From a bacterium (GTDB lineage: Bacteria > Zixibacteria > MSB-5A5 > CAIYYT01), in NCBI GenBank assembly GCA_030631605.1, contig DAOVKV010000001.1:1-60361 (forward strand): a stretch of 60,361 nucleotides of DNA, read 5' to 3'. Shown here in pieces: positions 1 through 60,361 of the stretch; position 1 is the first letter of the stretch; each line of letters begins with the position of its first letter. Under the pieces are notes generated by a model, which was not told the origin of the DNA, did not search any database, and was given only the letters and a program-made list of their open reading frames with translations. The translations under genes and the position numbers were made by a program.

Positions 1-863
1 CCGGAGGTCTGCATGCCGACCAGGTGTTGGATTGCGCCCGATATGCCGAGGGCGAAATAGAGCTTGGGATTGACGGTCTTGCCGGTCTGGCCTACCTGGT
101 ACTTATAGGGTATCCAGCCAGCGTCGACGATTGCTCGCGAGGCGCCGACCGCACCACCGACGGCGTCAGCCAGTTCGCGCACATACTTGATATTGTCTGT
201 TTCCTTCAAGCCGCGACCGCCGGAGACGATGATATCCGCCTCAGTCAGGCTTAATTCACCCCCCGCTGCTGTTTCTGCCACTTCGATTTGCAAGGACGAT
301 TTCAACGCCTCAGGCGAAGGACTGAAAGCTTCGATAGTACCGCTTCTTCCTTCATCGATGGTTGCCTCCGGGAAGATTTTTGGTCTGACCGTGGCAATTT
401 GCGGCGTTGACTTGAATTCGACAGTCAGGTGCGCCTTGCCGCCAAAAGCGGGGCGAGTGGCTGTGAGTTTGCCATCCGCTGAGATATCAAGACCGATGCA
501 GTCGGCGGCCAGACTCGCGCCCAGAAGCGCTGCCAACCGGCCAAAGAGCGCCTTACCGTATGAATTGGCGGCGCCCAGGATCACCTGCGGCGCTTTCTCC
601 TTGATTAACTCCGCCAGAATTTGAGCGTAGGAGTCGTCATGGAACTGATCCAGTTCGGCGTTTTCCACTGTATAGCAGACATCCGCTCCCGCACCGATGG
701 CGGTTTTGCCCGGGGATTCAGTGTTACTGCCAAGGATAATCGCTCCGAAACCGCCGGAAAGCTTATCTGCCAGTTGGCGACCGATATTTAACAACTCAAA
801 TGTCGCACCTGAGAGTTTATCACCTTTTTTCTGTGCGAATACCAAAACCTTCAAGTCGCTCAC
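1..863 (-). CDS. etfA: Electron transfer flavoprotein alpha subunit; C-terminus cut by the window edge, so it is absent from the ORF track
   Basis: My translation of the minus strand from GTG at 863 gives VSDLKVLVFAQKKGDKLSGATFELLNIGRQLA...EADIIVSGGRGLKETDNIKYVRELADAVGGAVGASRAIVDAGWIPYKYQVGQTGKTVNPKLYFALGISGAIQHLVGMQTS. This is the EtfA FAD-binding C-terminal signature. The frame is open to position 1. GTGA overlap with the larC stop. Confidence 0.8.
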   Translation of the reverse strand, partial: MSDLKVLVFAQKKGDKLSGATFELLNIGRQLADKLSGGFGAIILGSNTESPGKTAIGAGADVCYTVENAELDQFHDDSYAQILAELIKEKAPQVILGAANSYGKALFGRLAALLGASLAADCIGLDISADGKLTATRPAFGGKAHLTVEFKSTPQIATVRPKIFPEATIDEGRSGTIEAFSPSPEALKSSLQIEVAETAAGGELSLTEADIIVSGGRGLKETDNIKYVRELADAVGGAVGASRAIVDAGWIPYKYQVGQTGKTVNPKLYFALGISGAIQHLVGMQTS

Positions 864-2038
864 GGGAAGTCTCCTTCTATTTTGCCGGCCGCTTGCATCG
901 CCGCCTGATGAGCTTTCGCAAATGACACTCCCGCAGCAGCGGCTACCTTGACTATATCCTCATATTCGGGGCTGAATTTACTCACATCGCCGCCGGAAAG
1001 AAACTTAATTCTTACCTTGCCGTATTCGGTTTGAACCTCTTTGATTTCTCGCGCCAGCTTTCGCCTCTTTTCCATCCGCAGCCGCAGACCGGCGGTGCTG
1101 GAATCGCGCAGGATGATCTCGCTTAATCGTTCGTCATCCTGCCGACGACAGATCACCGACAGCAGGAATCCGGGACGGTTCTTTTTCATCAGCACCGGCG
1201 TAACATAGACATCAAGTGCGCCTTTTTCGAGCAAGCGATTCTGGAGAAAGCCGATAAGCTGCGGCGTGGTGTCGTCGATGTTGGTCTCGATAATTGTGAC
1301 CTCGTCAGTCTCCCAGCCGGCTTGGGCGGAGCCGACAATCAGGCGCAACAGATTGGGTCGATCCGCACCGGCGCGGGTGCCGGCGCCATAGCCGATGTTT
1401 TCGGCTTTTATCTCATAACCAGGTGCGTACTGAGCCAGCTCGACAATGATGGCGGCTCCGGTTGGTGTGGTCATTTCGACGCCGCTGTCAATGCGCCTGA
1501 CCGGAAAGCCCCTGACAATCTCCTGTGTCGCCGGAGCGGGCAGAGGGATCATGCCGTGCGCCGACTTGATTATGCCGCTTCCCAGCAGGATGGCCGATGA
1601 ATAGAGCTTCTTAATACCGAGTTTCTCGAAACCGACCACGGCGGCGACAACATCACAGATGGCATCGACCGCCCCCACTTCATGGAAATGAATCTTCTCT
1701 AAGGGCAGGCCATGCACTTTTGCTTCCGCCTGACCGATACGGCGGAAGATCGCCACCGTTTTCTCCACCAAATGAGTCGCCAGCGTCGACTCGCGCAGGA
1801 TATTTTCTATCGCTACCAGGTTGCGACGAGGCGGATCGGTTTCGCCGGATTGAAAGCGGACACTGATACCTTTCAAGCTATGTCTGTTGACGGTCTCAGT
1901 GACCAGCTTCACACCGGGCAGGTTCAGCCGGTCAAGTTGGGATTGGAGATATTCCGGTTCGCAGCCGGCATCAATGATACTACCAACAATCATATCACCG
2001 GCAGCGCCGGCAAAACAGTCAAGATAACCGATTTTCAT
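860..2038 (-). CDS. larC: Nickel-pincer cofactor biosynthesis protein LarC (DUF111 nickel insertion protein)
   Basis: 392-aa ORF. N-terminus MKIGYLDCFAGAAGDMIVGS, HFHEVGAVDAICDVVA and the C-terminal LarC2-like part are typical of the DUF111/LarC family. larB lies in the same gene chain. Confidence 0.8.
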   Translation of the reverse strand: MKIGYLDCFAGAAGDMIVGSIIDAGCEPEYLQSQLDRLNLPGVKLVTETVNRHSLKGISVRFQSGETDPPRRNLVAIENILRESTLATHLVEKTVAIFRRIGQAEAKVHGLPLEKIHFHEVGAVDAICDVVAAVVGFEKLGIKKLYSSAILLGSGIIKSAHGMIPLPAPATQEIVRGFPVRRIDSGVEMTTPTGAAIIVELAQYAPGYEIKAENIGYGAGTRAGADRPNLLRLIVGSAQAGWETDEVTIIETNIDDTTPQLIGFLQNRLLEKGALDVYVTPVLMKKNRPGFLLSVICRRQDDERLSEIILRDSSTAGLRLRMEKRRKLAREIKEVQTEYGKVRIKFLSGGDVSKFSPEYEDIVKVAAAAGVSFAKAHQAAMQAAGKIEGDFP

Positions 2039-4545
2039 AAGGCTAACAGCGTTTGATCTTTCTTTGATGGGCGACGGCGGGTCCTGGCTGATTTCTCAGG
2101 TTTATCTGTAAGCTCAGCCAGAGACTTGCTTTTGTTCTTAAGGTCAGAGTAATTCTTGCGAAAGTGATTGTAGTAAATGACCTTCCAGCCATCTTTTGCG
2201 AATCGTTCCGCAAACATCGGCATTCTCAGTTTCCTTTGCAGCAATGGGTAACGTTCATCAGGCAGGAGAATGTACCTTTCTATCGACTCAGCAATGTGAG
2301 AACTGCGTTCCAGGACGGACGTAATGGACGTTGAATTTTCAACCTCGAACACCGCCCGGATTCTGTCTTCCTCAAGCCAGATCACATCTATGTTCAAGAT
2401 ATCCTTTAGAGCCTTCCGAGAGTATGGCAGGGAAGCTGCTTCTTTGAATGAGACCAGTGTCCGAAGCTTGTGGTCTCCCTGCGCCGTTCGATACTTCTCT
2501 CCCTGTTCTCTTCTGCCAATCCATATCTTGAACCCAAGCTCTGACCCCAATTCGGCCAGTTCCGCAATCAGGTTGTTGTGTTGCGACAGACTGTCACGGA
2601 CTGATTTCTTAAGCACCCACTCCCCTGAAGATGTCTTTTCCGCATATTCTTTCAGAGTCTCAACAATACTGGTACTGTCGGTCATCAGTGAATTTGGGAA
2701 TTCCAGGTTTACTTGTCGCCACATTTCAGTATAGGTAACTTTGTACTTGCTTGTCAGCAGGCGCAACACGCTTTGTTCAACTCTTTCGCTCAACGGGATT
2801 TCATGGTGCTTAATAATGCTGGGGTCCTTAAACCACCAGCTTTCGCCAACCGCGCTTCCCAACTCCGTGCGGACTAATACAAACACATCATCAAGGCTGT
2901 TTTGCAGAACCGTTTTGACGTCAAAGCCGGGATAGAGTTCGTGGAAAAAACCTTCCCGTGCGAGTACCGGATCGATGTAGTTAATTATCAGCGTATAAGG
3001 AGTAGGCTCCCACCGTTCCGCTAGAAGCCGCTTGGTCGTTTCAATAACAACGGCGCGAAATCTTGATTCGTTCAGACTCTTGCCCCTCTTTCTACCATTT
3101 ATATCATTCAACTTTCTTTGAAAGCGGAGATAGAAATCACCACTGGCGGACCCAAACGGCTGCAACAATGACTTGGCCGACGGACGCGCCAACTCTTGGT
3201 GATGAATCTTCTGGAATTCGAAGTTGGCAAACACTGCCGCCCTGATGGTTGCGTTCCTTACTTTGAAAGTTGGGTTGTGAAAGGTCACCGTGAAGTAGGA
3301 AGCAGGTTTCAGTATGCCGTAAATTTCCTTGAATGTCGCTGAGAGCATACTGTGATAACGTTCAAAATCCTTGTTCTGTCTCTCGTTGTGGATTACTTCG
3401 TCAGTCTCAATTCTCTCCAGGTATTGGTTGTCCTTCTTCAACCAGCAGACCCACATATATGACAATTCACCATACTGTATGGCAGAATCATAGGGGGGAT
3501 CAGTAAAGCAGTAATCACAAAGTACATCATGTTTTGCCAGTTCACGCAAGGTATCAAGCGCCGATGCATTGACGATCAACAGGTCCCGGTTGTTCTTGAC
3601 GAAATCCGTCACATTCCTGGCGATTGTCTTGCCCCGGAAGAGATCATTTGATTCCGCCTTCGCTTTCAAGATTCCCTGATGTCCTTTTACAGCACTCTTG
3701 AACTTGGCCCATACGTGCTGTTCCATGAATATCTTGGCATGCCAATAGCTGTGTTCAAACCAGACACCGCTTAGTGGTCTCGTAGGTCTGTCCGGCATCA
3801 TTTTGGAGCAAAGATGCACCATAGAAGAAAAAGCCATCAGAAACATCTCTCTTAGCTGCTGGTCTTGGATTCTATCAATCTCCGCGCGGATGAGCGCCAG
3901 GGCGTACAGCGCTCTCTGAGTAAATAGGTCATCGATGTTGCGATAGTGTTCTCGTTTCATAAACGGCTGACCGTCGCTATATTCCAGAGGTTGGTTGGGA
4001 TACCAGACTCCCGATTCCTTAAGCTCTTCTGAGACCTCTGCTACCAGCTTTTTGTCCTTTTTTTGTGGTGCGGTATTCTTTCTCCGTTCGTCGCCGCACT
4101 CCGGGCACTTGTATCTGACATCGTTAAGTCTTTCTTTGCCGAGAATATCTCGTTTCCAGATGTAGCACCTGGCTTGAATTTCTGCGCCACAGACTCTGCA
4201 TTTGGTGACATATAATGATTCTATCTTCCCCTTCACTGCTGCTTCGATTTTGGAAAAAGCATCGATTAGGGCCGTTTCTGAAATCAATTCCACTGTAGAG
4301 CGCAGAATGGAGGTGGCAATCGGATTGAGATCGATCGCTATCGCCCGACGGTTGCTCCTTAGAGCTTCAATAGCCGTAACGCCGCTGCCGCAGAATGGGT
4401 CGATCACTATTCCCCCCTCTGGGCAGTAAGTTCTTACAAACTCACCCACGACATTCCATGTTTTGCGCGACCAGAACTTGTGCCAATTGTACAACGGCGT
4501 GTGAGCCGCAGGTGGGACTTGATACTCTATGTGCTTCAATTTCAC
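2035..4545 (-). CDS. N6/N4 DNA methyltransferase with inserted zinc ribbon and a ~230-aa C-terminal nuclease-like extension
   Basis: 836-aa ORF. Motif I VIDPFCGSGVTAIEA at residues ~47-61. C4 ribbon CRVCG...CPECG at residues 116-150. Motif IV CFTDPPY at residues ~346-352, giving an alpha-type order with a ~300-aa spacer. N-terminal YNWHKFWSRKTW resembles Zn-ribbon adenine methylases (COG1743-like, from memory). C-terminus has NIDVIWLEED...AVFEVENSTS. GTG start. 4-nt overlaps with larB (GTGA) and larC (ATGA). Confidence 0.8.
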   Translation of the reverse strand: MKLKHIEYQVPPAAHTPLYNWHKFWSRKTWNVVGEFVRTYCPEGGIVIDPFCGSGVTAIEALRSNRRAIAIDLNPIATSILRSTVELISETALIDAFSKIEAAVKGKIESLYVTKCRVCGAEIQARCYIWKRDILGKERLNDVRYKCPECGDERRKNTAPQKKDKKLVAEVSEELKESGVWYPNQPLEYSDGQPFMKREHYRNIDDLFTQRALYALALIRAEIDRIQDQQLREMFLMAFSSMVHLCSKMMPDRPTRPLSGVWFEHSYWHAKIFMEQHVWAKFKSAVKGHQGILKAKAESNDLFRGKTIARNVTDFVKNNRDLLIVNASALDTLRELAKHDVLCDYCFTDPPYDSAIQYGELSYMWVCWLKKDNQYLERIETDEVIHNERQNKDFERYHSMLSATFKEIYGILKPASYFTVTFHNPTFKVRNATIRAAVFANFEFQKIHHQELARPSAKSLLQPFGSASGDFYLRFQRKLNDINGRKRGKSLNESRFRAVVIETTKRLLAERWEPTPYTLIINYIDPVLAREGFFHELYPGFDVKTVLQNSLDDVFVLVRTELGSAVGESWWFKDPSIIKHHEIPLSERVEQSVLRLLTSKYKVTYTEMWRQVNLEFPNSLMTDSTSIVETLKEYAEKTSSGEWVLKKSVRDSLSQHNNLIAELAELGSELGFKIWIGRREQGEKYRTAQGDHKLRTLVSFKEAASLPYSRKALKDILNIDVIWLEEDRIRAVFEVENSTSITSVLERSSHIAESIERYILLPDERYPLLQRKLRMPMFAERFAKDGWKVIYYNHFRKNYSDLKNKSKSLAELTDKPEKSARTRRRPSKKDQTLLAL

Positions 4546-5300
4546 TTATTCCCCTCTGCCTTCAGTATCCTGATAGCGGCGACGGCAGCGCCGAAACCAT
4601 TGTCGATATTTACCACCGTAACACCGGAAGCGCAGGAATTCAGCATGGCCAGCAGTGCCGCCACGCCGCCGAAAGAGGCGCCATAACCGACCGAGGTGGG
4701 AACGGCAATTACCGGCGCGTCCACCAGTCCGCCGACAACCGAGGCCAGCGCGCCTTCCATCCCCGCCGCGACGATAATCACTTTCGCCGCCCGCAGTTTT
4801 TCCGATTCAGCCAGGACACGGTGGATTCCAGCCACGCCGACATCGTAGAGCCGTTCGGGAAGATACCCCAGCGCCTCGCAGGTTGTCGCCGCCTCTTCGG
4901 CCACGCCAATATCAGAGGTGCCGGCGGTGATAATGAGAATTCCCGAATCCCGCCTTGGCACTTTCCCCAGCAGTGACGCCGTTCGCGCCTGCTTGTTGTA
5001 AGAGAGCCTGGGCAGTTTTTTCTTCAGGGCGCGAAACATCGTCTCGTCGATCCGCGTGATGAACAGAGGGCCTTTGCGTTCGATAATTTTCTCGGCGATG
5101 GCGATAACCTGTTCCGGCTCCTTGCCGGCGGCGAAGATGACTTCCGGGAAACCACAGCGTGATTCCCGCAGATGATCGATCCGGGCGAAACCGATATCCT
5201 CCAGGTTCAACTCTTCTATCAACTCGGCCGCCATGTTGATCTTGAGAGCGCCGCTTTCCACTTCGAGCAGAATTTTCTTCAGTCTCTCCTTTGTCGTCAT
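4542..5300 (-). CDS. larB: Nickel-pincer cofactor biosynthesis protein LarB (PurE/AIR-carboxylase-like)
   Basis: 252-aa ORF. ARIDHLRESRCGFPEVIFAAGK, ITAGTSDIGVAEEA and GVAGIHRVL...IVAAGMEGALASVVGGL are typical of the LarB / PurE-like fold. Confidence 0.8.
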   Translation of the reverse strand: MTTKERLKKILLEVESGALKINMAAELIEELNLEDIGFARIDHLRESRCGFPEVIFAAGKEPEQVIAIAEKIIERKGPLFITRIDETMFRALKKKLPRLSYNKQARTASLLGKVPRRDSGILIITAGTSDIGVAEEAATTCEALGYLPERLYDVGVAGIHRVLAESEKLRAAKVIIVAAGMEGALASVVGGLVDAPVIAVPTSVGYGASFGGVAALLAMLNSCASGVTVVNIDNGFGAAVAAIRILKAEGNK

Positions 5301-6274
5301 GCCGCGTTTTCCTGTATTGTTGCCAGCAGTTCATTAAGATACCCTTCGACTTCGGCGAAGGTGTTAAGCCGAAAGAGACGTTGATCGATTTTCGCTCTGC
5401 TGGTGATACGGCGACAGTACCAGCCCAGAAGTTTACGTGATCTCCTGATCGCCCGCTCTTCGCCGAAGCGTTCGACCAGCAGGCGAACATGTTCAAGACA
5501 GATTGCCACCCGTTCTTCATTTCCGGCTGGCGCTGTCAGCCAGCCGTCGGCAAGAAGCGATTTGATCTCACGAAAAATGAAAGGATTGCCAAATGAGGCG
5601 CGCGCCACCATTACGGCATCACAGCCGGTCTGGTGCATCAAATTAATGGCATCCTCAGCACACCGGATACCGCCGTTACCGATTACCGGAATCGACACCG
5701 TCTCTCTCAACTGGGCGATATGTTCCCAGTGTGATTCCGGTTTGAACTTGTCGCTCTGAGTACGGGCATGAAGGCAGATAAAAGCGGCTCCGGCTCCTTC
5801 GGCTACCTTGCCAACCTCGAGGAAATTCAGATGATTATCATCCCAGCCGGAGCGAATCTTCAGCGATAGGGGGATGTTCACTTTCTTGACAGTAGTCGCT
5901 ATGATGGTCTCCAGCAACGGCAGGTTTTTTAATAGCCCTGCTCCCCCATTTTTCTTAACTACCTTATGCACCGGGCAACCGCAGTTGAGATCGATTGAGT
6001 CGAAGCCGTGCGCTTCAACAACCTCTGCTGCCGCAGCGATTACTTCCGGCTTGCTGCCGAACAACTGGCAGCCGACAGCGTCCTCGCCCTGATATTTCTT
6101 TAGCATATCAATAGTCCGATGGTTGTTTCTGACCAGACCTTCAGCAGAGACCATCTCGGTAAAAGCGTAGTCGGCGCCAAAGTGTTTGGCCAGAAAGCGA
6201 TACGCCGTATCCGATATTCCGGCCAGTGGTGCGGCAAAAACAGAGAGCTGCTTTCTCAAGTTTGGCAGGATCAT
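5297..6274 (-). CDS. dus: tRNA-dihydrouridine synthase
   Basis: 325-aa ORF. LAPLAGISDTAYRFL, FDSIDLNCGCPVHKVVKKNGGAGLL and HARTQSDKF are Dus family motifs. ATGA overlap with the larB start. Confidence 0.85.
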   Translation of the reverse strand: MILPNLRKQLSVFAAPLAGISDTAYRFLAKHFGADYAFTEMVSAEGLVRNNHRTIDMLKKYQGEDAVGCQLFGSKPEVIAAAAEVVEAHGFDSIDLNCGCPVHKVVKKNGGAGLLKNLPLLETIIATTVKKVNIPLSLKIRSGWDDNHLNFLEVGKVAEGAGAAFICLHARTQSDKFKPESHWEHIAQLRETVSIPVIGNGGIRCAEDAINLMHQTGCDAVMVARASFGNPFIFREIKSLLADGWLTAPAGNEERVAICLEHVRLLVERFGEERAIRRSRKLLGWYCRRITSRAKIDQRLFRLNTFAEVEGYLNELLATIQENAA

Positions 6275-6398
6275 GACGAAAATATAATTAGTTGGGTCAT
6301 TACTGGCAAGTTATTTGGGTATAACAAGAAAGCTCAAGTCGCCGCCGGTGATTCACCGGGAGGAGAGGGGAAGGCTGGCGCAGAAAGGAACATTACCA

Positions 6399-7091
6399 AT
6401 GCCTGAGCTGCTGATAAAATTCAAGGATAGAATTATTGAGCGGGTGGTGACCGAAAAACAGCATCTAACGATTGGCCGAACCGCCGACAACGATATCGTT
6501 CTCGACAACCGGGGCATATCGCGTCGACACGCGCAAATAGAATTCTCCGACAATGGCGCCTTGCTGATCGATAATGATAGCCTGAACGGTACTTTCGTGA
6601 ATAAGCATCGGGTGACGGAACAATCGCTGGCCGACCGCGATACCATCACCATCGGCAAATACGACCTGGTCTTTTTCAAGGAATCAGAACAACCTTACCA
6701 GCTTTCCGACATAGAAGGCACAATGCTTCTCAATACACGGAAACAGCGAGATATGGTCAACCGCGACCTGGAAGAGAAGAAACTGACTGCTGCTGCTGGC
6801 GGCTCGATTTTCCTGGAGGTGTTTGGTTCTGAAAAGAAGGTACATCTTCTCGGCCCGGAAACCACCACCCTGGGCAAATCCAACCTGGTCGACATCAGGG
6901 TTGGGGGGTTCTGGCTTCCTAAAGTTCAGGCTAAAGTAGCCAGGGAGGGGCAGTCGTTTACTATTACCAACGTTGGCCGCCGCAGGAAAACCAGGGTCAA
7001 CGGCGAAGTCATCGATAGCCAATCCCTTAAGAATGGTGATATCATTGAGGTCGGGGGTTCAACCTTCCGGTTCATCGAAGGTAAGCAATGA
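6399..7091 (+). CDS. Protein with two FHA domains
   Basis: ATG at 6399 preceded by GAAAGGAA; the track ORF begins earlier at 6315. First FHA: LTIGRTADNDIVLDNRGISRRHAQIEF...NGTFVN...ITIGKYDLVF. Second FHA-like: TLGKSNLVDIRV...TRVNGEVI...GDIIEVGGSTFRF. Confidence 0.8.
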   Translation: MPELLIKFKDRIIERVVTEKQHLTIGRTADNDIVLDNRGISRRHAQIEFSDNGALLIDNDSLNGTFVNKHRVTEQSLADRDTITIGKYDLVFFKESEQPYQLSDIEGTMLLNTRKQRDMVNRDLEEKKLTAAAGGSIFLEVFGSEKKVHLLGPETTTLGKSNLVDIRVGGFWLPKVQAKVAREGQSFTITNVGRRRKTRVNGEVIDSQSLKNGDIIEVGGSTFRFIEGKQ

Positions 7092-7816
7092 AATATGCCC
7101 TGATCTCTGATGTGCACGGAAACCTTCAAGCCTTGCAGGCAGTGCTGAGTGATCTGAGGGATACCGATATCGACGAACTGCTTTTTCTGGGGGACGCAGT
7201 CGGCTACGGCGCCAATCCAAATGAGGTAGTCGACATTGTTGATAGCGAATGTAAGGTCTGTATCGTAGGAAATCACGACGCCAGCGCTCTCGGTTTGACC
7301 AGCACCTATAATTTTAACATTTACGCCAAGGCGTCAATTCATTACACTATTTCAGTACTGGTCCCCAAATCGATCGATTTAATGTCAACATATAGAATGT
7401 CGCACCAGTTTGACGGTATCCTGCTGACGCATGCAACTCCTTCAAGACCCGAGGCCTGGAAATACTGCCTTACCCGCCGCCAGGCAAAGAGTGAGTTCGA
7501 CCATTTCGATACCCAGTTGTGCTTTACCGGTCATACCCATTGGCCGATGATTTTCTCGCGCGGTAGTCAGGGGAACATAGGTGTTGAGCCACCGGGGGAT
7601 TTACTCCTGAAGCCGGACTACAAGTACCTGGTAAATGTGGGATCGGTCGGGCAGCCACGCGATGGTGACCACCGCGCTGCTTATGTCATTTATGATAGTG
7701 ACAAGAAAAAATTGATGTATCGGCGGGTAGCTTATGATATAACCTCTGCTCAGAATGCGATGGCAAAAGCCAAATTACCCCGCTTCCTGATTGACCGCCT
7801 GAGTAGTGGGAGATAG
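7088..7816 (+). CDS. Metallophosphoesterase (calcineurin-like; candidate partner phosphatase)
   Basis: 242-aa ORF. ALISDVHGN, LFLGDAVGYG, VGNHD and GHTH are metallophosphoesterase motifs. ATGA overlap with the FHA gene stop. Confidence 0.75.
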   Translation: MKYALISDVHGNLQALQAVLSDLRDTDIDELLFLGDAVGYGANPNEVVDIVDSECKVCIVGNHDASALGLTSTYNFNIYAKASIHYTISVLVPKSIDLMSTYRMSHQFDGILLTHATPSRPEAWKYCLTRRQAKSEFDHFDTQLCFTGHTHWPMIFSRGSQGNIGVEPPGDLLLKPDYKYLVNVGSVGQPRDGDHRAAYVIYDSDKKKLMYRRVAYDITSAQNAMAKAKLPRFLIDRLSSGR

Positions 7817-7819
7817 GCA

Positions 7820-10357
7820 ATGACGAAACGTTCTCTGCCACAAATGAACTTCGCGGTGATTCGAGGAAGACACAAAGGGACAACCCTCTATACCCTCGTG
7901 ACTTTGCTGCTGCTGATTCTCTACCTGCAGGGGATTCCGGCCCTGACACGACTTGAATATACCTTTGAAGATCAATTGCGCCGCCAGTCGCCGTTGGTCG
8001 GCGACCGGGACAACTTCGCCATTGTTGGCATAGATTCTCAATCGATCGCCGCAGTGGGAGAGTGGCCCTGGAATCACGGCACAATGAGCGATCTGCTTAT
8101 CACTATCTGCGACTACCAGCCCCAAGCGGTGATGCTTGACTTTCCGCTGGTGGAAAAAGCAGAAGAGTTTCTGTCCGGAAAATCGGGCGAACTGGCGCTT
8201 TCGATCAGAGAATGCGGCAATGTTGTTATCCCCTTTGATCTGGTGGTCGCAAAGCAGGGTAAGTTGTCGCGGGTAGCGCCCTCTTACCTGCGATCTTTCG
8301 CTATCCCGGCGACTGATGCCGATTTGTTGAAACGACTGCCAGTCGCCGCCGCTGTCTTCATCCCACCGAAGCTCCTTGCCGCCGGAGCGAAAGGTGTTGG
8401 CTTTTCCTATTACGAAGCTGACAGCGATGACAAAATCCGCTGCGCCAATCTGTTAATCAACTATGAGGGCAGCATCTATCCATCGGCGCCGCTGCAACTG
8501 GCCGCCATCTGCCTCGGTAGCAACCCGCAGGAGATTGCTCTGAAGGACAACCGTCACATTCACATTGCCGGACGAGATGTCCCGATTGATAATCATGGTC
8601 GGATGTTGCTTCGTTTCCCAGAGAAGATGGTTGATTTTCGTACCTGTTCGGCCATTGATGTGCTGACCGGTGAGGTTGAAATGGGCTTGCTTGCCGGCAA
8701 GACCATTATTATCACCACTACTGAGCCGCAACATACCGTCTCTCTTAAGACCGCTGCTATCGAAGCGATGCCGGCCCATGCTTACGCAGCGACGATTGTT
8801 CAGAATGTAATGTCGGACAAGTTTGTCTCCCGCTTTGAATTGCCGCTGCCGGTCGACCTGCTGCTTCTCCTGGTGATCGGCATTACCGGCACTTTGATTC
8901 TACCAGGGTTTAAATTAACCTATCGCTTAATAATCCTTGCTACCGGCACTGCCTTCCTTTTGGGAGCAAGTTTCCTGCTGTTTGCGAGCTATTCCGTTTT
9001 GCTACCGATCGTTTATCCGCTGCTGACAATTACTCTTCTTCTGGCTATCTCGCCGGCGATCAAACGTATCGAAACAAAAGCGGGATATAATGCCGATGTC
9101 GCTGCAGGATCGGCGGGGCAATTGGTGGCGACAGGTGTCGCTGGCAATGAGGAGGTCTGTCTCAATGAGATTCCCATTCGTCTTCTTCTCGATGAGAAAC
9201 CGTCTGCGGAAGCCTTCCAGGAGACGATCCAGCTTGATTTTCAGGCTCTCACTGACGGGAACTCAGGCGCCGCCATCCAATCTCATTCTCAGCCGAAAGA
9301 ATCAAGGATCGACCCGGATGCAGAGATAGCAGTCGACTCTCCCCCTCAGGAAGAAGAACTGACAGAGACATCTGCCTTCATACCTGACCTGCCTGATACT
9401 GACCTCTCCCGAACACCAGCCCCATATTCGTCGCCGCAGCCTCAGCAGGATATGCAGTCATCTCCGTTTATCGGGTCAACCGAGGTGAAATTCTCCAGCG
9501 ACGGCCAACCGCTCTCATTTGGCAGGTACCACGTGATCGAGCCGGTGGGATTTGGCGCTATGGGTACGGTATACAAGGGGCGAGACCCTGCCATCGACCG
9601 GTGGGTAGCGTTAAAAACGATCCGGTTGGATGCCATTGCCGATGAATCGGAGATCGGCGAGCTGAGGGAACGTCTCACCAGGGAGGCAAAGGCTGCCGGT
9701 AAACTGTCGCATCCTAATATCGTTACCATTTATGACGTCGGTGTGCAGCAGAATCTTCAGTATATCGCTATGGAATACCTTGAGGGCTACACGCTGGAGG
9801 CGTTGATGAAACGCAATCTGAAGCCCAACTACCGCATCATCGCCTCAATCATGCAACAGGTTTGTTCCGCCCTTGAATATGCGCACGGCGCCGGGATCGT
9901 CCATCGTGATGTCAAGCCGGCCAATATTATGGTGCTGGATGATTTCCATATCAAGGTGATGGACTTTGGCATTGCGCTCACACAATCCGCGTCAATCACC
10001 CAGACCGGCGTGACTATGGGAACACCCAACTATATCTCACCCGAAGTCGTGCAGGGTAAACAGGCGACAGCCGCTTCCGATATCTTTAACCTCGGCGTCG
10101 TGCTATATGAAATGATCACACATCGCAAACCTTTCATTGCGGATAATATCACTTCGCTGATCTACCAGATCGTGCATGAGGAGCCACCGCCGCCAACCTC
10201 CGTTGACCAGAGAATTCCTCCCCTGTTCGATTTCATTATTAAGAAGGCCTTGGCCAAGAATCCCCAGGAGCGCTATGCGTCAGCAAAGGAGTTCGCTTCT
10301 TCACTAAAAGATTTCACTGCCGACCTTACCAGCTCAGCAAACACCGTTGTCCGATAA
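7820..10357 (+). CDS. CHASE2 sensor domain fused to a Hanks-type Ser/Thr protein kinase
   Basis: 845-aa ORF. N-terminal CHASE2-like region (IVGIDSQSIAAVGEWPWNHGTMSDLL), then hydrophobic helices at ~residues 340-410, then a P/S/Q-rich linker. Kinase motifs GFGAMGTVYKG, VALKTI, HRDVKPANIMV, DFGIA, GTPNYISPE. Confidence 0.85.
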   Translation: MTKRSLPQMNFAVIRGRHKGTTLYTLVTLLLLILYLQGIPALTRLEYTFEDQLRRQSPLVGDRDNFAIVGIDSQSIAAVGEWPWNHGTMSDLLITICDYQPQAVMLDFPLVEKAEEFLSGKSGELALSIRECGNVVIPFDLVVAKQGKLSRVAPSYLRSFAIPATDADLLKRLPVAAAVFIPPKLLAAGAKGVGFSYYEADSDDKIRCANLLINYEGSIYPSAPLQLAAICLGSNPQEIALKDNRHIHIAGRDVPIDNHGRMLLRFPEKMVDFRTCSAIDVLTGEVEMGLLAGKTIIITTTEPQHTVSLKTAAIEAMPAHAYAATIVQNVMSDKFVSRFELPLPVDLLLLLVIGITGTLILPGFKLTYRLIILATGTAFLLGASFLLFASYSVLLPIVYPLLTITLLLAISPAIKRIETKAGYNADVAAGSAGQLVATGVAGNEEVCLNEIPIRLLLDEKPSAEAFQETIQLDFQALTDGNSGAAIQSHSQPKESRIDPDAEIAVDSPPQEEELTETSAFIPDLPDTDLSRTPAPYSSPQPQQDMQSSPFIGSTEVKFSSDGQPLSFGRYHVIEPVGFGAMGTVYKGRDPAIDRWVALKTIRLDAIADESEIGELRERLTREAKAAGKLSHPNIVTIYDVGVQQNLQYIAMEYLEGYTLEALMKRNLKPNYRIIASIMQQVCSALEYAHGAGIVHRDVKPANIMVLDDFHIKVMDFGIALTQSASITQTGVTMGTPNYISPEVVQGKQATAASDIFNLGVVLYEMITHRKPFIADNITSLIYQIVHEEPPPPTSVDQRIPPLFDFIIKKALAKNPQERYASAKEFASSLKDFTADLTSSANTVVR

Positions 10358-10367
10358 GCGGGAATCT

Positions 10368-11288
10368 CTATTTGCGGTGTAGACGGAGAATTCGATGCAG
10401 TTTGCCGTCGGTCGCGGCGAGCGTCTTTTTCGCCTCGCGGTAGTCTACTTCACAGAAGTGCATCACCAGAGCGGTCTTAACCTCTCCACGTGAGCGTTTC
10501 AGCAGACGACCGGCAGCCTGATAGGAAATACCAGCAATCTCAACCAGAATCAGCTTTGAGCGTTCGATCAGTTTCTTCGAGGTAGCGCGCAGATCAACCA
10601 TCAGGTTGCCATAGCATTTGCCGAGCTGCACCATGGCAGTGGTGGTAATCAGGTTTAGAATCATCTTACAGGCGGTACCCGCTTTCAACCGTGTCGAGCC
10701 TGCCAACACCTCAGGCCCCAGTACCGGATTAATCACCAGGTCAACGTAAGAGGGGCGAGCGCCGAGATCATTGCAGACCAGCAGGATCGTTTTCCCTTTG
10801 CGTTGGCGGGCACGTCGTAGCGCTGCCAGCGGATAGGGGGTACGTCCAGAGGCGGCAATCCCCAGTACCGTATCTCTTGCCGAAACGGAGAGCTTGTCCA
10901 CCGCCCGCTGCGCACTGGCGCGGTCATCCTCGACGCCCTCACGTGATCGGACCAAGGCGCGCCGACCACCAGCGATGATTCCCTGCACCATTTTCGGACT
11001 GACACCGAAGGTGGGCGGGCACTCAGATGCGTCCAGAACACCCAGCCGGCCAGAGGTTCCGGCGCCGGCATAGATCAATCGCCCCCCGGTCGTAAACGAC
11101 TCCGTAACCATCGCCACCGCCTCGGCGATCTCAGGCAACACCTTACGCACCGCCCCTGCCACCTTGCGATCCTCGGCGTTCATCGCCCCCAGAATCTGCA
11201 GGGGGGTCATGCGATCAAGCCGCTTAGTCTTCGGATTGATTGCTTCTGTGGTCAGCACTTTGAGATGATCGTAAAGTTCTCTGGCCAT
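10368..11288 (-). CDS. murQ: N-acetylmuramic acid 6-phosphate etherase
   Basis: 306-aa ORF. SIS domain with GRLIYAGAGTSGRLGVLDASECPPTFG and a MurQ-like N-terminus (LTTEAINPKTKRLD). Confidence 0.8.
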   Translation of the reverse strand: MARELYDHLKVLTTEAINPKTKRLDRMTPLQILGAMNAEDRKVAGAVRKVLPEIAEAVAMVTESFTTGGRLIYAGAGTSGRLGVLDASECPPTFGVSPKMVQGIIAGGRRALVRSREGVEDDRASAQRAVDKLSVSARDTVLGIAASGRTPYPLAALRRARQRKGKTILLVCNDLGARPSYVDLVINPVLGPEVLAGSTRLKAGTACKMILNLITTTAMVQLGKCYGNLMVDLRATSKKLIERSKLILVEIAGISYQAAGRLLKRSRGEVKTALVMHFCEVDYREAKKTLAATDGKLHRILRLHRK

Positions 11289-11310
11289 TAGCGGGGCGAT
11301 ATGTCTCCTC

Positions 11311-12096
11311 TTAGTTTGTCTGTGCCGTCAATACCAGTTTCGGCGGTATATACATAGCGCCCCCCTGTCCGGTGACACCGACTCGGGAGATATTATTCTG
11401 GAAACCGGCGGGCAGCGAGAAAGATATGCCCGGATACTCAATCGGATTGTCATGGTAAGCCACCACCCAGACGTAGTAGGTTCCCTCCTTGAAACCCTGG
11501 GCATTATGGAAGGCGCTGATCGGTATCGATCCGGCAGTGACGCCGCTGGAGAAAAACTCACTATAACCGGCGACGCCGCTGGCAGTATTTTCTGCTTCCA
11601 CCACGACGAAATACCCGTCCGCATGGGTTGAGCTGTTCCAGGAAAGGGGAATAGTGGCATCACTGCTGCGCACTATATTGTCGGGAAGGCCGGGTGCGGT
11701 GAAGCTGAAAGTGTCGGGCATGTTACACAGGAAGTTGAAATTAAACACGTCAAGCACCGACGAGAGTTCAATTTTGAGTTGCCGCGTGTTGTCCAGCAGA
11801 TCACCGGAAAACCATTTGCCGTAATTACCCGGAGCGACTCGGTCGAGAGTGGCGATGGCAGCGGTGTCGGTGGCGTTGAAGACCGATATCACCATTCCAT
11901 CCAAAGGCTCACCATCGCGGATAATTTGCAGGTAGGAGATGATCTGTCCGCTGGCGCCATCATACGAGTGCACCAGATTGATCTCATGGTTGTTCTTCAC
12001 CTCGCCTGTGGTGCCGGTATCACCGCAGGAAGCGAGAAAGGATGCTAAGACCAGCAACAAAAGCCCCATCACTGTTGGATAGATTTTTGATTTCAT
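11311..12096 (-). CDS. Hypothetical lipoprotein
   Basis: 261-aa ORF with signal peptide and lipobox MKSKIYPTVMGLLLLVLASFLASCGD. No family recognised. Confidence 0.55.
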   Translation of the reverse strand: MKSKIYPTVMGLLLLVLASFLASCGDTGTTGEVKNNHEINLVHSYDGASGQIISYLQIIRDGEPLDGMVISVFNATDTAAIATLDRVAPGNYGKWFSGDLLDNTRQLKIELSSVLDVFNFNFLCNMPDTFSFTAPGLPDNIVRSSDATIPLSWNSSTHADGYFVVVEAENTASGVAGYSEFFSSGVTAGSIPISAFHNAQGFKEGTYYVWVVAYHDNPIEYPGISFSLPAGFQNNISRVGVTGQGGAMYIPPKLVLTAQTN

Positions 12097-12169
12097 CGGT
12101 TTCCTCTCTAATTACTTGCTCTCCACGGCCACCTGACCTGTCAGAGTGACGCTGGCGACACCGACCCGT

Positions 12170-12817
12170 TCAAGGCAGTTTGACACCGTTTATCACGGCG
12201 CTGTCCAGGTACATCGGTTCCTCATCAGGAGACACCACCAGTCCGATTCCGCGAGCGTAGTACTCATCATAGATGCTGGTATCGGCCGCCTGCGTATCGA
12301 AAAAGGTAACGACTATTTCATAATGCAGTTTCAGGCAACTGTCAAGCATCACATCGCTGACTTCTACAGATTCATATCCCTTGAAGGTTATGGTACCCGC
12401 GAAACTGGCGATATCCTGGCTGATACCGACAAACCGAGCAGTAGAATTGATATCATGAGGTTTGTCTTTTTCCAGATTCAAAGAAATCGGCAGCGGTGGC
12501 TCGAACCAGAGATTGACAGTTGACCCGAGCAGCAAATGCTGGGCAAAGCGTTCCTCAGTCAGGCTCCAGGCTTCTTCGGTGTAGCCGCCCTGCAGCACCC
12601 GGACACAGGTGTCACCGTTGATAATGGTGTCACCCGATATCAGGCGTTGAATTTCGCCGTTGTTGTAAGACCAGAAATCTCCTTCCTGGATCGGGAAATA
12701 CTCCATGCCGTTGGTGATTTTAATCGTACCGTTCGGGTCGGGTCCATTGCCGTTAGAGCAAGTGCAAAAAAGCGTAAGGCAAAGAAAAAATGTTAATATC
12801 AGCATGAAATATCGCAA
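12170..12817 (-). CDS. Hypothetical lipoprotein
   Basis: 215-aa ORF with hydrophobic N-terminus and Cys (LILTFFLCLTLFCTCSNG). GGGAGGGA Shine-Dalgarno upstream. Start is ambiguous between TTG at 12817 and ATG at 12805. Confidence 0.5.
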   Translation of the reverse strand: MRYFMLILTFFLCLTLFCTCSNGNGPDPNGTIKITNGMEYFPIQEGDFWSYNNGEIQRLISGDTIINGDTCVRVLQGGYTEEAWSLTEERFAQHLLLGSTVNLWFEPPLPISLNLEKDKPHDINSTARFVGISQDIASFAGTITFKGYESVEVSDVMLDSCLKLHYEIVVTFFDTQAADTSIYDEYYARGIGLVVSPDEEPMYLDSAVINGVKLP

Positions 12818-12999
12818 TATCCCTCCCAGCTTGAAGGTTACCCAGTAGTCTAACCAATCATTTGTAATTATACACGCGAAAAATGATCTATGTCCAGGTA
12901 TCGGGTCATTTGCCGTTTCAGTTTACGATGTGAACTGGTTATACTTTTCCGGACACACAGATTTGGATAAATTAGAGATTAGACAAGGAGGTGTGTTAA

Positions 13000-13323
13000 G
13001 TGAGTGAAAAGAAGAAGTTACCGACCTATACTGCTGATTTCAAGGAGTCAGCCGTCAAGGTCCGGCCCTGACGGGCGGTACAATTGGCAGTATCGAGTAA
13101 TCAATCAATTGCGCAGACCGCAAGGGAACTGGGAGTCAACCAGAATACGCTTTATACCTGGATTGGGAAGTATCATCATTCCGGTAAAGGTAGTCAGAGC
13201 CAGGTAGACGACGAGCAACTTTATGATAAGCTGAAACGGCTGCAAAGAGAGAACCGTCGTCTCAAGGAGGAGCGAGACATCTTAAAAAAGGCGGCCGCGT
13301 ACTTCGCGAGAGCTGCGGAGTGA
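13000..13323 (+). pseudogene. IS3 orfA (HTH protein) interrupted by an in-frame TGA
   Basis: GTG at 13000 follows AAGGAGG. Reads SEKKKLPTYTADFKESAVKVRP-TGA(13069-13071)-RAVQLAVSSNQSIAQTARELGVNQNTLYTWIGKYH...ILKKAAAYFARAAE. The TGA and the following ORF (13084..13323) are in the same frame. Confidence 0.75.
13284..13290 (+). promoter_or_regulatory. A AAA AAG -1 programmed frameshift heptamer of the IS3 element
   Basis: In the orfA frame the sequence reads tt-A-AAA-AAG-gcg. The -1 frame continues into orfB (KKGGRVLRESCGVRYGFIKQH...). This is the canonical IS3 arrangement. Confidence 0.65.
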
Positions 13324-13529
13324 GGTACGGATTTATCAAGCAGCACAGGATTGAGTTTCATGTGATTCTGATGTGTCAGGTGTTGAGAGTGTCCCGCAGT
13401 GGTTATTACGAGTGGCTGAGACGGCCGGAAAGCAGCCGCCATCGTGAAGACCGACGCTTAAGCCGGGCGATCATGGCAATTCACCGAAGAAGTCGCGCCA
13501 CCTATGGTAGTCGACGTATCAAGGCAGAA

Positions 13530-13543
13530 CCCGCCGCGGCGGG
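13530..13543. repeat. 14-bp perfect palindrome CCCGCCGCGGCGGG, copy 1
   Basis: Read directly from the sequence. It starts on a codon boundary of orfB and shifts the frame by +2. Confidence 0.95.
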
Positions 13544-13997
13544 GGTGAACAGGTGAGCCGCACCCGTATTAGCCGCCTGCTGAAGGAGCAGGGACTCAAG
13601 GTGAAGAGTAGACGCAAGTTCAAAGCCACCACCAACTCGAAACATAAGCTGCCGGTAGCGCCAAACCTTCTTGAGCGGAAGTTCACTGTGGCAGAGCCGA
13701 ATCAGGTTTGGTTATCGGATATCAGCTACATTTGGACTGCTGAGGGTTGGTTATATCTGGCTGGGATTGTTGATCTCTATTCGCGGATAGTGGTTGGCTG
13801 GTCGCTGAACAGGCGAATCACGAAAGAGTTGACGCTCGACGCGTTAAACCAAGCTCTGAAACGCCGTTGTCCCCAGCCGGGTCTTTTACATCACTCTGAT
13901 CGTGGCAGCCAGTATGCGGCTGGTGATTACCAAGACCTGTTACATGACAACAAGATGATTTGCAGTATGAGTCGCAAGGGCGACTGCTGGGATAATG

Positions 13998-14011
13998 CCC
14001 GCCGCGGCGGG
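13998..14011. repeat. 14-bp perfect palindrome CCCGCCGCGGCGGG, copy 2
   Basis: Read directly from the sequence. It sits between CWDNA and SFFATLK, where the catalytic Glu is expected. Confidence 0.95.
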
Positions 14012-14125
14012 TCGTTCTTTGCCACCCTGAAAACAACAGAGTTGGTCTTCCATGAGCAGTTTGCTACTCGCGAAGAGGCTAAACGAAAGATATTTGAGTA
14101 CATTGAGGTGTTTTACAACCGACAA

Positions 14126-14139
14126 CCCGCCGCGGCGGG
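14126..14139. repeat. 14-bp perfect palindrome CCCGCCGCGGCGGG, copy 3
   Basis: Read directly from the sequence. It sits between FYNRQ and HSTIGY and shifts the frame by +2. Confidence 0.95.
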
Positions 14140-14366
14140 CATTCTACTATTGGCTATCAATCACCGGCTGATTATGAAGAAAAGCAGGAGAAAGTCGCGT
14201 GAACCCGTGTCCGGAAAACTCTTGCCAGATCATCACGCCGTCGTCGTCGGTGTCACAGGGGGCGGGTCAAGAGTCTGGCTCTCAAGGCGAACTAAGGTGC
14301 AAAGAATCGGGTGAGAAGCAAGAGAGACTCAAGCCGTCTCAGGAATGTACTTTTCGCTGGGACTTT

Positions 14367-16220
14367 CTACAACCCCCCCCCATCGATTGTCCGCAGAATC
14401 GTGCCATTGTAACCTACCGCTGTACCTGTATTAACATCTGTAAAGTCGACGTTGTAAAGAACATAATCTGTGCCGCTTGTCTGGCTCACCCAGGTAGCAC
14501 CACCATCTGTTGTCCGTAGAATCGTGCTCCCTTCGCCCACTGCTGTACCAATGCTTGCATCGACAAGACTGATTCCATCAAGGTACTTTGTGGTTCCGCT
14601 TGTTTGGCTTTCCCACGTTGCGCCGCCGTCTATCGTCCTAAGAATCGTCCCTCCTTCGCCAACTACCGTTCCCACATTGGCGTCAGCAAAGCTGACGCGG
14701 GAAAGCTCAGCATTCGTACCGCTCGTCTGGTTCACCCAGGTTGTGCCACCATCAGTAGTCCGTAGAATCGCGCCGTTATCGCCAACGGCCATACCCGAAT
14801 TCGCATCAGCAAAATCGACCCCGATAAGATCCATCGACGTGCCGCTCGTTTGTTTCACCCAGGTTGTGCCACCATCTGTGGTCCGTAGAATCGTGCCAAG
14901 GGCACCGACCGCTGTACCCGTACTAGCATCGATAAAGCTGACGGTGGCAAGCCAATTAATCGTGCCGCTCGTCTGGCTCACCCAGTTTGCGCCGCCGTCT
15001 GTTGTGCGCAAAATCGTACCCTCTTCACCAACAACCGTTCCCGTATTAGCATCGATAAAGCAGACGCCGTTAAGCCAATTAATCGTGCCGCTCATCTGGC
15101 TCTCCCAGTTTGTGCCGCCGTCCGTCGTCCTCAGGATCGTGCCATTTAAGCCTACTACCGTGCCCGTATTTGCATCAGTGAAGCTGACCGCGCGAAGAAC
15201 CTCTGTCGTGCCGCTTCTTTGATTCACCCAGGTTACACCACCGTTCTCTGTACGCAGCGTCACGCCAGCAAAACCCACCGCCATGCCTGTGGTTGCGTCG
15301 AAAAAGCTGACTGCCGATAGAATATCGAGTGTCCCGCTCGTTTGACTCACCCAGTTAGCACCACCATCTGTTGTCCGTAGAATCGTGCCATAATAGCCTA
15401 CCACTGTGCCCGTATTTGCATCAGCAAAGCTGACCCCGGAGAGATGGGTGCTCGTACCGCTTGTCTGGTTCTCCCAGGTAGCGCCGCCGTTGGTTGTCCG
15501 CAGAATCGTGCCACCGTAACCAACCGCGGTGCCCGTGTTCGCATCAGTGAAGTTGATTTCTATGAGAACATAGCTTGTGTTACTTGTCTGGCTCACCCAA
15601 GTAGCACCGCCATCCGTTGTCTGTAAAATCGTGCCCTGGATCCCGACTGCAGTACCGGTACTAGCATCGGTAAATGTAACTGAGGTGAGGCTCTTTGATG
15701 TACCGCTCGTCTGGCTCACCCAGGTAGCACCGCCATCTGTTGTCCTGAGGATCGTGCCATGATCGCCTACCGCCGTCCCCGTATCCGCATCAGTAAAGCT
15801 GACCCCGGAAAGATCAAAGTTAGTGCCGCTTGTTTGTCGCACCCAAGTTGTGCCCCCATCAGTTGTCCGCAAGATCGTGCCACCGGTGCCCACAACCGTA
15901 CCCGTGTTGGCATCTGCAAAGCTAACGCTGGTGAGCCAGTTGTCGTCTCCAATTGTCTGCCTCACCCACGTTGCGCCCCCATCTACTGTCCTGAAAATCG
16001 TGCCGCGACCTACCGCTATGCCCGTGTTCGCATCGGTCAGCTCAATGTCTCCTATCCAATTGCCATGTGGTAACGGATTCTGCCAGTACCAACCAGCTGG
16101 CCCCGAGGGAACATCTCCGGGATCTGTCGGTTTGTCGCCGTCACAGGCGCATATGGTACACAACAAGACAATTCCAACGAGGATTCTCGTGACCGGATTA
16201 GTGATGGATTGGCGCGCCAT
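14367..16220 (-). CDS. Lipoprotein with 14 BNR/Ycf48-like beta-propeller blades
   Basis: Start moved to ATG at 16220 (MARQSITNPVTRILVGIVLLCTICACDG, a lipobox). It has 14 repeats of ~41 aa of the form xxLxxVSFxDANTGTAVGxxGTILRTTDGGxTWxxQTSGT. The repeats also create long shadow ORFs on the plus strand. Confidence 0.8.
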   Translation of the reverse strand: MARQSITNPVTRILVGIVLLCTICACDGDKPTDPGDVPSGPAGWYWQNPLPHGNWIGDIELTDANTGIAVGRGTIFRTVDGGATWVRQTIGDDNWLTSVSFADANTGTVVGTGGTILRTTDGGTTWVRQTSGTNFDLSGVSFTDADTGTAVGDHGTILRTTDGGATWVSQTSGTSKSLTSVTFTDASTGTAVGIQGTILQTTDGGATWVSQTSNTSYVLIEINFTDANTGTAVGYGGTILRTTNGGATWENQTSGTSTHLSGVSFADANTGTVVGYYGTILRTTDGGANWVSQTSGTLDILSAVSFFDATTGMAVGFAGVTLRTENGGVTWVNQRSGTTEVLRAVSFTDANTGTVVGLNGTILRTTDGGTNWESQMSGTINWLNGVCFIDANTGTVVGEEGTILRTTDGGANWVSQTSGTINWLATVSFIDASTGTAVGALGTILRTTDGGTTWVKQTSGTSMDLIGVDFADANSGMAVGDNGAILRTTDGGTTWVNQTSGTNAELSRVSFADANVGTVVGEGGTILRTIDGGATWESQTSGTTKYLDGISLVDASIGTAVGEGSTILRTTDGGATWVSQTSGTDYVLYNVDFTDVNTGTAVGYNGTILRTIDGGGL

Positions 16221-16724
16221 TGCCGTTCTCCCTTCGATTTGGCTTTTTGAGATACGATTACTGACCATATTTACAATGAACGGACATCCTGTTATGTGTT
16301 AATGCAAGTATAATCCTCGGAACAAGGGACGTCAATGAAAAAGATTGTAAAAGTGAATATCCTCCACTCCATTGACCTGTCTCCAACGTATCGGTCCAGT
16401 CTTGGAAGAAAGTCTCGATTGTGGTTGAATCATGAAGGAAGGGCGAACGGACTAAAGCGGTCTTTGCAAGCCGTAGAGGACTTATGACCTGCCCCGTTTG
16501 CTGTACCACACGTTGAGTTTCTCCTGCAAGCCTAGGTTTTCTCAACAATCCGGCACGCCGTCGTCGTCGGTTAGGGGTGAAGTCTCTCGTCCCATCACTG
16601 AGCGCTTTAACACAGGATCGATTTAAGGGGTAGGCCGGCAAAGCCTTGCTTCTTCTCAGAATCGTGGTATATTCGAATCATGTTGTTAAGGATATGCCAC
16701 GAGGAGCTTTCCCATGAGGTATTT

Positions 16725-16912
16725 ATGAACTGCAAAAAACGGGCTATTGTAGGAATTTAGTCTGCCTGCTGACGTTCTGTATGATGCTTGCATCTTGCGG
16801 AGACGATCCTACTTCTCCGGATCCACCGCCGCAGGATTATTTGTGGGCGGCAGACGTCCGCGTCTACCCTTTGTTTATCCGGCGGATGGGTAGATCGGGA
16901 AATCTGCCGTGA
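16725..16912 (+). pseudogene. Possible small lipoprotein gene split at an A6 tract
   Basis: ATG at 16725 gives MNCKK then a stop. Adding one A to the A6 run (16734-16739) yields MNCKKTGYCRNLVCLLTFCMMLASCGDDPTSPDPPPQDYLW..., a signal peptide with lipobox. Very tentative. Confidence 0.25.
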
Positions 16913-16993
16913 ACAACGCCTCGATATGTTGCGGTTTGCCGATTGGACAATAAGCAATTGCAATATGATTCAAGCACGCTATATTGACATGAC

Positions 16994-18184
16994 ATGCAGA
17001 TGTCCTCAGTTACAGCGGTGGCAGCGGCCGCAACGAAACTTTTTAATCGGGCGGTAGCCCTGCGGCGCCAACTGCACCAGACGCCGGAAACCGCCTGGCA
17101 GGAGAAAAAAACCGCGCGGAAATTGCGCCACTGGCTGAAACACTACGGCATTTCCCATCGCTCCATCGCCGGTACCGGAATTATGGCCGAGATCAAATCG
17201 GGAAAAGGGAGGGTTATTGCGCTCCGTACCGATATGGACGCCCTGCCGATAACCGAAGAAACCGACTACCCCTTCAAATCAACTCAGCCGGGGCGGATGC
17301 ATGCCTGCGGTCACGATATTCACATGGCCGTGGTATGTACCTGTGCGACGATTCTAAAACAGCTTCAAGGGGAGTATCGCGGCACCGTCAAGTTTTTCTT
17401 TCAACCAGCCGAGGAAGTGCCGCCGGGAGGAGCGCGGGAGTTGATTCGAGCGGGGGTGATGAATAATCCACAGGTGGAGATGATTCTCGGCCTGCATGTC
17501 AATGCCGACATCAAAATCGGCCGGATTGGTGTGCGAGATGGCACTCTAATGGCGGGGGCGCTTGACTTTGATATCGAGATTGAAGGCAAAGGCGGGCATG
17601 GCGCGCTGCCCCACAAGACCGACGATCCTCTTCTTTGTGCGGCGACGCTGGTACAGAAACTGCAAACCATTGTGCCGCGAAATATCGATCCCTTTGAACC
17701 GGCAGTGGTATCAATTGGTAAAATTGAAGGAGGTTCGGCGCGCAATATTATACCGCCTGCCTGCAAGCTGTTGGGCACGGCGCGAGCAATGAATACGAAG
17801 ACACTGAGACAACTGCATCGACGGATTATGAAGATTGTCACCACTACCGCCAAAGGTTTTAACTGTCGCTCCCGCGTGACATTTCTCGATGGCTATCCGC
17901 CCCTGATTAACGATAGCAGGGCAAATAAGTTGATCGTGGCTGCCGCTAAGGAATCGCTGGGTGACAGAGCAATCGAGTACCTGGCAAATCCCTACCTGGG
18001 TGGCGAAGATTTCGCCCGTTATCTGGAGCATGCCACCGGCGCCATGTTTCACCTCGGCATCGGTAACAAGAAGATCGGCGCCGTTTATGGCTGGCACCAT
18101 CCTCGCTTCAAAGCGGACGAGAAAGCCATCGACATCGGCGCCAGAGTGCTTACCAATGCAGCGATTGGTTTTCTGAATGGCTAA
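16994..18184 (+). CDS. M20-family amidohydrolase (N-acyl-amino-acid amidohydrolase / hippurate hydrolase-like)
   Basis: 396-aa ORF. RRQLHQTPE, ALRTDMDALPI, MHACGHDIHMA, FQPAEE and GGEDFA are M20D motifs. Confidence 0.8.
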   Translation: MQMSSVTAVAAAATKLFNRAVALRRQLHQTPETAWQEKKTARKLRHWLKHYGISHRSIAGTGIMAEIKSGKGRVIALRTDMDALPITEETDYPFKSTQPGRMHACGHDIHMAVVCTCATILKQLQGEYRGTVKFFFQPAEEVPPGGARELIRAGVMNNPQVEMILGLHVNADIKIGRIGVRDGTLMAGALDFDIEIEGKGGHGALPHKTDDPLLCAATLVQKLQTIVPRNIDPFEPAVVSIGKIEGGSARNIIPPACKLLGTARAMNTKTLRQLHRRIMKIVTTTAKGFNCRSRVTFLDGYPPLINDSRANKLIVAAAKESLGDRAIEYLANPYLGGEDFARYLEHATGAMFHLGIGNKKIGAVYGWHHPRFKADEKAIDIGARVLTNAAIGFLNG

Positions 18185-19667
18185 GATAACCTTGAGTATA
18201 GCAGTTCTGACACTGGTACTAATGCCGGCGGCTGCCGGTCAGCAGATATATACGTTCTACAATCGGGGCGACTGGGTCAGCTACACTAATACCAGGTATG
18301 TTACCGCCATTGCCCGCGGTTTCAATACCATCTATTTCGGTACCACCGGCGGCATCCTGCGCTACGACAAAACGACTGAGAAGTGGCTTGACCCTCTGAC
18401 GATATCCAACGGTATGCCGGAAAACCATATCCGCAAAATGGTCGTCGACCGGCTCACCGACGAAATCTGGATTGAAACTCCCAATCATACCGCCTACTAC
18501 AGTGTCGGTTTCGAGGAATGGTATCTCAATGAGCCTTTTCCTGACAACCGACCGCAGCCTGACGGTATCTCGCCCGCGCGATTTCCCCAGATGTTTGTCA
18601 GCCCTGGCTATCACTACCTTCCCGGAGGATCATTGCTTGGGCACAACCTGCTGGAATACCCGATTACGGAAACGCTCCTGGATGATGCTGAAGTTGTCTG
18701 GGTTGGTGCCTGGGGTTTGGGCGCCGGTCGGGCTGACTTGCGGCGCGCGTCGCTGGAGCTGCTGCCCTTTGGGCCTTACGATTCTGACATCGGCGCTTTT
18801 ACCATCGACGGCGACGATTTCTGGTTCACCGGCGGCGGTGACGGTATGCCGGGTGCGATCAGCCACTATGACCGGCGAGAGGATAGCTGGGAGTATTTCG
18901 AGCCCCGCGAACATCTCCGCATCAATTCCGACCAGTTCTATGTCGTTAAGCATGATGCTAGAAATATCTGGCTGGGCACTGAACTGGGTCTGGTGCGCTA
19001 TGACAGGAAGAGAAAGGGATTTACTTCCTACACTCATTTCGACGGCATCTATGGCGAGCGGGTAACCGCCCTTCTGCCGACCCGGGGAAACGTGATCATC
19101 GGCACCGACATCGGTGTCAGTGTCTTTGATCTCAAACGAGACACTATCTATTCTGCCACCGAAGATAATCTCCGCGGTCGTATCGTCCTCGATCTCGAAC
19201 TTGGCGGTAAGACCATCTATGCCGCCACCGACTATGGTATCTACACGCTGCTCTGGGGCGGTAGCTTCTGGCAACGCTGTCTCGAGTCTGAACCGGTGGT
19301 GCATGGTGTTGTTTTCGATATCCAGATTGTTGATTCGCTGCTTTATGCCGTCAGCGATGACGGCGTGGTGGTGGTCAACCTGAACAGCAATGACTACGTT
19401 CTCCACGATCGCAACACCCGCTTTAACAATGCTGACCTGCGCGTACTGCTGGTTCATGAGGATGTGGTCTGGGCGGGCGGCGCTGATGGTCTCTTCCGGT
19501 TGAATAAGAAGACGGGTAACTGGTATCAATATACACCGGCTGACGGATTAATCAGCTACCATGTCACCTCGCTGGCGGCTGATGGTCAGCATATCTGGAT
19601 TGGTACCGACAAGGGTATCACCAGGTTTCTTTGGCAGGCGCAGTGGCGACCGGACAACCGGGAATGA
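18177..19667 (+). CDS. Secreted beta-propeller protein (two-component-regulator-propeller-like repeats)
   Basis: Signal peptide MAKITLSIAVLTLVLMPAAAGQQ. Repeated blades: IYFGTTGGILRYD, IWLGTELGLVRYD, VIIGTDIGVSVFD, IYAATDYGIYTL, VWAGGADGLFRL, IWIGTDKGITRF. Confidence 0.6.
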   Translation: MAKITLSIAVLTLVLMPAAAGQQIYTFYNRGDWVSYTNTRYVTAIARGFNTIYFGTTGGILRYDKTTEKWLDPLTISNGMPENHIRKMVVDRLTDEIWIETPNHTAYYSVGFEEWYLNEPFPDNRPQPDGISPARFPQMFVSPGYHYLPGGSLLGHNLLEYPITETLLDDAEVVWVGAWGLGAGRADLRRASLELLPFGPYDSDIGAFTIDGDDFWFTGGGDGMPGAISHYDRREDSWEYFEPREHLRINSDQFYVVKHDARNIWLGTELGLVRYDRKRKGFTSYTHFDGIYGERVTALLPTRGNVIIGTDIGVSVFDLKRDTIYSATEDNLRGRIVLDLELGGKTIYAATDYGIYTLLWGGSFWQRCLESEPVVHGVVFDIQIVDSLLYAVSDDGVVVVNLNSNDYVLHDRNTRFNNADLRVLLVHEDVVWAGGADGLFRLNKKTGNWYQYTPADGLISYHVTSLAADGQHIWIGTDKGITRFLWQAQWRPDNRE

Positions 19668-19867
19668 TTTGCTTTAATCACCTCTCGATGAACAGCCTGC
19701 GGCTGCGGCGACTGGGAAGAGAAGGTTTCACGACTGGATAGTCTGAAAGAAAGAGGCAACCTTCTGAAAACAGGCAAGGTAAAGAGAATGATAGAGATCA
19801 CTCAGCAGAGCACGAGCAATGGTGCGATCAGATCGGCGGTAACGGAAATGACGGGAGGAAAACGATT

Positions 19868-21346
19868 GTGATCTCTAATCCCCTGAAGACCTTTCTACTT
19901 CTCCTGTTGTCGGCAATGATACTGAGCGTGCAACCGAGCCGGGCTGCCGGTGATGAACGCTTTGACAGGCAGGATATCCCTTTTAATAGCAAGGTGCTGG
20001 GCGTTTTCTTCCCTGATCTGGACGGCGATGCCATAAGTGAGCTGTTGCTCTTTCTGGAGAATGATGACCAGACTCGCCGCTTAAGAATACTCAAGCAAGG
20101 GCAGTCACGATCTTTTGCCACCGCCACCGATATTGACCTGGCTCTGCCGTCGACGGTATTCGCTTTACAGATCATCGATTTCGACAATGACCGGAAAGAA
20201 GAGATTCTGCTGTTAGGGCACGACACGCTTTACCTGCTGGAGTTGGATAACGGCGTCTACTCAGGCAACATGGAGGTAGTCGCTTCCTTTGAACCTCTCT
20301 TTTCACTCCCAGACCCTGAGCATGTCACAGCGCTTGATTTTGCTTTCGACCTGAATGACGACGGGGTTTTTGAACTGCTGCTTCCCAATCGGTGTGGGGT
20401 GCAGTTACTGGTGCAGCACGATGGCAAGTACGTTCGCAGCCATCAATTTAAGATCAGGCAGAAAGCTGCCGGTGTTCGGCGCCGCGGTCTTTTGCAGGCC
20501 GGTCAACAAGGAGCCTTTAGCTTGGCTTTACCCCGGGTCGCGGCGCATGATCTCAATACCGATCGTATCCAGGATGTTTTCATCGAAACAGCCAACGGCC
20601 TGGCGGTTTTTCATCAGACCGGCGACCTGAATTTTCGTTCCGTCCCCGATAAAAGAGTCGGTGTTCGCTCATCATATCGAGAAGACCTTTGTTTCTTTAC
20701 TTCCGCGCTCAGTGACCTCAATAATGATGGCCTCATTGATTACTGTCGCGTCTTCACCCAGGCAGAGGGATTTGACGTCAAGTCGCTGGTGGAGGTTTTC
20801 CTGGGTAACATTCACAGCGGCTATCCGCAACGGCCTTCCAGGCGCATAGTCCTGGAAGAGTTCATTGTCGGCCTGACGCTGGTTGATCTCGGCGGCGGCA
20901 CGACGTCGCTGGTGGTGGCAACTGAGAAACTCAGCACGGTGAGCATGGTGAAATCGCTGATGGTGAAGCGCATTCCGGTGGAACTGAAAGTGTTTGCGTT
21001 TTCCGGCGGGATGATGGCCGAGGAGCCACTGGCGGTGAAAAAGACCTCCTGCGCGCTCAGACTGCTGGGACAGCAGTTCCCGGCCCGTTTTATCGGTTCT
21101 ATGCGGGCCGATTTGGATGGCGACGGTAAGAACGAATTGGTCGTAATCGATCATGACGACAAGCTCCAGGTTTACAAAGGAGGTGGCAAAGAGATATTTG
21201 CCGACAAGCCCCTTTATTCTCTTTCTCTGCCGGGGACAGGCACGATTATCACGGCTCACCTGGATTCAGACCGGAAAGCCGACCTGGTGCTGGTCGGTGT
21301 CGACGAGGATGGCCGCGAGCGGATCACGATTCTGCGCCCGAAGTAA
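19868..21346 (+). CDS. Secreted FG-GAP/VCBS-like repeat protein
   Basis: GTG start with signal peptide (LLLLLSAMILSVQPSRAAG). Repeated Ca-binding-type loops: DLDGDAISELLLF, DFDNDRKEEILLLG, DLNDDGVFELLLP, DLNNDGLIDY, DLDGDGKNELVVID, LDSDRKADLVLVG. Confidence 0.55.
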   Translation: MISNPLKTFLLLLLSAMILSVQPSRAAGDERFDRQDIPFNSKVLGVFFPDLDGDAISELLLFLENDDQTRRLRILKQGQSRSFATATDIDLALPSTVFALQIIDFDNDRKEEILLLGHDTLYLLELDNGVYSGNMEVVASFEPLFSLPDPEHVTALDFAFDLNDDGVFELLLPNRCGVQLLVQHDGKYVRSHQFKIRQKAAGVRRRGLLQAGQQGAFSLALPRVAAHDLNTDRIQDVFIETANGLAVFHQTGDLNFRSVPDKRVGVRSSYREDLCFFTSALSDLNNDGLIDYCRVFTQAEGFDVKSLVEVFLGNIHSGYPQRPSRRIVLEEFIVGLTLVDLGGGTTSLVVATEKLSTVSMVKSLMVKRIPVELKVFAFSGGMMAEEPLAVKKTSCALRLLGQQFPARFIGSMRADLDGDGKNELVVIDHDDKLQVYKGGGKEIFADKPLYSLSLPGTGTIITAHLDSDRKADLVLVGVDEDGRERITILRPK

Positions 21347-21429
21347 TCAATTTGGTTGACAAGGGGATGCAGAGCTGATAACTTCGGAGGAGTTGGAAAT
21401 GTGCCACCGGCAAGCAGTAAGGAGAGGTT

Positions 21430-21624
21430 TTGACTGAACACTGTTTTCCCGATTGCCTGAAGTGCAACAAGGGCAGATTGTTACCACTTTCTGATTATGG
21501 TCGGGAAGGATCGTCGATCTATTACAAGGCCTGGGTCTGTTCCAACCCTGACTGCGGCTTCAGTATTCGTATCGACAATGGTGAAATCTCGTTCGGCCGC
21601 ACTATCCTGCCGTCGAACAAGTAG
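21430..21624 (+). CDS. Small zinc-ribbon protein (64 aa)
   Basis: TTG start after AAGGAGAGG. Two Cys pairs, CLKC and CSNPDC. No family recognised. Confidence 0.35.
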   Translation: MTEHCFPDCLKCNKGRLLPLSDYGREGSSIYYKAWVCSNPDCGFSIRIDNGEISFGRTILPSNK

Positions 21625-21653
21625 CTACTAAGGCCGTCTTCGTGAAGGGAACC

Positions 21654-22577
21654 ATGCGCTTCAACCCCTTCAAGAATATCCTTCTCAGGGTCAGCGCCGT
21701 CGCTCTGGCGTTGTTGCTCTGGGTTCACGTCGCCACAAACAAAACCTATGAGTACCGGCTTGATATTCCCATCAGGATCGTTGATCTTCCGGAAAAGCTG
21801 GTATTGGTCAGCGACACGCCGGAGAATGTCTATGTCAAGGTTAAGGCGACCGGCAAACAGTTGATCTCAATGGCGATGACTGAGCCGGAGATTAGAATCT
21901 CCGCCGCCAAGTTCAAGAGGGGGTTGAACAAGCGCGAGATCAAGGACAGCGACATCTTAGGCGCCCTGACGCGACCCCATGAGGAATTCGAGCTGATCCT
22001 GCCACAAGAACTGCGGCTGCGCTGCGAGCGCCGGCTTGAGAAAAGAGTTCCGGTACGCGCCGACAATCTGGTTGAACCGGCGACCGGATTCGCCATCATG
22101 TCGCGTCTGCGAATTGAGCCGGAATCGGTGACGGTCAGCGGTCCCGCCTCGGTAGTGTCGCGGCTACGGAGTTTGAGGACAGATAGCACCAAATTCGTCG
22201 AACTGCGAGCGCCAGTAACCGAAGAAATCGACTTGATAATTGCCGATTCCCTGAGACTTATGGTCAGCGACTCGGCAGTACTGGTGACAATTGAAGTTGA
22301 GGTGAAAAGGCAGAAGATATTTAGCGAAGTTGCTGTTATCCCGCCGCGCAACTTCAAATCAAAGAGGTTCTCCTATCTTCCCGATACCCTGTCGCTAACA
22401 CTGGAAATCCCGCAGTCGCAGGTCGATTCTTTCACTGTTAATGATTTCCGGGTGACATTCAAAAGCCCACCGATCCTGAAAGATTCGGCCAGGGCGGAGA
22501 TCCGTTACGATCTACCCGAAAATGTCGGAATTGTCGGTCCAAAACCGGACTCGCTTCTCATTCTTGCCAAGAGATGA
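21654..22577 (+). CDS. YbbR-like domain protein
   Basis: N-terminal anchor (MRFNPFKNILLRVSAVALALLLWV) followed by repeated YbbR-type segments (TYEYRLDIPIRIVDLPEKLVL..., VSGPASVVSRLRSL...). The track ORF starts at GTG 21642; I prefer ATG 21654. Confidence 0.65.
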   Translation: MRFNPFKNILLRVSAVALALLLWVHVATNKTYEYRLDIPIRIVDLPEKLVLVSDTPENVYVKVKATGKQLISMAMTEPEIRISAAKFKRGLNKREIKDSDILGALTRPHEEFELILPQELRLRCERRLEKRVPVRADNLVEPATGFAIMSRLRIEPESVTVSGPASVVSRLRSLRTDSTKFVELRAPVTEEIDLIIADSLRLMVSDSAVLVTIEVEVKRQKIFSEVAVIPPRNFKSKRFSYLPDTLSLTLEIPQSQVDSFTVNDFRVTFKSPPILKDSARAEIRYDLPENVGIVGPKPDSLLILAKR

Positions 22578-23578
22578 GAATACTGGGCATTGAGACATCG
22601 TGTGACGAGACCGCTCTCGCTGTTGTCGAAGATGGCCGCAAGGTTCTGTGCGAGTTCGTCTACTCCCAGGTGGAGCATGCCGAATTCGGTGGCATTGTTC
22701 CGGAGATTGCCTCGCGGCAGCAGATTCGCAAGATTGGTCCCCTTTTCCAAGCCTGTAATGAGGCCTTTCCGTTGGCGCCTAATACTATCGATGGAATCGC
22801 CGTGACCTGCGGCCCCGGCCTGGTCGGTTCGCTGTTGGTCGGACTCAATTTCGCCAAGGGTTTGGCCTACGGCTGGGAGCTGCCGTTCCTAGGAATCAAT
22901 CATCTTGAAGGCCATATTTTCGCCAACTACCTGAGCGACGATTCGATATTGTCTCCTTTCATCTGCTTGATTGTCTCCGGCGGGCATACCATGATTGTCA
23001 AAGTGAACGATTGGTGCGACTACGATGTGCTGGGTTCGACACGTGATGACGCTGCCGGCGAGGCCTATGACAAGGTGGCCAAACTGCTTGGTCTCGGTTA
23101 CCCCGGGGGTGGACGTATCGATAGCCTGGCTGCCGGTGGCGATCCGGCCTTTCACAGGTTTCCCGCCGCGAAATTCAAAACCGGCGGCTACCAGTTCTCC
23201 TTTTCCGGTCTCAAGACGGCGGTGGCGATGTATCTCAAGGACAAAACAGAATCATTTATTGGGGATCATCTTGCCGATATCTGCGCTTCGTTTCAGGCGC
23301 GGGTCGTTGATATGCTGGTTTCACCGACAATCAGCGCTGCGAAAGACCATCAGATTAACACTGTCGCTATCGGTGGTGGCGTCGCGGCCAATTCCGGTTT
23401 GCGGCGGGAATTTGAACGTCGTGCCGCCGCGGAGAAAATACGAGTCTTCTTCCCCGACCTCAAGTACTGTACCGATAACGGTGCAATGATCGCTGCGGCC
23501 GGATGTTATCGTATGCAGCGCGGTGAGCGATCCGATTTTTCCCTGACGGCAACACCCTACCTGCCGCTGATAAGCTAA
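22574..23578 (+). CDS. tsaD: tRNA N6-adenosine threonylcarbamoyltransferase
   Basis: MRILGIETSCDETALAVV, HLEGHI, VSGGHT and GGVAAN are Kae1/TsaD family motifs. ATGA overlap with the upstream gene. Confidence 0.9.
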   Translation: MRILGIETSCDETALAVVEDGRKVLCEFVYSQVEHAEFGGIVPEIASRQQIRKIGPLFQACNEAFPLAPNTIDGIAVTCGPGLVGSLLVGLNFAKGLAYGWELPFLGINHLEGHIFANYLSDDSILSPFICLIVSGGHTMIVKVNDWCDYDVLGSTRDDAAGEAYDKVAKLLGLGYPGGGRIDSLAAGGDPAFHRFPAAKFKTGGYQFSFSGLKTAVAMYLKDKTESFIGDHLADICASFQARVVDMLVSPTISAAKDHQINTVAIGGGVAANSGLRREFERRAAAEKIRVFFPDLKYCTDNGAMIAAAGCYRMQRGERSDFSLTATPYLPLIS

Positions 23579-23737
23579 AAGCTGTCCAACAAGAGAATCT
23601 ACTTGGGCGTCGTCCGTCGGCGTCTGTGGATCGAAACTGTTGGTTTCGATATGTCAAAGAACAAAAAGAAAGGCCTAATCCGGATTAACCGGCATAAAGC
23701 GGAGCAACCGGCGAGCAAGGACGTTAAGCAAGGAGTA

Positions 23738-23767
23738 GTCAAAACCACAAGGGTTTTGACCTACAAG
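23738..23767 (-). repeat. REP-like hairpin with GTAG head (copy 1)
   Basis: Plus strand reads GTCAAAACC-acaag-GGTTTTGAC-CTACAAG. On the minus strand this is CTTGTAG followed by a 9-bp stem hairpin. Confidence 0.6.
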
Positions 23768-23807
23768 ATGTTTTCCACCATGAATGGTGAGTCATCGGCT
23801 AAGTTGC

Positions 23808-25526
23808 TTAGAATTGATTTGTTATCGGCCAGTGGTGCTCCTGGTCGAAGGTGCAGGGGGTGATCCTGACACCAGGGGGCGCCTGGCGACGTTTGTGCTC
23901 AGAAGCCATTACCATCCTGACTACTCTCTCGACCACTTTCCGGTCGAAACCAGCCTTGATGATTTCCGCGACAGGTTTGTTTTCCTCGATAAAGGCCTGA
24001 AGAATCTTGTCAAGAATATCATAGGGAGGCAGCGCATCGCTGTCGAGTTGATCCTTTCTCAGTTCCGCTGAAGGGGGACGTATGATGATTTCACGAGCGA
24101 TGATTTCCCGCTTGCGGCTGCGGTTGAGATAGCGGCAAATCTTGTAGACCATCGTCTTGGGAATGTCTTTCAGAACCGCAAACCCGCCTACCATGTCTCC
24201 GTAAAGGGTACAATAACCAACTGCGGCTTCACTCTTGTTGCCCGTATTGAGCACCAGATGACCAAACTTGTTGGAGAAGGCCATCAGCAGGTTGCCGCGG
24301 ATACGTGCCTGGATATTCTCCTCGGTAGTATCTTCAGGCAGATTCCGGAAAAACGGCCCTAGATCATGGCGATAAGCGGCATAGAGATTGTCAATTGACA
24401 TCTCATATAGCTTGATTTTGAGCAGCTTCGCCTGTTTGGCCGCCGCTTGACGTGATATTGCCAAGGTAAACTCCGACGGCATGAATAACGCTTCGACATT
24501 AGTATGACCGAGGGCGTCGACGGCCACAGCCGCAGCTAACGCCGAATCAACACCGCCCGAGAGGCCAAGCAACGCTTTTGTAAATCCATTCTTGCGGATA
24601 TAGTCGCCGGTACCCAGAACCAGCACCTGGTATATCTCTTCCGGTTCTGGTAAACGCCTTATGACCTGGCGACGTATCGGTCTCCTTTTCTTTCGGCGGC
24701 GGGTCAGTTTCAGTTCTACCTGCTCGACGGCGTACAACTCGTCACCCAGCAGAACGCCGCCGCCTACCTGGATCGCTGGTCCGCCGTTTTTCTGCCGGTA
24801 ACAAGGGAGATCAACAATCAGCAACTCCTCGACAAATTGCTGCGCGCGGGCAATCACCTTACCATTGAAATCAATTACCAGGGACCCGCCGGCAAAGACC
24901 AGCTCATCCTGTGCGCCCACAGTATTGACATAAGCAACATAGCAACGGCTGGCTTTTGCCTTTCGCTGTAACAGGCGTATCCGTTCTTTGGTTTTGTGCA
25001 GGTGGTAAGGCGAAGAGCAGAGATTCACCAGCAACCGATTGCCCAGCCCTGCCAGCAGGTCAGCTTTTGCGTGCGAAGCCTGGATATCCTCACCGATGCC
25101 GATCCCTATGGCTGTATCACCAATCCTGACAAGGGGAATGCGATTACCCGGCTGGAAGTAGCGTTTCTCATTGAACGCACCATAGTCAGGCAGCGCGATC
25201 TTGTCATAGACAAGCGTTACCTGCCGGTCGCTCAATACCGCTGCGGAATTGAATACTGCTTCTCCTCTCGCTGAGGCGTAGCCGCAAATGATGTTGATTT
25301 TGTCAGCCACCGCGGCAATCTTTTTGAGATATCTACGGTTGGCGTCAAGGAAACGCTGGTTCAGGAGAAGGTCTTCGGGCGGATAGCCGCATAACGCCAG
25401 TTCCGGAAAGAGAATCAGATCTGCTTTCTGTCGATGCGCCAGCTTGACAAAGGAGATAATCTTGTCAAAGTTGCCGGCAAAATCACCGACAGTCGGATTA
25501 ATCTGAGCAAGAGCAAATCTAATCAT
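23808..25526 (-). CDS. nadE: Glutamine-dependent NAD+ synthetase
   Basis: 572-aa ORF. N-terminal CN-hydrolase domain (LILFPELALCGYPPEDL) plus NAD synthetase domain (LGLSGGVDSALAAA, the SGGxDS P-loop). Confidence 0.9.
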   Translation of the reverse strand: MIRFALAQINPTVGDFAGNFDKIISFVKLAHRQKADLILFPELALCGYPPEDLLLNQRFLDANRRYLKKIAAVADKINIICGYASARGEAVFNSAAVLSDRQVTLVYDKIALPDYGAFNEKRYFQPGNRIPLVRIGDTAIGIGIGEDIQASHAKADLLAGLGNRLLVNLCSSPYHLHKTKERIRLLQRKAKASRCYVAYVNTVGAQDELVFAGGSLVIDFNGKVIARAQQFVEELLIVDLPCYRQKNGGPAIQVGGGVLLGDELYAVEQVELKLTRRRKKRRPIRRQVIRRLPEPEEIYQVLVLGTGDYIRKNGFTKALLGLSGGVDSALAAAVAVDALGHTNVEALFMPSEFTLAISRQAAAKQAKLLKIKLYEMSIDNLYAAYRHDLGPFFRNLPEDTTEENIQARIRGNLLMAFSNKFGHLVLNTGNKSEAAVGYCTLYGDMVGGFAVLKDIPKTMVYKICRYLNRSRKREIIAREIIIRPPSAELRKDQLDSDALPPYDILDKILQAFIEENKPVAEIIKAGFDRKVVERVVRMVMASEHKRRQAPPGVRITPCTFDQEHHWPITNQF

Positions 25527-25751
25527 TTAATCCAACTCACATCCCTTGGCGATGGCGTATCGCGACAGGTGAAGACTTCATTTTTTTTAATATATCCTAA
25601 AAAATCCATTTACTTTCAGTTCAAGCTGCGTATATTATTAAGATAGACCGACGTTGTACGTATTCTTGATTGCAAAACACGCAGCAAGGTGTATTATAAA
25701 TAGTGTTGTTCGCGAAGAGATCAACATAAAAAGAAGAGGAGGAGGGTTGCC

Positions 25752-26165
25752 ATGAAGATATCCCGAAAATCTGACTATGCGTTGCGTGCTATCGTCCATA
25801 TAGCGACGCATGTCGAAAAAGACAGGTGCTCCATTAACACCATCGCCGAATCGGAGCGGATACCGCGTGATTTCCTGGCCAAGATATTAAAAGAGCTGGC
25901 TCACACGGAGATACTGAAATCGTATCAGGGTGTGCATGGTGGTTACCAACTGGCGCGTTCGGCGGCGAAGATCAGCGTTCTTAATGTCATCGAGGCGATG
26001 GATGGCCCCCTTGGTCTCAATCTCTGCGTCCAGGGCGAACATGGCTGCGACTGCGAGGAAAAGGATAAATGTCCGATGTATCCATTCTGGGTCAAAGCTC
26101 AAAAGCAGGTTCGTTCGCTACTCAAGAATCAGACGATGGCCAAGTTCACGAAAAGGAAAAAGTAG
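25752..26165 (+). CDS. Rrf2-family transcriptional regulator
   Basis: MKISRKSDYALRAIVHIA is the Rrf2 N-terminal wHTH signature. C-terminal Cys cluster CVQGEHGCDCEEKDKC suggests an Fe-S ligand set. Confidence 0.85.
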   Translation: MKISRKSDYALRAIVHIATHVEKDRCSINTIAESERIPRDFLAKILKELAHTEILKSYQGVHGGYQLARSAAKISVLNVIEAMDGPLGLNLCVQGEHGCDCEEKDKCPMYPFWVKAQKQVRSLLKNQTMAKFTKRKK

Positions 26166-26279
26166 TTTTCCGGTGGGCGGTCAGCGGCAAGTTTCCTCTT
26201 GACGTCCGGCCTGTCGTGCGTAGTTTACCTGAAAAATCGGTTCCGCCACCTGCCGGTCGGGATGGAATCTATGGTTTAT

Positions 26280-26352
26280 GGGGCAGTAGCTCAGTTGGGA
26301 GAGCGGTACGTTCGCAACGTACAGGTCGGCGGTTCGATCCCGCTCTGCTCCA
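26280..26352 (+). tRNA. tRNA-Ala (anticodon CGC)
   Basis: Hand-folded cloverleaf. Acceptor GGGGCAG/CTGCTCC with G3:U70. D-arm GCTC-AGTTGGGA-GAGC. Anticodon arm GTACG-TTCGCAA-CGTAC. T-arm GGCGG-TTCGATC-CCGCT. Discriminator A. CCA is not encoded. Confidence 0.9.
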
Positions 26353-26407
26353 TTTATTACTGTTCGTTGTCTTCGCCAGCTTAGAAAACGGCTCCGGTTA
26401 AAACTCC

Positions 26408-27811
26408 TTATTTACGACAAAGCAGGTACTGGTTTGCGCCAGGAGCAGTTAGCGTCAAGGCTACTTGATACCTTTCCTCGAAATCGTCAGCTTCTAAGAT
26501 TACCCTTGAGGTGGGCAGGTCTGTGGCAATAAATAACCAGTCGGCGGCGACCGAATCGATGAATTCCTTGTAATTCCCTGATCGGTTAAAGGGAATGGCT
26601 TCCGGTGTAATCAGGCCGTCGCGGTCAATGATCGTTCCCCGATAGATGTAGCCAAGATGGCCGATATCCTCGGCGATCACTTTATCTTCTGGCTTAGCGT
26701 GCAGTACCAGGTAGCGTCCCGCTTGCTGATGTATTCTTTCATAGCAATCCATCTCCCAGCGCAGGCTATCCACCCGCCGGTTCAGACCGATAAAGGCCGC
26801 ACCGGCAATGAGCGCTGTCAGCGAAACGATGATCAGGTCTTGGCGAAATGAACGTAGAACGGGTATCCTCTGCCATATATCCTTGATACCGACGGTCGCA
26901 ATAAGAAACATCAACGGATAGACAGGAGCTGGATACCAGAAGAAGATATGAGTTTGAGCCGCTGCCAGAGTGACAAGATAACCGACGACAAAGAGACCGA
27001 TCAAAGAGAGGAGATGTTTCTCTCTCAGCCGGAAGAACATTCCCATCAGAAAGAAGAGCAATAGTATCCAGCCGATCGGCGAGGAAAGCCCAAACACAAA
27101 TTGCAGCGATTTTCCCAAACCCAAGTTCCAGTGAGAATGATAGAGGGCACTCTTGGCAGCGATTGAATTCGGCGCCAGGACACCAAAATAGACGTATGAG
27201 AATGTCAGCCAATTGCCCAGAACAAGCAACACTGGTATCGCTCTCACGATTAGCTGTCGTCGGTCAAGAAACAAAGATACTCCCACGACTGCCAGCAATG
27301 CTATGACCCCTTCCGGCCTGGTGATAGCAGCCAGAGAAGCTGTTGTCACCGCCAGTAGCAGCTTTTTCTGCGCCAGGAGATAGAATGATAAAAGTAACAG
27401 AAACGTGAACAGGGCGGTCTCCATGCCGCTGATGTCGGCGGTTACTGAGCGGGGAAACAGGATATAAAGCAAGGCGGGGAGATACGCCAGTTTCTTCAGC
27501 CCGATTCGTCCTCCCCAACGGTAGAGGATGACCGCCGTCAGAGAGGCTGACGCTATACTGATTGTGAGGGCTGATTTCAGGCTGCCCAGCCCCAGGTGAT
27601 TGCAGCCTGCGATTATCAGGGTGAAGAGTGGGGTAGTAGTACCCAGTACCCGCTCACCCAGGTTATAGACAAAACCGTTGCCAGCGGCGATATTCTCGGC
27701 GTAACGAAAGGAGATGAAGGCATCGTCGACAGCATAACCGGATAATTGCTGTACCAGCAGCCGCACACCTGCCGCCAGACAGAAAAGTAACAGTGGTATT
27801 AACCTGCGCAT
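26408..27811 (-). CDS. Polytopic membrane protein, GT-C-type glycosyltransferase-like
   Basis: 467-aa ORF with many hydrophobic segments. The N-terminal loop DDAFISFRYAENIAAGNGFVYNLGERVLGTTTPLF resembles membrane glycosyl/arabinosyl-transferases. Family assignment is uncertain. Confidence 0.5.
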   Translation of the reverse strand: MRRLIPLLLFCLAAGVRLLVQQLSGYAVDDAFISFRYAENIAAGNGFVYNLGERVLGTTTPLFTLIIAGCNHLGLGSLKSALTISIASASLTAVILYRWGGRIGLKKLAYLPALLYILFPRSVTADISGMETALFTFLLLLSFYLLAQKKLLLAVTTASLAAITRPEGVIALLAVVGVSLFLDRRQLIVRAIPVLLVLGNWLTFSYVYFGVLAPNSIAAKSALYHSHWNLGLGKSLQFVFGLSSPIGWILLLFFLMGMFFRLREKHLLSLIGLFVVGYLVTLAAAQTHIFFWYPAPVYPLMFLIATVGIKDIWQRIPVLRSFRQDLIIVSLTALIAGAAFIGLNRRVDSLRWEMDCYERIHQQAGRYLVLHAKPEDKVIAEDIGHLGYIYRGTIIDRDGLITPEAIPFNRSGNYKEFIDSVAADWLFIATDLPTSRVILEADDFEERYQVALTLTAPGANQYLLCRK

Positions 27812-27841
27812 CGAGCAAAAGATACGATTCCACGAGAGGCA

Positions 27842-27897
27842 GGCAAGAGTTTCATGGCGATCTCATTTTCGACTCACCCTGGCAACAGGAGATTGCT
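27842..27897. repeat. Degenerate copy of the nested-palindrome element (…GGCGATCTC…GAGATTGCTTCGCAATGAC)
   Basis: Inner arms GGCGATCTC (27846-27854) and GAGATTGC (27879-27886), followed by the family tail TTCGCAATGAC. Confidence 0.55.
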
Positions 27898-27957
27898 TCG
27901 CAATGACACTTTTAGGTGTCTATGTTACCTTTTGAAACAGTCTCATATACGTCTGGT

Positions 27958-28866
27958 CTATTTCAAGGAAGCAATAGCCAGCAGAAGAGAGTTGTATTTG
28001 ACCTGAGCGGAATCATCAGCCGATGTGATTACCGCCGGAACTTTACCGCCCAGGGTAACGAGACCATACTCACTCTTAGTGTACATGGCGAATGCCTTGT
28101 AGATGCCGTAGCTGACGGCAAGGTTATGACCGATCAGAATATCGGCATGGCCGGCGACCTCACCTCTAACGCTCTTCTCTTTAGCGGCGGATTCGATCAG
28201 GGCGACATCCATCGACAAGGGACCGTCTACTAAGCAGCCCTTGATCTGTCCCTTGTCAGCCATCTTGGCAATAACCGCCTCGGTAGTGGTTACCGGCATC
28301 TGCGGGTAGATTACCTCTACCGCCGCCAGCAGCGCCGCTTTGGGTTGCTCATATCCGAGTTTATGGGTCAGTGTAACGCCATTGTTCAGAATAGCCACCA
28401 AGTCCATCATCCGCGGGTGCGGGTTGACCACCGGATCGCAGATGAACAGCATCCGGTCAAGCTGGTCTACCTTGCAGGCCATTATGCCGCTGACCAGATT
28501 TTTACCCACGCGAAAGCCCTGATTTCGTTCCAGGATAAGAGAGAGGAAATCAGTAACACCGAAGATGCCTTTGACTAATCCCCCGACCTTATTTCCTTTT
28601 ACCAGTTCGAGTGCCGTGTAAACAGACTCATTCGGCTCGGCTGACCTGACCAGTTCCCAGCCCTTGATGTCAATACCGACTTTATCCGCCGCCTGCGTGA
28701 TCTGTTGCTCATCGCCAATCAGTACCGGTTTGACTAAGCTTTCTCTGACAGTTCGAGCAAGTGTCTCCAGCAGGGCCGGCTCGTGCGGCTCGACACAGGC
28801 AAACAGAATCGGATCGACAGCCTTTGCGCGAGCCAGCTCTTCAATCCGGGAGAAACCGGCGATCAT
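27958..28866 (-). CDS. Phosphate acetyl/butyryl-transferase family protein (paralogue 1)
   Basis: 302-aa ORF with Pta/Ptb-like length and motifs (PVLIGDEQQI, GLVKG, HADILIG). 4-nt overlap with the upstream paralogue. Confidence 0.7.
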   Translation of the reverse strand: MIAGFSRIEELARAKAVDPILFACVEPHEPALLETLARTVRESLVKPVLIGDEQQITQAADKVGIDIKGWELVRSAEPNESVYTALELVKGNKVGGLVKGIFGVTDFLSLILERNQGFRVGKNLVSGIMACKVDQLDRMLFICDPVVNPHPRMMDLVAILNNGVTLTHKLGYEQPKAALLAAVEVIYPQMPVTTTEAVIAKMADKGQIKGCLVDGPLSMDVALIESAAKEKSVRGEVAGHADILIGHNLAVSYGIYKAFAMYTKSEYGLVTLGGKVPAVITSADDSAQVKYNSLLLAIASLK

Positions 28867-29807
28867 TTGCCGCCCCTCTGAAGATGGTGAGAGAGAAGAC
28901 AGGCGATAGACACCGAGGCCAGTTTGTTGCGCGCGGTATCGGTTCGTGACACTAAGCTGACCGGCACGCCGGCGCCAACGATGACACCTGCAAAAGTAGC
29001 AGGCGAAAAGAGAATCATTACCTTCGAGACAACATTACATTCCTCGATCGAATCAACTAAGAAGATGTCGGCGTCACCGGCGACATGATTATCGATACCC
29101 CGCCGTGAGGCGACGTCGCGTGAAGTGGCAGCGTCAAAGGTAAGCGGGCCGAAAACCTCACAAGCGGCGATTTCACCCTTACCGGCCATGCTGGTCAGTT
29201 GTGCCGCCTCGGTAGTGGCCGGCATTTTGTGGTGGATATAGTCGACCGGAGCCGAGACCGCTACTTTCGGCTTCTCGTAACCAAGCGCATGAAACAGAGT
29301 GATGGCGTTTTCAATCAGTTGAACCTTTTGTTCAAACGTGGGTTTGACCACCATGCCGCCGTCGGTGATGCCGAGCAGCTTATGGTAGCCGGGGATATCA
29401 AGTACGGCGACATGGCTGAGTGTATTCTTACCCCGCAGAGAGAAATCGCGGGATAATACCGTTTTCAGCAGCGCCGAAGTGGAGAGAAAACCTTTCATGA
29501 TAACATCCGCTTCACCCTTATCCGCTGCCTCTGCCGCCAGGTAAGCGGAACGGGCGGCACTGTCCGAGTCGACGATGGCAAACTGGCTGAGATCAAGGGA
29601 AGCTGAGGCGATGATCTCTTTTAGTTTTGGCGCGGCGCCGTAAAGCGTGAATTGAGCGATTCCCGCTTCGGTGGCTTTGGCGGCCGCTGCCAAAACATCA
29701 GCGTCCTCAGCCGCTGCCACCGCCACCCGGAAAGGCCGATGCTTGTCAGCCAGCGCTCTGGCGGTGTCGATGATCTGGTCTGATGATGTTATCGGTTCCG
29801 CACTCAT
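28863..29807 (-). CDS. Phosphate acetyl/butyryl-transferase family protein (paralogue 2)
   Basis: 314-aa ORF with a Pta/Ptb-like pattern (FRVAVAAAEDADVLAAA, IMKGFLST, GDADIFLV). Confidence 0.7.
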   Translation of the reverse strand: MSAEPITSSDQIIDTARALADKHRPFRVAVAAAEDADVLAAAAKATEAGIAQFTLYGAAPKLKEIIASASLDLSQFAIVDSDSAARSAYLAAEAADKGEADVIMKGFLSTSALLKTVLSRDFSLRGKNTLSHVAVLDIPGYHKLLGITDGGMVVKPTFEQKVQLIENAITLFHALGYEKPKVAVSAPVDYIHHKMPATTEAAQLTSMAGKGEIAACEVFGPLTFDAATSRDVASRRGIDNHVAGDADIFLVDSIEECNVVSKVMILFSPATFAGVIVGAGVPVSLVSRTDTARNKLASVSIACLLSHHLQRGGK

Positions 29808-30005
29808 GGTTCTGCCAATTTATGGCAATGGTCGGTTGCTGTCAACGACTATGCTGAGGTTTTCTCTACCAGAGGAAGTATCCTTTTCCTGTTTCCTTGA
29901 CAACGGCGATATTCTCCCCTATTCTGGCAATGTGAAAACTCAGAAGAGAACTCAGAGCGGGTTGTCTGGAAGCGGTTTGTGTGACTATAACACGTGAGGT
30001 ACAAG

Positions 30006-30785
30006 ATGGAGTACAAGAACATCGATATTCTCGTAGATGGCGCCAAGGCGACAATTACCATCAATCGCCCCAAGGCGCTTAATGCGCTCAATAGCAATAC
30101 TCTCGCTGAGATCGGTGTGGCTTTTTCGGAGTTGGAAGCGAGCGAGGTGCGTGTTTGCATAATCACCGGCGCCGGCGAGAAAGCATTCGTGGCGGGGGCT
30201 GACATCGCCGAATTGAAAGAATGTAATGTCATGGGCGCCAAGCAGCTTGCCGAGCTGGGGCATGAGTTATTCAAGCAGATCGAGGATTCGGTGATCATCA
30301 CGATAGCTGCCATCAACGGTTTCGCGCTGGGTGGCGGCTGCGAGTTGGCATTGTCCGCCGACATCCGCCTTGCTTCGGAGACCGCCAGGCTGGGCCAACC
30401 GGAGGTCAGTCTAGGGATCATTCCCGGGTTCGGTGGCACTCAGCGTCTCGCCCGCCTGGTCGGCAAGGGTCGCGCCAAGGAATTGATCCTTACCGGTCGA
30501 ATGGTTGACGCCGCTGAAGCGCTGCGGATCGGCCTGGTGGAGGCGGTCTATCCGGCGGATAGACTGATCGAGGAAGCTGGCAAGCTGGCGGATACGATCC
30601 TCGCCAAGGGGCCGCTGGCAGTGCAATTCGCCAAGAAAGCGATCAACATCGGCCTCGACTTTGACCTTGCCAATGCCAGCCAGTATGAAATCATCTCATT
30701 TGCCGCGCTGTTTGGCACTGCTGACAAGGATGAAGGCCTGACAGCATTCTTAGAGAAGCGCAAAGCGGAGTTCAAGGGAAAATAG
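30006..30785 (+). CDS. Enoyl-CoA hydratase (crotonase family)
   Basis: MEYKNIDILVDGAKATITINRPKALNAL, ITGAGEKAFVAGADI and AAINGFALGGGCELALSADIR. I prefer ATG 30006 (preceded by GAGGT) over the track start GTG 29994. Confidence 0.85.
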   Translation: MEYKNIDILVDGAKATITINRPKALNALNSNTLAEIGVAFSELEASEVRVCIITGAGEKAFVAGADIAELKECNVMGAKQLAELGHELFKQIEDSVIITIAAINGFALGGGCELALSADIRLASETARLGQPEVSLGIIPGFGGTQRLARLVGKGRAKELILTGRMVDAAEALRIGLVEAVYPADRLIEEAGKLADTILAKGPLAVQFAKKAINIGLDFDLANASQYEIISFAALFGTADKDEGLTAFLEKRKAEFKGK

Positions 30786-30852
30786 TCCTCTGATTATACG
30801 AGTGTCTCCAAGTTTCAGGTAACTCACTCCTCCGAGGTGGGTGAATCGCATC

Positions 30853-31016
30853 CCAAGGAGACTGTCTCAAAGTCTCAAAAAGAGTCGTTGCGAGGAGCGG
30901 CTCCCGCGACGAAGCAATCTCCAAACCAATGGCCAGTAATGGATTGAGATTGCTTCGCTTCGCTCGCAATGACAACAGGTGACGCCTACCCTGACTTTTG
31001 AGACAGCCTCCAAGGG
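30853..31016. repeat. ~165-bp nested imperfect palindrome (gtcgttgcgag…ctcgcaatgac family)
   Basis: Outer arms CCAAGGAGACTGTCTCAAAG / CTTTTGAGACAGCCTCCAAGG. Middle arms GTCGTTGCGAG / CTCGCAATGAC. Inner arms CGAAGCAATCTC / GAGATTGCTTCG. It produces a spurious 106-aa minus-strand ORF. Confidence 0.8.
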
Positions 31017-31079
31017 GTGCGATACCCAGTGACGGTATAGAGCTCCTCCTGAAGCAACGTTTCATGAGGTGGCAGGCAT

Positions 31080-32588
31080 ATGTTCTTGCCACTGCCTGTC
31101 CACTTTTTCACTCAATATCTTGCCTCCTGTTCCGATATGAAAAGTACGGGAACGTGGTTTAAGACTGAAACCTATGGTGCCAAAATGACTGCTATCTCGA
31201 CCGGAACAGTTGCAGCAGAGACCGATACAGAAGACAAGCTCCATGAATTAATTGAGCTTCTTCACGTCAAGGTCTCGCGTCTGGCGAATCTGCTGACGCC
31301 GATGGAACTGAGGGACGCTATTCACAAGCGTCTCGGCGCGTTCCTTCGTGTGTCGGGCGTTGACCTGCAGATTTTGGTACAACCACCTAAAGCTGAAACC
31401 AGCCAGCGATTAACCGAAAGGGGGGTGAACATCCCCCTGACCGCTGCCGCCGGCGACTACCTGCTACGGTTGGAATTTGAAATGCCGCAAATATCATCTG
31501 AGGCCAAACGGTCGATTTTCCTGGCACTGGTCGCTGCCCTTGATGACCTGATTACTATCTATACTCACAGAGACTGGAATACAACTGCTGAGTCCGGTTT
31601 TCCTGAGAACATGATTACGGTCGCTGCCAATGATGGGAAGATATTGACCTGTTCGGAGGCAGCGGCGCAGTGTTTCGGTATCGAACCGGGAAAGATGCTA
31701 TTGGAGGACATCACTACCGAGGAATGTCGCGAGTATCTACGTAACTTCCTGTCCGCAGCGGGCAAGGACGATGCGCAATCCCGACAAATGTTCACCATGC
31801 GCAAGGGTTCGACCGGTAAAATCGATATTGAAATGGCGATAATAGATCGCGACCGTAATGAAATCACCTGTTCGCTCAGTGAGGTTGGTGCCGCTGTCAA
31901 CGCCCCACCGCCGCAGTACTCCCCGGCTCATGTGGCGGAAGGACTGGCTCATCGCCTGCGCAGTCCTCTCACTACGATCATGTCCTGCTGCAGCCAGTTG
32001 CTGGCATCCACCAAGTCAATTATCGACAGTGAAGAAGAGGATTTCCTCAAGTGGATCGACAAGGCTGCCGGACTACAGAATCGCACGATCGACCGTTACC
32101 TTATGCTCTATGGACCTGTACACACTGCCCTTCGCTCTTGTGACCTGAACAAGCTGCTGTTGACAGTTGCCGAAGAATACCAAACCCGCTACGGCGACCG
32201 ACTTGAGATTCAGCCGGCGGGCAAGGGGAGAGCCCACCTCGATATCGATCTCATGTTGCTGGCAATCAGTGAACTGCTTGATAATGCATTTGAAGCGGAT
32301 AACAACCACAAAGTCTCGTTTAGCTGGGAAAACGACGGCGGGAAAATGATTTTCAAGATTGTCAATGCCTGTGAGGATGATCTGCCGGAGTTCACCAGGC
32401 ATTTCTGCGAACCGTTTCATACAACCAAGTCGGAGCATGTCGGGCTCGGCCTCGCTATCGCCAAACATTATCTTTCCCTGTTCGGTGGTGAGTTGCGGGC
32501 AGCCGTACTCTCCGGAAAAGTGACCATTACTGTTCAACTGCCGTTAGAGCAGAACCCAACTCCCAACTCTCAGCAGGAAAGGAACTAA
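31080..32588 (+). CDS. Sensor histidine kinase (PAS-like + HisKA + HATPase_c); no obvious TM segment
   Basis: H-box EGLAHRLRSPLTTI. ATP-lid region ELLDNAFEA...HVGLGLAIAKHYL. ATG 31080 preceded by GAGGTGG. The start is uncertain. Confidence 0.75.
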   Translation: MFLPLPVHFFTQYLASCSDMKSTGTWFKTETYGAKMTAISTGTVAAETDTEDKLHELIELLHVKVSRLANLLTPMELRDAIHKRLGAFLRVSGVDLQILVQPPKAETSQRLTERGVNIPLTAAAGDYLLRLEFEMPQISSEAKRSIFLALVAALDDLITIYTHRDWNTTAESGFPENMITVAANDGKILTCSEAAAQCFGIEPGKMLLEDITTEECREYLRNFLSAAGKDDAQSRQMFTMRKGSTGKIDIEMAIIDRDRNEITCSLSEVGAAVNAPPPQYSPAHVAEGLAHRLRSPLTTIMSCCSQLLASTKSIIDSEEEDFLKWIDKAAGLQNRTIDRYLMLYGPVHTALRSCDLNKLLLTVAEEYQTRYGDRLEIQPAGKGRAHLDIDLMLLAISELLDNAFEADNNHKVSFSWENDGGKMIFKIVNACEDDLPEFTRHFCEPFHTTKSEHVGLGLAIAKHYLSLFGGELRAAVLSGKVTITVQLPLEQNPTPNSQQERN

Positions 32589-32591
32589 AGT

Positions 32592-33950
32592 ATGCCCTCC
32601 ATACTTATCGTTGATGATGATCAGATTTTGTGTTCTACCCTGACAAAGCTGCTGAGCGGTCACGGTTATGATGTAGCCGCAGCCGGCTCAGCGGAGGAAG
32701 CGGACAAACTGCTCGGGCAAACGATCTATGATCTAGTCGTAACCGACCTGCGCCTGCCGGGTCGCTCCGGCATCGATATCATCAAAAACGTAAAGGCAAC
32801 CATGCCTGACACCGAACTGGTGATGCTGACCGGCCATGGCTCGATCGACAGCGCTGTGGAAGCGATGAAACTGGGCGCCGGCGACTACCTCACCAAACCC
32901 TTTCAAGATGAGGAACTATTGCTGGTAATCGAGAAGGCCCTGCACCAGCAAAAGCTGAAGAACGAATTGAAACACTTAAAACGCGCCTTTGCTGAGACAT
33001 TTAATGTCGACAATATCATCGGCACTTCTCCCGCAATTAAAAAGATCGTTGACATCGTCAAGCAGATCGCACCACAGGATATAAGTGTCCTGATTACAGG
33101 TGGTTCCGGAACCGGCAAGGAGCTCTTCGCCAAGGCAATCCACAACAACTCGCCGCGCGCCGAATGCAAGTTTGTCGCTATCAATTGCTCGGCGATGCCC
33201 GACTTGCTGCTGGAATCGGAGCTTTTCGGGCATGTCAAGGGTGCTTTCACCTCGGCAGCCGCCAACAAGAAAGGACTTTTTGAAGAGGCCGACGGCGGTA
33301 CTATTTTCTTAGACGAAGTGGGAGATATGTCGCCCTCGCTGCAGGCCAAGTTGCTGCGGGTGTTGCAGGAGGAAGAAATCCGTCCAGTCGGTTCCAATCA
33401 AACAAACAGGATAAATGTGCGGGTGATCGCCGCCACCAACAAGGCTCTCGAATCGTTAGTGGCACAAAACCGTTTCCGCGAAGATCTTTACTATCGCCTT
33501 AATGTGATCTCACTGAAGATACCACCCCTCGCCGAGCGTTGCGAGGATATCGTTCCCCTGGCCCATCATTTCCTGAGGAAGTATTGCCGTCATTTCAAGA
33601 AGACTGATATGACTCTGACCCAGGCCGCCTGTGATAAGCTGGTTACACATAATTGGCCGGGAAACGTGCGCGAACTGGAGAATACGATCAAGCGTGCGGT
33701 GGCGCTCTCGATCAGTGACACCATCGACGTGGCGAATCTCTTCCTGATGGAACCGGTACGTATGCGAACCACGACAACCGCAGGGGATAGCATCGCCCGC
33801 GGCTTGTCACTGGCGGAAATGCAACAGCAACATATCCTGAGAAGTCTCAAGGAGAATAACTGGAACTACTCGTTGACGGCCAGCAAGCTCGGTATCGGCC
33901 GTACCACTCTCTGGCGAAAGGTCAAGAAGTTCAACTTAGCCAAGTCGTGA
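32592..33950 (+). CDS. Sigma-54-dependent response regulator (NtrC family)
   Basis: REC domain (ILIVDDD...DLVVTDLRLPG). AAA+ domain (VLITGGSGTGKELFA, GAFTSA, ESELFGH). C-terminal Fis-type HTH (SKLGIGRTTLWRKVKK). Confidence 0.9.
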   Translation: MPSILIVDDDQILCSTLTKLLSGHGYDVAAAGSAEEADKLLGQTIYDLVVTDLRLPGRSGIDIIKNVKATMPDTELVMLTGHGSIDSAVEAMKLGAGDYLTKPFQDEELLLVIEKALHQQKLKNELKHLKRAFAETFNVDNIIGTSPAIKKIVDIVKQIAPQDISVLITGGSGTGKELFAKAIHNNSPRAECKFVAINCSAMPDLLLESELFGHVKGAFTSAAANKKGLFEEADGGTIFLDEVGDMSPSLQAKLLRVLQEEEIRPVGSNQTNRINVRVIAATNKALESLVAQNRFREDLYYRLNVISLKIPPLAERCEDIVPLAHHFLRKYCRHFKKTDMTLTQAACDKLVTHNWPGNVRELENTIKRAVALSISDTIDVANLFLMEPVRMRTTTTAGDSIARGLSLAEMQQQHILRSLKENNWNYSLTASKLGIGRTTLWRKVKKFNLAKS

Positions 33951-34025
33951 TTTTCTTCCAGCCGTGGTCTCACCCGGCAGGGTGGCGGGGACTTAGGGAA
34001 GGCATACTTGATCGCGTTACTTCAC

Positions 34026-34064
34026 CAGGCCGTAGGGCGCCAACACCCGACGGCCTGTTTTTTT
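34026..34064 (+). terminator. Rho-independent terminator after the response regulator gene
   Basis: 8-bp stem CAGGCCGT...ACGGCCTG followed by T7. Confidence 0.6.
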
Positions 34065-34137
34065 CAGATGGAAAATCCCATTCGCAGGACAAGCGCGAGG
34101 AGGTTGTCCCAAAAGCAAGCATAGACGATGGAACCCG

Positions 34138-34188
34138 GTCATTGCGAGTTCGGCGGCTGCCGTCCGCCTGCGGCGGACTCGCAATGAC
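34138..34188. repeat. Short copy of the gtcattgcgag…ctcgcaatgac palindrome
   Basis: 12-bp arms GTCATTGCGAGT / ACTCGCAATGAC around a 27-nt GC-rich loop. Confidence 0.8.
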
Positions 34189-34213
34189 ACGGCTTGTGGG
34201 ACGGCCTCCGAAC

Positions 34214-34243
34214 GTCGAAAGTACAAGACTTTCGACCTACAAG
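34214..34243 (-). repeat. REP-like hairpin with GTAG head (copy 2)
   Basis: Plus strand reads GTCGAAAGT-acaag-ACTTTCGAC-CTACAAG. Confidence 0.6.
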
Positions 34244-34347
34244 AAACTTCCGACATTCACCCTGCGGATCATGAGAGTAGGGGCACGTTGCTACGTGCCC
34301 AAGCCCATAAGGCAAACAGCCTGCGCGCCTGGTTTGGTAACTCAAGA

Positions 34348-34375
34348 TTGACAATCCTGGCATGACTACTATAAT
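34348..34375 (+). promoter_or_regulatory. Sigma-70-type promoter, TTGACA-N16-TATAAT
   Basis: Consensus hexamers read directly from the sequence. The -10 hexamer ends 6 nt before ATG 34382. Confidence 0.5.
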
Positions 34376-34381
34376 GGGTGT

Positions 34382-36274
34382 ATGTATCGACTGGTCTCAA
34401 TCTTGATCGCCATACTTCTCTGTCTTGGTTTTTTCTTGTTCGGAACTCATATCACGCAAACTTTCTCTATTGGTATAGATTTTGAGGGCCAACGGCAGCA
34501 GATAACCGAGAGCAAGATTAACTGGCGCTCCTGGAATCGTAAGACATTGACCGTGGCAGCGCAAACGGATAAGCCTATCTTCCTCTATTTATCCCCCTTC
34601 TGGTGCGGTCGCTGCACGCAAATGGAGATGGTAACACTCAATCACGACTCTGTCGCCAACCTGATAAACCACAAATACGTTCCCATCAAAGTTGATCCCG
34701 GACGTTACCCCAATGTCGCCGAGCGCTACCAGCTCGGCGGTTATCCGTCATCGGTCATTCTGACACCGGACGGCAGAACTATTGGCGGCGGCACTTACCT
34801 GGGACCTGATTCTCTTGGCAAGCTGCTGACCGACATCGACCGTATCTGGCATCGTAACCGACCGGCAATTGAAGCACAGGCAAACCGACTGCGGGAGCGT
34901 TTCGCCGCCGCTGTTGATTCGTTGATTGGACGTCCGTTATCCAATGAAGTGCTGACTGAGGTGCAGAAGCTGTTGACCGATCAATTTGATTCCACCTATG
35001 GTGGATTCGGCACGCAGCCGAAATTCCCCCTGCCTGAAGTCGTACGCTTCATGCTTGGCGCCGTCCGGCCGGATGGTGTTCCTCTATATGCGGAAATGCT
35101 CACCAGCACACTGGCAGCGCAGCTTGGTCTGATCGATACGGTTTGGGGTGGTTGCTATCGCTATGCCCGCTTTGCTGACTGGAGCAGTCCCAGCCATGAA
35201 AAGCTGCTGGCTGATAACGCCCAACTGCTGAACAGCTACCTCGACGCCTATCTTGCCACCGGCGAGGAGAATTACAAATCGGCCGCTGAACAGATCATCA
35301 GATATATGGATCATTTCCTGAAAACAAACAGGGGTTGGGGCTTTTGTAACAGCCAGCATGCCGACTTACCCGCTCCCGACGGCTACATCGAGGGAGAGGA
35401 CTATTATTCGCACAACGACGAGCAGCGTCGGCGTTATGGTATCCCGCCGGTCGATTCCTCCATCTACACCGAGGCCAACTGCTATGCGGTCAGAGCCTAT
35501 CTCAAGGCGGCGCAGGTTCTGGGACGCGACGATTGTCGCGCTTATGCTATCGAGACGCTGGAAAACGTTCGGATCAAGGCTAAGGGAGCTGACGGCGGCT
35601 TGTATCACGACGTTGTCAATCATCGTCAGGCGCCTTTTGGGTTGCTGCCCGATCAGGTTGTCTGCGTCCTGGCGCTGCTGGATGCCTATGAAATGACCGG
35701 CGATAAAAGATACCTGTCGCAGGCTGCGGAGATAGTCGACTTCTTCGAAAGGCGGCTGGCTGACTGGACAATGAAGGGATTGATGTTTGAGCTGCCTGAG
35801 GAAGACCGCACCGGCAGGATGGAAATCACTATTAGACCCTATGGCGTCAACTGTCAGGCGGTGGTGGCGCTCATGCGGCTCTATCATCTGACCGCTGAAA
35901 CTCGCTACCGGCAGGCGGCCGCGACCACCCTCGCTTATCTCTACCGCGTACCCCTCGCTAGTGACGATCTGCGTCTCTGTCAGTATGCCAACTCCTTTCT
36001 CTGGCATTCCCTCTACCCGGTGATATTTGTTTTGATCAGCGCTCTTGACGCCAGCAATGAAAGTTTCCTGCATGAACTTTGGGGAGGCTATTATCCCCGG
36101 TCAATTGTGGTTCAGTTGCGAACCGGTCAGGATAGCCTGCGGCTGGGCGAACTGACGTTTCCGCCCTCAGAGAAACCTATTCTTATCATCTGCCGACAGA
36201 ACAGTTGCTCGGCACCAATCGAGGAACCGGAGCAGGCCACCGCCGAGATCAGGGCCTTTTTAGCCGCCTACTAA
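34382..36274 (+). CDS. Thioredoxin-domain protein of the YyaL/DUF255 type (thioredoxin fold plus six-hairpin-glycosidase-like domain)
   Basis: 630-aa ORF with an N-terminal anchor. PIFLYLSPFWCGRCTQME is a variant of the DUF255 CxxC region. FGTQPKFP and LLADNAQLL are motifs typical of the family. Confidence 0.8.
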   Translation: MYRLVSILIAILLCLGFFLFGTHITQTFSIGIDFEGQRQQITESKINWRSWNRKTLTVAAQTDKPIFLYLSPFWCGRCTQMEMVTLNHDSVANLINHKYVPIKVDPGRYPNVAERYQLGGYPSSVILTPDGRTIGGGTYLGPDSLGKLLTDIDRIWHRNRPAIEAQANRLRERFAAAVDSLIGRPLSNEVLTEVQKLLTDQFDSTYGGFGTQPKFPLPEVVRFMLGAVRPDGVPLYAEMLTSTLAAQLGLIDTVWGGCYRYARFADWSSPSHEKLLADNAQLLNSYLDAYLATGEENYKSAAEQIIRYMDHFLKTNRGWGFCNSQHADLPAPDGYIEGEDYYSHNDEQRRRYGIPPVDSSIYTEANCYAVRAYLKAAQVLGRDDCRAYAIETLENVRIKAKGADGGLYHDVVNHRQAPFGLLPDQVVCVLALLDAYEMTGDKRYLSQAAEIVDFFERRLADWTMKGLMFELPEEDRTGRMEITIRPYGVNCQAVVALMRLYHLTAETRYRQAAATTLAYLYRVPLASDDLRLCQYANSFLWHSLYPVIFVLISALDASNESFLHELWGGYYPRSIVVQLRTGQDSLRLGELTFPPSEKPILIICRQNSCSAPIEEPEQATAEIRAFLAAY

Positions 36275-36430
36275 GGGGCTTGTTGAAAAACCTGTATCTT
36301 ATGTCATCGCGAGTCCGGCGGCTGACGGACGTGGCGATCTCAACATACCGTATTCAAACAACTTGGAGATTGCCACGTCGTTCAGGACTTAAGTCCTTCA
36401 CTTCTCGCAATGACTTTTTCAACAAGCCCT
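36275..36430. repeat. ~155-bp nested imperfect palindrome (same family as 30853-31016)
   Basis: Outer arms GGGGCTTGTTGAAAAA / TTTTTCAACAAGCCC. Middle arms GTCATCGCGAG / CTCGCAATGAC. Inner arms GTGGCGATCTC / GAGATTGCCAC. It begins immediately after the stop codon at 36272-36274. Confidence 0.8.
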
Positions 36431-36500
36431 GAGGGTGCGGTGCGCCATGGCGCGGAGTCGAATCCTACTCAGTGCAAGGTTGCAGTTGAGAGTTTGCTGA
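36431..36500 (+). other. Conserved upstream element, copy A
   Basis: …GCGCCATGGCGCGGAGTCGAATCCTACTCAGTGCAAGGTTGCAGTTGAGAGTTTGCTGAC. About 85% identical by eye to 42762-42830. Confidence 0.6.
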
Positions 36501-36539
36501 CTATGTCTTAGCTGTTTGTCAATGAAGGCAAATCCATCC

Positions 36540-36567
36540 TTGACAAAACAGGCGTATTTGCTATCTT
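36540..36567 (+). promoter_or_regulatory. Sigma-70-type promoter candidate, TTGACA-N16-TATCTT
   Basis: Hexamers read directly from the sequence, ~120 nt upstream of ATG 36690. Confidence 0.4.
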
Positions 36568-36689
36568 CTATTCAAGCGCGTAGCAGAACACCTACTTGGA
36601 CATTCATCACAAGCGCAGCATTATAGTCTTCACGTTGGGAAGAGAGTTTTAGCTATAACATCTAACCTTTAGCTCACAGGAGGAATGGG

Positions 36690-38858
36690 ATGAAACCCAC
36701 ACTTCTACTCACAACGTTCGTAGCTGTCACACTGATACTGGCAGCCGCAAGTGCAATGGCAGCAGTGCCGCAAATGATCAACTACCAGGGGCGGTTAACA
36801 GATTCTGCAGGAGTACCGATAGACGGTGCTCAGCTGATCAAGTTCATCATTTATGACGACTCTACGGATGGCAACGAACTCTGGAACAGCGGCTTCCAAA
36901 ACGTGACCGTAACAGGTGGCCTTTTCAGCAAGCAATTGGGGGCTTCGCCGATGCCACCCATCCCGGACACGGTCTTTTTGGACACTGTCCGTTATCTGGG
37001 AATAACTGTAGGAGTCGACCCAGAGATTACACCGCGCACGAAGTTAATCTCTGTTCCGTATGCTTACTACGCCCTGCACTCTGATACTGCGGCGATAGCC
37101 ATCATCTCGCAGGATATTTCCTGTGTTGGCTGTGTCGGCTCCACCGAAATCGAGGATGGCACCATTCAGTTTGGCGATATCGGTAATAATGGAGCCTCAG
37201 AAAACCAGGTGATGAAATGGAACGGTTCTGCCTGGGCGCCGGCTAATGACGAGACCGGCGGTGGCGGTGATATTACAGCAGTTAATGCTGGCAATGGCTT
37301 GACTGGTGGTGGCACAACCGGTGATGTAACTATCTACATTGACAGTGGTTGGGTCGACGCCTTTGTTGACACTGCCGATGCTCGTTACGCGGATCAAGCA
37401 GGTTTTGCGGACTCTGCGGATGCCATCACCGATGGTGCCGTAGACTTTACCGATATCGGCCAGAACGGCGCAGCGTTAGATCAGGTGATGAAGTGGAGTG
37501 GCTCGAATTGGATTGCCGCCGATGATGAAACCGGCAGCGGCGGCGGCTGGGTTGATGACGGCGACGTCTTGAGGCTTGAGACTGCGACCGACTCGGTTGG
37601 TATAGGCACCGCCACACCCACAGAGAAACTCGAAGTGTCGGGCAATATCAAAGCCAGCGGAACGATTCAAAGCGGAAATTCGATAGTAATTGACGGCAGC
37701 ACTGACAAGATCACCGCATCTGGCGGAATGATTGATTTCGACGATGAGAATCTGGTGACTACCGGTAAGGCAACCATTGGTCCCAACAACACCAATACAG
37801 GAGTAGACGCCTTCGTGGCAGGCAGTTACAACAAAGCCTACGGTGACTACTCTGTGATAGCTGGTGGTGGAGGCGCTGCCGAAGCTGACTCAAACGCCGC
37901 GCCCGGAGATAATTCGACCGTGGGTGGTGGTGCCGGGAATCGGGCCAGCGATTACTTCGCTACGATCTCCGGCGGCCGGCTAAACACTGCAGCTGAGTAT
38001 GGCAGCACTGTCGGTGGCGGGCAGTTCAACACTGCCAGCGGCCATGACGCGGTCATCGGTGGTGGTCAGATGAACGTTGCCAGCGGCAGTAGCAGCACTG
38101 TCGGCGGCGGGGATAGCAACGGGGCAACCAATAGCTTCAGCACTGTCGGCGGCGGGAGCAGCAACCAGGCAACGGGTGAGTTCAGCACGGTCGGCGGCGG
38201 GAATGGCAACCATGCCAGAAGCTACTGGAGCACTGTCAGCGGCGGTTACAGTAATCGAGCCAATGGTTCATGTAGTACCGTTCCCGGCGGTCATCTTAAC
38301 TACGCCGACAGTGCCTATACATTTGCAGCCGGTAGACGGGCCAAAGCCGTGCATGACGGCGCTTTTGTCTGGGCCGACCACACCGATGCTGACTTCACCT
38401 CCACTGCGAGTGACCAGTTCCTCATTCGCGCCAATGGTGGCGTCGGCATCGGCACAAACTCGCCTTCAGAAGAACTTCACGTCGTTGGTGATATTTGCTA
38501 TACCGGTACTATAGGCGCGTGTTCTGATGTTCGCTACAAGAAGGATATCGAAACTATCGGGGCAGCTTTGGAGACTGTGTTGCAGCTTCGCGGTGTCACG
38601 TACAATTGGAAGCAGGGCGAATACCCGGATCAGAAGTTCGACGACCAGACTCACCTCGGATTCATCGCCCAGGAGATCAAAGACCTGCTGCCGGGTGTGG
38701 TCATGACAGACAACGACGGCTACATGTCGGTCGACTACAGCCGCCTGACACCGTTGTTGGTGGAAGCCATGAAAGAACTGAAAACTGAGAATGATGAGCT
38801 GCGTAACAGACTTGCCAAGATTGAAGCGCTCCTGCAGCAATTGGTCAATAACCAGTAA
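36690..38858 (+). CDS. Secreted fibre/adhesin-like protein with a C-terminal S74 intramolecular-chaperone domain
   Basis: Signal peptide ends ...AASAMA-AV. N-terminal INYQGRLTDSAGVPIDG...LWNS module. YadA-head-like repeats STVGGGxxNxAxxxxSTVGGG. C-terminal CSDVRYKKDIE...LRGVTYNWK...GFIAQE...VDYSRL plus a coiled coil (Peptidase_S74 pattern). Confidence 0.75.
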   Translation: MKPTLLLTTFVAVTLILAAASAMAAVPQMINYQGRLTDSAGVPIDGAQLIKFIIYDDSTDGNELWNSGFQNVTVTGGLFSKQLGASPMPPIPDTVFLDTVRYLGITVGVDPEITPRTKLISVPYAYYALHSDTAAIAIISQDISCVGCVGSTEIEDGTIQFGDIGNNGASENQVMKWNGSAWAPANDETGGGGDITAVNAGNGLTGGGTTGDVTIYIDSGWVDAFVDTADARYADQAGFADSADAITDGAVDFTDIGQNGAALDQVMKWSGSNWIAADDETGSGGGWVDDGDVLRLETATDSVGIGTATPTEKLEVSGNIKASGTIQSGNSIVIDGSTDKITASGGMIDFDDENLVTTGKATIGPNNTNTGVDAFVAGSYNKAYGDYSVIAGGGGAAEADSNAAPGDNSTVGGGAGNRASDYFATISGGRLNTAAEYGSTVGGGQFNTASGHDAVIGGGQMNVASGSSSTVGGGDSNGATNSFSTVGGGSSNQATGEFSTVGGGNGNHARSYWSTVSGGYSNRANGSCSTVPGGHLNYADSAYTFAAGRRAKAVHDGAFVWADHTDADFTSTASDQFLIRANGGVGIGTNSPSEELHVVGDICYTGTIGACSDVRYKKDIETIGAALETVLQLRGVTYNWKQGEYPDQKFDDQTHLGFIAQEIKDLLPGVVMTDNDGYMSVDYSRLTPLLVEAMKELKTENDELRNRLAKIEALLQQLVNNQ

Positions 38859-38885
38859 CCGCAGTAGTGGAAGGAGTAATGTGAA

Positions 38886-39437
38886 ATGAGAACTCTATTC
38901 ACAGCGACGAAACTGGGATTGGTGGCCATGCTGCTCATTGGCAGCCTGACCATTGCCGCAGACAATGCCGGCAATTCAGGCAAACCAGGCACAGAAACTG
39001 AAGCCACACAACCCGGCAGGTTTGGTGAAACGATCGACTGGCAGGTGATCTCCTCCGGCGGTACTGATGGCAGTTCCACCAACTACCAACTGATGGGAAC
39101 GGCAGGACAAACAGCCGTTGGGACAGGTAGCTCGACCAACTACGGCCTGAATCAGGGGTACTGGCAGGAGTTTGCCGTTCAAGAGTGTGACTGTATTCCG
39201 GGCGATGCCGACGGCAATGCTATGATCAATATTGCCGATGTCGTCTATCTGATCAATTTTATTTTCGGTGGCGGCCCTGGGCCGGTACCATACGCCATCT
39301 GTTCCGGCGATGCCGACTGTAACTGCATGGTTAATATCGCCGATGTTGTGTTCCTGATCAGCTTCATCTTCGGAGGTGGCCCCGCGCCGTGCACCTGCGA
39401 GGAGTGGCTGTCTATTTGCGGCCCACCAATGAGATGA
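38886..39437 (+). CDS. Small secreted protein with a C-terminal dockerin-like module
   Basis: Signal/anchor sequence. Two EF-hand-like dockerin repeats, GDADGNAMINIADVVYLINFIF and GDADCNCMVNIADVVFLISFIF, flanked by Cys. GGAAGGAG Shine-Dalgarno. Confidence 0.7.
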   Translation: MRTLFTATKLGLVAMLLIGSLTIAADNAGNSGKPGTETEATQPGRFGETIDWQVISSGGTDGSSTNYQLMGTAGQTAVGTGSSTNYGLNQGYWQEFAVQECDCIPGDADGNAMINIADVVYLINFIFGGGPGPVPYAICSGDADCNCMVNIADVVFLISFIFGGGPAPCTCEEWLSICGPPMR

Positions 39438-39446
39438 CGTAAGTTC

Positions 39447-39484
39447 GCAGGTCGGAACCTCTACGGTTTCGACCTGCTCTTTTC
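39447..39484 (+). terminator. Hairpin plus T-tract after the dockerin gene (also a member of the REP-like stem family)
   Basis: GCAGGTCGGAACC-tctac-GGTTTCGACCTGC followed by TCTTTTC. Confidence 0.55.
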
Positions 39485-39500
39485 ACGCTCCCGCGTGAAT

Positions 39501-39530
39501 GTCGAAAGCGCGGGACTTGTAACCTACAAG
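39501..39530 (-). repeat. REP-like hairpin with GTAG head (copy 3, degenerate stem)
   Basis: Plus strand reads GTCGAAAGC-gcggg-ACTTGTAAC-CTACAAG. Confidence 0.45.
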
Positions 39531-39593
39531 GGCGCAGCGCTATCCCTCTTCAACCCGTGATAGTTTTTGAGGAAAGTCCAACGAAAAAAACCC

Positions 39594-39622
39594 TTGACAA
39601 TTCTGCTGCTTAGGTGCATAAT
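39594..39622 (+). promoter_or_regulatory. Sigma-70-type promoter, TTGACA-N17-CATAAT, preceded by an A-tract
   Basis: Hexamers read directly from the sequence. It lies ~410 nt upstream of ATG 40036. Confidence 0.45.
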
Positions 39623-40035
39623 ATAGTATCGACATAGTCTCTTTTGTCCGGTTTGTGGAGGGATAATCAGCCACTCCGGAGCCTTATCTTGTTGATTCTC
39701 GTTGGGTCGGTGGAGTGGGGTGAGATTGTCATCCAGGGCGAGTTTCTCCCAACCTTACTCTCCTTACTTTGTTACGGAGCGTATCTGGCAGTTTGTGTTT
39801 GAATATACGTGCGTGCGCCGCCTGGCAGCGGTGAACTGTCAAGAAAAACGACGTCAATCTGTCCGACACACAACGAAAAGACGTTGGAAGATAGTTGATC
39901 CTTAACTAGAAACAAGGAGCTGCTTAAATGGACTTCTTTCAATTCAGAGGGAACTTTTTGAAGATACGACATCTTAGGTTTCAACATCGCAAACAAAGTA
40001 TCACTAGTAACTTGCACCTCAACAAGGAGGAAGCA

Positions 40036-42606
40036 ATGAGAAAAGCAGCTTACATTTCGTTGGCTCTGGCGTTGGTGGCGTTTGCCGGGCCGACGGCAGA
40101 TGCCCTGGCCAAAACCGTGAGTCTTTCAACGACTTCGGGCAATGGTGTTGCCAGCACGGCTATTCCGACAATGGGATTAGCCGCTTATTGGCAGTTTGAT
40201 GAAGGAAGTGGAAGCACGGCTTACGATGAAACGTGTAACAATAACGATGGAACAATCAGAGGAGTAAGCTGGACAAATGGCGTCTCTGGGGGTGCTCTGT
40301 ACTTTCACGGCGGGGGACAATGGCATGACGGTGACCGTGTGCTCGTACCACACTCTTCCAGCCTGGATATCACCGGCGAGTTGACCATCACCGCCTGGAT
40401 AAAAGCAACTGGAACAGACAACTACCTGGCAATTGTTGACAAGTTTCGTGGCGGTGCGACAATTCCTTCCTACGGATTTACGCTATATGTCAGTTCGGGA
40501 AGACTCAGACTTTCAATCTACTCTGGTCCTGACGGACACCACGACGGCTGCGTAGGAACATCTGAACTGAGGGACGATACCTGGCATCATGTCGCTGGCG
40601 TATGGGATGGCAGTCATATTAAGGTCTATGTTGACGGGCAACTAGAAAGGGAAGTGGCATGGGCCTTCCCACCAGCTTCAACAACCAATGATCTTGGGAT
40701 TGGCGAACGACCCTACGGCTATGGGGGATATCTGCCATTCCTCGGAGTTATCGATGGGGTCTGTATCTACAAGAAAGCATTGAGCGATACTGAGATAATG
40801 GGGCAGACTGTCGGTAACACAGTCGATTTGACACCCTATTTCGATTGGGGTGCGATCTCCTCCTACGCCGGCTTAGCTCCGCCGGGGTATATGGGAATTT
40901 GGTCCCCCTCTCACAGCATGAACTTCTTTTTCCCCTCGGATTCCTCCGCTCCAGACCCCGCGGGTAATAGTCCCAGGGCGTGGCTCATCCCGGGAGTTCA
41001 CCTGGCCACTTTCTATGGACCTGACAGTGTGTTCATCCCCAGTAATCCTATGGTTATTGTTCCTGACAGATATTCCAAACCTTGTTCCCTCCTCGTGGAG
41101 ATTCCGCCGGCGAATCTCATAGATCAGGCCACTGATTCGAATGTGATCCAAATATCCACAAGTGAGACTAAAACGATACCCCTCAACGACACGGTGGAAA
41201 CCATGGTCTTTCTGGCAAATTGTGACGGGGCCGCCTATTGTAGTCCTGATCAGCCGTTAGAGGTACGGATCAACTATCAGGATGGTACAGCAGATACTGT
41301 GGTCTTCGACAATATCCATCCAGGGGAACGCTCAACTTATGTTTCCGACCCCAACATCATCTGTTACGGCAATGAAGTTTTCGGCTGTGGTCCCTTTTAT
41401 ACTGACTTTCCCCCTCCCTACTCTACCGACTCGCACTCGGAGTTCTGGCACTGGTATACCCTGTACCCGGATAACACTAAGCTGCTCAACAGCATAGCTT
41501 TCGTAGGGATACAAAGTGAACACCCCTCTGAGATTCACATCTCGGCTCTCTCCTACACTAGACCGCTGCCACTTGAATGGGGCGAATCCATAGACAATTC
41601 GGTCGATTTAACACCCTATTTCGATTGGGGTGCAATCTCCTCCTACGCCGGCTTAGCCCCGCCAGGGTTTATCGGAATTTGGTCCCCCTCTCACAGCAGG
41701 TACTTTTATTTCCCCTCTGATTCCCTGGCTCCAGGCATGCCTCCTAATTATCCCCGAGCCTGGCTCGTCCCGGGAGTTCACCTGGCCACTCTCTATGGAC
41801 CTCATAATGTGCTCATTCCCAGTAATCCCATAGTTGCCGTTCCTGACAGAAACTTTAAACCCTGTTCCCTCTTTGTGGCAGTTCCGCCGGCGAATCTCAT
41901 AGATGAGGCAACTGATGTAAATGTGATCCAAATATCCTCGGGTGAGACTAAAACGATAGCCATCAACGACACTGCGGAAACCATGGTCTTTCTGGCAAAT
42001 TGTGACGGGGCCGGCTATTGTAGTCCTGACCAGCCGTTAGAGGTGCGGATCAACTACAATGATGGTACAGTAGATACTGTGACCTTTGCCAATATCCATC
42101 CGGGGGAACGCGCAAATCCCATTTTCTGGGGGCCTTATACGATCTATTGCAATGAAGTTTTCGGCTGCGGTCCCTTTTATAATGACCTTCCCGTTCCCTA
42201 CTCCACCGACTATCACTCGGAGTTCTGGCATTGGTATGCCCTGTATCCGGATAACACCAAGCCCATCAACAGCATAACCTTCGTAGGGATACAGAGTGGA
42301 TACCCCTCTGAGGTTCACATCTCGGCTCTCTCCTACAATAAGCAGAAATGTGACTGCATACCAGGTGATGCTGACGGCAACGGCATTATTAACATCGCCG
42401 ATGTCGTTTATCTGATCAGCTTCATCTTTCTTCCTGGCAGCCCACCGCCGACGCCGTACGCTACCTGTTCCGGCGATGCTGACTGTAACTGTATGGTTAA
42501 CATCTCTGACGTCGTCTACCTGATCAACTTCATCTTCGTTCCTGGCAGCGCACCGCCTTGCACTTGCCAGCAGTGGCTGGCTGCCTGCGGCCCACCACTA
42601 AGATGA
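40036..42606 (+). CDS. Secreted LamG/concanavalin-like protein with a duplicated ~260-aa domain and a C-terminal dockerin-like module
   Basis: ATG 40036 after AAGGAGGAAG; the track start 39928 is unlikely. Signal peptide MRKAAYISLALALVAFAGP. LamG-type segment (LAAYWQFDEGSGSTAYDE...TITAWIKA...DDTWHHVAGVWDG...VYVDG). Two near-identical domains. Dockerin repeats at the C-terminus. Confidence 0.75.
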   Translation: MRKAAYISLALALVAFAGPTADALAKTVSLSTTSGNGVASTAIPTMGLAAYWQFDEGSGSTAYDETCNNNDGTIRGVSWTNGVSGGALYFHGGGQWHDGDRVLVPHSSSLDITGELTITAWIKATGTDNYLAIVDKFRGGATIPSYGFTLYVSSGRLRLSIYSGPDGHHDGCVGTSELRDDTWHHVAGVWDGSHIKVYVDGQLEREVAWAFPPASTTNDLGIGERPYGYGGYLPFLGVIDGVCIYKKALSDTEIMGQTVGNTVDLTPYFDWGAISSYAGLAPPGYMGIWSPSHSMNFFFPSDSSAPDPAGNSPRAWLIPGVHLATFYGPDSVFIPSNPMVIVPDRYSKPCSLLVEIPPANLIDQATDSNVIQISTSETKTIPLNDTVETMVFLANCDGAAYCSPDQPLEVRINYQDGTADTVVFDNIHPGERSTYVSDPNIICYGNEVFGCGPFYTDFPPPYSTDSHSEFWHWYTLYPDNTKLLNSIAFVGIQSEHPSEIHISALSYTRPLPLEWGESIDNSVDLTPYFDWGAISSYAGLAPPGFIGIWSPSHSRYFYFPSDSLAPGMPPNYPRAWLVPGVHLATLYGPHNVLIPSNPIVAVPDRNFKPCSLFVAVPPANLIDEATDVNVIQISSGETKTIAINDTAETMVFLANCDGAGYCSPDQPLEVRINYNDGTVDTVTFANIHPGERANPIFWGPYTIYCNEVFGCGPFYNDLPVPYSTDYHSEFWHWYALYPDNTKPINSITFVGIQSGYPSEVHISALSYNKQKCDCIPGDADGNGIINIADVVYLISFIFLPGSPPPTPYATCSGDADCNCMVNISDVVYLINFIFVPGSAPPCTCQQWLAACGPPLR
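40822..42336 (+). repeat. Intragenic tandem duplication, period 780 nt (units ~40822-41556 and ~41602-42336)
   Basis: The string GTCGATTT(G/A)ACACCCTATTTCGATTGGGGTGC... recurs exactly 780 nt apart. The units stay alignable to ...CACATCTCGGCTCTCTCCTAC. Confidence 0.85.
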
Positions 42607-42615
42607 CGTAAGTTC

Positions 42616-42653
42616 GCAGGTCGGAACCTCTACGGTTTCGACCTGCTCTTTTC
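42616..42653 (+). terminator. Hairpin plus T-tract, near-identical to 39447-39484
   Basis: GCAGGTCGGAACC-tctac-GGTTTCGACCTGC followed by TCTTTTC. Confidence 0.55.
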
Positions 42654-42668
42654 ACGCTTCGCGTGAAT

Positions 42669-42698
42669 GTCAAAAGCGCAGGGCTTTTGACCTACAAG
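42669..42698 (-). repeat. REP-like hairpin with GTAG head (copy 4)
   Basis: Plus strand reads GTCAAAAGC-gcagg-GCTTTTGAC-CTACAAG. Confidence 0.6.
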
Positions 42699-42761
42699 GA
42701 TGCAATCCCTGGGTTGTCACGCTCCAGGAAATCGCGACCCACGGCTTTTCTCACAACCTCA

Positions 42762-42830
42762 GGAGAGGTGCCATGCCGCCGAGTTGAATCCGACTCAGTG
42801 CAAGGTTGTAGTTCAGAATCTGCTTGACAA
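42762..42830 (+). other. Conserved upstream element, copy B
   Basis: …GGTGCCATGCCGCCGAGTTGAATCCGACTCAGTGCAAGGTTGTAGTTCAGAATCTGCTTGAC. Its 3' end overlaps the -35 hexamer of the next promoter. Confidence 0.6.
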
Positions 42831-42852
42831 AGACGGGCAAGAATAATATAGT
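42824..42852 (+). promoter_or_regulatory. Sigma-70-type promoter, TTGACA-N17-TATAGT
   Basis: Hexamers read directly from the sequence, ~60 nt upstream of ATG 42916. Confidence 0.5.
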
Positions 42853-42915
42853 ATGATTAGAAGCGTTGAAAGAGAGATCGGTGCTTTTAATTCTCGCATT
42901 TCTAAGGAGGGAGGC

Positions 42916-43629
42916 ATGAGAAAAATTCTTGGTAAGTTGTGTTTGGGCATCGTTCTTCTGGCTCTGGTACTCACGCCGGTTGAGCTTTGCGGTCAGTCAT
43001 TCATTTGCGGCGATGTCGATGCGAACAGTATGGTCAATATCGCCGATGTTGTCTATGTAATAACTTATATTTTCGGCGGCGGGCCTTCTCCTGATCCACT
43101 TCTGGCAGGCGATGTCGATTGCGATGGCACGGTGAATATCGCCGATGTGGTGTTCTTGATCAACTACATCTTCGCTGGCGGGCCGGAGCCCTGCGCTGTT
43201 CCGACCGGAATTCTGGTCGACTACGCCGGCTGCAAAACATTCACAAGGGGAAGCGCCGCCGGTAGTACGCCGCCCGATCAGGACTGCATAGAGTATCAGT
43301 ATGATGGAGCAAGAACTCTTCTGCTTAAGCATATAAATGCAGGTTTCAATTGCTGTCCCGTCATTGCGGCTGACATAACCATTGAGGGGAATCTCATAAC
43401 AATACATGAGAGCGAGTCTTTTGATAGCACGGGGCCGTGTTGGTGCCTCTGTCTTTTTGATTTAGACTTGGAAATCAGCAATCTGAGCCCCGGAGAGTAT
43501 ACAATAAGTGTAATCGAGGTATGCACAAATCCAGAGGATGAAATCCTGGAATTCACCGTGAACTTGGTTTCCTCACCTTCAGGCATGTATTGTGTATTCA
43601 GGGATCACTATCCCTGGGGTTTCTATTGA
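42916..43629 (+). CDS. Secreted protein with an N-terminal dockerin-like module and a Cys-rich C-terminal domain
   Basis: ATG 42916 after AAGGAGGGAGG. Signal peptide MRKILGKLCLGIVLLALVLTPVELCG. Dockerin repeats GDVDANSMVNIADVVYVITYIF and GDVDCDGTVNIADVVFLINYIF follow the signal peptide directly. Confidence 0.7.
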   Translation: MRKILGKLCLGIVLLALVLTPVELCGQSFICGDVDANSMVNIADVVYVITYIFGGGPSPDPLLAGDVDCDGTVNIADVVFLINYIFAGGPEPCAVPTGILVDYAGCKTFTRGSAAGSTPPDQDCIEYQYDGARTLLLKHINAGFNCCPVIAADITIEGNLITIHESESFDSTGPCWCLCLFDLDLEISNLSPGEYTISVIEVCTNPEDEILEFTVNLVSSPSGMYCVFRDHYPWGFY

Positions 43630-43640
43630 TACCTGTGCGC

Positions 43641-43672
43641 GGCAGGTCTCCCGACCTGCCCGTCCGTTTTTT
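43641..43672 (+). terminator. Rho-independent terminator
   Basis: GGCAGGTC-tccc-GACCTGCC followed by CGTCCGTTTTTT. Confidence 0.65.
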
Positions 43673-43700
43673 GCAGGTCGGAACCCTTACGATTTCGACA

Positions 43701-43847
43701 AACTGGTAACCCGCGCAGCGGGTGGGCTTGAGTGATTGTGCCTGAAATGCTTGTCTCAATCAGTACCATTTATCTTCCCGATCTCAAAGTGTTGGTATCA
43801 GCATCTCAGGCAACGCCTGAGGAACTCACCTGTTAGGTGGGGTACCG
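43701..43847 (+). repeat. ~147-bp hairpin-ended repeat, copy C1 (complete)
   Basis: AACTGGTAACCCGCGCAGCGGGTGGGCTTGAGTGATTGTGCCTGAAATGCTTGTCTCAATCAGTACCAT...CTCACCTGTTAGGTGGGGTACCG. It ends 14 nt before the protease ATG. Confidence 0.85.
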
Positions 43848-43861
43848 AGTGAGATAGCCGC

Positions 43862-44617
43862 ATGAGATTCCGAAAGAAGAACATGGATCAAACTCGAAAG
43901 ACAGAAGAGGGGGTGTTCCACCTCGAAACTCGTGTGTTTCCGCTACTGGATGTTAAGGAGAGCATTGGTGGCGCTCCCCCCACTGTTGAGTACAAGGGCA
44001 CCTGCTTCTTGATGATGATAGGGCAGCAGCACGTCTTTGTAACTGCCAAGCACCTACTCCAAGAGACCCCCGACAAGTACAACCTCTACATAGGTTACAA
44101 TACTCCGGCAGGACAGTCGTCTTTACTCAAGGTCAGCGCTGCTTATGTTAACCATCTCAACGAGGATATTTCGTTTTTCCTGCCCACTGCCCGAATGAAG
44201 AAGAAGTATAACCATCTGCTTGTTCCCATGAAACTACTCAGGCACCCTCTGCCCGTTGGTCAGGGCGTATTGGTCTATGGGTTCCCTAACAGTGGTCAGC
44301 AAGGTGGCCGCAGAGACATACCCGTTGTGAATATTCAGAGGACAAGGCATGAGGGGAAGGTAGTCAGAGTCGACCACGACTGTCCACTACCGCCGATGAA
44401 GACCGTGTACCAATTGGCCCTCCCATCTCCAAAGGGGCTAAGTGGTGCGCCGGTGATGGTAGTGCATAATAACACTTTGGCCGTTGCTGGTTACATTATC
44501 GGCGAGCAAACAACCAATGGCAAGTCGGTTGCTATCGCTACTGACTTCACCCCATTGGTCGAGATAGAGCAACTGTTGATCGATGTAAGTCGCAAACGGG
44601 CATCCGGAAACGAATAA
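43862..44617 (+). CDS. Trypsin-like (S1/Trypsin_2-type) serine protease without a signal peptide
   Basis: 251-aa ORF. Candidate catalytic triad: His in FVTAKHLL, Asp in NEDISFF, Ser in PKGLSGAPVMV. The N-terminus is hydrophilic. The Shine-Dalgarno is weak and the start is uncertain. Confidence 0.7.
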   Translation: MRFRKKNMDQTRKTEEGVFHLETRVFPLLDVKESIGGAPPTVEYKGTCFLMMIGQQHVFVTAKHLLQETPDKYNLYIGYNTPAGQSSLLKVSAAYVNHLNEDISFFLPTARMKKKYNHLLVPMKLLRHPLPVGQGVLVYGFPNSGQQGGRRDIPVVNIQRTRHEGKVVRVDHDCPLPPMKTVYQLALPSPKGLSGAPVMVVHNNTLAVAGYIIGEQTTNGKSVAIATDFTPLVEIEQLLIDVSRKRASGNE

Positions 44618-44755
44618 GCTATCAATGCGTGTCGGCGTCACACGCTCAGGCTGTTGGCCAGGCTGAGCTGGTCGACCGTCATACTCTGATGCTGGCTGTT
44701 GGGCTATGCCGTCCTGGATGTCGATGAGGCGGGCTGTTCGCGTGAAGTGTTTCAA

Positions 44756-44880
44756 AACTGGTAACCCACTCAGTGGGTGGGCTTGAGTGATTGTGTCTGA
44801 AATGCTTGTCTCAATCAGTACCATCTCTCTTCCCTAAATCTCAAAGTTTTGGTATCAGCATCTCAGGCAACGCTTAAGGT
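44756..44880 (+). repeat. ~147-bp hairpin-ended repeat, copy C2 (3' hairpin missing)
   Basis: AACTGGTAACCCACTCAGTGGGTGGGCTTGAGTGATTGTGTCTGAAATGCTTGTCTCAATCAGTACCAT...GGCAACGCTTAAGG. Confidence 0.85.
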
Positions 44881-45037
44881 AATTACAAGGCCGTCTATTC
44901 CATAATACTTCATGTGTGGCTCGCCGTGGCGAGTTCACACCTCCACGTGCGTATGATATTTTATGGCAGTGGGTCTGAAGACCCACCGATCACAACGTAC
45001 GAAACCATTGTCGAAACCACGTCTCGCTTATGTATAA

Positions 45038-45529
45038 TTACTCGGTTTTCGATTGGGCTGTTTTCAGAACATAAAATACCGTATTCTCACCCGGCTTTTC
45101 CGCAAATTCCTTGTACCGCTTGTGAGTGGGCGAGTAACGCAACTCCAGTGTATCAGCAGTGTGAAATCGAAAAATACAGAAAAGCGTTGTCCATTCCGAA
45201 CCGGGGCCACCGCATTCACCGACACAAAGATCGAGAGCATACGGCGATTGCGCCATATCAAGTTTATACGGGCCGGTGACAGAGGCATCGACATCACTCC
45301 GAATATAGGTGCCGTCCTCACGCACGATCAGACCGACATGGTGTGTCGAATCTGTCGATATCACTGTCCACTCGCCAATCAGGTTCGGTTCAGCGGCAGG
45401 TGTTACTTCAGCCGGCGCGCTTTTCTCCTGTGCCGATGTGTCGGCTTTTTGGTCAGATGACTGCCCGCAGGCAGCAAACATCAAAACAACGAGAATCAAA
45501 ATTCCTGTGAAATTCGTTCTCTTTTTCAT
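45038..45529 (-). CDS. Hypothetical lipoprotein (164 aa)
   Basis: Start moved to ATG 45529 (MKKRTNFTGILILVVLMFAACGQSS, a lipobox) after GAGGGA. The N-terminal 50 aa of the track ORF derive from repeat C3. Confidence 0.6.
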   Translation of the reverse strand: MKKRTNFTGILILVVLMFAACGQSSDQKADTSAQEKSAPAEVTPAAEPNLIGEWTVISTDSTHHVGLIVREDGTYIRSDVDASVTGPYKLDMAQSPYALDLCVGECGGPGSEWTTLFCIFRFHTADTLELRYSPTHKRYKEFAEKPGENTVFYVLKTAQSKTE

Positions 45530-45609
45530 GGTACGTCCCTCATGTGTAACTAAACCAAAGGTTTTTGTTCTATCTTTTTTAAATATAGAACGATTTATCC
45601 GCAAATGGC

Positions 45610-45760
45610 AACTGGTAACCCACTCGGCGGGTGGGCCTCGAGTGATTGTGCCTGAAATGCTTGTTTCAATCAGTACCATCTCTCTCCCCTAAATCTCAAA
45701 GTGTTGGTATCAACATCTCGGGCAACGCCTAAGGAACCCACCTGTAAGGTGGGGTACCGG
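45610..45760 (+). repeat. ~147-bp hairpin-ended repeat, copy C3 (complete)
   Basis: AACTGGTAACCCACTCGGCGGGTGGGCCTCGAGTGATTGTGCCTGAAATGCTTGTTTCAATCAGTACCAT...CCCACCTGTAAGGTGGGGTACCGG. Confidence 0.85.
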
Positions 45761-45849
45761 TGTCGTTTTGGGCACAGCAATTAACGGACTGAAGATACAC
45801 AAATGAGAAGCGCCTGTCAACTCTTTTATTAACAGGCGCTTATAGTTAT

Positions 45850-45925
45850 TGGTAGCCCTAGGGGGAATCGAACCCCCGTTTGATGGCTGAGAACCACCCG
45901 TCCTAGACCACTAGACGATAGGGCC
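45850..45925 (-). tRNA. tRNA-Glu (anticodon CTC), CCA encoded
   Basis: Hand-folded from the reverse complement GGCCCTATCGTCTAGTGGTCTAGGACGGGTGGTTCTCAGCCATCAAACGGGGGTTCGATTCCCCCTAGGGCTACCA. Anticodon loop TTCTCAG. T-arm GGGGG-TTCGATT-CCCCC. There is a G1-U72 wobble. Confidence 0.85.
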
Positions 45926-46005
45926 GAATACTCTTCTCTGTGGTCGGCTGCCATCGGCAGATTCTCGATGTCGTCACCTGGCAGCCGACACCTTCCACGC
46001 CTGGT

Positions 46006-46033
46006 ATTATAATCATTCGCGACCGGTTTTCAA
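46006..46033 (-). promoter_or_regulatory. Sigma-70-type promoter for tRNA-Glu, TTGAAA-N16-TATAAT (minus strand)
   Basis: The reverse complement reads TTGAAAaccggtcgcgaatgatTATAAT. It lies ~75 nt upstream of the mature tRNA 5' end. Confidence 0.45.
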
Positions 46034-46316
46034 GATAATTCTCGAACCGCTGTCAGCAAGATATCAAGCGACTCTTTCGCGCGGTATCTTCTTGATGATA
46101 TCCTTTACCCTCTGAGTAAATGATGTTTCCATCTGCTCGGTTTCAACCTACGGTTGTATCTCGCCACAGGTTTCAGTCCATCAACGGATTCTCTTTCCCC
46201 ACCATAAATGGTGGGCCACCTGTCCTCCATTCAAGAACCGCTCCGGTGAATCAAACGCTCAGCGGGATACGGACTGTTCGCAGAACCCACCAGCCGCTTC
46301 GCTGGTGGGCTACCGG

Positions 46317-47000
46317 CTAGTTGTCTAGTCGACGTCCTGACATGTCAGTTCTGACTTTCCGTGCACCAAAGTCTGAGAAGCTGCACAAATCAATGAACTT
46401 TTTACCTATGGCTTGGTGCATAGCGATCCAAGTTAAATCTGTTACTCCAGAGTACACATACTGCGCCGCGACGCGAGGTTGATGTGGCCTGTTGACCCCC
46501 GTGATGACCAACAACCTGCCTGACTGCCTGTACCAAACTACATCGTCGGTGAATTCCTCCGTCGGCAATATTACTTCCGTTCGTCTTATCTTAAGGATGT
46601 CAAACTCAGTACCCTGATTGATGACTTCTACGACCTTGTTTATCACTGCTGTGTCATTACAATTTATCTTTTTCTCACAAACCGGGAACTTGCCGATGTC
46701 ATACGACACAACTATGGGCTCTCTAACTTCGCTAGATGCCTCGGAACCAGAGGAGTCACCGTACGACGGGAATATGGGCTCTCTGGCTTCACTAAATACG
46801 TCAGAGCCAGAGGAGTCTCCATACGACATGACTATGGGCTCTCTGACTTCACGAGAAACTGCAGAGCCGGAGGAGTCACCGCCTTCCTTCCGTCCACAGC
46901 TGAAAACCATTAGCAAAGAGAGAAGTCCGCCAAGCGCCACCCCACAAGTATGAAACCCATTACAATACCTTCTCTCAAGTGAGAACTTCATACGTTCCAT
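46317..47000 (-). CDS. Hypothetical lipoprotein with three tandem 20-aa repeats
   Basis: 227-aa ORF with LLSLLMVFSCGRKEGG (lipobox-like). Repeats read REPI(V/F)xSYGDSSGSxxxSE(V/A). No family recognised. Confidence 0.5.
   Translation of the reverse strand: MERMKFSLERRYCNGFHTCGVALGGLLSLLMVFSCGRKEGGDSSGSAVSREVREPIVMSYGDSSGSDVFSEAREPIFPSYGDSSGSEASSEVREPIVVSYDIGKFPVCEKKINCNDTAVINKVVEVINQGTEFDILKIRRTEVILPTEEFTDDVVWYRQSGRLLVITGVNRPHQPRVAAQYVYSGVTDLTWIAMHQAIGKKFIDLCSFSDFGARKVRTDMSGRRLDN
46714..46893 (-). repeat. 3 x 60-nt in-frame tandem repeat
   Basis: ATGGGCTCTCT recurs at 46714, 46774 and 46834, a period of exactly 60 nt. Confidence 0.85.
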
Positions 47001-47408
47001 TACAAATCCTCCCGTTTTTGTGGTTGGCGTTTGCTCTGTGCGCCAACTGCAGCTCGTAGATTGCTACCACTACTGGCTCACGATTCATGGTGGGACTCTT
47101 ACAAGTGGCAAGATAAAGATTGACGATTCTTCTCGCAAGGAAACCCCCCCCTGGTCTAGACCAAGGTTCATATCAAGAGATAGTGTGCGGAAAGAAAATT
47201 ACTGTGCCTCTGGTTCCTCTGGTTCCCCGCGTTCGCGGGGATGACGAATTTCAGTTGATTGCCTCCGGCGATGTCACTGCCGCGCAAGCGGGGACATAGC
47301 TATAGATACCGTGTCTCAAGTCAAGGGTTTTACGTTAAGCAACCGGCCGGCCTGATATCTTATCTGCCGGCAGTTGACATTTATCCTATCAGCGCATTAC
47401 TTCCGGTG

Positions 47409-48629
47409 ATGGCGACACTGAAGCTGATACTTGTCTTCATCCTGATTCTAATTGCCCTGCGCAAGAAAGTCTCGGTAGGGGTGACTCTATTTGGAGCGGG
47501 CGTACTGACGGCGCTCTTGTACCAGGTAGACATCCCTGATCTGCTGGACGGCTACTGGGAATTGATTAAGTCCCGCCGCTTTATTTCGCTGACGGCGGCG
47601 ATCTGCCTGATCACTATGCTGGGCGCTCTGCTCAAAGAGATCGGTTTCCTCTCCAGGCTGACGGAATCATGCCGCGGCCTCTGGGGCGGTCGGAGAACCG
47701 CAACGGCGATGCTGCCGCCGCTGGTCGGGATGATGCCGATGCCGGGCGGTTCGCTCCTTTCGGCGCCGCTGGTTGATAATGTTTTATCCGACCCCAAGTA
47801 CACGCCGCATTTCAAGTGTGCTGTCAACTACTACTTCCGGCATGTCATCGAGCATTTCTGGCCGATTTACCCCGGGATGATTGTCACCGAAGCAATAACC
47901 GGTCTGCCGATAGCCACGGTGGCGCTTTTGCAATCACCGTTGGCGGTGATCATGCTGATTCTTGGGTTCGTTTTCTTTCTTCGCAGGATCACTAATGCCG
48001 CTGGCGAACGAAAAGATACTATGCGTTCCCTTTACGGCATCATCAGCGCTCTCTGGCCGATGGCTATCGCCATTGCTGTTTACGGCATCCTCAAGATCGA
48101 GTTATCCCTGGCGGTGCTGGCGGCTTTTCTCATATTAGTGCTGGTCAGGCGGCCGCACTGGCATAGTATCAGTGTCTCACTTAAGAAAGGGTTGTCCTAC
48201 AAGCTGATTTTCCTGGTTTTCGGAATCCTCTCCTTTCAAACCGCCATTCACCTGTCGGGCGCGGTCGAACTGCTGCAACAGGTTTCCATCAGGTATGGCT
48301 TGCCCGCCGAACTGGTGATTATCATCGTCTGTTTCGCTTCCGGTATCCTGACCGGCATGTATGCCGCTTATGTGGCATTGGGATACAGTCTCCTGGCCGG
48401 ATTTCTCTATCAACCGGAGATTATTCCCTCGCATATTTTTCTGGCCTTTCTCTCCGGCTACGTCGGTATGATGCTTTCACCGGCGCATCTCTGTCTGATC
48501 GTCACCAACGAATACTTCAAGAGTGATCTTCTCAAAGTCTACCGGACAATGGTGATTCCCTTTCTGTTGCTGGGTGTTATCGGTTACCTGATTTACCTCA
48601 CCCCCTGGGCAAGTCTGGTTTATCCCTGA
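47409..48629 (+). CDS. Polytopic membrane protein (DUF401-like putative transporter)
   Basis: Start moved to ATG 47409 (MATLKLILVFILILIAL). Hydrophobic throughout. The upstream part of the track ORF runs through hairpin repeats. The family name is from memory. Confidence 0.6.
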   Translation: MATLKLILVFILILIALRKKVSVGVTLFGAGVLTALLYQVDIPDLLDGYWELIKSRRFISLTAAICLITMLGALLKEIGFLSRLTESCRGLWGGRRTATAMLPPLVGMMPMPGGSLLSAPLVDNVLSDPKYTPHFKCAVNYYFRHVIEHFWPIYPGMIVTEAITGLPIATVALLQSPLAVIMLILGFVFFLRRITNAAGERKDTMRSLYGIISALWPMAIAIAVYGILKIELSLAVLAAFLILVLVRRPHWHSISVSLKKGLSYKLIFLVFGILSFQTAIHLSGAVELLQQVSIRYGLPAELVIIIVCFASGILTGMYAAYVALGYSLLAGFLYQPEIIPSHIFLAFLSGYVGMMLSPAHLCLIVTNEYFKSDLLKVYRTMVIPFLLLGVIGYLIYLTPWASLVYP

Positions 48630-48661
48630 ATATGATTCATACGCGAAAGGAGATTTGATTA

Positions 48662-48865
48662 TTGGCTAAAATCAATGCTACTGATTCGGTTGAAGAACTG
48701 ATCGAGCGATATCCCGATCTGGTCGGCTTCCTGATGGATCACGGTATCGTCTGCATCAAATGCGGCGAACCTTTCTGGGGCCCTCTGGGTGACTTGATTG
48801 AAAGTAAAGGCAAAGATACAGACGCGATCTTGGCCGAGATCAATGACCGATTTGGCGGCGATTGA
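48662..48865 (+). CDS. DUF1858-like small redox protein (67 aa)
   Basis: VEELIERYPDLVGFLMDHGIVCIKCGEPFWGPLGDL resembles the hybrid-cluster-protein-associated DUF1858 CxxC domain. TTG start after AAGGAG. Confidence 0.55.
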   Translation: MAKINATDSVEELIERYPDLVGFLMDHGIVCIKCGEPFWGPLGDLIESKGKDTDAILAEINDRFGGD

Positions 48866-49095
48866 AGATATGCCCCAAGTAAGTTGCTGTGGCAGGTTCA
48901 GGTAGCGCTTCCTCCGGCCTGCTTGTCACTTACTTGCCGCCGCCGCCGCGAATGAAAACCTTAAGCCACCTCTTGAAATTCCGCCTGTCTTATCATACTA
49001 TTTCATATATTCAATAGTCGGCTGCTCAGGGAAGAGTGGGCTGGCGGTAACTGAGGAATTAACATGGTGAGCAACTGAGGCAGATTGTAAGAACT

Positions 49096-50421
49096 ATGAA
49101 AAAAGAGACGATTACTGACATCATTCTTGACAGTATCGCCGATGGCGTCTTTACCGTCGATCGTGACTGGCATATCACCTCGTTCAACAAAGCTGCCGCG
49201 AAAATCACCGGCATCCCGCGCGAGGAGGCTATTGGTCAACGCTGCTCTGACGTTTTTCGCGCCTCGATCTGCGAATCGGGATGCGCCCTGAGAAAAACAT
49301 TCGCCACCGGGCAACCTGTAGTTAATCTGACCATATTCATAGTTGATCCCGACGGCAGACAGATACCGGTGAGTGTCTCCACCGCTCTGCTTAAGGATGA
49401 AGATGGTAATGTCATCGGTGGCGTCGAAACATTCCGGGATTTGAGCGTCATGGAAGCACTGCGGCGGGAATTGCAGCAAAGCTATTCTTTTGAAGATATA
49501 GTCAGCAAGAGCAAGCAGATGCGGCAGATATTCGCTATTCTGCCCAGTATCGCCGAAAGCGACACGATCGTTCTGATTGAAGGTGAAAGCGGCACCGGCA
49601 AGGAGCTGATTGCCCGCGCGATTCATCATCTCTCGCATCGAGCCGAGAAACCGTTAGTCACTGTCAATTGCGGCGCTCTGCCCGATACCCTGCTGGAGTC
49701 GGAGCTATTCGGCTACAAGGCGGGCGCTTTCACCGATGCCCGCAGTGACAAACCGGGTCGTCTCGCTCTGGCCGAAGGCGGCACCCTTTTCCTCGATGAG
49801 ATCGCTGATGTTTCGCCCGCCCTGCAGGTACGCCTGCTGCGGGTGCTGCAGGAGCACACCTATGAACCGCTGGGGGGAGTTGAACCGATCAAAGCCGATG
49901 TTCGCATTGTCGCCGCCGTGAATCGTAACCTGGAAAAACTGGTCAAGGCAGGGAAGTTCCGCGAAGACCTTTACTACCGCATCAATGTTCTGAAAATAGA
50001 ATTGCCACCCTTGCGGGAAAGAAAAGAAGATATACCACTGTTGATAGAACATTTCATTGAGCGATTCAACCAGACCAAAAGCAAATCGATCACTGATGTT
50101 TCTTCTGATGTGCTGGCAATTCTGATGACCCACAACTATCCGGGGAATGTCCGTGAACTGGAGAATATCATCGAGCATGCATTCGTGCTCTGCCGCGGCA
50201 CGATCATCGAGAGAGGACATCTGCCGCAGAATCTGCTGGCAAAGGAGAAGAAAGCGTCTCCAACGGTGCATTCGGTGGATGATTTCGAGAAACACATGAT
50301 AGAGGACGCGCTCCGCAAAAATGACTGGAATCGAGTGAAAACCGCAGCGGCGCTAGGGATGAACAAATCGACGTTGTGGCGCAAGATGAAAAAGCTCGGC
50401 ATTATAGTTCCGGAGCAATAG
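49096..50421 (+). CDS. Sigma-54-dependent transcriptional activator with an N-terminal PAS domain
   Basis: PAS (ILDSIADGVFTVDRDWHITSFNKAAAKITG). AAA+ (VLIEGESGTGKELIA, GAFTDA, ESELFGY). C-terminal HTH (AALGMNKSTLWRKMKK). Confidence 0.9.
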   Translation: MKKETITDIILDSIADGVFTVDRDWHITSFNKAAAKITGIPREEAIGQRCSDVFRASICESGCALRKTFATGQPVVNLTIFIVDPDGRQIPVSVSTALLKDEDGNVIGGVETFRDLSVMEALRRELQQSYSFEDIVSKSKQMRQIFAILPSIAESDTIVLIEGESGTGKELIARAIHHLSHRAEKPLVTVNCGALPDTLLESELFGYKAGAFTDARSDKPGRLALAEGGTLFLDEIADVSPALQVRLLRVLQEHTYEPLGGVEPIKADVRIVAAVNRNLEKLVKAGKFREDLYYRINVLKIELPPLRERKEDIPLLIEHFIERFNQTKSKSITDVSSDVLAILMTHNYPGNVRELENIIEHAFVLCRGTIIERGHLPQNLLAKEKKASPTVHSVDDFEKHMIEDALRKNDWNRVKTAAALGMNKSTLWRKMKKLGIIVPEQ

Positions 50422-50424
50422 AGG

Positions 50425-50438
50425 TTGCATATATGCAA
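50425..50438. promoter_or_regulatory. Candidate activator binding site 1, palindrome TTGCATATATGCAA
   Basis: Perfect 14-bp TTGC-N6-GCAA palindrome immediately after the activator gene stop. Confidence 0.55.
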
Positions 50439-50457
50439 CCAAATATTCAACGATAAG

Positions 50458-50471
50458 TTGCGTATCTGCAA
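50458..50471. promoter_or_regulatory. Candidate activator binding site 2, TTGCGTATCTGCAA
   Basis: Same TTGC-N6-GCAA frame. Its centre is 33 bp (three helical turns) from site 1 and ~100 bp upstream of the -24 element. Confidence 0.55.
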
Positions 50472-50566
50472 TCCCATGATTGCTAACACGAACGATGTAA
50501 AAACATACCGTCGCATAACCACTTAAATAACAATACATTATGTGCCGCATGATTGTGGCGTGGATT

Positions 50567-50582
50567 TGGCATGAATTCTGCT
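50567..50582 (+). promoter_or_regulatory. Sigma-54 promoter, TGGCAT-N5-CTGCT (-24 GG / -12 GC)
   Basis: GG and GC are separated by exactly 10 nt, as in TGGCAC-N5-TTGC. It lies downstream of the two palindromes and next to a sigma-54 activator gene. Confidence 0.6.
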
Positions 50583-50597
50583 CATATTCCAAGCGAG

Positions 50598-51038
50598 ATG
50601 AAGATCGGAATACCAGTTTGGGATAATCGGGTTTCACCCCTGCTTGACACAGCCGGTCAGCTCCTGATGGTCAACGTTGAGCAAGAGAAGAGACTTCCTC
50701 GTGAGGTGGTCAATATCCCCTTGCAGCCTCCCTGGCAGAGAGCGCGGTATATCCACGATGCCGGCGTTGGTACTCTGATTTGCGGGGCGGTTTCGCGTCC
50801 CCTGGAGTCGATGTTGATTGCTGCGGGAATAACAGTAATACCCTGGATTCGAGGAGAAATCGAGGAGATTATCGCCGCCTATTCCGCCGGCACTCTCGAT
50901 AAGAGTAGTTATCAACTTCCGGGTTGTTGTCGGCGTCGGGGTCGCCATCGGAGCGGGAGACGCCATCAGCCCAGGGGTGGTTTTGGACAATACAGACAAT
51001 TCTTAAGGAGGAGAGATGAGAATTGCGATTTCTTCTAA
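50598..51038 (+). CDS. NifX/NifB-like (Nitro_FeMo-Co family) protein with an Arg-rich tail
   Basis: Start moved to ATG 50598 (MKIGIPVWDNRVSPLLDTAGQLLMV...GVGTLICGAVS...AGITVIP). The tail reads PGCCRRRGRHRSGRRHQPRGG. Confidence 0.65.
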   Translation: MKIGIPVWDNRVSPLLDTAGQLLMVNVEQEKRLPREVVNIPLQPPWQRARYIHDAGVGTLICGAVSRPLESMLIAAGITVIPWIRGEIEEIIAAYSAGTLDKSSYQLPGCCRRRGRHRSGRRHQPRGGFGQYRQFLRRRDENCDFF

Positions 51039-51378
51039 AGGTAAAGAGCTGAGCAGCGAGATTGATCAGCGTTTCGGCAGAACTCGATACCTGATTGTTT
51101 ACGACACCAGCGACGACAACTGGCAGGCGATCGACAACAGCGCCGCCGAAATGGCGCATGGTGCGGGGGTGCAAGCCGCTCAAACTGTCGTCAACCAGAA
51201 AGTTGATGTTGTGGTTTCCAGTAACTTCGGCCCGAAGGCTTTTCTAATTCTGCAGGCGGCCAAGATTAAGGTGGCGCAACTGGCGCAGGGGACGGTCTCT
51301 GAGGCGATTGATCTGGCTCGGAACAACCAGCTTACTTTCATCGACGGTGCCAGTGTGCCACAAGGCGGTCCCCAGTGA
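51016..51378 (+). CDS. NifX/NifB-like (Nitro_FeMo-Co family) protein
   Basis: MRIAISSKGKELSSEIDQRFGRTRYLIVYD...HGAGVQAAQTVVNQKVDVVVSSNFGPKAF is the classic small NifX-like pattern. Confidence 0.8.
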   Translation: MRIAISSKGKELSSEIDQRFGRTRYLIVYDTSDDNWQAIDNSAAEMAHGAGVQAAQTVVNQKVDVVVSSNFGPKAFLILQAAKIKVAQLAQGTVSEAIDLARNNQLTFIDGASVPQGGPQ

Positions 51379-51547
51379 ATATGAAGGACACAGCGCGGGG
51401 CTTATTGAAAAAGCCATTGCGGCGTGCCCTCGGGTGCAGCTCGCTGCGCCCCTACAAATTGAATTTAACGGTAGGTTGAAACCCCTGCGGTTTCGACTTC
51501 CGAGGATTGGTTTGAATCGTTAACCTTATTTAAGAGGAGTAGAGAAA

Positions 51548-51943
51548 ATGCCAAGAGGAGACAGAACAGGACCGGCTGGCGCCGGGCCGATGACGGGTCG
51601 CGGTGCCGGCTACTGCGCCGGTTATGGCGTACCCGGCTACATGAACCCGGGATTTGGCGGTTATGGCCGTGGTGGTTTTGGCGGCGGGTTCGGCTATGGA
51701 GGCGGACGAGGCCATCGCTGGGGGTATCATTTGACTGGTATGCCCGGTTGGGCACGGGGAGCACCCGGCTACGGGGTCGGCTTTGGCGGCTCTGGCTACC
51801 CTGGTTACTTCGAGCCCGCGCCGGAAGACGAACTCAAGATTCTGAAGAACGAAGCAAGGCTGGCTCAAAAGGCGCTTGATGATATCAACAAGCGAATTGC
51901 TGAGATACAGCCCAAGAATGCGAAGACGCAGAAAGGAGAATAA
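51548..51943 (+). CDS. DUF5320-like protein (RG/GY-rich N-terminal half, coiled-coil C-terminus)
   Basis: MPRGDRTGPAGAGPMTGRGAGYCAGY...GFGGGFGYGGGRGHR...PEDELKILKNEARLAQKALDDINKRIAEIQ. AAGAGGAG Shine-Dalgarno. Confidence 0.7.
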   Translation: MPRGDRTGPAGAGPMTGRGAGYCAGYGVPGYMNPGFGGYGRGGFGGGFGYGGGRGHRWGYHLTGMPGWARGAPGYGVGFGGSGYPGYFEPAPEDELKILKNEARLAQKALDDINKRIAEIQPKNAKTQKGE

Positions 51944-51945
51944 TC

Positions 51946-52248
51946 ATGGGACGTGGAGGTAGAGGTTCCGGCGGCGGTAGTGGTGGTCAGGGCGGTGGAG
52001 GTGGACGTGGCCAGGGTGGCGGCCAAGGACAGGGTGGCGGCAAAAAAGGCGGTGGTGATCAGGGAGGTGGTCAAGGGCAGGGTCGTGGCGGTGGTCGTGG
52101 GCGCTTTCAAGATCAGGGTGGCAGCGGCGCTGGTATCGGTGGAGAATGTGTTTGCCCCAGTTGCGGGGCAACAGCGCCGCACCAAATGGGCGCACCCTGC
52201 AATAGTATACAGTGCCCTAAGTGTGGCCAGACGATGACAAGAAAATGA
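51946..52248 (+). CDS. Gly-rich protein with a C-terminal zinc ribbon (100 aa)
   Basis: ~75 aa of GGxG/RGG low complexity, then CVCPSCG...CPKCG. It starts 3 nt after the previous stop. Alternative-frame ORFs here are shadows of the GC-rich repeat. Confidence 0.5.
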   Translation: MGRGGRGSGGGSGGQGGGGGRGQGGGQGQGGGKKGGGDQGGGQGQGRGGGRGRFQDQGGSGAGIGGECVCPSCGATAPHQMGAPCNSIQCPKCGQTMTRK

Positions 52249-52267
52249 TGGAAGCAACGGCGCTACA

Positions 52268-53140
52268 ATGCAGATAGCTATCGCCAGCGGCAAAGGCGGC
52301 ACCGGCAAGACGACGGTCGCGACCAACCTGGCCGTCGCCCTGGCCGATGCCGGCGAGAAAGTCGCCTATCTTGACTGCGATGTTGAGGAACCTAATGGTC
52401 ATATCTTCATCAAGCCTGAGATCGACCGCAGCGTCAAAATCGAGTTGCCTTTCCCGCAGGTAGACCTGGAGAAATGCACTTTCTGCGGTGAATGTGCTGA
52501 GGCCTGCAAGTTTGGGGCGATGGCGGTAGTTCCGGATAACGTTTTGATCTTTTCGGAACTCTGTCATAGTTGTGGCGCCTGCTTTCACCTCTGTCCGGAG
52601 AAGGCGATCAATGAAATCCCCCGAACGATAGGCGCGGTCCGGCAGGGTTCCGGTATGGGAGTCGATTTCGCCGAAGGGCGGCTTCAGGTCGGCGAGCCGC
52701 TGGCGCCACCTGTTGTTGCGGCTGTCAAACGGTCGATCACACCTGACATAGTGCGTATCCTCGACGCCTCACCGGGTACCACCTGCCCCACGATTGAAGC
52801 AGTCAAGGGGAGTGATTTCGTTCTGCTTGTAACCGAACCGACTCCCTTCGGCTTGAACGACCTGAAACTGGCGGTGGCGATGCTGCAAAAAATGGCATTG
52901 CCGTTTGCGGTAATTATCAACCGCGCTGACATCGGCGATGACCGAGTCGAAGAATACTGCCTGGCGGCAGGCATCGATGTACTTTTGAGGATTCCCCACG
53001 ATAGGAAAATCGCGGAAGTTTATTCTCGAGGTGAGATGATTCTAAACAGTCATCCTGATTATCGGAAGAAGATGCTTTCACTTTATCAGGACATACTGAA
53101 CAGGTTGTCATATGCAAGAACTGGTAATCCTCAGCGGTAA
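52268..53140 (+). CDS. MinD/ParA-superfamily P-loop ATPase with an inserted 4Fe-4S ferredoxin domain (paralogue 1)
   Basis: IAIASGKGGTGKTTVATNLA is a deviant Walker A. It has CTFCGECAEACKF and CHSCGACFHLCPE ferredoxin motifs. COG1149-like, from memory. Confidence 0.85.
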   Translation: MQIAIASGKGGTGKTTVATNLAVALADAGEKVAYLDCDVEEPNGHIFIKPEIDRSVKIELPFPQVDLEKCTFCGECAEACKFGAMAVVPDNVLIFSELCHSCGACFHLCPEKAINEIPRTIGAVRQGSGMGVDFAEGRLQVGEPLAPPVVAAVKRSITPDIVRILDASPGTTCPTIEAVKGSDFVLLVTEPTPFGLNDLKLAVAMLQKMALPFAVIINRADIGDDRVEEYCLAAGIDVLLRIPHDRKIAEVYSRGEMILNSHPDYRKKMLSLYQDILNRLSYARTGNPQR

Positions 53141-54044
53141 GGGCGGCACTGGCAAAACCAGCCTGGTCGGTTCCCTGGCGGTACTGGCGGAAAAGAAAGT
53201 GTTGGTTGATTGCGATGTCGACGCCGCCAACCTCTATCTAATTACCAAGCCGCAAATCGTGAGGAAGGAGAGTTTCTCCGGCGGGATCAAGGCGCGAATC
53301 GATCAGCAAAAATGCAACTCCTGCGGCGTCTGTCTTGATTACTGCCGTTTCGAGGCGATTACCGTTTCCGACGACGGCGTCAACGGCAGCAATCCGGTAT
53401 TCGATATTGATCAGTTGGCCTGCGAGGGTTGTGATCTCTGTTCTCACTTCTGTCCCGAAGATGCGATAATAACAGCGCCAGTAGAAACAGGTGAATGGTA
53501 CATATCAGATACTCCTTACGGACCGATGGTGCATGGGCGTCTTGGTATCGCTGAGGGGAACTCCGGCAAACTGGTCTCGTTGCTGCGGGACCAGGCGCGA
53601 GACCTCGCCGCCGAACGGGAGCTTAACCTGGCGATAATCGACGGGCCGCCGGGGATCGGCTGTCCGGCGATTGCTACCCTCACCGGTGCCAGTTATGTCC
53701 TGATTGTCACCGAACCGTCCCTGTCCGCTTATCATGATCTGAAGCGGGTGGCTGATCTCGCCCGCCATTTCCGGCTGCCGGTAGGAATTTGCCTGAACAA
53801 ATCTGATATAAACGCCAGGATAGCTGGTGAGATTGAGACCTACGCTCGCAATAATAATATGGACTTTCTCGGCGCTTTACCCTATGATGCATTGTTTACC
53901 AGAGCGCAGGTTGCGGGAAAGACGCTGATTGAATATACTTCAAACCAGACTACTGATCGTATCAGATCATTGTGGGTCAGACTGCAAGAGAAGCTTGAAT
54001 TGGGAAATAAGGACTCGCTTCCAGCCGACCAGAAAAAAAGATGA
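53112..54044 (+). CDS. MinD/ParA-superfamily P-loop ATPase with an inserted 4Fe-4S ferredoxin domain (paralogue 2)
   Basis: VILSGKGGTGKTSLVGSLA. CNSCGVCLDYCRF and CEGCDLCSHFCPE. 29-nt overlap with paralogue 1. Confidence 0.85.
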   Translation: MQELVILSGKGGTGKTSLVGSLAVLAEKKVLVDCDVDAANLYLITKPQIVRKESFSGGIKARIDQQKCNSCGVCLDYCRFEAITVSDDGVNGSNPVFDIDQLACEGCDLCSHFCPEDAIITAPVETGEWYISDTPYGPMVHGRLGIAEGNSGKLVSLLRDQARDLAAERELNLAIIDGPPGIGCPAIATLTGASYVLIVTEPSLSAYHDLKRVADLARHFRLPVGICLNKSDINARIAGEIETYARNNNMDFLGALPYDALFTRAQVAGKTLIEYTSNQTTDRIRSLWVRLQEKLELGNKDSLPADQKKR

Positions 54045-54070
54045 CTCTTCAACATAAGGAGCCAACAGAC

Positions 54071-54466
54071 ATGAAAATCGCGGTGCCGACATCAGATGGT
54101 CTCTTGTCTCCCCATTTCGGGCGCTGCCAGGAGTTTACTATTCTGGAAGTCGAGTCTTCAGGGGGGGAAATTGTCGCTGTGGAACATGCGAATCCACCGG
54201 CGCATCAGCCGGGGGCGTTTCCGCAATGGCTCAGTCAATTGGGCGTTAGCCTTGTAATCGCCGGTGGTATGGGAGTGCGGGCCATCCAGATGTTTGAAGC
54301 AAGCGGCATCAAGGTTATCTCTGGGGCGGCGGCGTTACCTCCTGAGGAGTTAGCCAAAGCCTATCTGGAAGGCGAGATGTCCAGCGAGGAGAACCCCTGC
54401 GATCATGACAGCAGCCAGCCGTGCCAGGGGCATGAAGGCAGTCCCCGCAGGCGAGGATGCCGGTAA
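54071..54466 (+). CDS. NifX/NifB-like (Nitro_FeMo-Co family) protein
   Basis: Start moved to ATG 54071 (MKIAVPTSDGLLSPHFGRCQEFTILEV...GVSLVIAGGMGVRAIQMF) after AAGGAG. Confidence 0.8.
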   Translation: MKIAVPTSDGLLSPHFGRCQEFTILEVESSGGEIVAVEHANPPAHQPGAFPQWLSQLGVSLVIAGGMGVRAIQMFEASGIKVISGAAALPPEELAKAYLEGEMSSEENPCDHDSSQPCQGHEGSPRRRGCR

Positions 54467-54819
54467 ATGGCAACGCCAAGCGGACCAAGCCACTTGACCT
54501 GTAGTACTTATAACCATGACTGTGACAAAAAAAGGTGAGCGGCGTCCTAATCAGGTAGGTGCTCCAGAAAACTGGATTAACGCGCTTAGGCTGTCCTGAC
54601 ACCCCGAGCTAAAAACCTGAACTCGGTACTTGGACCCAGGCTTACCGCTCACCAACAGATATTCGCCAGGCCGAGTGTACCCCAACCTGCTGTTACATGA
54701 GCATATCACCAGTTAATATATGGCAGTTCTATCCCCCTGTCAATGAGAGAATCGGAAACACAGAAATCAAATCACGACGGTCTTTGACCTGCCTCATATT
54801 CAGGCTTTTGATATAGCTT

Positions 54820-55698
54820 CTACTCGATCGCCTGCCTGATTGCCCGGATGTGCTCCGGCGTCGTACCACAACACCCGCCGATGATCGAGACACCAGCGTC
54901 AATCAAATCTTTCGCCTTCCCGGCCATGTATTCCGGTGTCTCCGGGTAAACCAGTACACCATCTTCTATTTCAGGCAGTCCCGCATTGGATTGGATAAGC
55001 AAAGGCAGCTTCGTATGCTTCCTGAAGCGACGGGCGATCTTAATCATATTATTGATACCGTTACCGCAGTTGGAACCGATGATATCCGCGCCGATGGTAG
55101 CCAGGCGCGCGGCGGCGGTTTCGATATCGACACCCATGACGGTAAAGAAACCTTTCGGTGTGGCGTCAAAGGTCATCGTCGCCATCACGGGAATGGTGGC
55201 AGACACCGCGCGGGTCGCCTCAATCGCCAGGCTTGCCTCAGTCAGGTCGGTCATGGTTTCAACGCAAATGATATCAACACCGGCGTCGATCAGCGCGCTG
55301 ACCTGCCGTTTGAAGCTTTCGAACATGGCTTCCGGTTTAGTATCACCATAGGGTTTTAATATCTTACCGGAAGGCCCGCAAGAGGCGGAGACATAAGCCT
55401 GCTGACCAACGGCTTGCCGGACAGCCTTGACCGCCTTGCGGTTGATCTCTTCAGTTTGATCCGCCAGCGAATAATCAGCCAGCCGCAGCGGTGAAGCGCC
55501 AAACGTATTGGTCTGGATGATCTCGGCGCCGGCGTCAAAATACGCCTGAGCAATTTCTGTGAGCAGGGCGGGTTTGGTGAGATTAAGGGCTTCCGGACAG
55601 TCGCCCGCTTTCAAGCCACGACTGAAGAGCATCGTCCCCATCGCGCCGTCAGCGACCAGAATCTCGCCTTGCCTTACCCTATCAAGTATACTTCTCAT
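54820..55698 (-). CDS. Homocysteine S-methyltransferase-domain protein (MetH Hcy-binding module as a stand-alone protein)
   Basis: 292-aa ORF. ILVADGAMGTMLF, IIQTNTFGA, Zn-ligand Cys in GSNCGNG and a Cys pair in IGGCCGTTPEHI. Confidence 0.8.
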   Translation of the reverse strand: MRSILDRVRQGEILVADGAMGTMLFSRGLKAGDCPEALNLTKPALLTEIAQAYFDAGAEIIQTNTFGASPLRLADYSLADQTEEINRKAVKAVRQAVGQQAYVSASCGPSGKILKPYGDTKPEAMFESFKRQVSALIDAGVDIICVETMTDLTEASLAIEATRAVSATIPVMATMTFDATPKGFFTVMGVDIETAAARLATIGADIIGSNCGNGINNMIKIARRFRKHTKLPLLIQSNAGLPEIEDGVLVYPETPEYMAGKAKDLIDAGVSIIGGCCGTTPEHIRAIRQAIE

Positions 55699-55699
55699 C

Positions 55700-56338
55700 T
55701 CATTCCCTGCCGATGAGAGCTTTGACCCGCTCTACCGCGCTGACGCCGTCAAAAGCGTAGGCATCGGCACCGATCTGATCGGCAAATTTTTGGGTGACTG
55801 GCGCACCACCGATGATGACTTTGATCTTGCTTAACAATCGTCGCTCACGGAGCAGGTCGATAACCTGTTTCATCACCGGCATCGTTGTGGTCAACAGCGC
55901 TGACAGGCCGATGGCCCCGGCTTCTTCCTTCTCAGCAGCGGACACGAACTGCTCCGGGGTAACATCACTGCCCAGATCGATGACCTCAAACCCCGCGCCT
56001 TTGAGCATGATTGCCACCAGGTTCTTGCCGATATCATGCAGGTCGCCCTGTACCGACCCGATCACCACCTTGCCGCTGGTCGGTATATTCTCCCTGATCA
56101 TCAGCGGTTTGAGCAGGTCCATACCGGCATACATCGCCCGTGCCGCCAGAAGCACCTGCGGCAGGAAGATCTCATGCGCCTTGAACCGTTCACCGATCAC
56201 CGCCATACCGCCGATCAAACCGTCATCAAGTATCTGTTTCGGCGGCAGCTTCTTCTCTATTGCCCGGCGGGTAAGCTCGGCCACATGTGTATCGTTACCC
56301 TTTTGCAAACTCGCGGAAATCTGTTCTAATATACCCAC
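55700..56338 (-). CDS. Corrinoid (B12-binding) protein
   Basis: 212-aa ORF. Cap helices plus a Rossmann domain with VQGDLHDIGKNLV (DxHxxG), LSALLTTT and IIGGAP. Confidence 0.85.
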   Translation of the reverse strand: MGILEQISASLQKGNDTHVAELTRRAIEKKLPPKQILDDGLIGGMAVIGERFKAHEIFLPQVLLAARAMYAGMDLLKPLMIRENIPTSGKVVIGSVQGDLHDIGKNLVAIMLKGAGFEVIDLGSDVTPEQFVSAAEKEEAGAIGLSALLTTTMPVMKQVIDLLRERRLLSKIKVIIGGAPVTQKFADQIGADAYAFDGVSAVERVKALIGRE

Positions 56339-56363
56339 TACGAATTTTCTCCAACAGGCAAAC

Positions 56364-57077
56364 TTAAATACTCAATCTTGTCGGCATCCGCGTCTGGCAG
56401 GAATGATCCTGACAGGCAGCACAAAATGGATAGGAGTCGGCAATAACAAACAGACCAGGCGCGCCTGCCAGCAGCACTCCGGAGACAGATTTCAACGGCT
56501 CCATCAGGAAACTTGATCGCAAGGTGATACCGATCTCCTCAGGTTGCAGGTAAGCAAACAGGCGCTTCTGCCCACTGATATGCCAGCCGCAGTAGCCGGG
56601 GCTGAAACGTGATGCTGCCATCGTTGTCATAGTCTGTTGTCTTTTCACGAGATTTTCAAGGAAGCGATACTCAATATCAGCGGCGGCGCGGTCGGCAGCG
56701 GCTGATGCAACTGCATCAAGCAGCGAACCGAGCGCAAACTCTCTCGTTTGGAAAAGCTCGCTAATTTTCGTCTCGACATCGTGACCGATGGTCACGGCAA
56801 AAAGAGCAAGACACTCTGCTTGGGGATATATCTCAGCAACAGGCGTGACCGGTTCATTGCGGCCTTCGCCTGCATAGATTTTCTCAAACTCAAGGGTGGA
56901 TATTTCGGCCATTATCGCCACCGGTCGGGCTAATTGCTCAAATAGAGTGAAAGCATCGTCAAGGAGACCAATGATTCTATCATCAGGTTTTTCCGCCGCA
57001 GGTATGCCCTGGGCTTGTAGTACTTCTGCTTCTTCTGGAAGAACACCTCGTACAGGCAGTGAAACAATCTTCTTCAT
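56364..57077 (-). CDS. Methionine-synthase activation-domain-like protein (Met_synt_B12 family)
   Basis: 237-aa ORF. RFSPGYCGWHISGQKRLFAYLQPEEIGITLRSSFLMEPLKSVSGV matches the PGY..W...Q..LF...IG..L.....M.P.KSVS pattern of the MetH reactivation domain. C-terminal CAACQDHSC. Confidence 0.65.
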   Translation of the reverse strand: MKKIVSLPVRGVLPEEAEVLQAQGIPAAEKPDDRIIGLLDDAFTLFEQLARPVAIMAEISTLEFEKIYAGEGRNEPVTPVAEIYPQAECLALFAVTIGHDVETKISELFQTREFALGSLLDAVASAAADRAAADIEYRFLENLVKRQQTMTTMAASRFSPGYCGWHISGQKRLFAYLQPEEIGITLRSSFLMEPLKSVSGVLLAGAPGLFVIADSYPFCAACQDHSCQTRMPTRLSI

Positions 57078-58534
57078 GTTGTCTGATCGGGCAAGTGTTC
57101 CATGCCGTGACGGTGCGCTTCCCTCTGCATCAAGCGCGTCAGCTCTTTCTTACAATCATCAGGCAGACGGGAGGGTCGGTATTCCGTTAGCAGTTTGCTT
57201 ACTTCCTGAGCGGCACGCTGCCGCAAGGTAAAGCCGCCCTCTTCCTGCCAGCGTGACTTGTTGGCACGGTTGATGACCGGGCCAGGGAAATAGTGTTCAT
57301 CGCGGAGGTATCGTTGCGAGTGTTCCGAAATCAGCAGATGTTTCTCCTTAAGCAGTTCCTCGAAGCGAGGCAACGCCGGAAAATCCTCTTTCGGTTCGAT
57401 CCCCTTGAGCATACGCAGGGTCATGCCGCAGATCTCGTTGTCGACAACCAGCTTTTCCAGGCTCTGGCAACTTTCAAAGTCGATCATCCCGGGCCCGGAG
57501 ATGTTGTTAATGCCTGCTAACGCCGCCAGGGTCGCTCCCATCGAGGTCTCCAAACCGGCTTGCGCATCGAGCGCATTGGCGTCACTCAAACCGATGTAAG
57601 CCTGAGTCGGCAGACCGAGATGTTTGCCGATCTCGTTGTGGGCGCAGTCGATCATCATCGTCTCCACCGCACCCATCGGGGTGGTTTCATAGCGAACGTC
57701 GAAGACAGCAGGCGAACCGCCGTAAAGAGCGGGCGCGCCAGGATTGGTCAACTGGCTGATGACAATGCCGGAAAGCGTTTCCGCCGTGTGCTGTACCAGT
57801 GTCCCCACCAGTGTCACCGGCGCCATGAAACCGGAAAGAGGCATTGAGATATACTCGACCGGAATCCCGTAGCGGGCGCAGTCAACCAGGTTTTGCGAAG
57901 TGACATCACTCCACTTTAAGGGTGCCGTCGGACAGACCGAAAAGATGGTCAGGGGTCTTTCTTTTAATCCCGATTCACTGCCGCGCACCGCCAGTTGCAG
58001 TTCTTTCATAATCGTGAATGCCTCAATGGTGAAAGCGCCGGTCACCACCGGTTTCTCGCAGTGCAGCAGACTGAGGTAGAGACGGTAACTGTCGGAGACC
58101 TGTGCGTTCACGTCGGTCGGGATCAGGGCGGTGCTCTGGGAAGCGATATGGTTAAGCCTGCTTACCAGTTTGGTATACTTGATATAGTCGGCGCTGGTCG
58201 GAGGACGCATTTCCCCTGTCTCATTGTCCAGGATTGTTATCGCCGCGGAACCGGGAGTGAAGTGAACATTGTCGCCGCTGAAATCATGAGTCTCATTGCC
58301 CAGGACATCATAGAGTTTGAATGAGTGACATGCGGTTTTCAAGGCGTTGTCGATGATTCCATCTGTCAAGATGGCATGATGTTTCTCGAGATCAATAGTC
58401 GCGCCATGATCAGCCAGCATTTTCAGGATATCCTGGTTATGGATATCCAGTCCCGGACGGCAGAGGAGTATTCGCGCCTCTCTGACGATCTGCTCAATGA
58501 GATCATCACTTAAGAACTTAAGCTTTGGTCGCAC
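57074..58534 (-). CDS. MttB-superfamily (trimethylamine methyltransferase family) protein, non-pyrrolysine type
   Basis: 486-aa uninterrupted ORF with no in-frame TAG. GTG start after GGAGG. N-terminal FLSDDLIEQIVREARILLCRPGLDIHNQDILKMLADHGA and overall length are typical of the MttB family. ATGA-type 4-nt overlap with the next gene. Confidence 0.8.
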   Translation of the reverse strand: MRPKLKFLSDDLIEQIVREARILLCRPGLDIHNQDILKMLADHGATIDLEKHHAILTDGIIDNALKTACHSFKLYDVLGNETHDFSGDNVHFTPGSAAITILDNETGEMRPPTSADYIKYTKLVSRLNHIASQSTALIPTDVNAQVSDSYRLYLSLLHCEKPVVTGAFTIEAFTIMKELQLAVRGSESGLKERPLTIFSVCPTAPLKWSDVTSQNLVDCARYGIPVEYISMPLSGFMAPVTLVGTLVQHTAETLSGIVISQLTNPGAPALYGGSPAVFDVRYETTPMGAVETMMIDCAHNEIGKHLGLPTQAYIGLSDANALDAQAGLETSMGATLAALAGINNISGPGMIDFESCQSLEKLVVDNEICGMTLRMLKGIEPKEDFPALPRFEELLKEKHLLISEHSQRYLRDEHYFPGPVINRANKSRWQEEGGFTLRQRAAQEVSKLLTEYRPSRLPDDCKKELTRLMQREAHRHGMEHLPDQTT

Positions 58535-58652
58535 TACGCTATTCCTAACCTCCTACCGTAAACAGTATACCTTTGCATAATAAGGGAAGACCCCCTCGGA
58601 ATGTCAAGCGGGCAAACCGTTTGAGATTTCGCCTCGAGCCACCCCCGTCGGC

Positions 58653-58681
58653 TTGACAGCTTGTAATCCAATCGATATATT
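58653..58681 (+). promoter_or_regulatory. Sigma-70-type promoter for pyrE, TTGACA-N17-TATATT
   Basis: Hexamers read directly from the sequence, followed by GGGAGG and GTG 58709. Confidence 0.5.
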
Positions 58682-58708
58682 GGCTGCACTAACACGTGGG
58701 AGGTTTTA

Positions 58709-59263
58709 GTGTCGGAACAATCCAGGCAACTACGCAACCAACTCCTGGAGTTGGTCAATAAACACGCCGTGATTCATGGCGATTTCGTGCTGACTTCCGG
58801 GCAGAAATCAACCTACTATATCGACGGCAAGCTGCTCTCACTGATGCCGGACGGTCTGCTTTGCCTGGCACAGGTTATCCTGGAGATGATAGCAGAGGAT
58901 GAAGTCGACGCAGTCGGCGGCCTCACCCTGGGCGCTGACCCGATCATCGGCGCGGTGGTAGCGCTCTCGCAGGAGAGCGGTCGGCCGCTCAAGGGTTTGA
59001 TCGTCCGCAAGGAACGTTCCGGTCACGGCCGCACCAAGCGTATCGAGGGACCGTTACAGCAAGGCATGAAGGTTGTGGTAATCGAGGATGTCGTCACTAC
59101 CGGCTCGTCATCGATCACCGCCGGTGAGGCCCTCGAAGAAGCGGGCAGCGAAATCGTCAAGGTAGTGGCGATGGTGGATCGCCTGGCCGGCGGTCAGGAA
59201 AACTTCAAGGCCAAAGGCTACCGTTTTGAACCGATCTTCACGCTTGACGATTTGAATATCTGA
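58709..59263 (+). CDS. pyrE: Orotate phosphoribosyltransferase
   Basis: GDFVLTSGQKSTYYIDGK and the PRPP loop VVVIEDVVTTGSS. Confidence 0.9.
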   Translation: MSEQSRQLRNQLLELVNKHAVIHGDFVLTSGQKSTYYIDGKLLSLMPDGLLCLAQVILEMIAEDEVDAVGGLTLGADPIIGAVVALSQESGRPLKGLIVRKERSGHGRTKRIEGPLQQGMKVVVIEDVVTTGSSSITAGEALEEAGSEIVKVVAMVDRLAGGQENFKAKGYRFEPIFTLDDLNI

Positions 59264-60246
59264 TGCCGGAAAGCAGGGTCTACCAGACAAGCGACTGTGA
59301 TCGCGGCAAGATCAAGGGCAAACGGATCACTGTTGTCGGCTATGGTTCGCAGGGACGTGCCTTTGCGCTCAATCTGCGTGACTGCGGTATGGATGTTCGA
59401 GTCGCTTTACGTGATAGCAGCCCATCACTTGCAGAAGCGAAGGCTGATGGCATTGAAGTCAGCTCCCTGGCACAAGCTGCCGACGCCGATATTATTATCC
59501 TGGCGATCCCCGACCATGAACATACTCTGTTCTACGATGACTGCCTCAAGGAGAAAAGCAGTCACAAACAGATTATCGTATTCTTGAGCGGCGCTAATGT
59601 GTATTACGACAATATCGACTTTGACTCTCGACATGATGTTATCCTGATTGCACCGCACGGGCCGGGAAGCGATCTGCGGGAGAAGTATCTATCGGGTGCG
59701 GGACTCTCCTGCTTTCTGGCAATCACGCCGAACGCCTCTGAAAAAGCTAAGGAGATCGGCCTGGCAATCGCTGACGCTATCGGCTGCAGCCAGGCGGGTA
59801 TCTACGAAACTACCTTCAGAGACGAAGCTATCGGCGACCTGTTCGGGGAGCAGGCATTGCTGGTCGGCGGCCTGGCGGGGATGACGATGGCGGTATTTGA
59901 CAAGCTCGTCGATCGGGGTTTGAAGCCGGAACATGCCTACCTGGAAACCGTCGCCCAGTTGAAGCTGCTGGCGTCGATGATCGAGAAATATGGTCCCGCG
60001 GGAATGATGGCGCGTGTTTCGAAAACCGCCCTATCCGGTTCGCTGATGGCGATGCTGCTGCTGTTCAACGAGGATTTCGATCAGCGACTGGACAAGATTT
60101 ATGAGTTCGTCGCTTCCGGTGAGTTCAACAAATTCCTGCAGAATGAAGCCTGTAACGGTTTCGTCAAGACCAGGGAGATGCTGAAACTGCTGCACGATGA
60201 TCCCTGTCAGCAGGCAGCCGAAACCTTCGATCGCACCGGAGACTGA
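59263..60246 (+). CDS. ilvC: Ketol-acid reductoisomerase (class I)
   Basis: ITVVGYGSQGRAFALNLRDCG, IAPHGPG and DLFGEQALLVGG. TGATG overlap with the pyrE stop. Confidence 0.9.
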   Translation: MPESRVYQTSDCDRGKIKGKRITVVGYGSQGRAFALNLRDCGMDVRVALRDSSPSLAEAKADGIEVSSLAQAADADIIILAIPDHEHTLFYDDCLKEKSSHKQIIVFLSGANVYYDNIDFDSRHDVILIAPHGPGSDLREKYLSGAGLSCFLAITPNASEKAKEIGLAIADAIGCSQAGIYETTFRDEAIGDLFGEQALLVGGLAGMTMAVFDKLVDRGLKPEHAYLETVAQLKLLASMIEKYGPAGMMARVSKTALSGSLMAMLLLFNEDFDQRLDKIYEFVASGEFNKFLQNEACNGFVKTREMLKLLHDDPCQQAAETFDRTGD

Positions 60247-60248
60247 AC

Positions 60249-60361
60249 ATGAGTGAGACTATCGAGTATCGTTATTTGTGGGCGACCGACTACGATGATA
60301 CTATTCGCGTATGGAACGAGGCCAAACTGGACTATCGGCCTCGCGGCCGCGACAATCGGGA
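60249..60361 (+). CDS. 5' fragment of an unidentified ORF (runs off the window)
   Basis: ATG 60249 lies 2 nt after the ilvC stop. MSETIEYRYLWATDYDDTIRVWNEAKLDYRPRGRDNR. No family recognised. Confidence 0.3.
   Translation, partial: MSETIEYRYLWATDYDDTIRVWNEAKLDYRPRGRDNR

Follow-up and report, generated by a model that had tools for sequence, protein, structure and literature searches.

Can a cobalamin-dependent methionine synthase be assembled from separate polypeptides without a pterin-binding module? The question is raised by four closely packed genes on the minus strand (positions 54820–58534) of the window, that is, the whole 60,361-nt stretch of contig DAOVKV010000001.1 (assembly GCA_030631605.1, from a member of the Zixibacteria) that was analyzed here, which encode, in order, an MttB homologue, a reactivation protein, a corrinoid protein, and a homocysteine (Hcy)-binding domain. 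The idea is already known: Williams et al. 2022 (Environ Microbiol 24:2576; PMC9324843) reported the same cluster from Ca. Electryoneota as well as from “diverse bacteria” and, independently, proposed that it makes methionine by a corrinoid-dependent route from an unknown methyl donor. Neither biochemical nor genetic tests of a cassette member were found in the literature. New relative to the main text of that paper are the distribution figures, the active-site signature, and the four-cysteine feature described below.

The first gene of the cassette (57074–58534, minus strand) encodes a non-pyrrolysine MttB-superfamily protein of 486 aa, presumably a methyl-donor:Co(I)-corrinoid methyltransferase. 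It is followed, on the same strand, by genes for a stand-alone MetH-type (TM0269-like) reactivation protein (56364–57077; 237 aa), a corrinoid (cobalamin-binding) protein with cap and Rossmann domains (55700–56338; 212 aa), and a stand-alone zinc Hcy-binding methyltransferase domain, the presumed methylcorrinoid:homocysteine methyltransferase (54820–55698; 292 aa). The mttB stop and the start of the reactivation gene have ATGA in common (a 4-nt overlap), the gap between the reactivation and corrinoid genes is 25 nt, and the TGA stop of the latter is set 1 nt apart from the ATG of the Hcy-domain gene, the tightest coupling in the cassette. The four genes are translationally coupled, and an xTGA overlap start after the MttB stop recurs in 55 of 76 cassette loci. 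The ORFs and junction sequences thus bear out the gene order, strand, and 4-nt and 1-nt junctions given in the first-pass annotation, made from the sequence alone; the motifs that it listed (PGYCGW, IGITL, MEPLKSVSG, DLHDIG, SALLTTT, GGAP, GSNCG, and GGCCG) are all found in the translations, and the domains that it named were all matched in Pfam searches (PF06253, PF02965, PF02607/PF02310, and PF02574).

On the acceptor side, the 292-aa protein matches S-methyl_trans (PF02574) at 2.2e-73, and its best PDB match is the Hcy domain of Thermotoga maritima MetH (1Q7M, 178 bits), with BHMT at 75 bits and the SMM-type homocysteine methyltransferase (HMT; 5dml) at 64. The zinc ligands in GSNCG and GGCCG are present in 72 of 73 homologues, and the DGAxGT and xETM motifs are conserved; overall, no zinc-ligand or homocysteine-binding motif has been lost. 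By these matches, the domain is MetH-like, not BHMT- or SMM-type; its closest relatives are MetH Hcy domains rather than pterin-binding or other non-Hcy methyltransferases, as expected of the stand-alone, zinc-liganded Hcy S-methyltransferase domain first proposed. The corrinoid protein combines B12-binding_2 (PF02607, 3e-22) and B12-binding (PF02310, 1.3e-30) domains and carries the His-on motif GDLHDIGKN, with DxHxxG in all 80 homologues; its best NCBIfam matches, both under the cut-off, are MtgC_2 (214 bits) and pyl_corrinoid (201.7 bits), and the MetH B12 region reaches 145.

The reactivation protein matches Met_synt_B12 (PF02965) at 7.2e-12, 1J6R (TM0269) at 2.8e-10, and the activation domain of E. 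coli MetH at 6e-4 in profile searches. A Foldseek search with its AF2 model (pLDDT 92.9) likewise returned 1J6R on top (E 1.8e-12, TM 0.83), followed by MetH reactivation domains. The sequence contains RFSPGY-C163-GWH and, toward the C-terminus, C219-x2-C222-x4-C227; the cysteine motif is found in 82 of 83 homologues, as is SPGYCGW, and these four near-invariant cysteines are absent from TM0269 and E. coli MetH. They may hold a metal or an Fe-S centre that takes part in repair. The arginine of the RxxxGY AdoMet motif is kept in the window protein but substituted in about half of the 83 homologues, which makes SAM-dependent repair insecure for the family as a whole.

Neither the cluster, nor its annotated neighbours, nor ten further metabolic-looking genes of the window that were scanned contain a Pterin_bind domain, so that the absence of a pterin module claimed at the outset holds over this range. 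No methylcorrinoid:THF methyltransferase was found to flank the operon, either in the window or in other phyla; the possibility that such a gene adjoins the cassette, with the Hcy-domain gene belonging to a separate transcription unit, is thus not borne out at this locus. Among 529 ORFs neighbouring the cassettes, there was no recurring family, no adjacent pterin methyltransferase, transporter, or RamA, and no regulator linked to the cassette.

The same gene order and strand were found in 68 of the 80 species-level genomes fetched, and contig ends cut about 9 further cassettes, so that the four-gene arrangement is not due to chance. The cassette spans more than 12 phyla, including WOR-3, Zixibacteria, Ignavibacteria, Planctomycetota, Acidobacteriota, Gemmatimonadota, and Cloacimonadota, with flanks that are unrelated between genomes, and members of the reactivation-protein family are encoded in at least 590 species genomes and fall into 2864 protein clusters. 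No cultured host was seen, either at the 80 genome loci or for those listed homologues that bear a source name. MttB without MetH has been reported for some Zixibacteria, Spirochaetota, and Desulfobacterota MAGs. Electryoneota MAGs with the cluster also encode full-length MetH, as described by Williams et al. 2022 (PMC9324843), and the cassette is therefore not always the sole methionine synthase.

What the methyl donor might be is a matter for the MttB homologue, which matches MTTB (PF06253) at 1.9e-75 over profile positions 29–495 of 500 and TIGR02369 at 352.5 bits, under the cut-off of 525. Its 486-aa ORF is unbroken and hence contains no in-frame TAG, as the first reading had it. The best PDB matches are MtgB (9yce/2qne, 172 bits) and MttB (7xcl, 165 bits), and the identity to MtgB, about 28%, equals that to Pyl-MttB. 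Among the 80 cassette homologues, the median identity across phyla is 70.6%, and a cassette-specific active-site signature, S96/M231/Q311/L316/S346/E354, is kept in 78–80 of the 80, with S96, Q311, L316, S346, and E354 invariant in the clade; this pocket signature is absent from all characterized MttB members compared. Q311, found in 80 of 80, aligns with the acid-binding R312 of MtgB, while H348, Y97, and F356 of MtgB align with Ser, Ser, and Glu, respectively, and the clade lacks pyrrolysine as well as Tyr364 and Gly110 of the trimethylamine (TMA)-MttB. Given these missing residues, the cassette MttB fits none of the six characterized substrate types. The pocket, with Ser, Gln, Leu, Ser, and Glu and neither Pyl nor Arg/His, argues against TMA via pyrrolysine and against carboxy- or phospho-betaines; without Pyl and without the Arg, His, and aromatic residues that bind glycine betaine, a carboxy-betaine donor seems unlikely. 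It would be compatible with a cationic amine without an acidic group, such as protonated tri- or dimethylamine or a choline- or tetramethylammonium-like compound, and the cross-phylum identity of about 71% together with invariant Q311 and E354 is consistent with one conserved substrate. A sister clade with His311 sits in corrinoid-MttB pairs without an Hcy domain, and the Hcy linkage is specific to the cassette clade. Of the initial prediction that methionine is made from a methylated amine, the acceptor side holds up, but the methylated-amine donor is not established, the pocket fitting no characterized substrate type.

In the intergenic region common to mttB and the divergent pyrE-like gene (58535–58708), as read from the sequence, an AGGAGG ribosome-binding site precedes the GTG start of mttB, and a sigma-70-like match lies on the plus strand, facing pyrE. 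An Rfam scan by E-value detected no regulatory RNA in 54300–58800, and SAM, cobalamin, and T-box riboswitches were not found ahead of the cassette in the window or at 20 other loci; the regulatory signature expected of a methionine gene is thus missing. With no transporter, regulator, or riboswitch and with variable flanks, the context resembles that of housekeeping genes, and an endogenous methyl donor is possible. A PYLIS_3-like match (RF02510; 39.8 bits, gathering score 38) within the mttB coding sequence (57490–57589, minus strand) begins exactly at codon 316 (Leu, TTG), aligned to Pyl334 of M. barkeri MttB, and in-frame matches also occur at 9 of the 20 other loci. Codon 316 is not UAG, and the Leu codons differ between cassette loci; the match most likely arises from homology between the coding sequences and not from a functional element.

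Taken together, the cassette is probably, although by no means certainly, a modular cobalamin-dependent methionine synthase without a pterin-binding module. The MttB-like TIM barrel would bind the methyl donor, from which Co(I) of the separate corrinoid protein would abstract the methyl group; the methyl-Co(III) corrinoid protein would then dock onto the stand-alone MetH-type Hcy domain, where zinc-activated homocysteine thiolate would accept the methyl, yielding methionine and regenerating Co(I). Cofactor oxidized to Co(II) would be restored by the TM0269/MetH-type protein through SAM-dependent reductive methylation.

In line with this scheme, genetic work in Ruegeria has shown that one corrinoid protein can serve both an MttB-family enzyme and an Hcy-domain protein (Mausz et al. 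2025, PMC12478193). It is conceivable, if unlikely, that the cassette belongs to a shared-corrinoid network like MtgBCDE of Ruegeria and Sinorhizobium, in which the cassette corrinoid protein has a further partner in an unlinked pterin methyltransferase, methyl groups pass mainly to tetrahydrofolate, methionine normally comes from CH3-THF, and the cassette is the co-located part of a bidirectional system. There, neither methionine synthesis nor glycine-betaine demethylation proceeds without both MtgC and MtgD, and the mtgBCDE genes are often dispersed (Mausz et al. 2025, PMC12478193), in Phaeobacter the subunits of the split MetH are encoded at unlinked loci (Price 2018, PMC5764234), and inspection of the present genome covers 60 kb only. 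However, the cassette is self-contained in 68 of 80 genomes, with no pterin gene among the 529 neighbouring ORFs; the marine system repairs its cofactor with RamA and DUF1638, not with a PF02965 protein; and in marine bacteria mtgE usually lies apart from mtgBCD, unlike the Hcy gene of the cassette, which is its most tightly coupled member. We regard as still less probable a housekeeping analogue of MetH, in which the MttB-like barrel replaces the pterin-binding barrel and binds an endogenous carrier, for example, 5-methyl-tetrahydrofolate, a tertiary amine, so that the pathway would not be folate-independent. Both modules are TIM barrels that offer a methyl group to a corrinoid, and the very high cross-phylum conservation, one cassette per locus, variable flanks without linked transporter or regulator (typical of biosynthetic genes), MetH-type rather than RamA-type repair, and the reported MAGs with MttB and without MetH are all in its favor; yet no folate-binding member of the MttB superfamily is known, the six known substrates all being small methylamines, similarity to Pterin_bind is not detectable in the sequence, and, with an identical donor, the cassette would be superfluous in the Electryoneota MAGs that carry canonical MetH (as described in PMC9324843).

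In a third reading, the cassette would be a corrinoid-dependent betaine:homocysteine methyltransferase, whose MttB homologue would act on glycine betaine or another carboxy- or phospho-betaine as do MtgB, MtpB, MtcB, MtyB, and MthB. Quaternary amines are the substrates of all characterized non-Pyl MttB members, MtgB is the best PDB match, MtgC the best NCBIfam match of the corrinoid protein, and Sinorhizobium is known to synthesize methionine in a betaine-dependent manner; nevertheless, the acid-binding Arg conserved in all five enzymes is Gln in every cassette homologue, the His, Tyr, and Phe positions are replaced, MtgB is no closer than Pyl-MttB, and no betaine transporter is linked, all of which renders this donor highly improbable. 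Finally, the Hcy-domain protein could act alone as a SAM- or S-methylmethionine:homocysteine methyltransferase (MmuM/YitJ N-terminal type), and it would then adjoin the corrinoid genes only because of shared methionine-cycle regulation. Although NCBIfam matches the protein best to the N-terminal half of PRK08645, the bifunctional Hcy S-methyltransferase/MTHFR model (296 bits, under the cut-off), this reading seems scarcely credible given the far higher score of MetH Hcy domains than of SMM-type HMT, and its gene, set 1 nt from the corrinoid gene and found together with it in 68 of 80 genomes, speaks for physical partnership.

The proposed modular synthase is closest to the cluster of Williams et al. 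2022 (PMC9324843), which has the equivalent four parts: a non-Pyl MtgB/MttB homologue, a homocysteine S-methyltransferase, a corrinoid protein, and an activation protein that binds SAM. It was presented as a brief bioinformatic remark in a MAG paper on Electryoneota hosts, whereas the window provides a Zixibacteria instance. MtgBCDE and split MetH of Ruegeria pomeroyi, Phaeobacter inhibens, and Sinorhizobium meliloti (PMC12478193, PMC5764234) similarly arrange separate subunits, including an MttB-family enzyme and stand-alone corrinoid and Hcy-domain (MtgE) proteins, around one cobalamin carrier that ties methylamine demethylation to methionine synthesis. These aerobes, however, require the pterin subunit MtgD for methionine synthesis, use a RamA-like protein with DUF1638, and usually keep mtgE unlinked, whereas the cassette, in mostly anaerobic candidate phyla, is a single operon with a PF02965 protein and no pterin gene.

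With T. maritima MetH (TM0268) and its separate TM0269, the cassette shares the most similar Hcy domain, the reactivation protein closest in sequence and fold, and the His-on DxHxxG motif, but it has an MttB barrel in place of the pterin-binding domain, separate polypeptides for its modules, a corrinoid protein nearer to the methylamine type than to the MetH B12 domain, and four extra conserved cysteines in the reactivation protein. Quaternary-amine systems (Desulfitobacterium MtgB/MtgC/MtgA; Eubacterium limosum MtpB, MtcB, MtyB, and MthB) follow the same logic in their first two steps, an MttB-superfamily barrel methylating its cognate Co(I) corrinoid protein; they differ in passing the methyl group to THF via a pterin methyltransferase, in their catabolic role, in RamA-type ATP-dependent activation, and in binding the acidic group of their substrates by the conserved Arg that is Gln in the cassette clade. 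The folate-independent core methionine synthases MesA–MesD (Price 2021, PMC7857596) have the same proposed physiology, transfer from a methyl-corrinoid protein to homocysteine that bypasses methyl-folate, but they are MetE-like, whereas the cassette has as its acceptor a PF02574 domain of the MetH type, served by a dedicated corrinoid protein, loader, and repair protein.

Translation of the window yields four minus-strand open reading frames at 54820-58534, encoding proteins of 486, 237, 212 and 292 aa, each of which was recognized by Pfam profiles. The MttB-like protein (486 aa; 57074-58534) matches MTTB (PF06253, 1.9e-75) over nearly its full length and is encoded by an uninterrupted ORF with Leu at the pyrrolysine (Pyl) position; the reactivation protein (Act, 237 aa; 56364-57077) matches Met_synt_B12 (PF02965, 7.2e-12), the corrinoid protein (Cor, 212 aa; 55700-56338) matches B12-binding_2 (PF02607, 3e-22) and B12-binding (PF02310, 1.3e-30), and the homocysteine (Hcy)-domain protein (292 aa; 54820-55698) matches S-methyl_trans (PF02574, 2.2e-73). 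The MttB-like stop and the start of the next gene have an ATGA in common, the second and third genes are 25 nt apart, and a single base lies between the TGA of the corrinoid gene and the ATG of the Hcy-domain gene. The first-pass annotation had described this locus as cobalamin-dependent methionine synthase (MetH) taken apart and joined to an MttB-family methyltransferase, and its anatomy is borne out: all four domain types by Pfam, the junctions, and every motif that it quoted from the translations. Its claim that a pterin module is missing holds as well. Pterin_bind (PF00809) was matched by none of the four cassette proteins and is absent from the neighbors annotated on the source contigs and from ten further, metabolic-looking genes of the window scanned with Pfam (including LarC, two PTA_PTB proteins, enoyl-CoA hydratase, DUF401, an M20 peptidase, and NAD synthase).

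That the four genes lie together is not by chance: they form a conserved cassette. The reactivation protein has 2864 relatives at 90% clustering, and the order MTTB, Met_synt_B12, B12-binding, S-methyl_trans is identical in another Zixibacteria MAG, in a complete WOR-3 chromosome, and in unrelated metagenome contigs, with wholly different flanks among these contexts. When one genome per species was scanned, at least 590 genomes were found to encode a relative of the reactivation protein, and the best 80 loci from these were compared in detail. They represent TA06, WOR-3, Zixibacteria, Ignavibacteria/Bacteroidota, Stahlbacteria, Fischerbacteria, Planctomycetota/Phycisphaerae, Acidobacteriota (Aminicenantes, Thermoanaerobaculia, and Vicinamibacterales), Gemmatimonadota, Marinimicrobia, Fidelibacterota, Cloacimonadota, Armatimonadota, and Elusimicrobiota. 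The full set of four genes, with order and strand unchanged, is present in 68 of the best 80 loci, about nine more are interrupted by a contig end or a run of Ns, and only three are genuinely partial: two Gemmatimonadota MAGs, one with Act-Hcy only (L043) and the other with a Na:Ala symporter followed by Act-Cor-Hcy (L068), and a locus with Act alone (L084). Replacement of MttB by a pterin module was ruled out for these three, where a Na:Ala symporter, a PD40 protein, and a PAP2 protein were found instead. In one Zixibacteria MAG (L020), a 1.8-kb insertion separates Act and Cor. An xTGA start overlapping the MttB stop occurs in 55 of 76 loci. All-against-all clustering of 529 neighboring ORFs from the 80 loci produced no meaningfully recurrent family, only generic ones (ABC transporter, 11 loci; Ser/Thr kinase, 8; class I SAM methyltransferase, 5), and no pterin methyltransferase adjoins the cassette in the loci from other phyla. 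All 80 genome loci come from MAGs or SAGs, with no cultured host among them, and the same is true of every listed match that carries a source name (most carry none).

The MttB homologue of the cassette is about 28% identical to the glycine-betaine methyltransferase MtgB of D. hafniense and likewise to MttB of M. barkeri, and its clade is sharply conserved across phyla (median identity 70.6%, minimum 62%; 185 of 486 columns at least 95% conserved). The six substrates characterized for the superfamily are either trimethylamine (TMA), which is processed with the help of pyrrolysine, or quaternary amines that bear an acidic group. Assignment to the Pyl-dependent MttB type (TIGR02369) was rejected at 352.5 bits against a cut-off of 525: the residue that activates the substrate, Pyl334, is replaced by Leu316 (TTG in the window; Leu in 79/80 homologues), and the catalytic Tyr364 and Gly110 by Ser346 and Ser96. 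The MtgB/MtpB/MtcB/MtyB/MthB type was rejected on the residues that contact glycine betaine in MtgB. Arg312, which binds the carboxylate and is kept in MtcB, MtpB, MthB, and MtyB, corresponds to Gln311 (80/80); the second carboxylate ligand, His348, to Ser346 (79/80); and the cation-pi contacts Tyr97 and Phe356 to Ser96 (78/80) and Glu354 (80/80), respectively. Judged by these residues, the cassette clade matches neither the TMA/pyrrolysine nor the acidic quaternary-amine pattern. Loss of the Arg/His pair together with gain of an invariant Glu argues for a cationic donor that lacks an acidic group; an endogenous metabolite could also fill this role. The idea that TTG at the Pyl position preserves a lineage-wide vestige of an amber codon was dismissed, given that the Leu codons vary across loci (CTC, 28; CTG, 24; TTG, 15).

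PYLIS_3 is the pyrrolysine insertion element of mttB. The sole Rfam matches in the riboswitch scans were to this family and lie inside the mttB coding sequence; in the window, the match (57490-57589, minus strand) is in frame, its first codon being the Leu aligned with Pyl334, with no UAG. The same matches within mttB were obtained in L012, L034, L038, L048, L052, L055, L064, L067, and L070, and the scores in these non-Pyl genes, 38-48 bits, are just over the gathering threshold. Because there is no UAG, the match seems to reflect homology of the coding sequences and not a functional element, and non-Pyl mttB genes are likely to attract false PYLIS annotations.

In a search of 1.84 billion representatives, the MttB superfamily emerged as a graded set of 5342 representatives, the cassette clade being recognizable by the signature S-M-Q-L-S-E (Ser96, Met231, Gln311, Leu316, Ser346, and Glu354). 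Its sister group is larger (more than 7786 proteins, with 65-68% identity among themselves) and carries His at position 311. The sister-clade loci (L089, L090, and L091) are corrinoid-protein/MttB pairs that lack an Hcy domain and are accompanied by either a RACo/RamA-type activase (in a Clostridiales MAG) or a Cys-less, 200-aa Met_synt_B12-like protein; no acceptor methyltransferase is found near these three pairs. The linkage to the Hcy domain is thus specific to the Gln311 clade. An attempt to deduce the substrate from the sister clade was given up, since its loci contain neither an acceptor nor an informative transporter.

The acceptor is of the Hcy type, as the first-pass annotation had proposed. 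A comparison with solved structures puts the 292-aa protein nearest to MetH Hcy domains, those of T. maritima (178 bits) and Thermus (170 bits), far ahead of BHMT (75 bits) and the SMM-type HMT (64 bits), and the zinc ligands (GSNCG and GGCCG), DGAxGT, and xETM are kept in 72-73 of 73 homologues. The corrinoid protein carries the motif GDLHDIGKN, with DxHxxG in 80/80 homologues, and its best NCBIfam scores are with the MtgC and Pyl-system models (below their cut-offs), the B12 region of MetH scoring lower.

The reactivation protein belongs with TM0269, the stand-alone MetH reactivation protein of T. maritima, having both the activation-domain fold and the predicted AdoMet-binding motif RxxxGY (RFSPGY in the window protein). 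A profile of 41 homologues retrieved TM0269 (1J6R) over residues 5-200 at 2.8e-10 and the activation domain of E. coli MetH at 6e-4, and Foldseek matched the AF2 model (pLDDT 92.9) to 1J6R (E 1.8e-12, TM 0.83), followed by 18 MetH reactivation-domain entries. The Arg of RxxxGY, present here, gives way to A, S, P, G, or L in about half of 83 homologues, and SPGY-C-GW remains near-invariant (82/83); the corresponding stretches are RISPGYGD in TM0269 and RPAPGYPAC in E. coli MetH. A C-terminal CxxCxxxxC is likewise present in 82/83. The four cysteines concerned, C163, C219, C222, and C227 of the protein encoded at 56364-57077 (minus strand), are near-invariant in the cassette reactivation proteins (82/83) and absent from TM0269 and the E. 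coli activation domain. They co-occur, given that the related 200-aa protein beside a sister-clade MttB (L091) has neither SPGY-C-GW nor CxxCxxxxC, and probably form one metal site, which may be a Zn or Fe-S site beside the AdoMet-binding Tyr.

The cassette is flanked upstream, on the divergent strand, by a phosphoribosyltransferase gene and a ketol-acid reductoisomerase gene, and downstream by a convergent Nitro_FeMo-Co/CbiA-Fer4/DUF5320 cluster with a sigma-54 activator. Neither the neighbors of the cassette nor the ten scanned window genes include a pterin methyltransferase, MTHFR, a betaine/amine transporter, or RamA. No SAM, cobalamin, or T-box riboswitch was detected with Rfam at the gathering score in the whole window or in 20 loci from other phyla, and no riboswitch at E<=1 at 54300-58800. 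Within the 353-nt gap after the Hcy-domain gene, the minus-strand segment 54590-54743 contains a sigma-70-like promoter match (11/12; TTGACA-17-TATATT) followed by about 120 nt with a predicted fold of -44 kcal/mol (z = -2.0) that includes a U-rich run; it has no Rfam match and no same-orientation ORF of at least 60 aa, and may be a small RNA or nothing. The downstream cluster (49096-54466, plus strand) consists of the sigma-54 activator (PAS + AAA), three Nitro_FeMo-Co-domain proteins, DUF5320, and two CbiA/ParA-type ATPases with ferredoxin inserts, a type of cluster that is recurrent in anaerobes and poorly understood; a 100-aa Gly/Arg-rich ORF ending in CxxC...CxxC (51946-52248, plus strand) has no Pfam match. 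Elsewhere in the window, the translations of three plus-strand ORFs (38886-39437, 39928-42606, and 42853-43629) share a duplicated dockerin-like module (CDCIPGDADGN..INIADVVYLI.FIFGGGP); two of them have a signal-peptide-like N-terminus, and one, the 892-aa protein, is further marked by a large internal duplication. On the minus strand, 860-2038 and 4542-5300 hold a gene for a LarC-type nickel-insertion protein (PF01969, 1.3e-128) and one with a LarB-like translation, separated by an 836-aa DNA-methylase-like ORF, a neighborhood that suggests a nickel-pincer cofactor pathway.

The most economical reading of the cassette is a three-step corrinoid relay plus repair. On the MttB-like barrel, the methyl group of the donor would pass to the Co(I) form of the corrinoid protein, giving CH3-Co(III), from which the zinc Hcy domain would methylate homocysteine to methionine and regenerate Co(I); Co(II) arising from occasional oxidation would be returned to CH3-Co(III) by the TM0269-like protein at the expense of SAM and an electron donor, with the Cys4 site possibly serving as the entry point of the electron. 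The donor step would follow from the established chemistry of the MttB superfamily, and the other two from that of the MetH modules. Of the first-pass interpretation, folate-independent methionine synthesis from a methylated amine, the architecture and the acceptor stand; the methylated-amine donor is unestablished, as the pocket fits no characterized substrate pattern. The context looks anabolic rather than catabolic, because the cassette lacks a transporter or regulator, its flanks vary, and the repair protein is of the MetH type, not the RamA type. One report describes some Zixibacteria, Spirochaetota, and Desulfobacterota MAGs that have MttB and lack MetH, whereas MetH and the cluster are both present in Electryoneota, according to Williams et al. 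2022; the cassette would thus sometimes act beside another synthase and might at times stand alone. A more far-reaching proposal, which we consider rather unlikely, is that the cassette represents a fifth, MetH-derived family of folate-independent methionine synthases, the sole one in some candidate phyla, that uses a new class of donor (either a tertiary or secondary methylamine in protonated form, with the invariant Glu354/Gln311 taking over activation from pyrrolysine, or a metabolite of endogenous origin) and has its own Cys4 metal/Fe-S center, making repair independent of flavodoxin docking.

If the relay operates, a B12-dependent route that goes unrecognized by standard pathway tools would supply methionine, and from it SAM, to hundreds of uncultured species from 12 or more phyla, including WOR-3, Zixibacteria, Ignavibacteria, Phycisphaerae, Aminicenantes, Gemmatimonadota, Cloacimonadota, and Marinimicrobia. 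For these lineages, the methionine auxotrophies and B12 needs that are now predicted would change. Methylamines in the environment would then enter the SAM cycle directly, and a function would be gained for a large clade, sharply conserved, of the MttB superfamily, in which the role of the non-Pyl members has been called an open question. In Zixibacteria, MttB as the sole corrinoid methyltransferase has been proposed as a TMA-driven source of methyl groups for mercury methylation; this MttB may belong to the methionine-synthase cassette, and recent annotations would then need another look. The system is widespread, sharply conserved, and directly testable.

No biochemical or genetic study of the cassette was found in the literature, and the hypothesis of the first-pass annotation is already published: Williams et al. 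2022 describe this type of cluster and advance the same proposal with "an unknown methyl donor", and the tree there places the MttB homologues in an uncharacterized clade nearer to MttB than to MtgB. The window has the non-pyrrolysine MttB/MtgB homologue of that cluster and also its Hcy S-methyltransferase, corrinoid, and predicted SAM-binding activation proteins, encoded by adjacent coupled genes; the cassette adds one more example to a type of cluster that had been reported before. Compared with MetH (EC 2.1.1.13), the pterin-binding (CH3-THF) module PF00809 is missing, whereas the Hcy zinc domain, the His-on B12 domain, and the AdoMet reactivation domain are all present as separate proteins, each of which scores far under the cut-off of the NCBIfam metH equivalog because it covers one module only. 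In Ruegeria, genetics showed that MtgC serves both the MttB-family glycine-betaine methyltransferase and MtgE-dependent methionine synthesis, in a system that requires the pterin subunit MtgD and RamA/DUF1638 and in which mtgE is usually unlinked (Mausz et al. 2025). The cassette shares with this MtgBCDE/split-MetH system, at the level of family likeness only, an MttB-family protein, a stand-alone corrinoid protein, and an Hcy-domain (MtgE) protein, but MtgD, RamA-like, and DUF1638 proteins are not encoded in or beside it in the window or the other loci, and repair is of the PF02965 type instead. [quoted passage not shown] 2021); their MetE-type domain PF01717 is not found in the cassette acceptor, for which PF02574 is the only match, and the cassette would be their MetH-derived counterpart. 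Set against the characterized systems, it is a modular corrinoid methyltransferase/split-MetH variant in which the donor module has been swapped.
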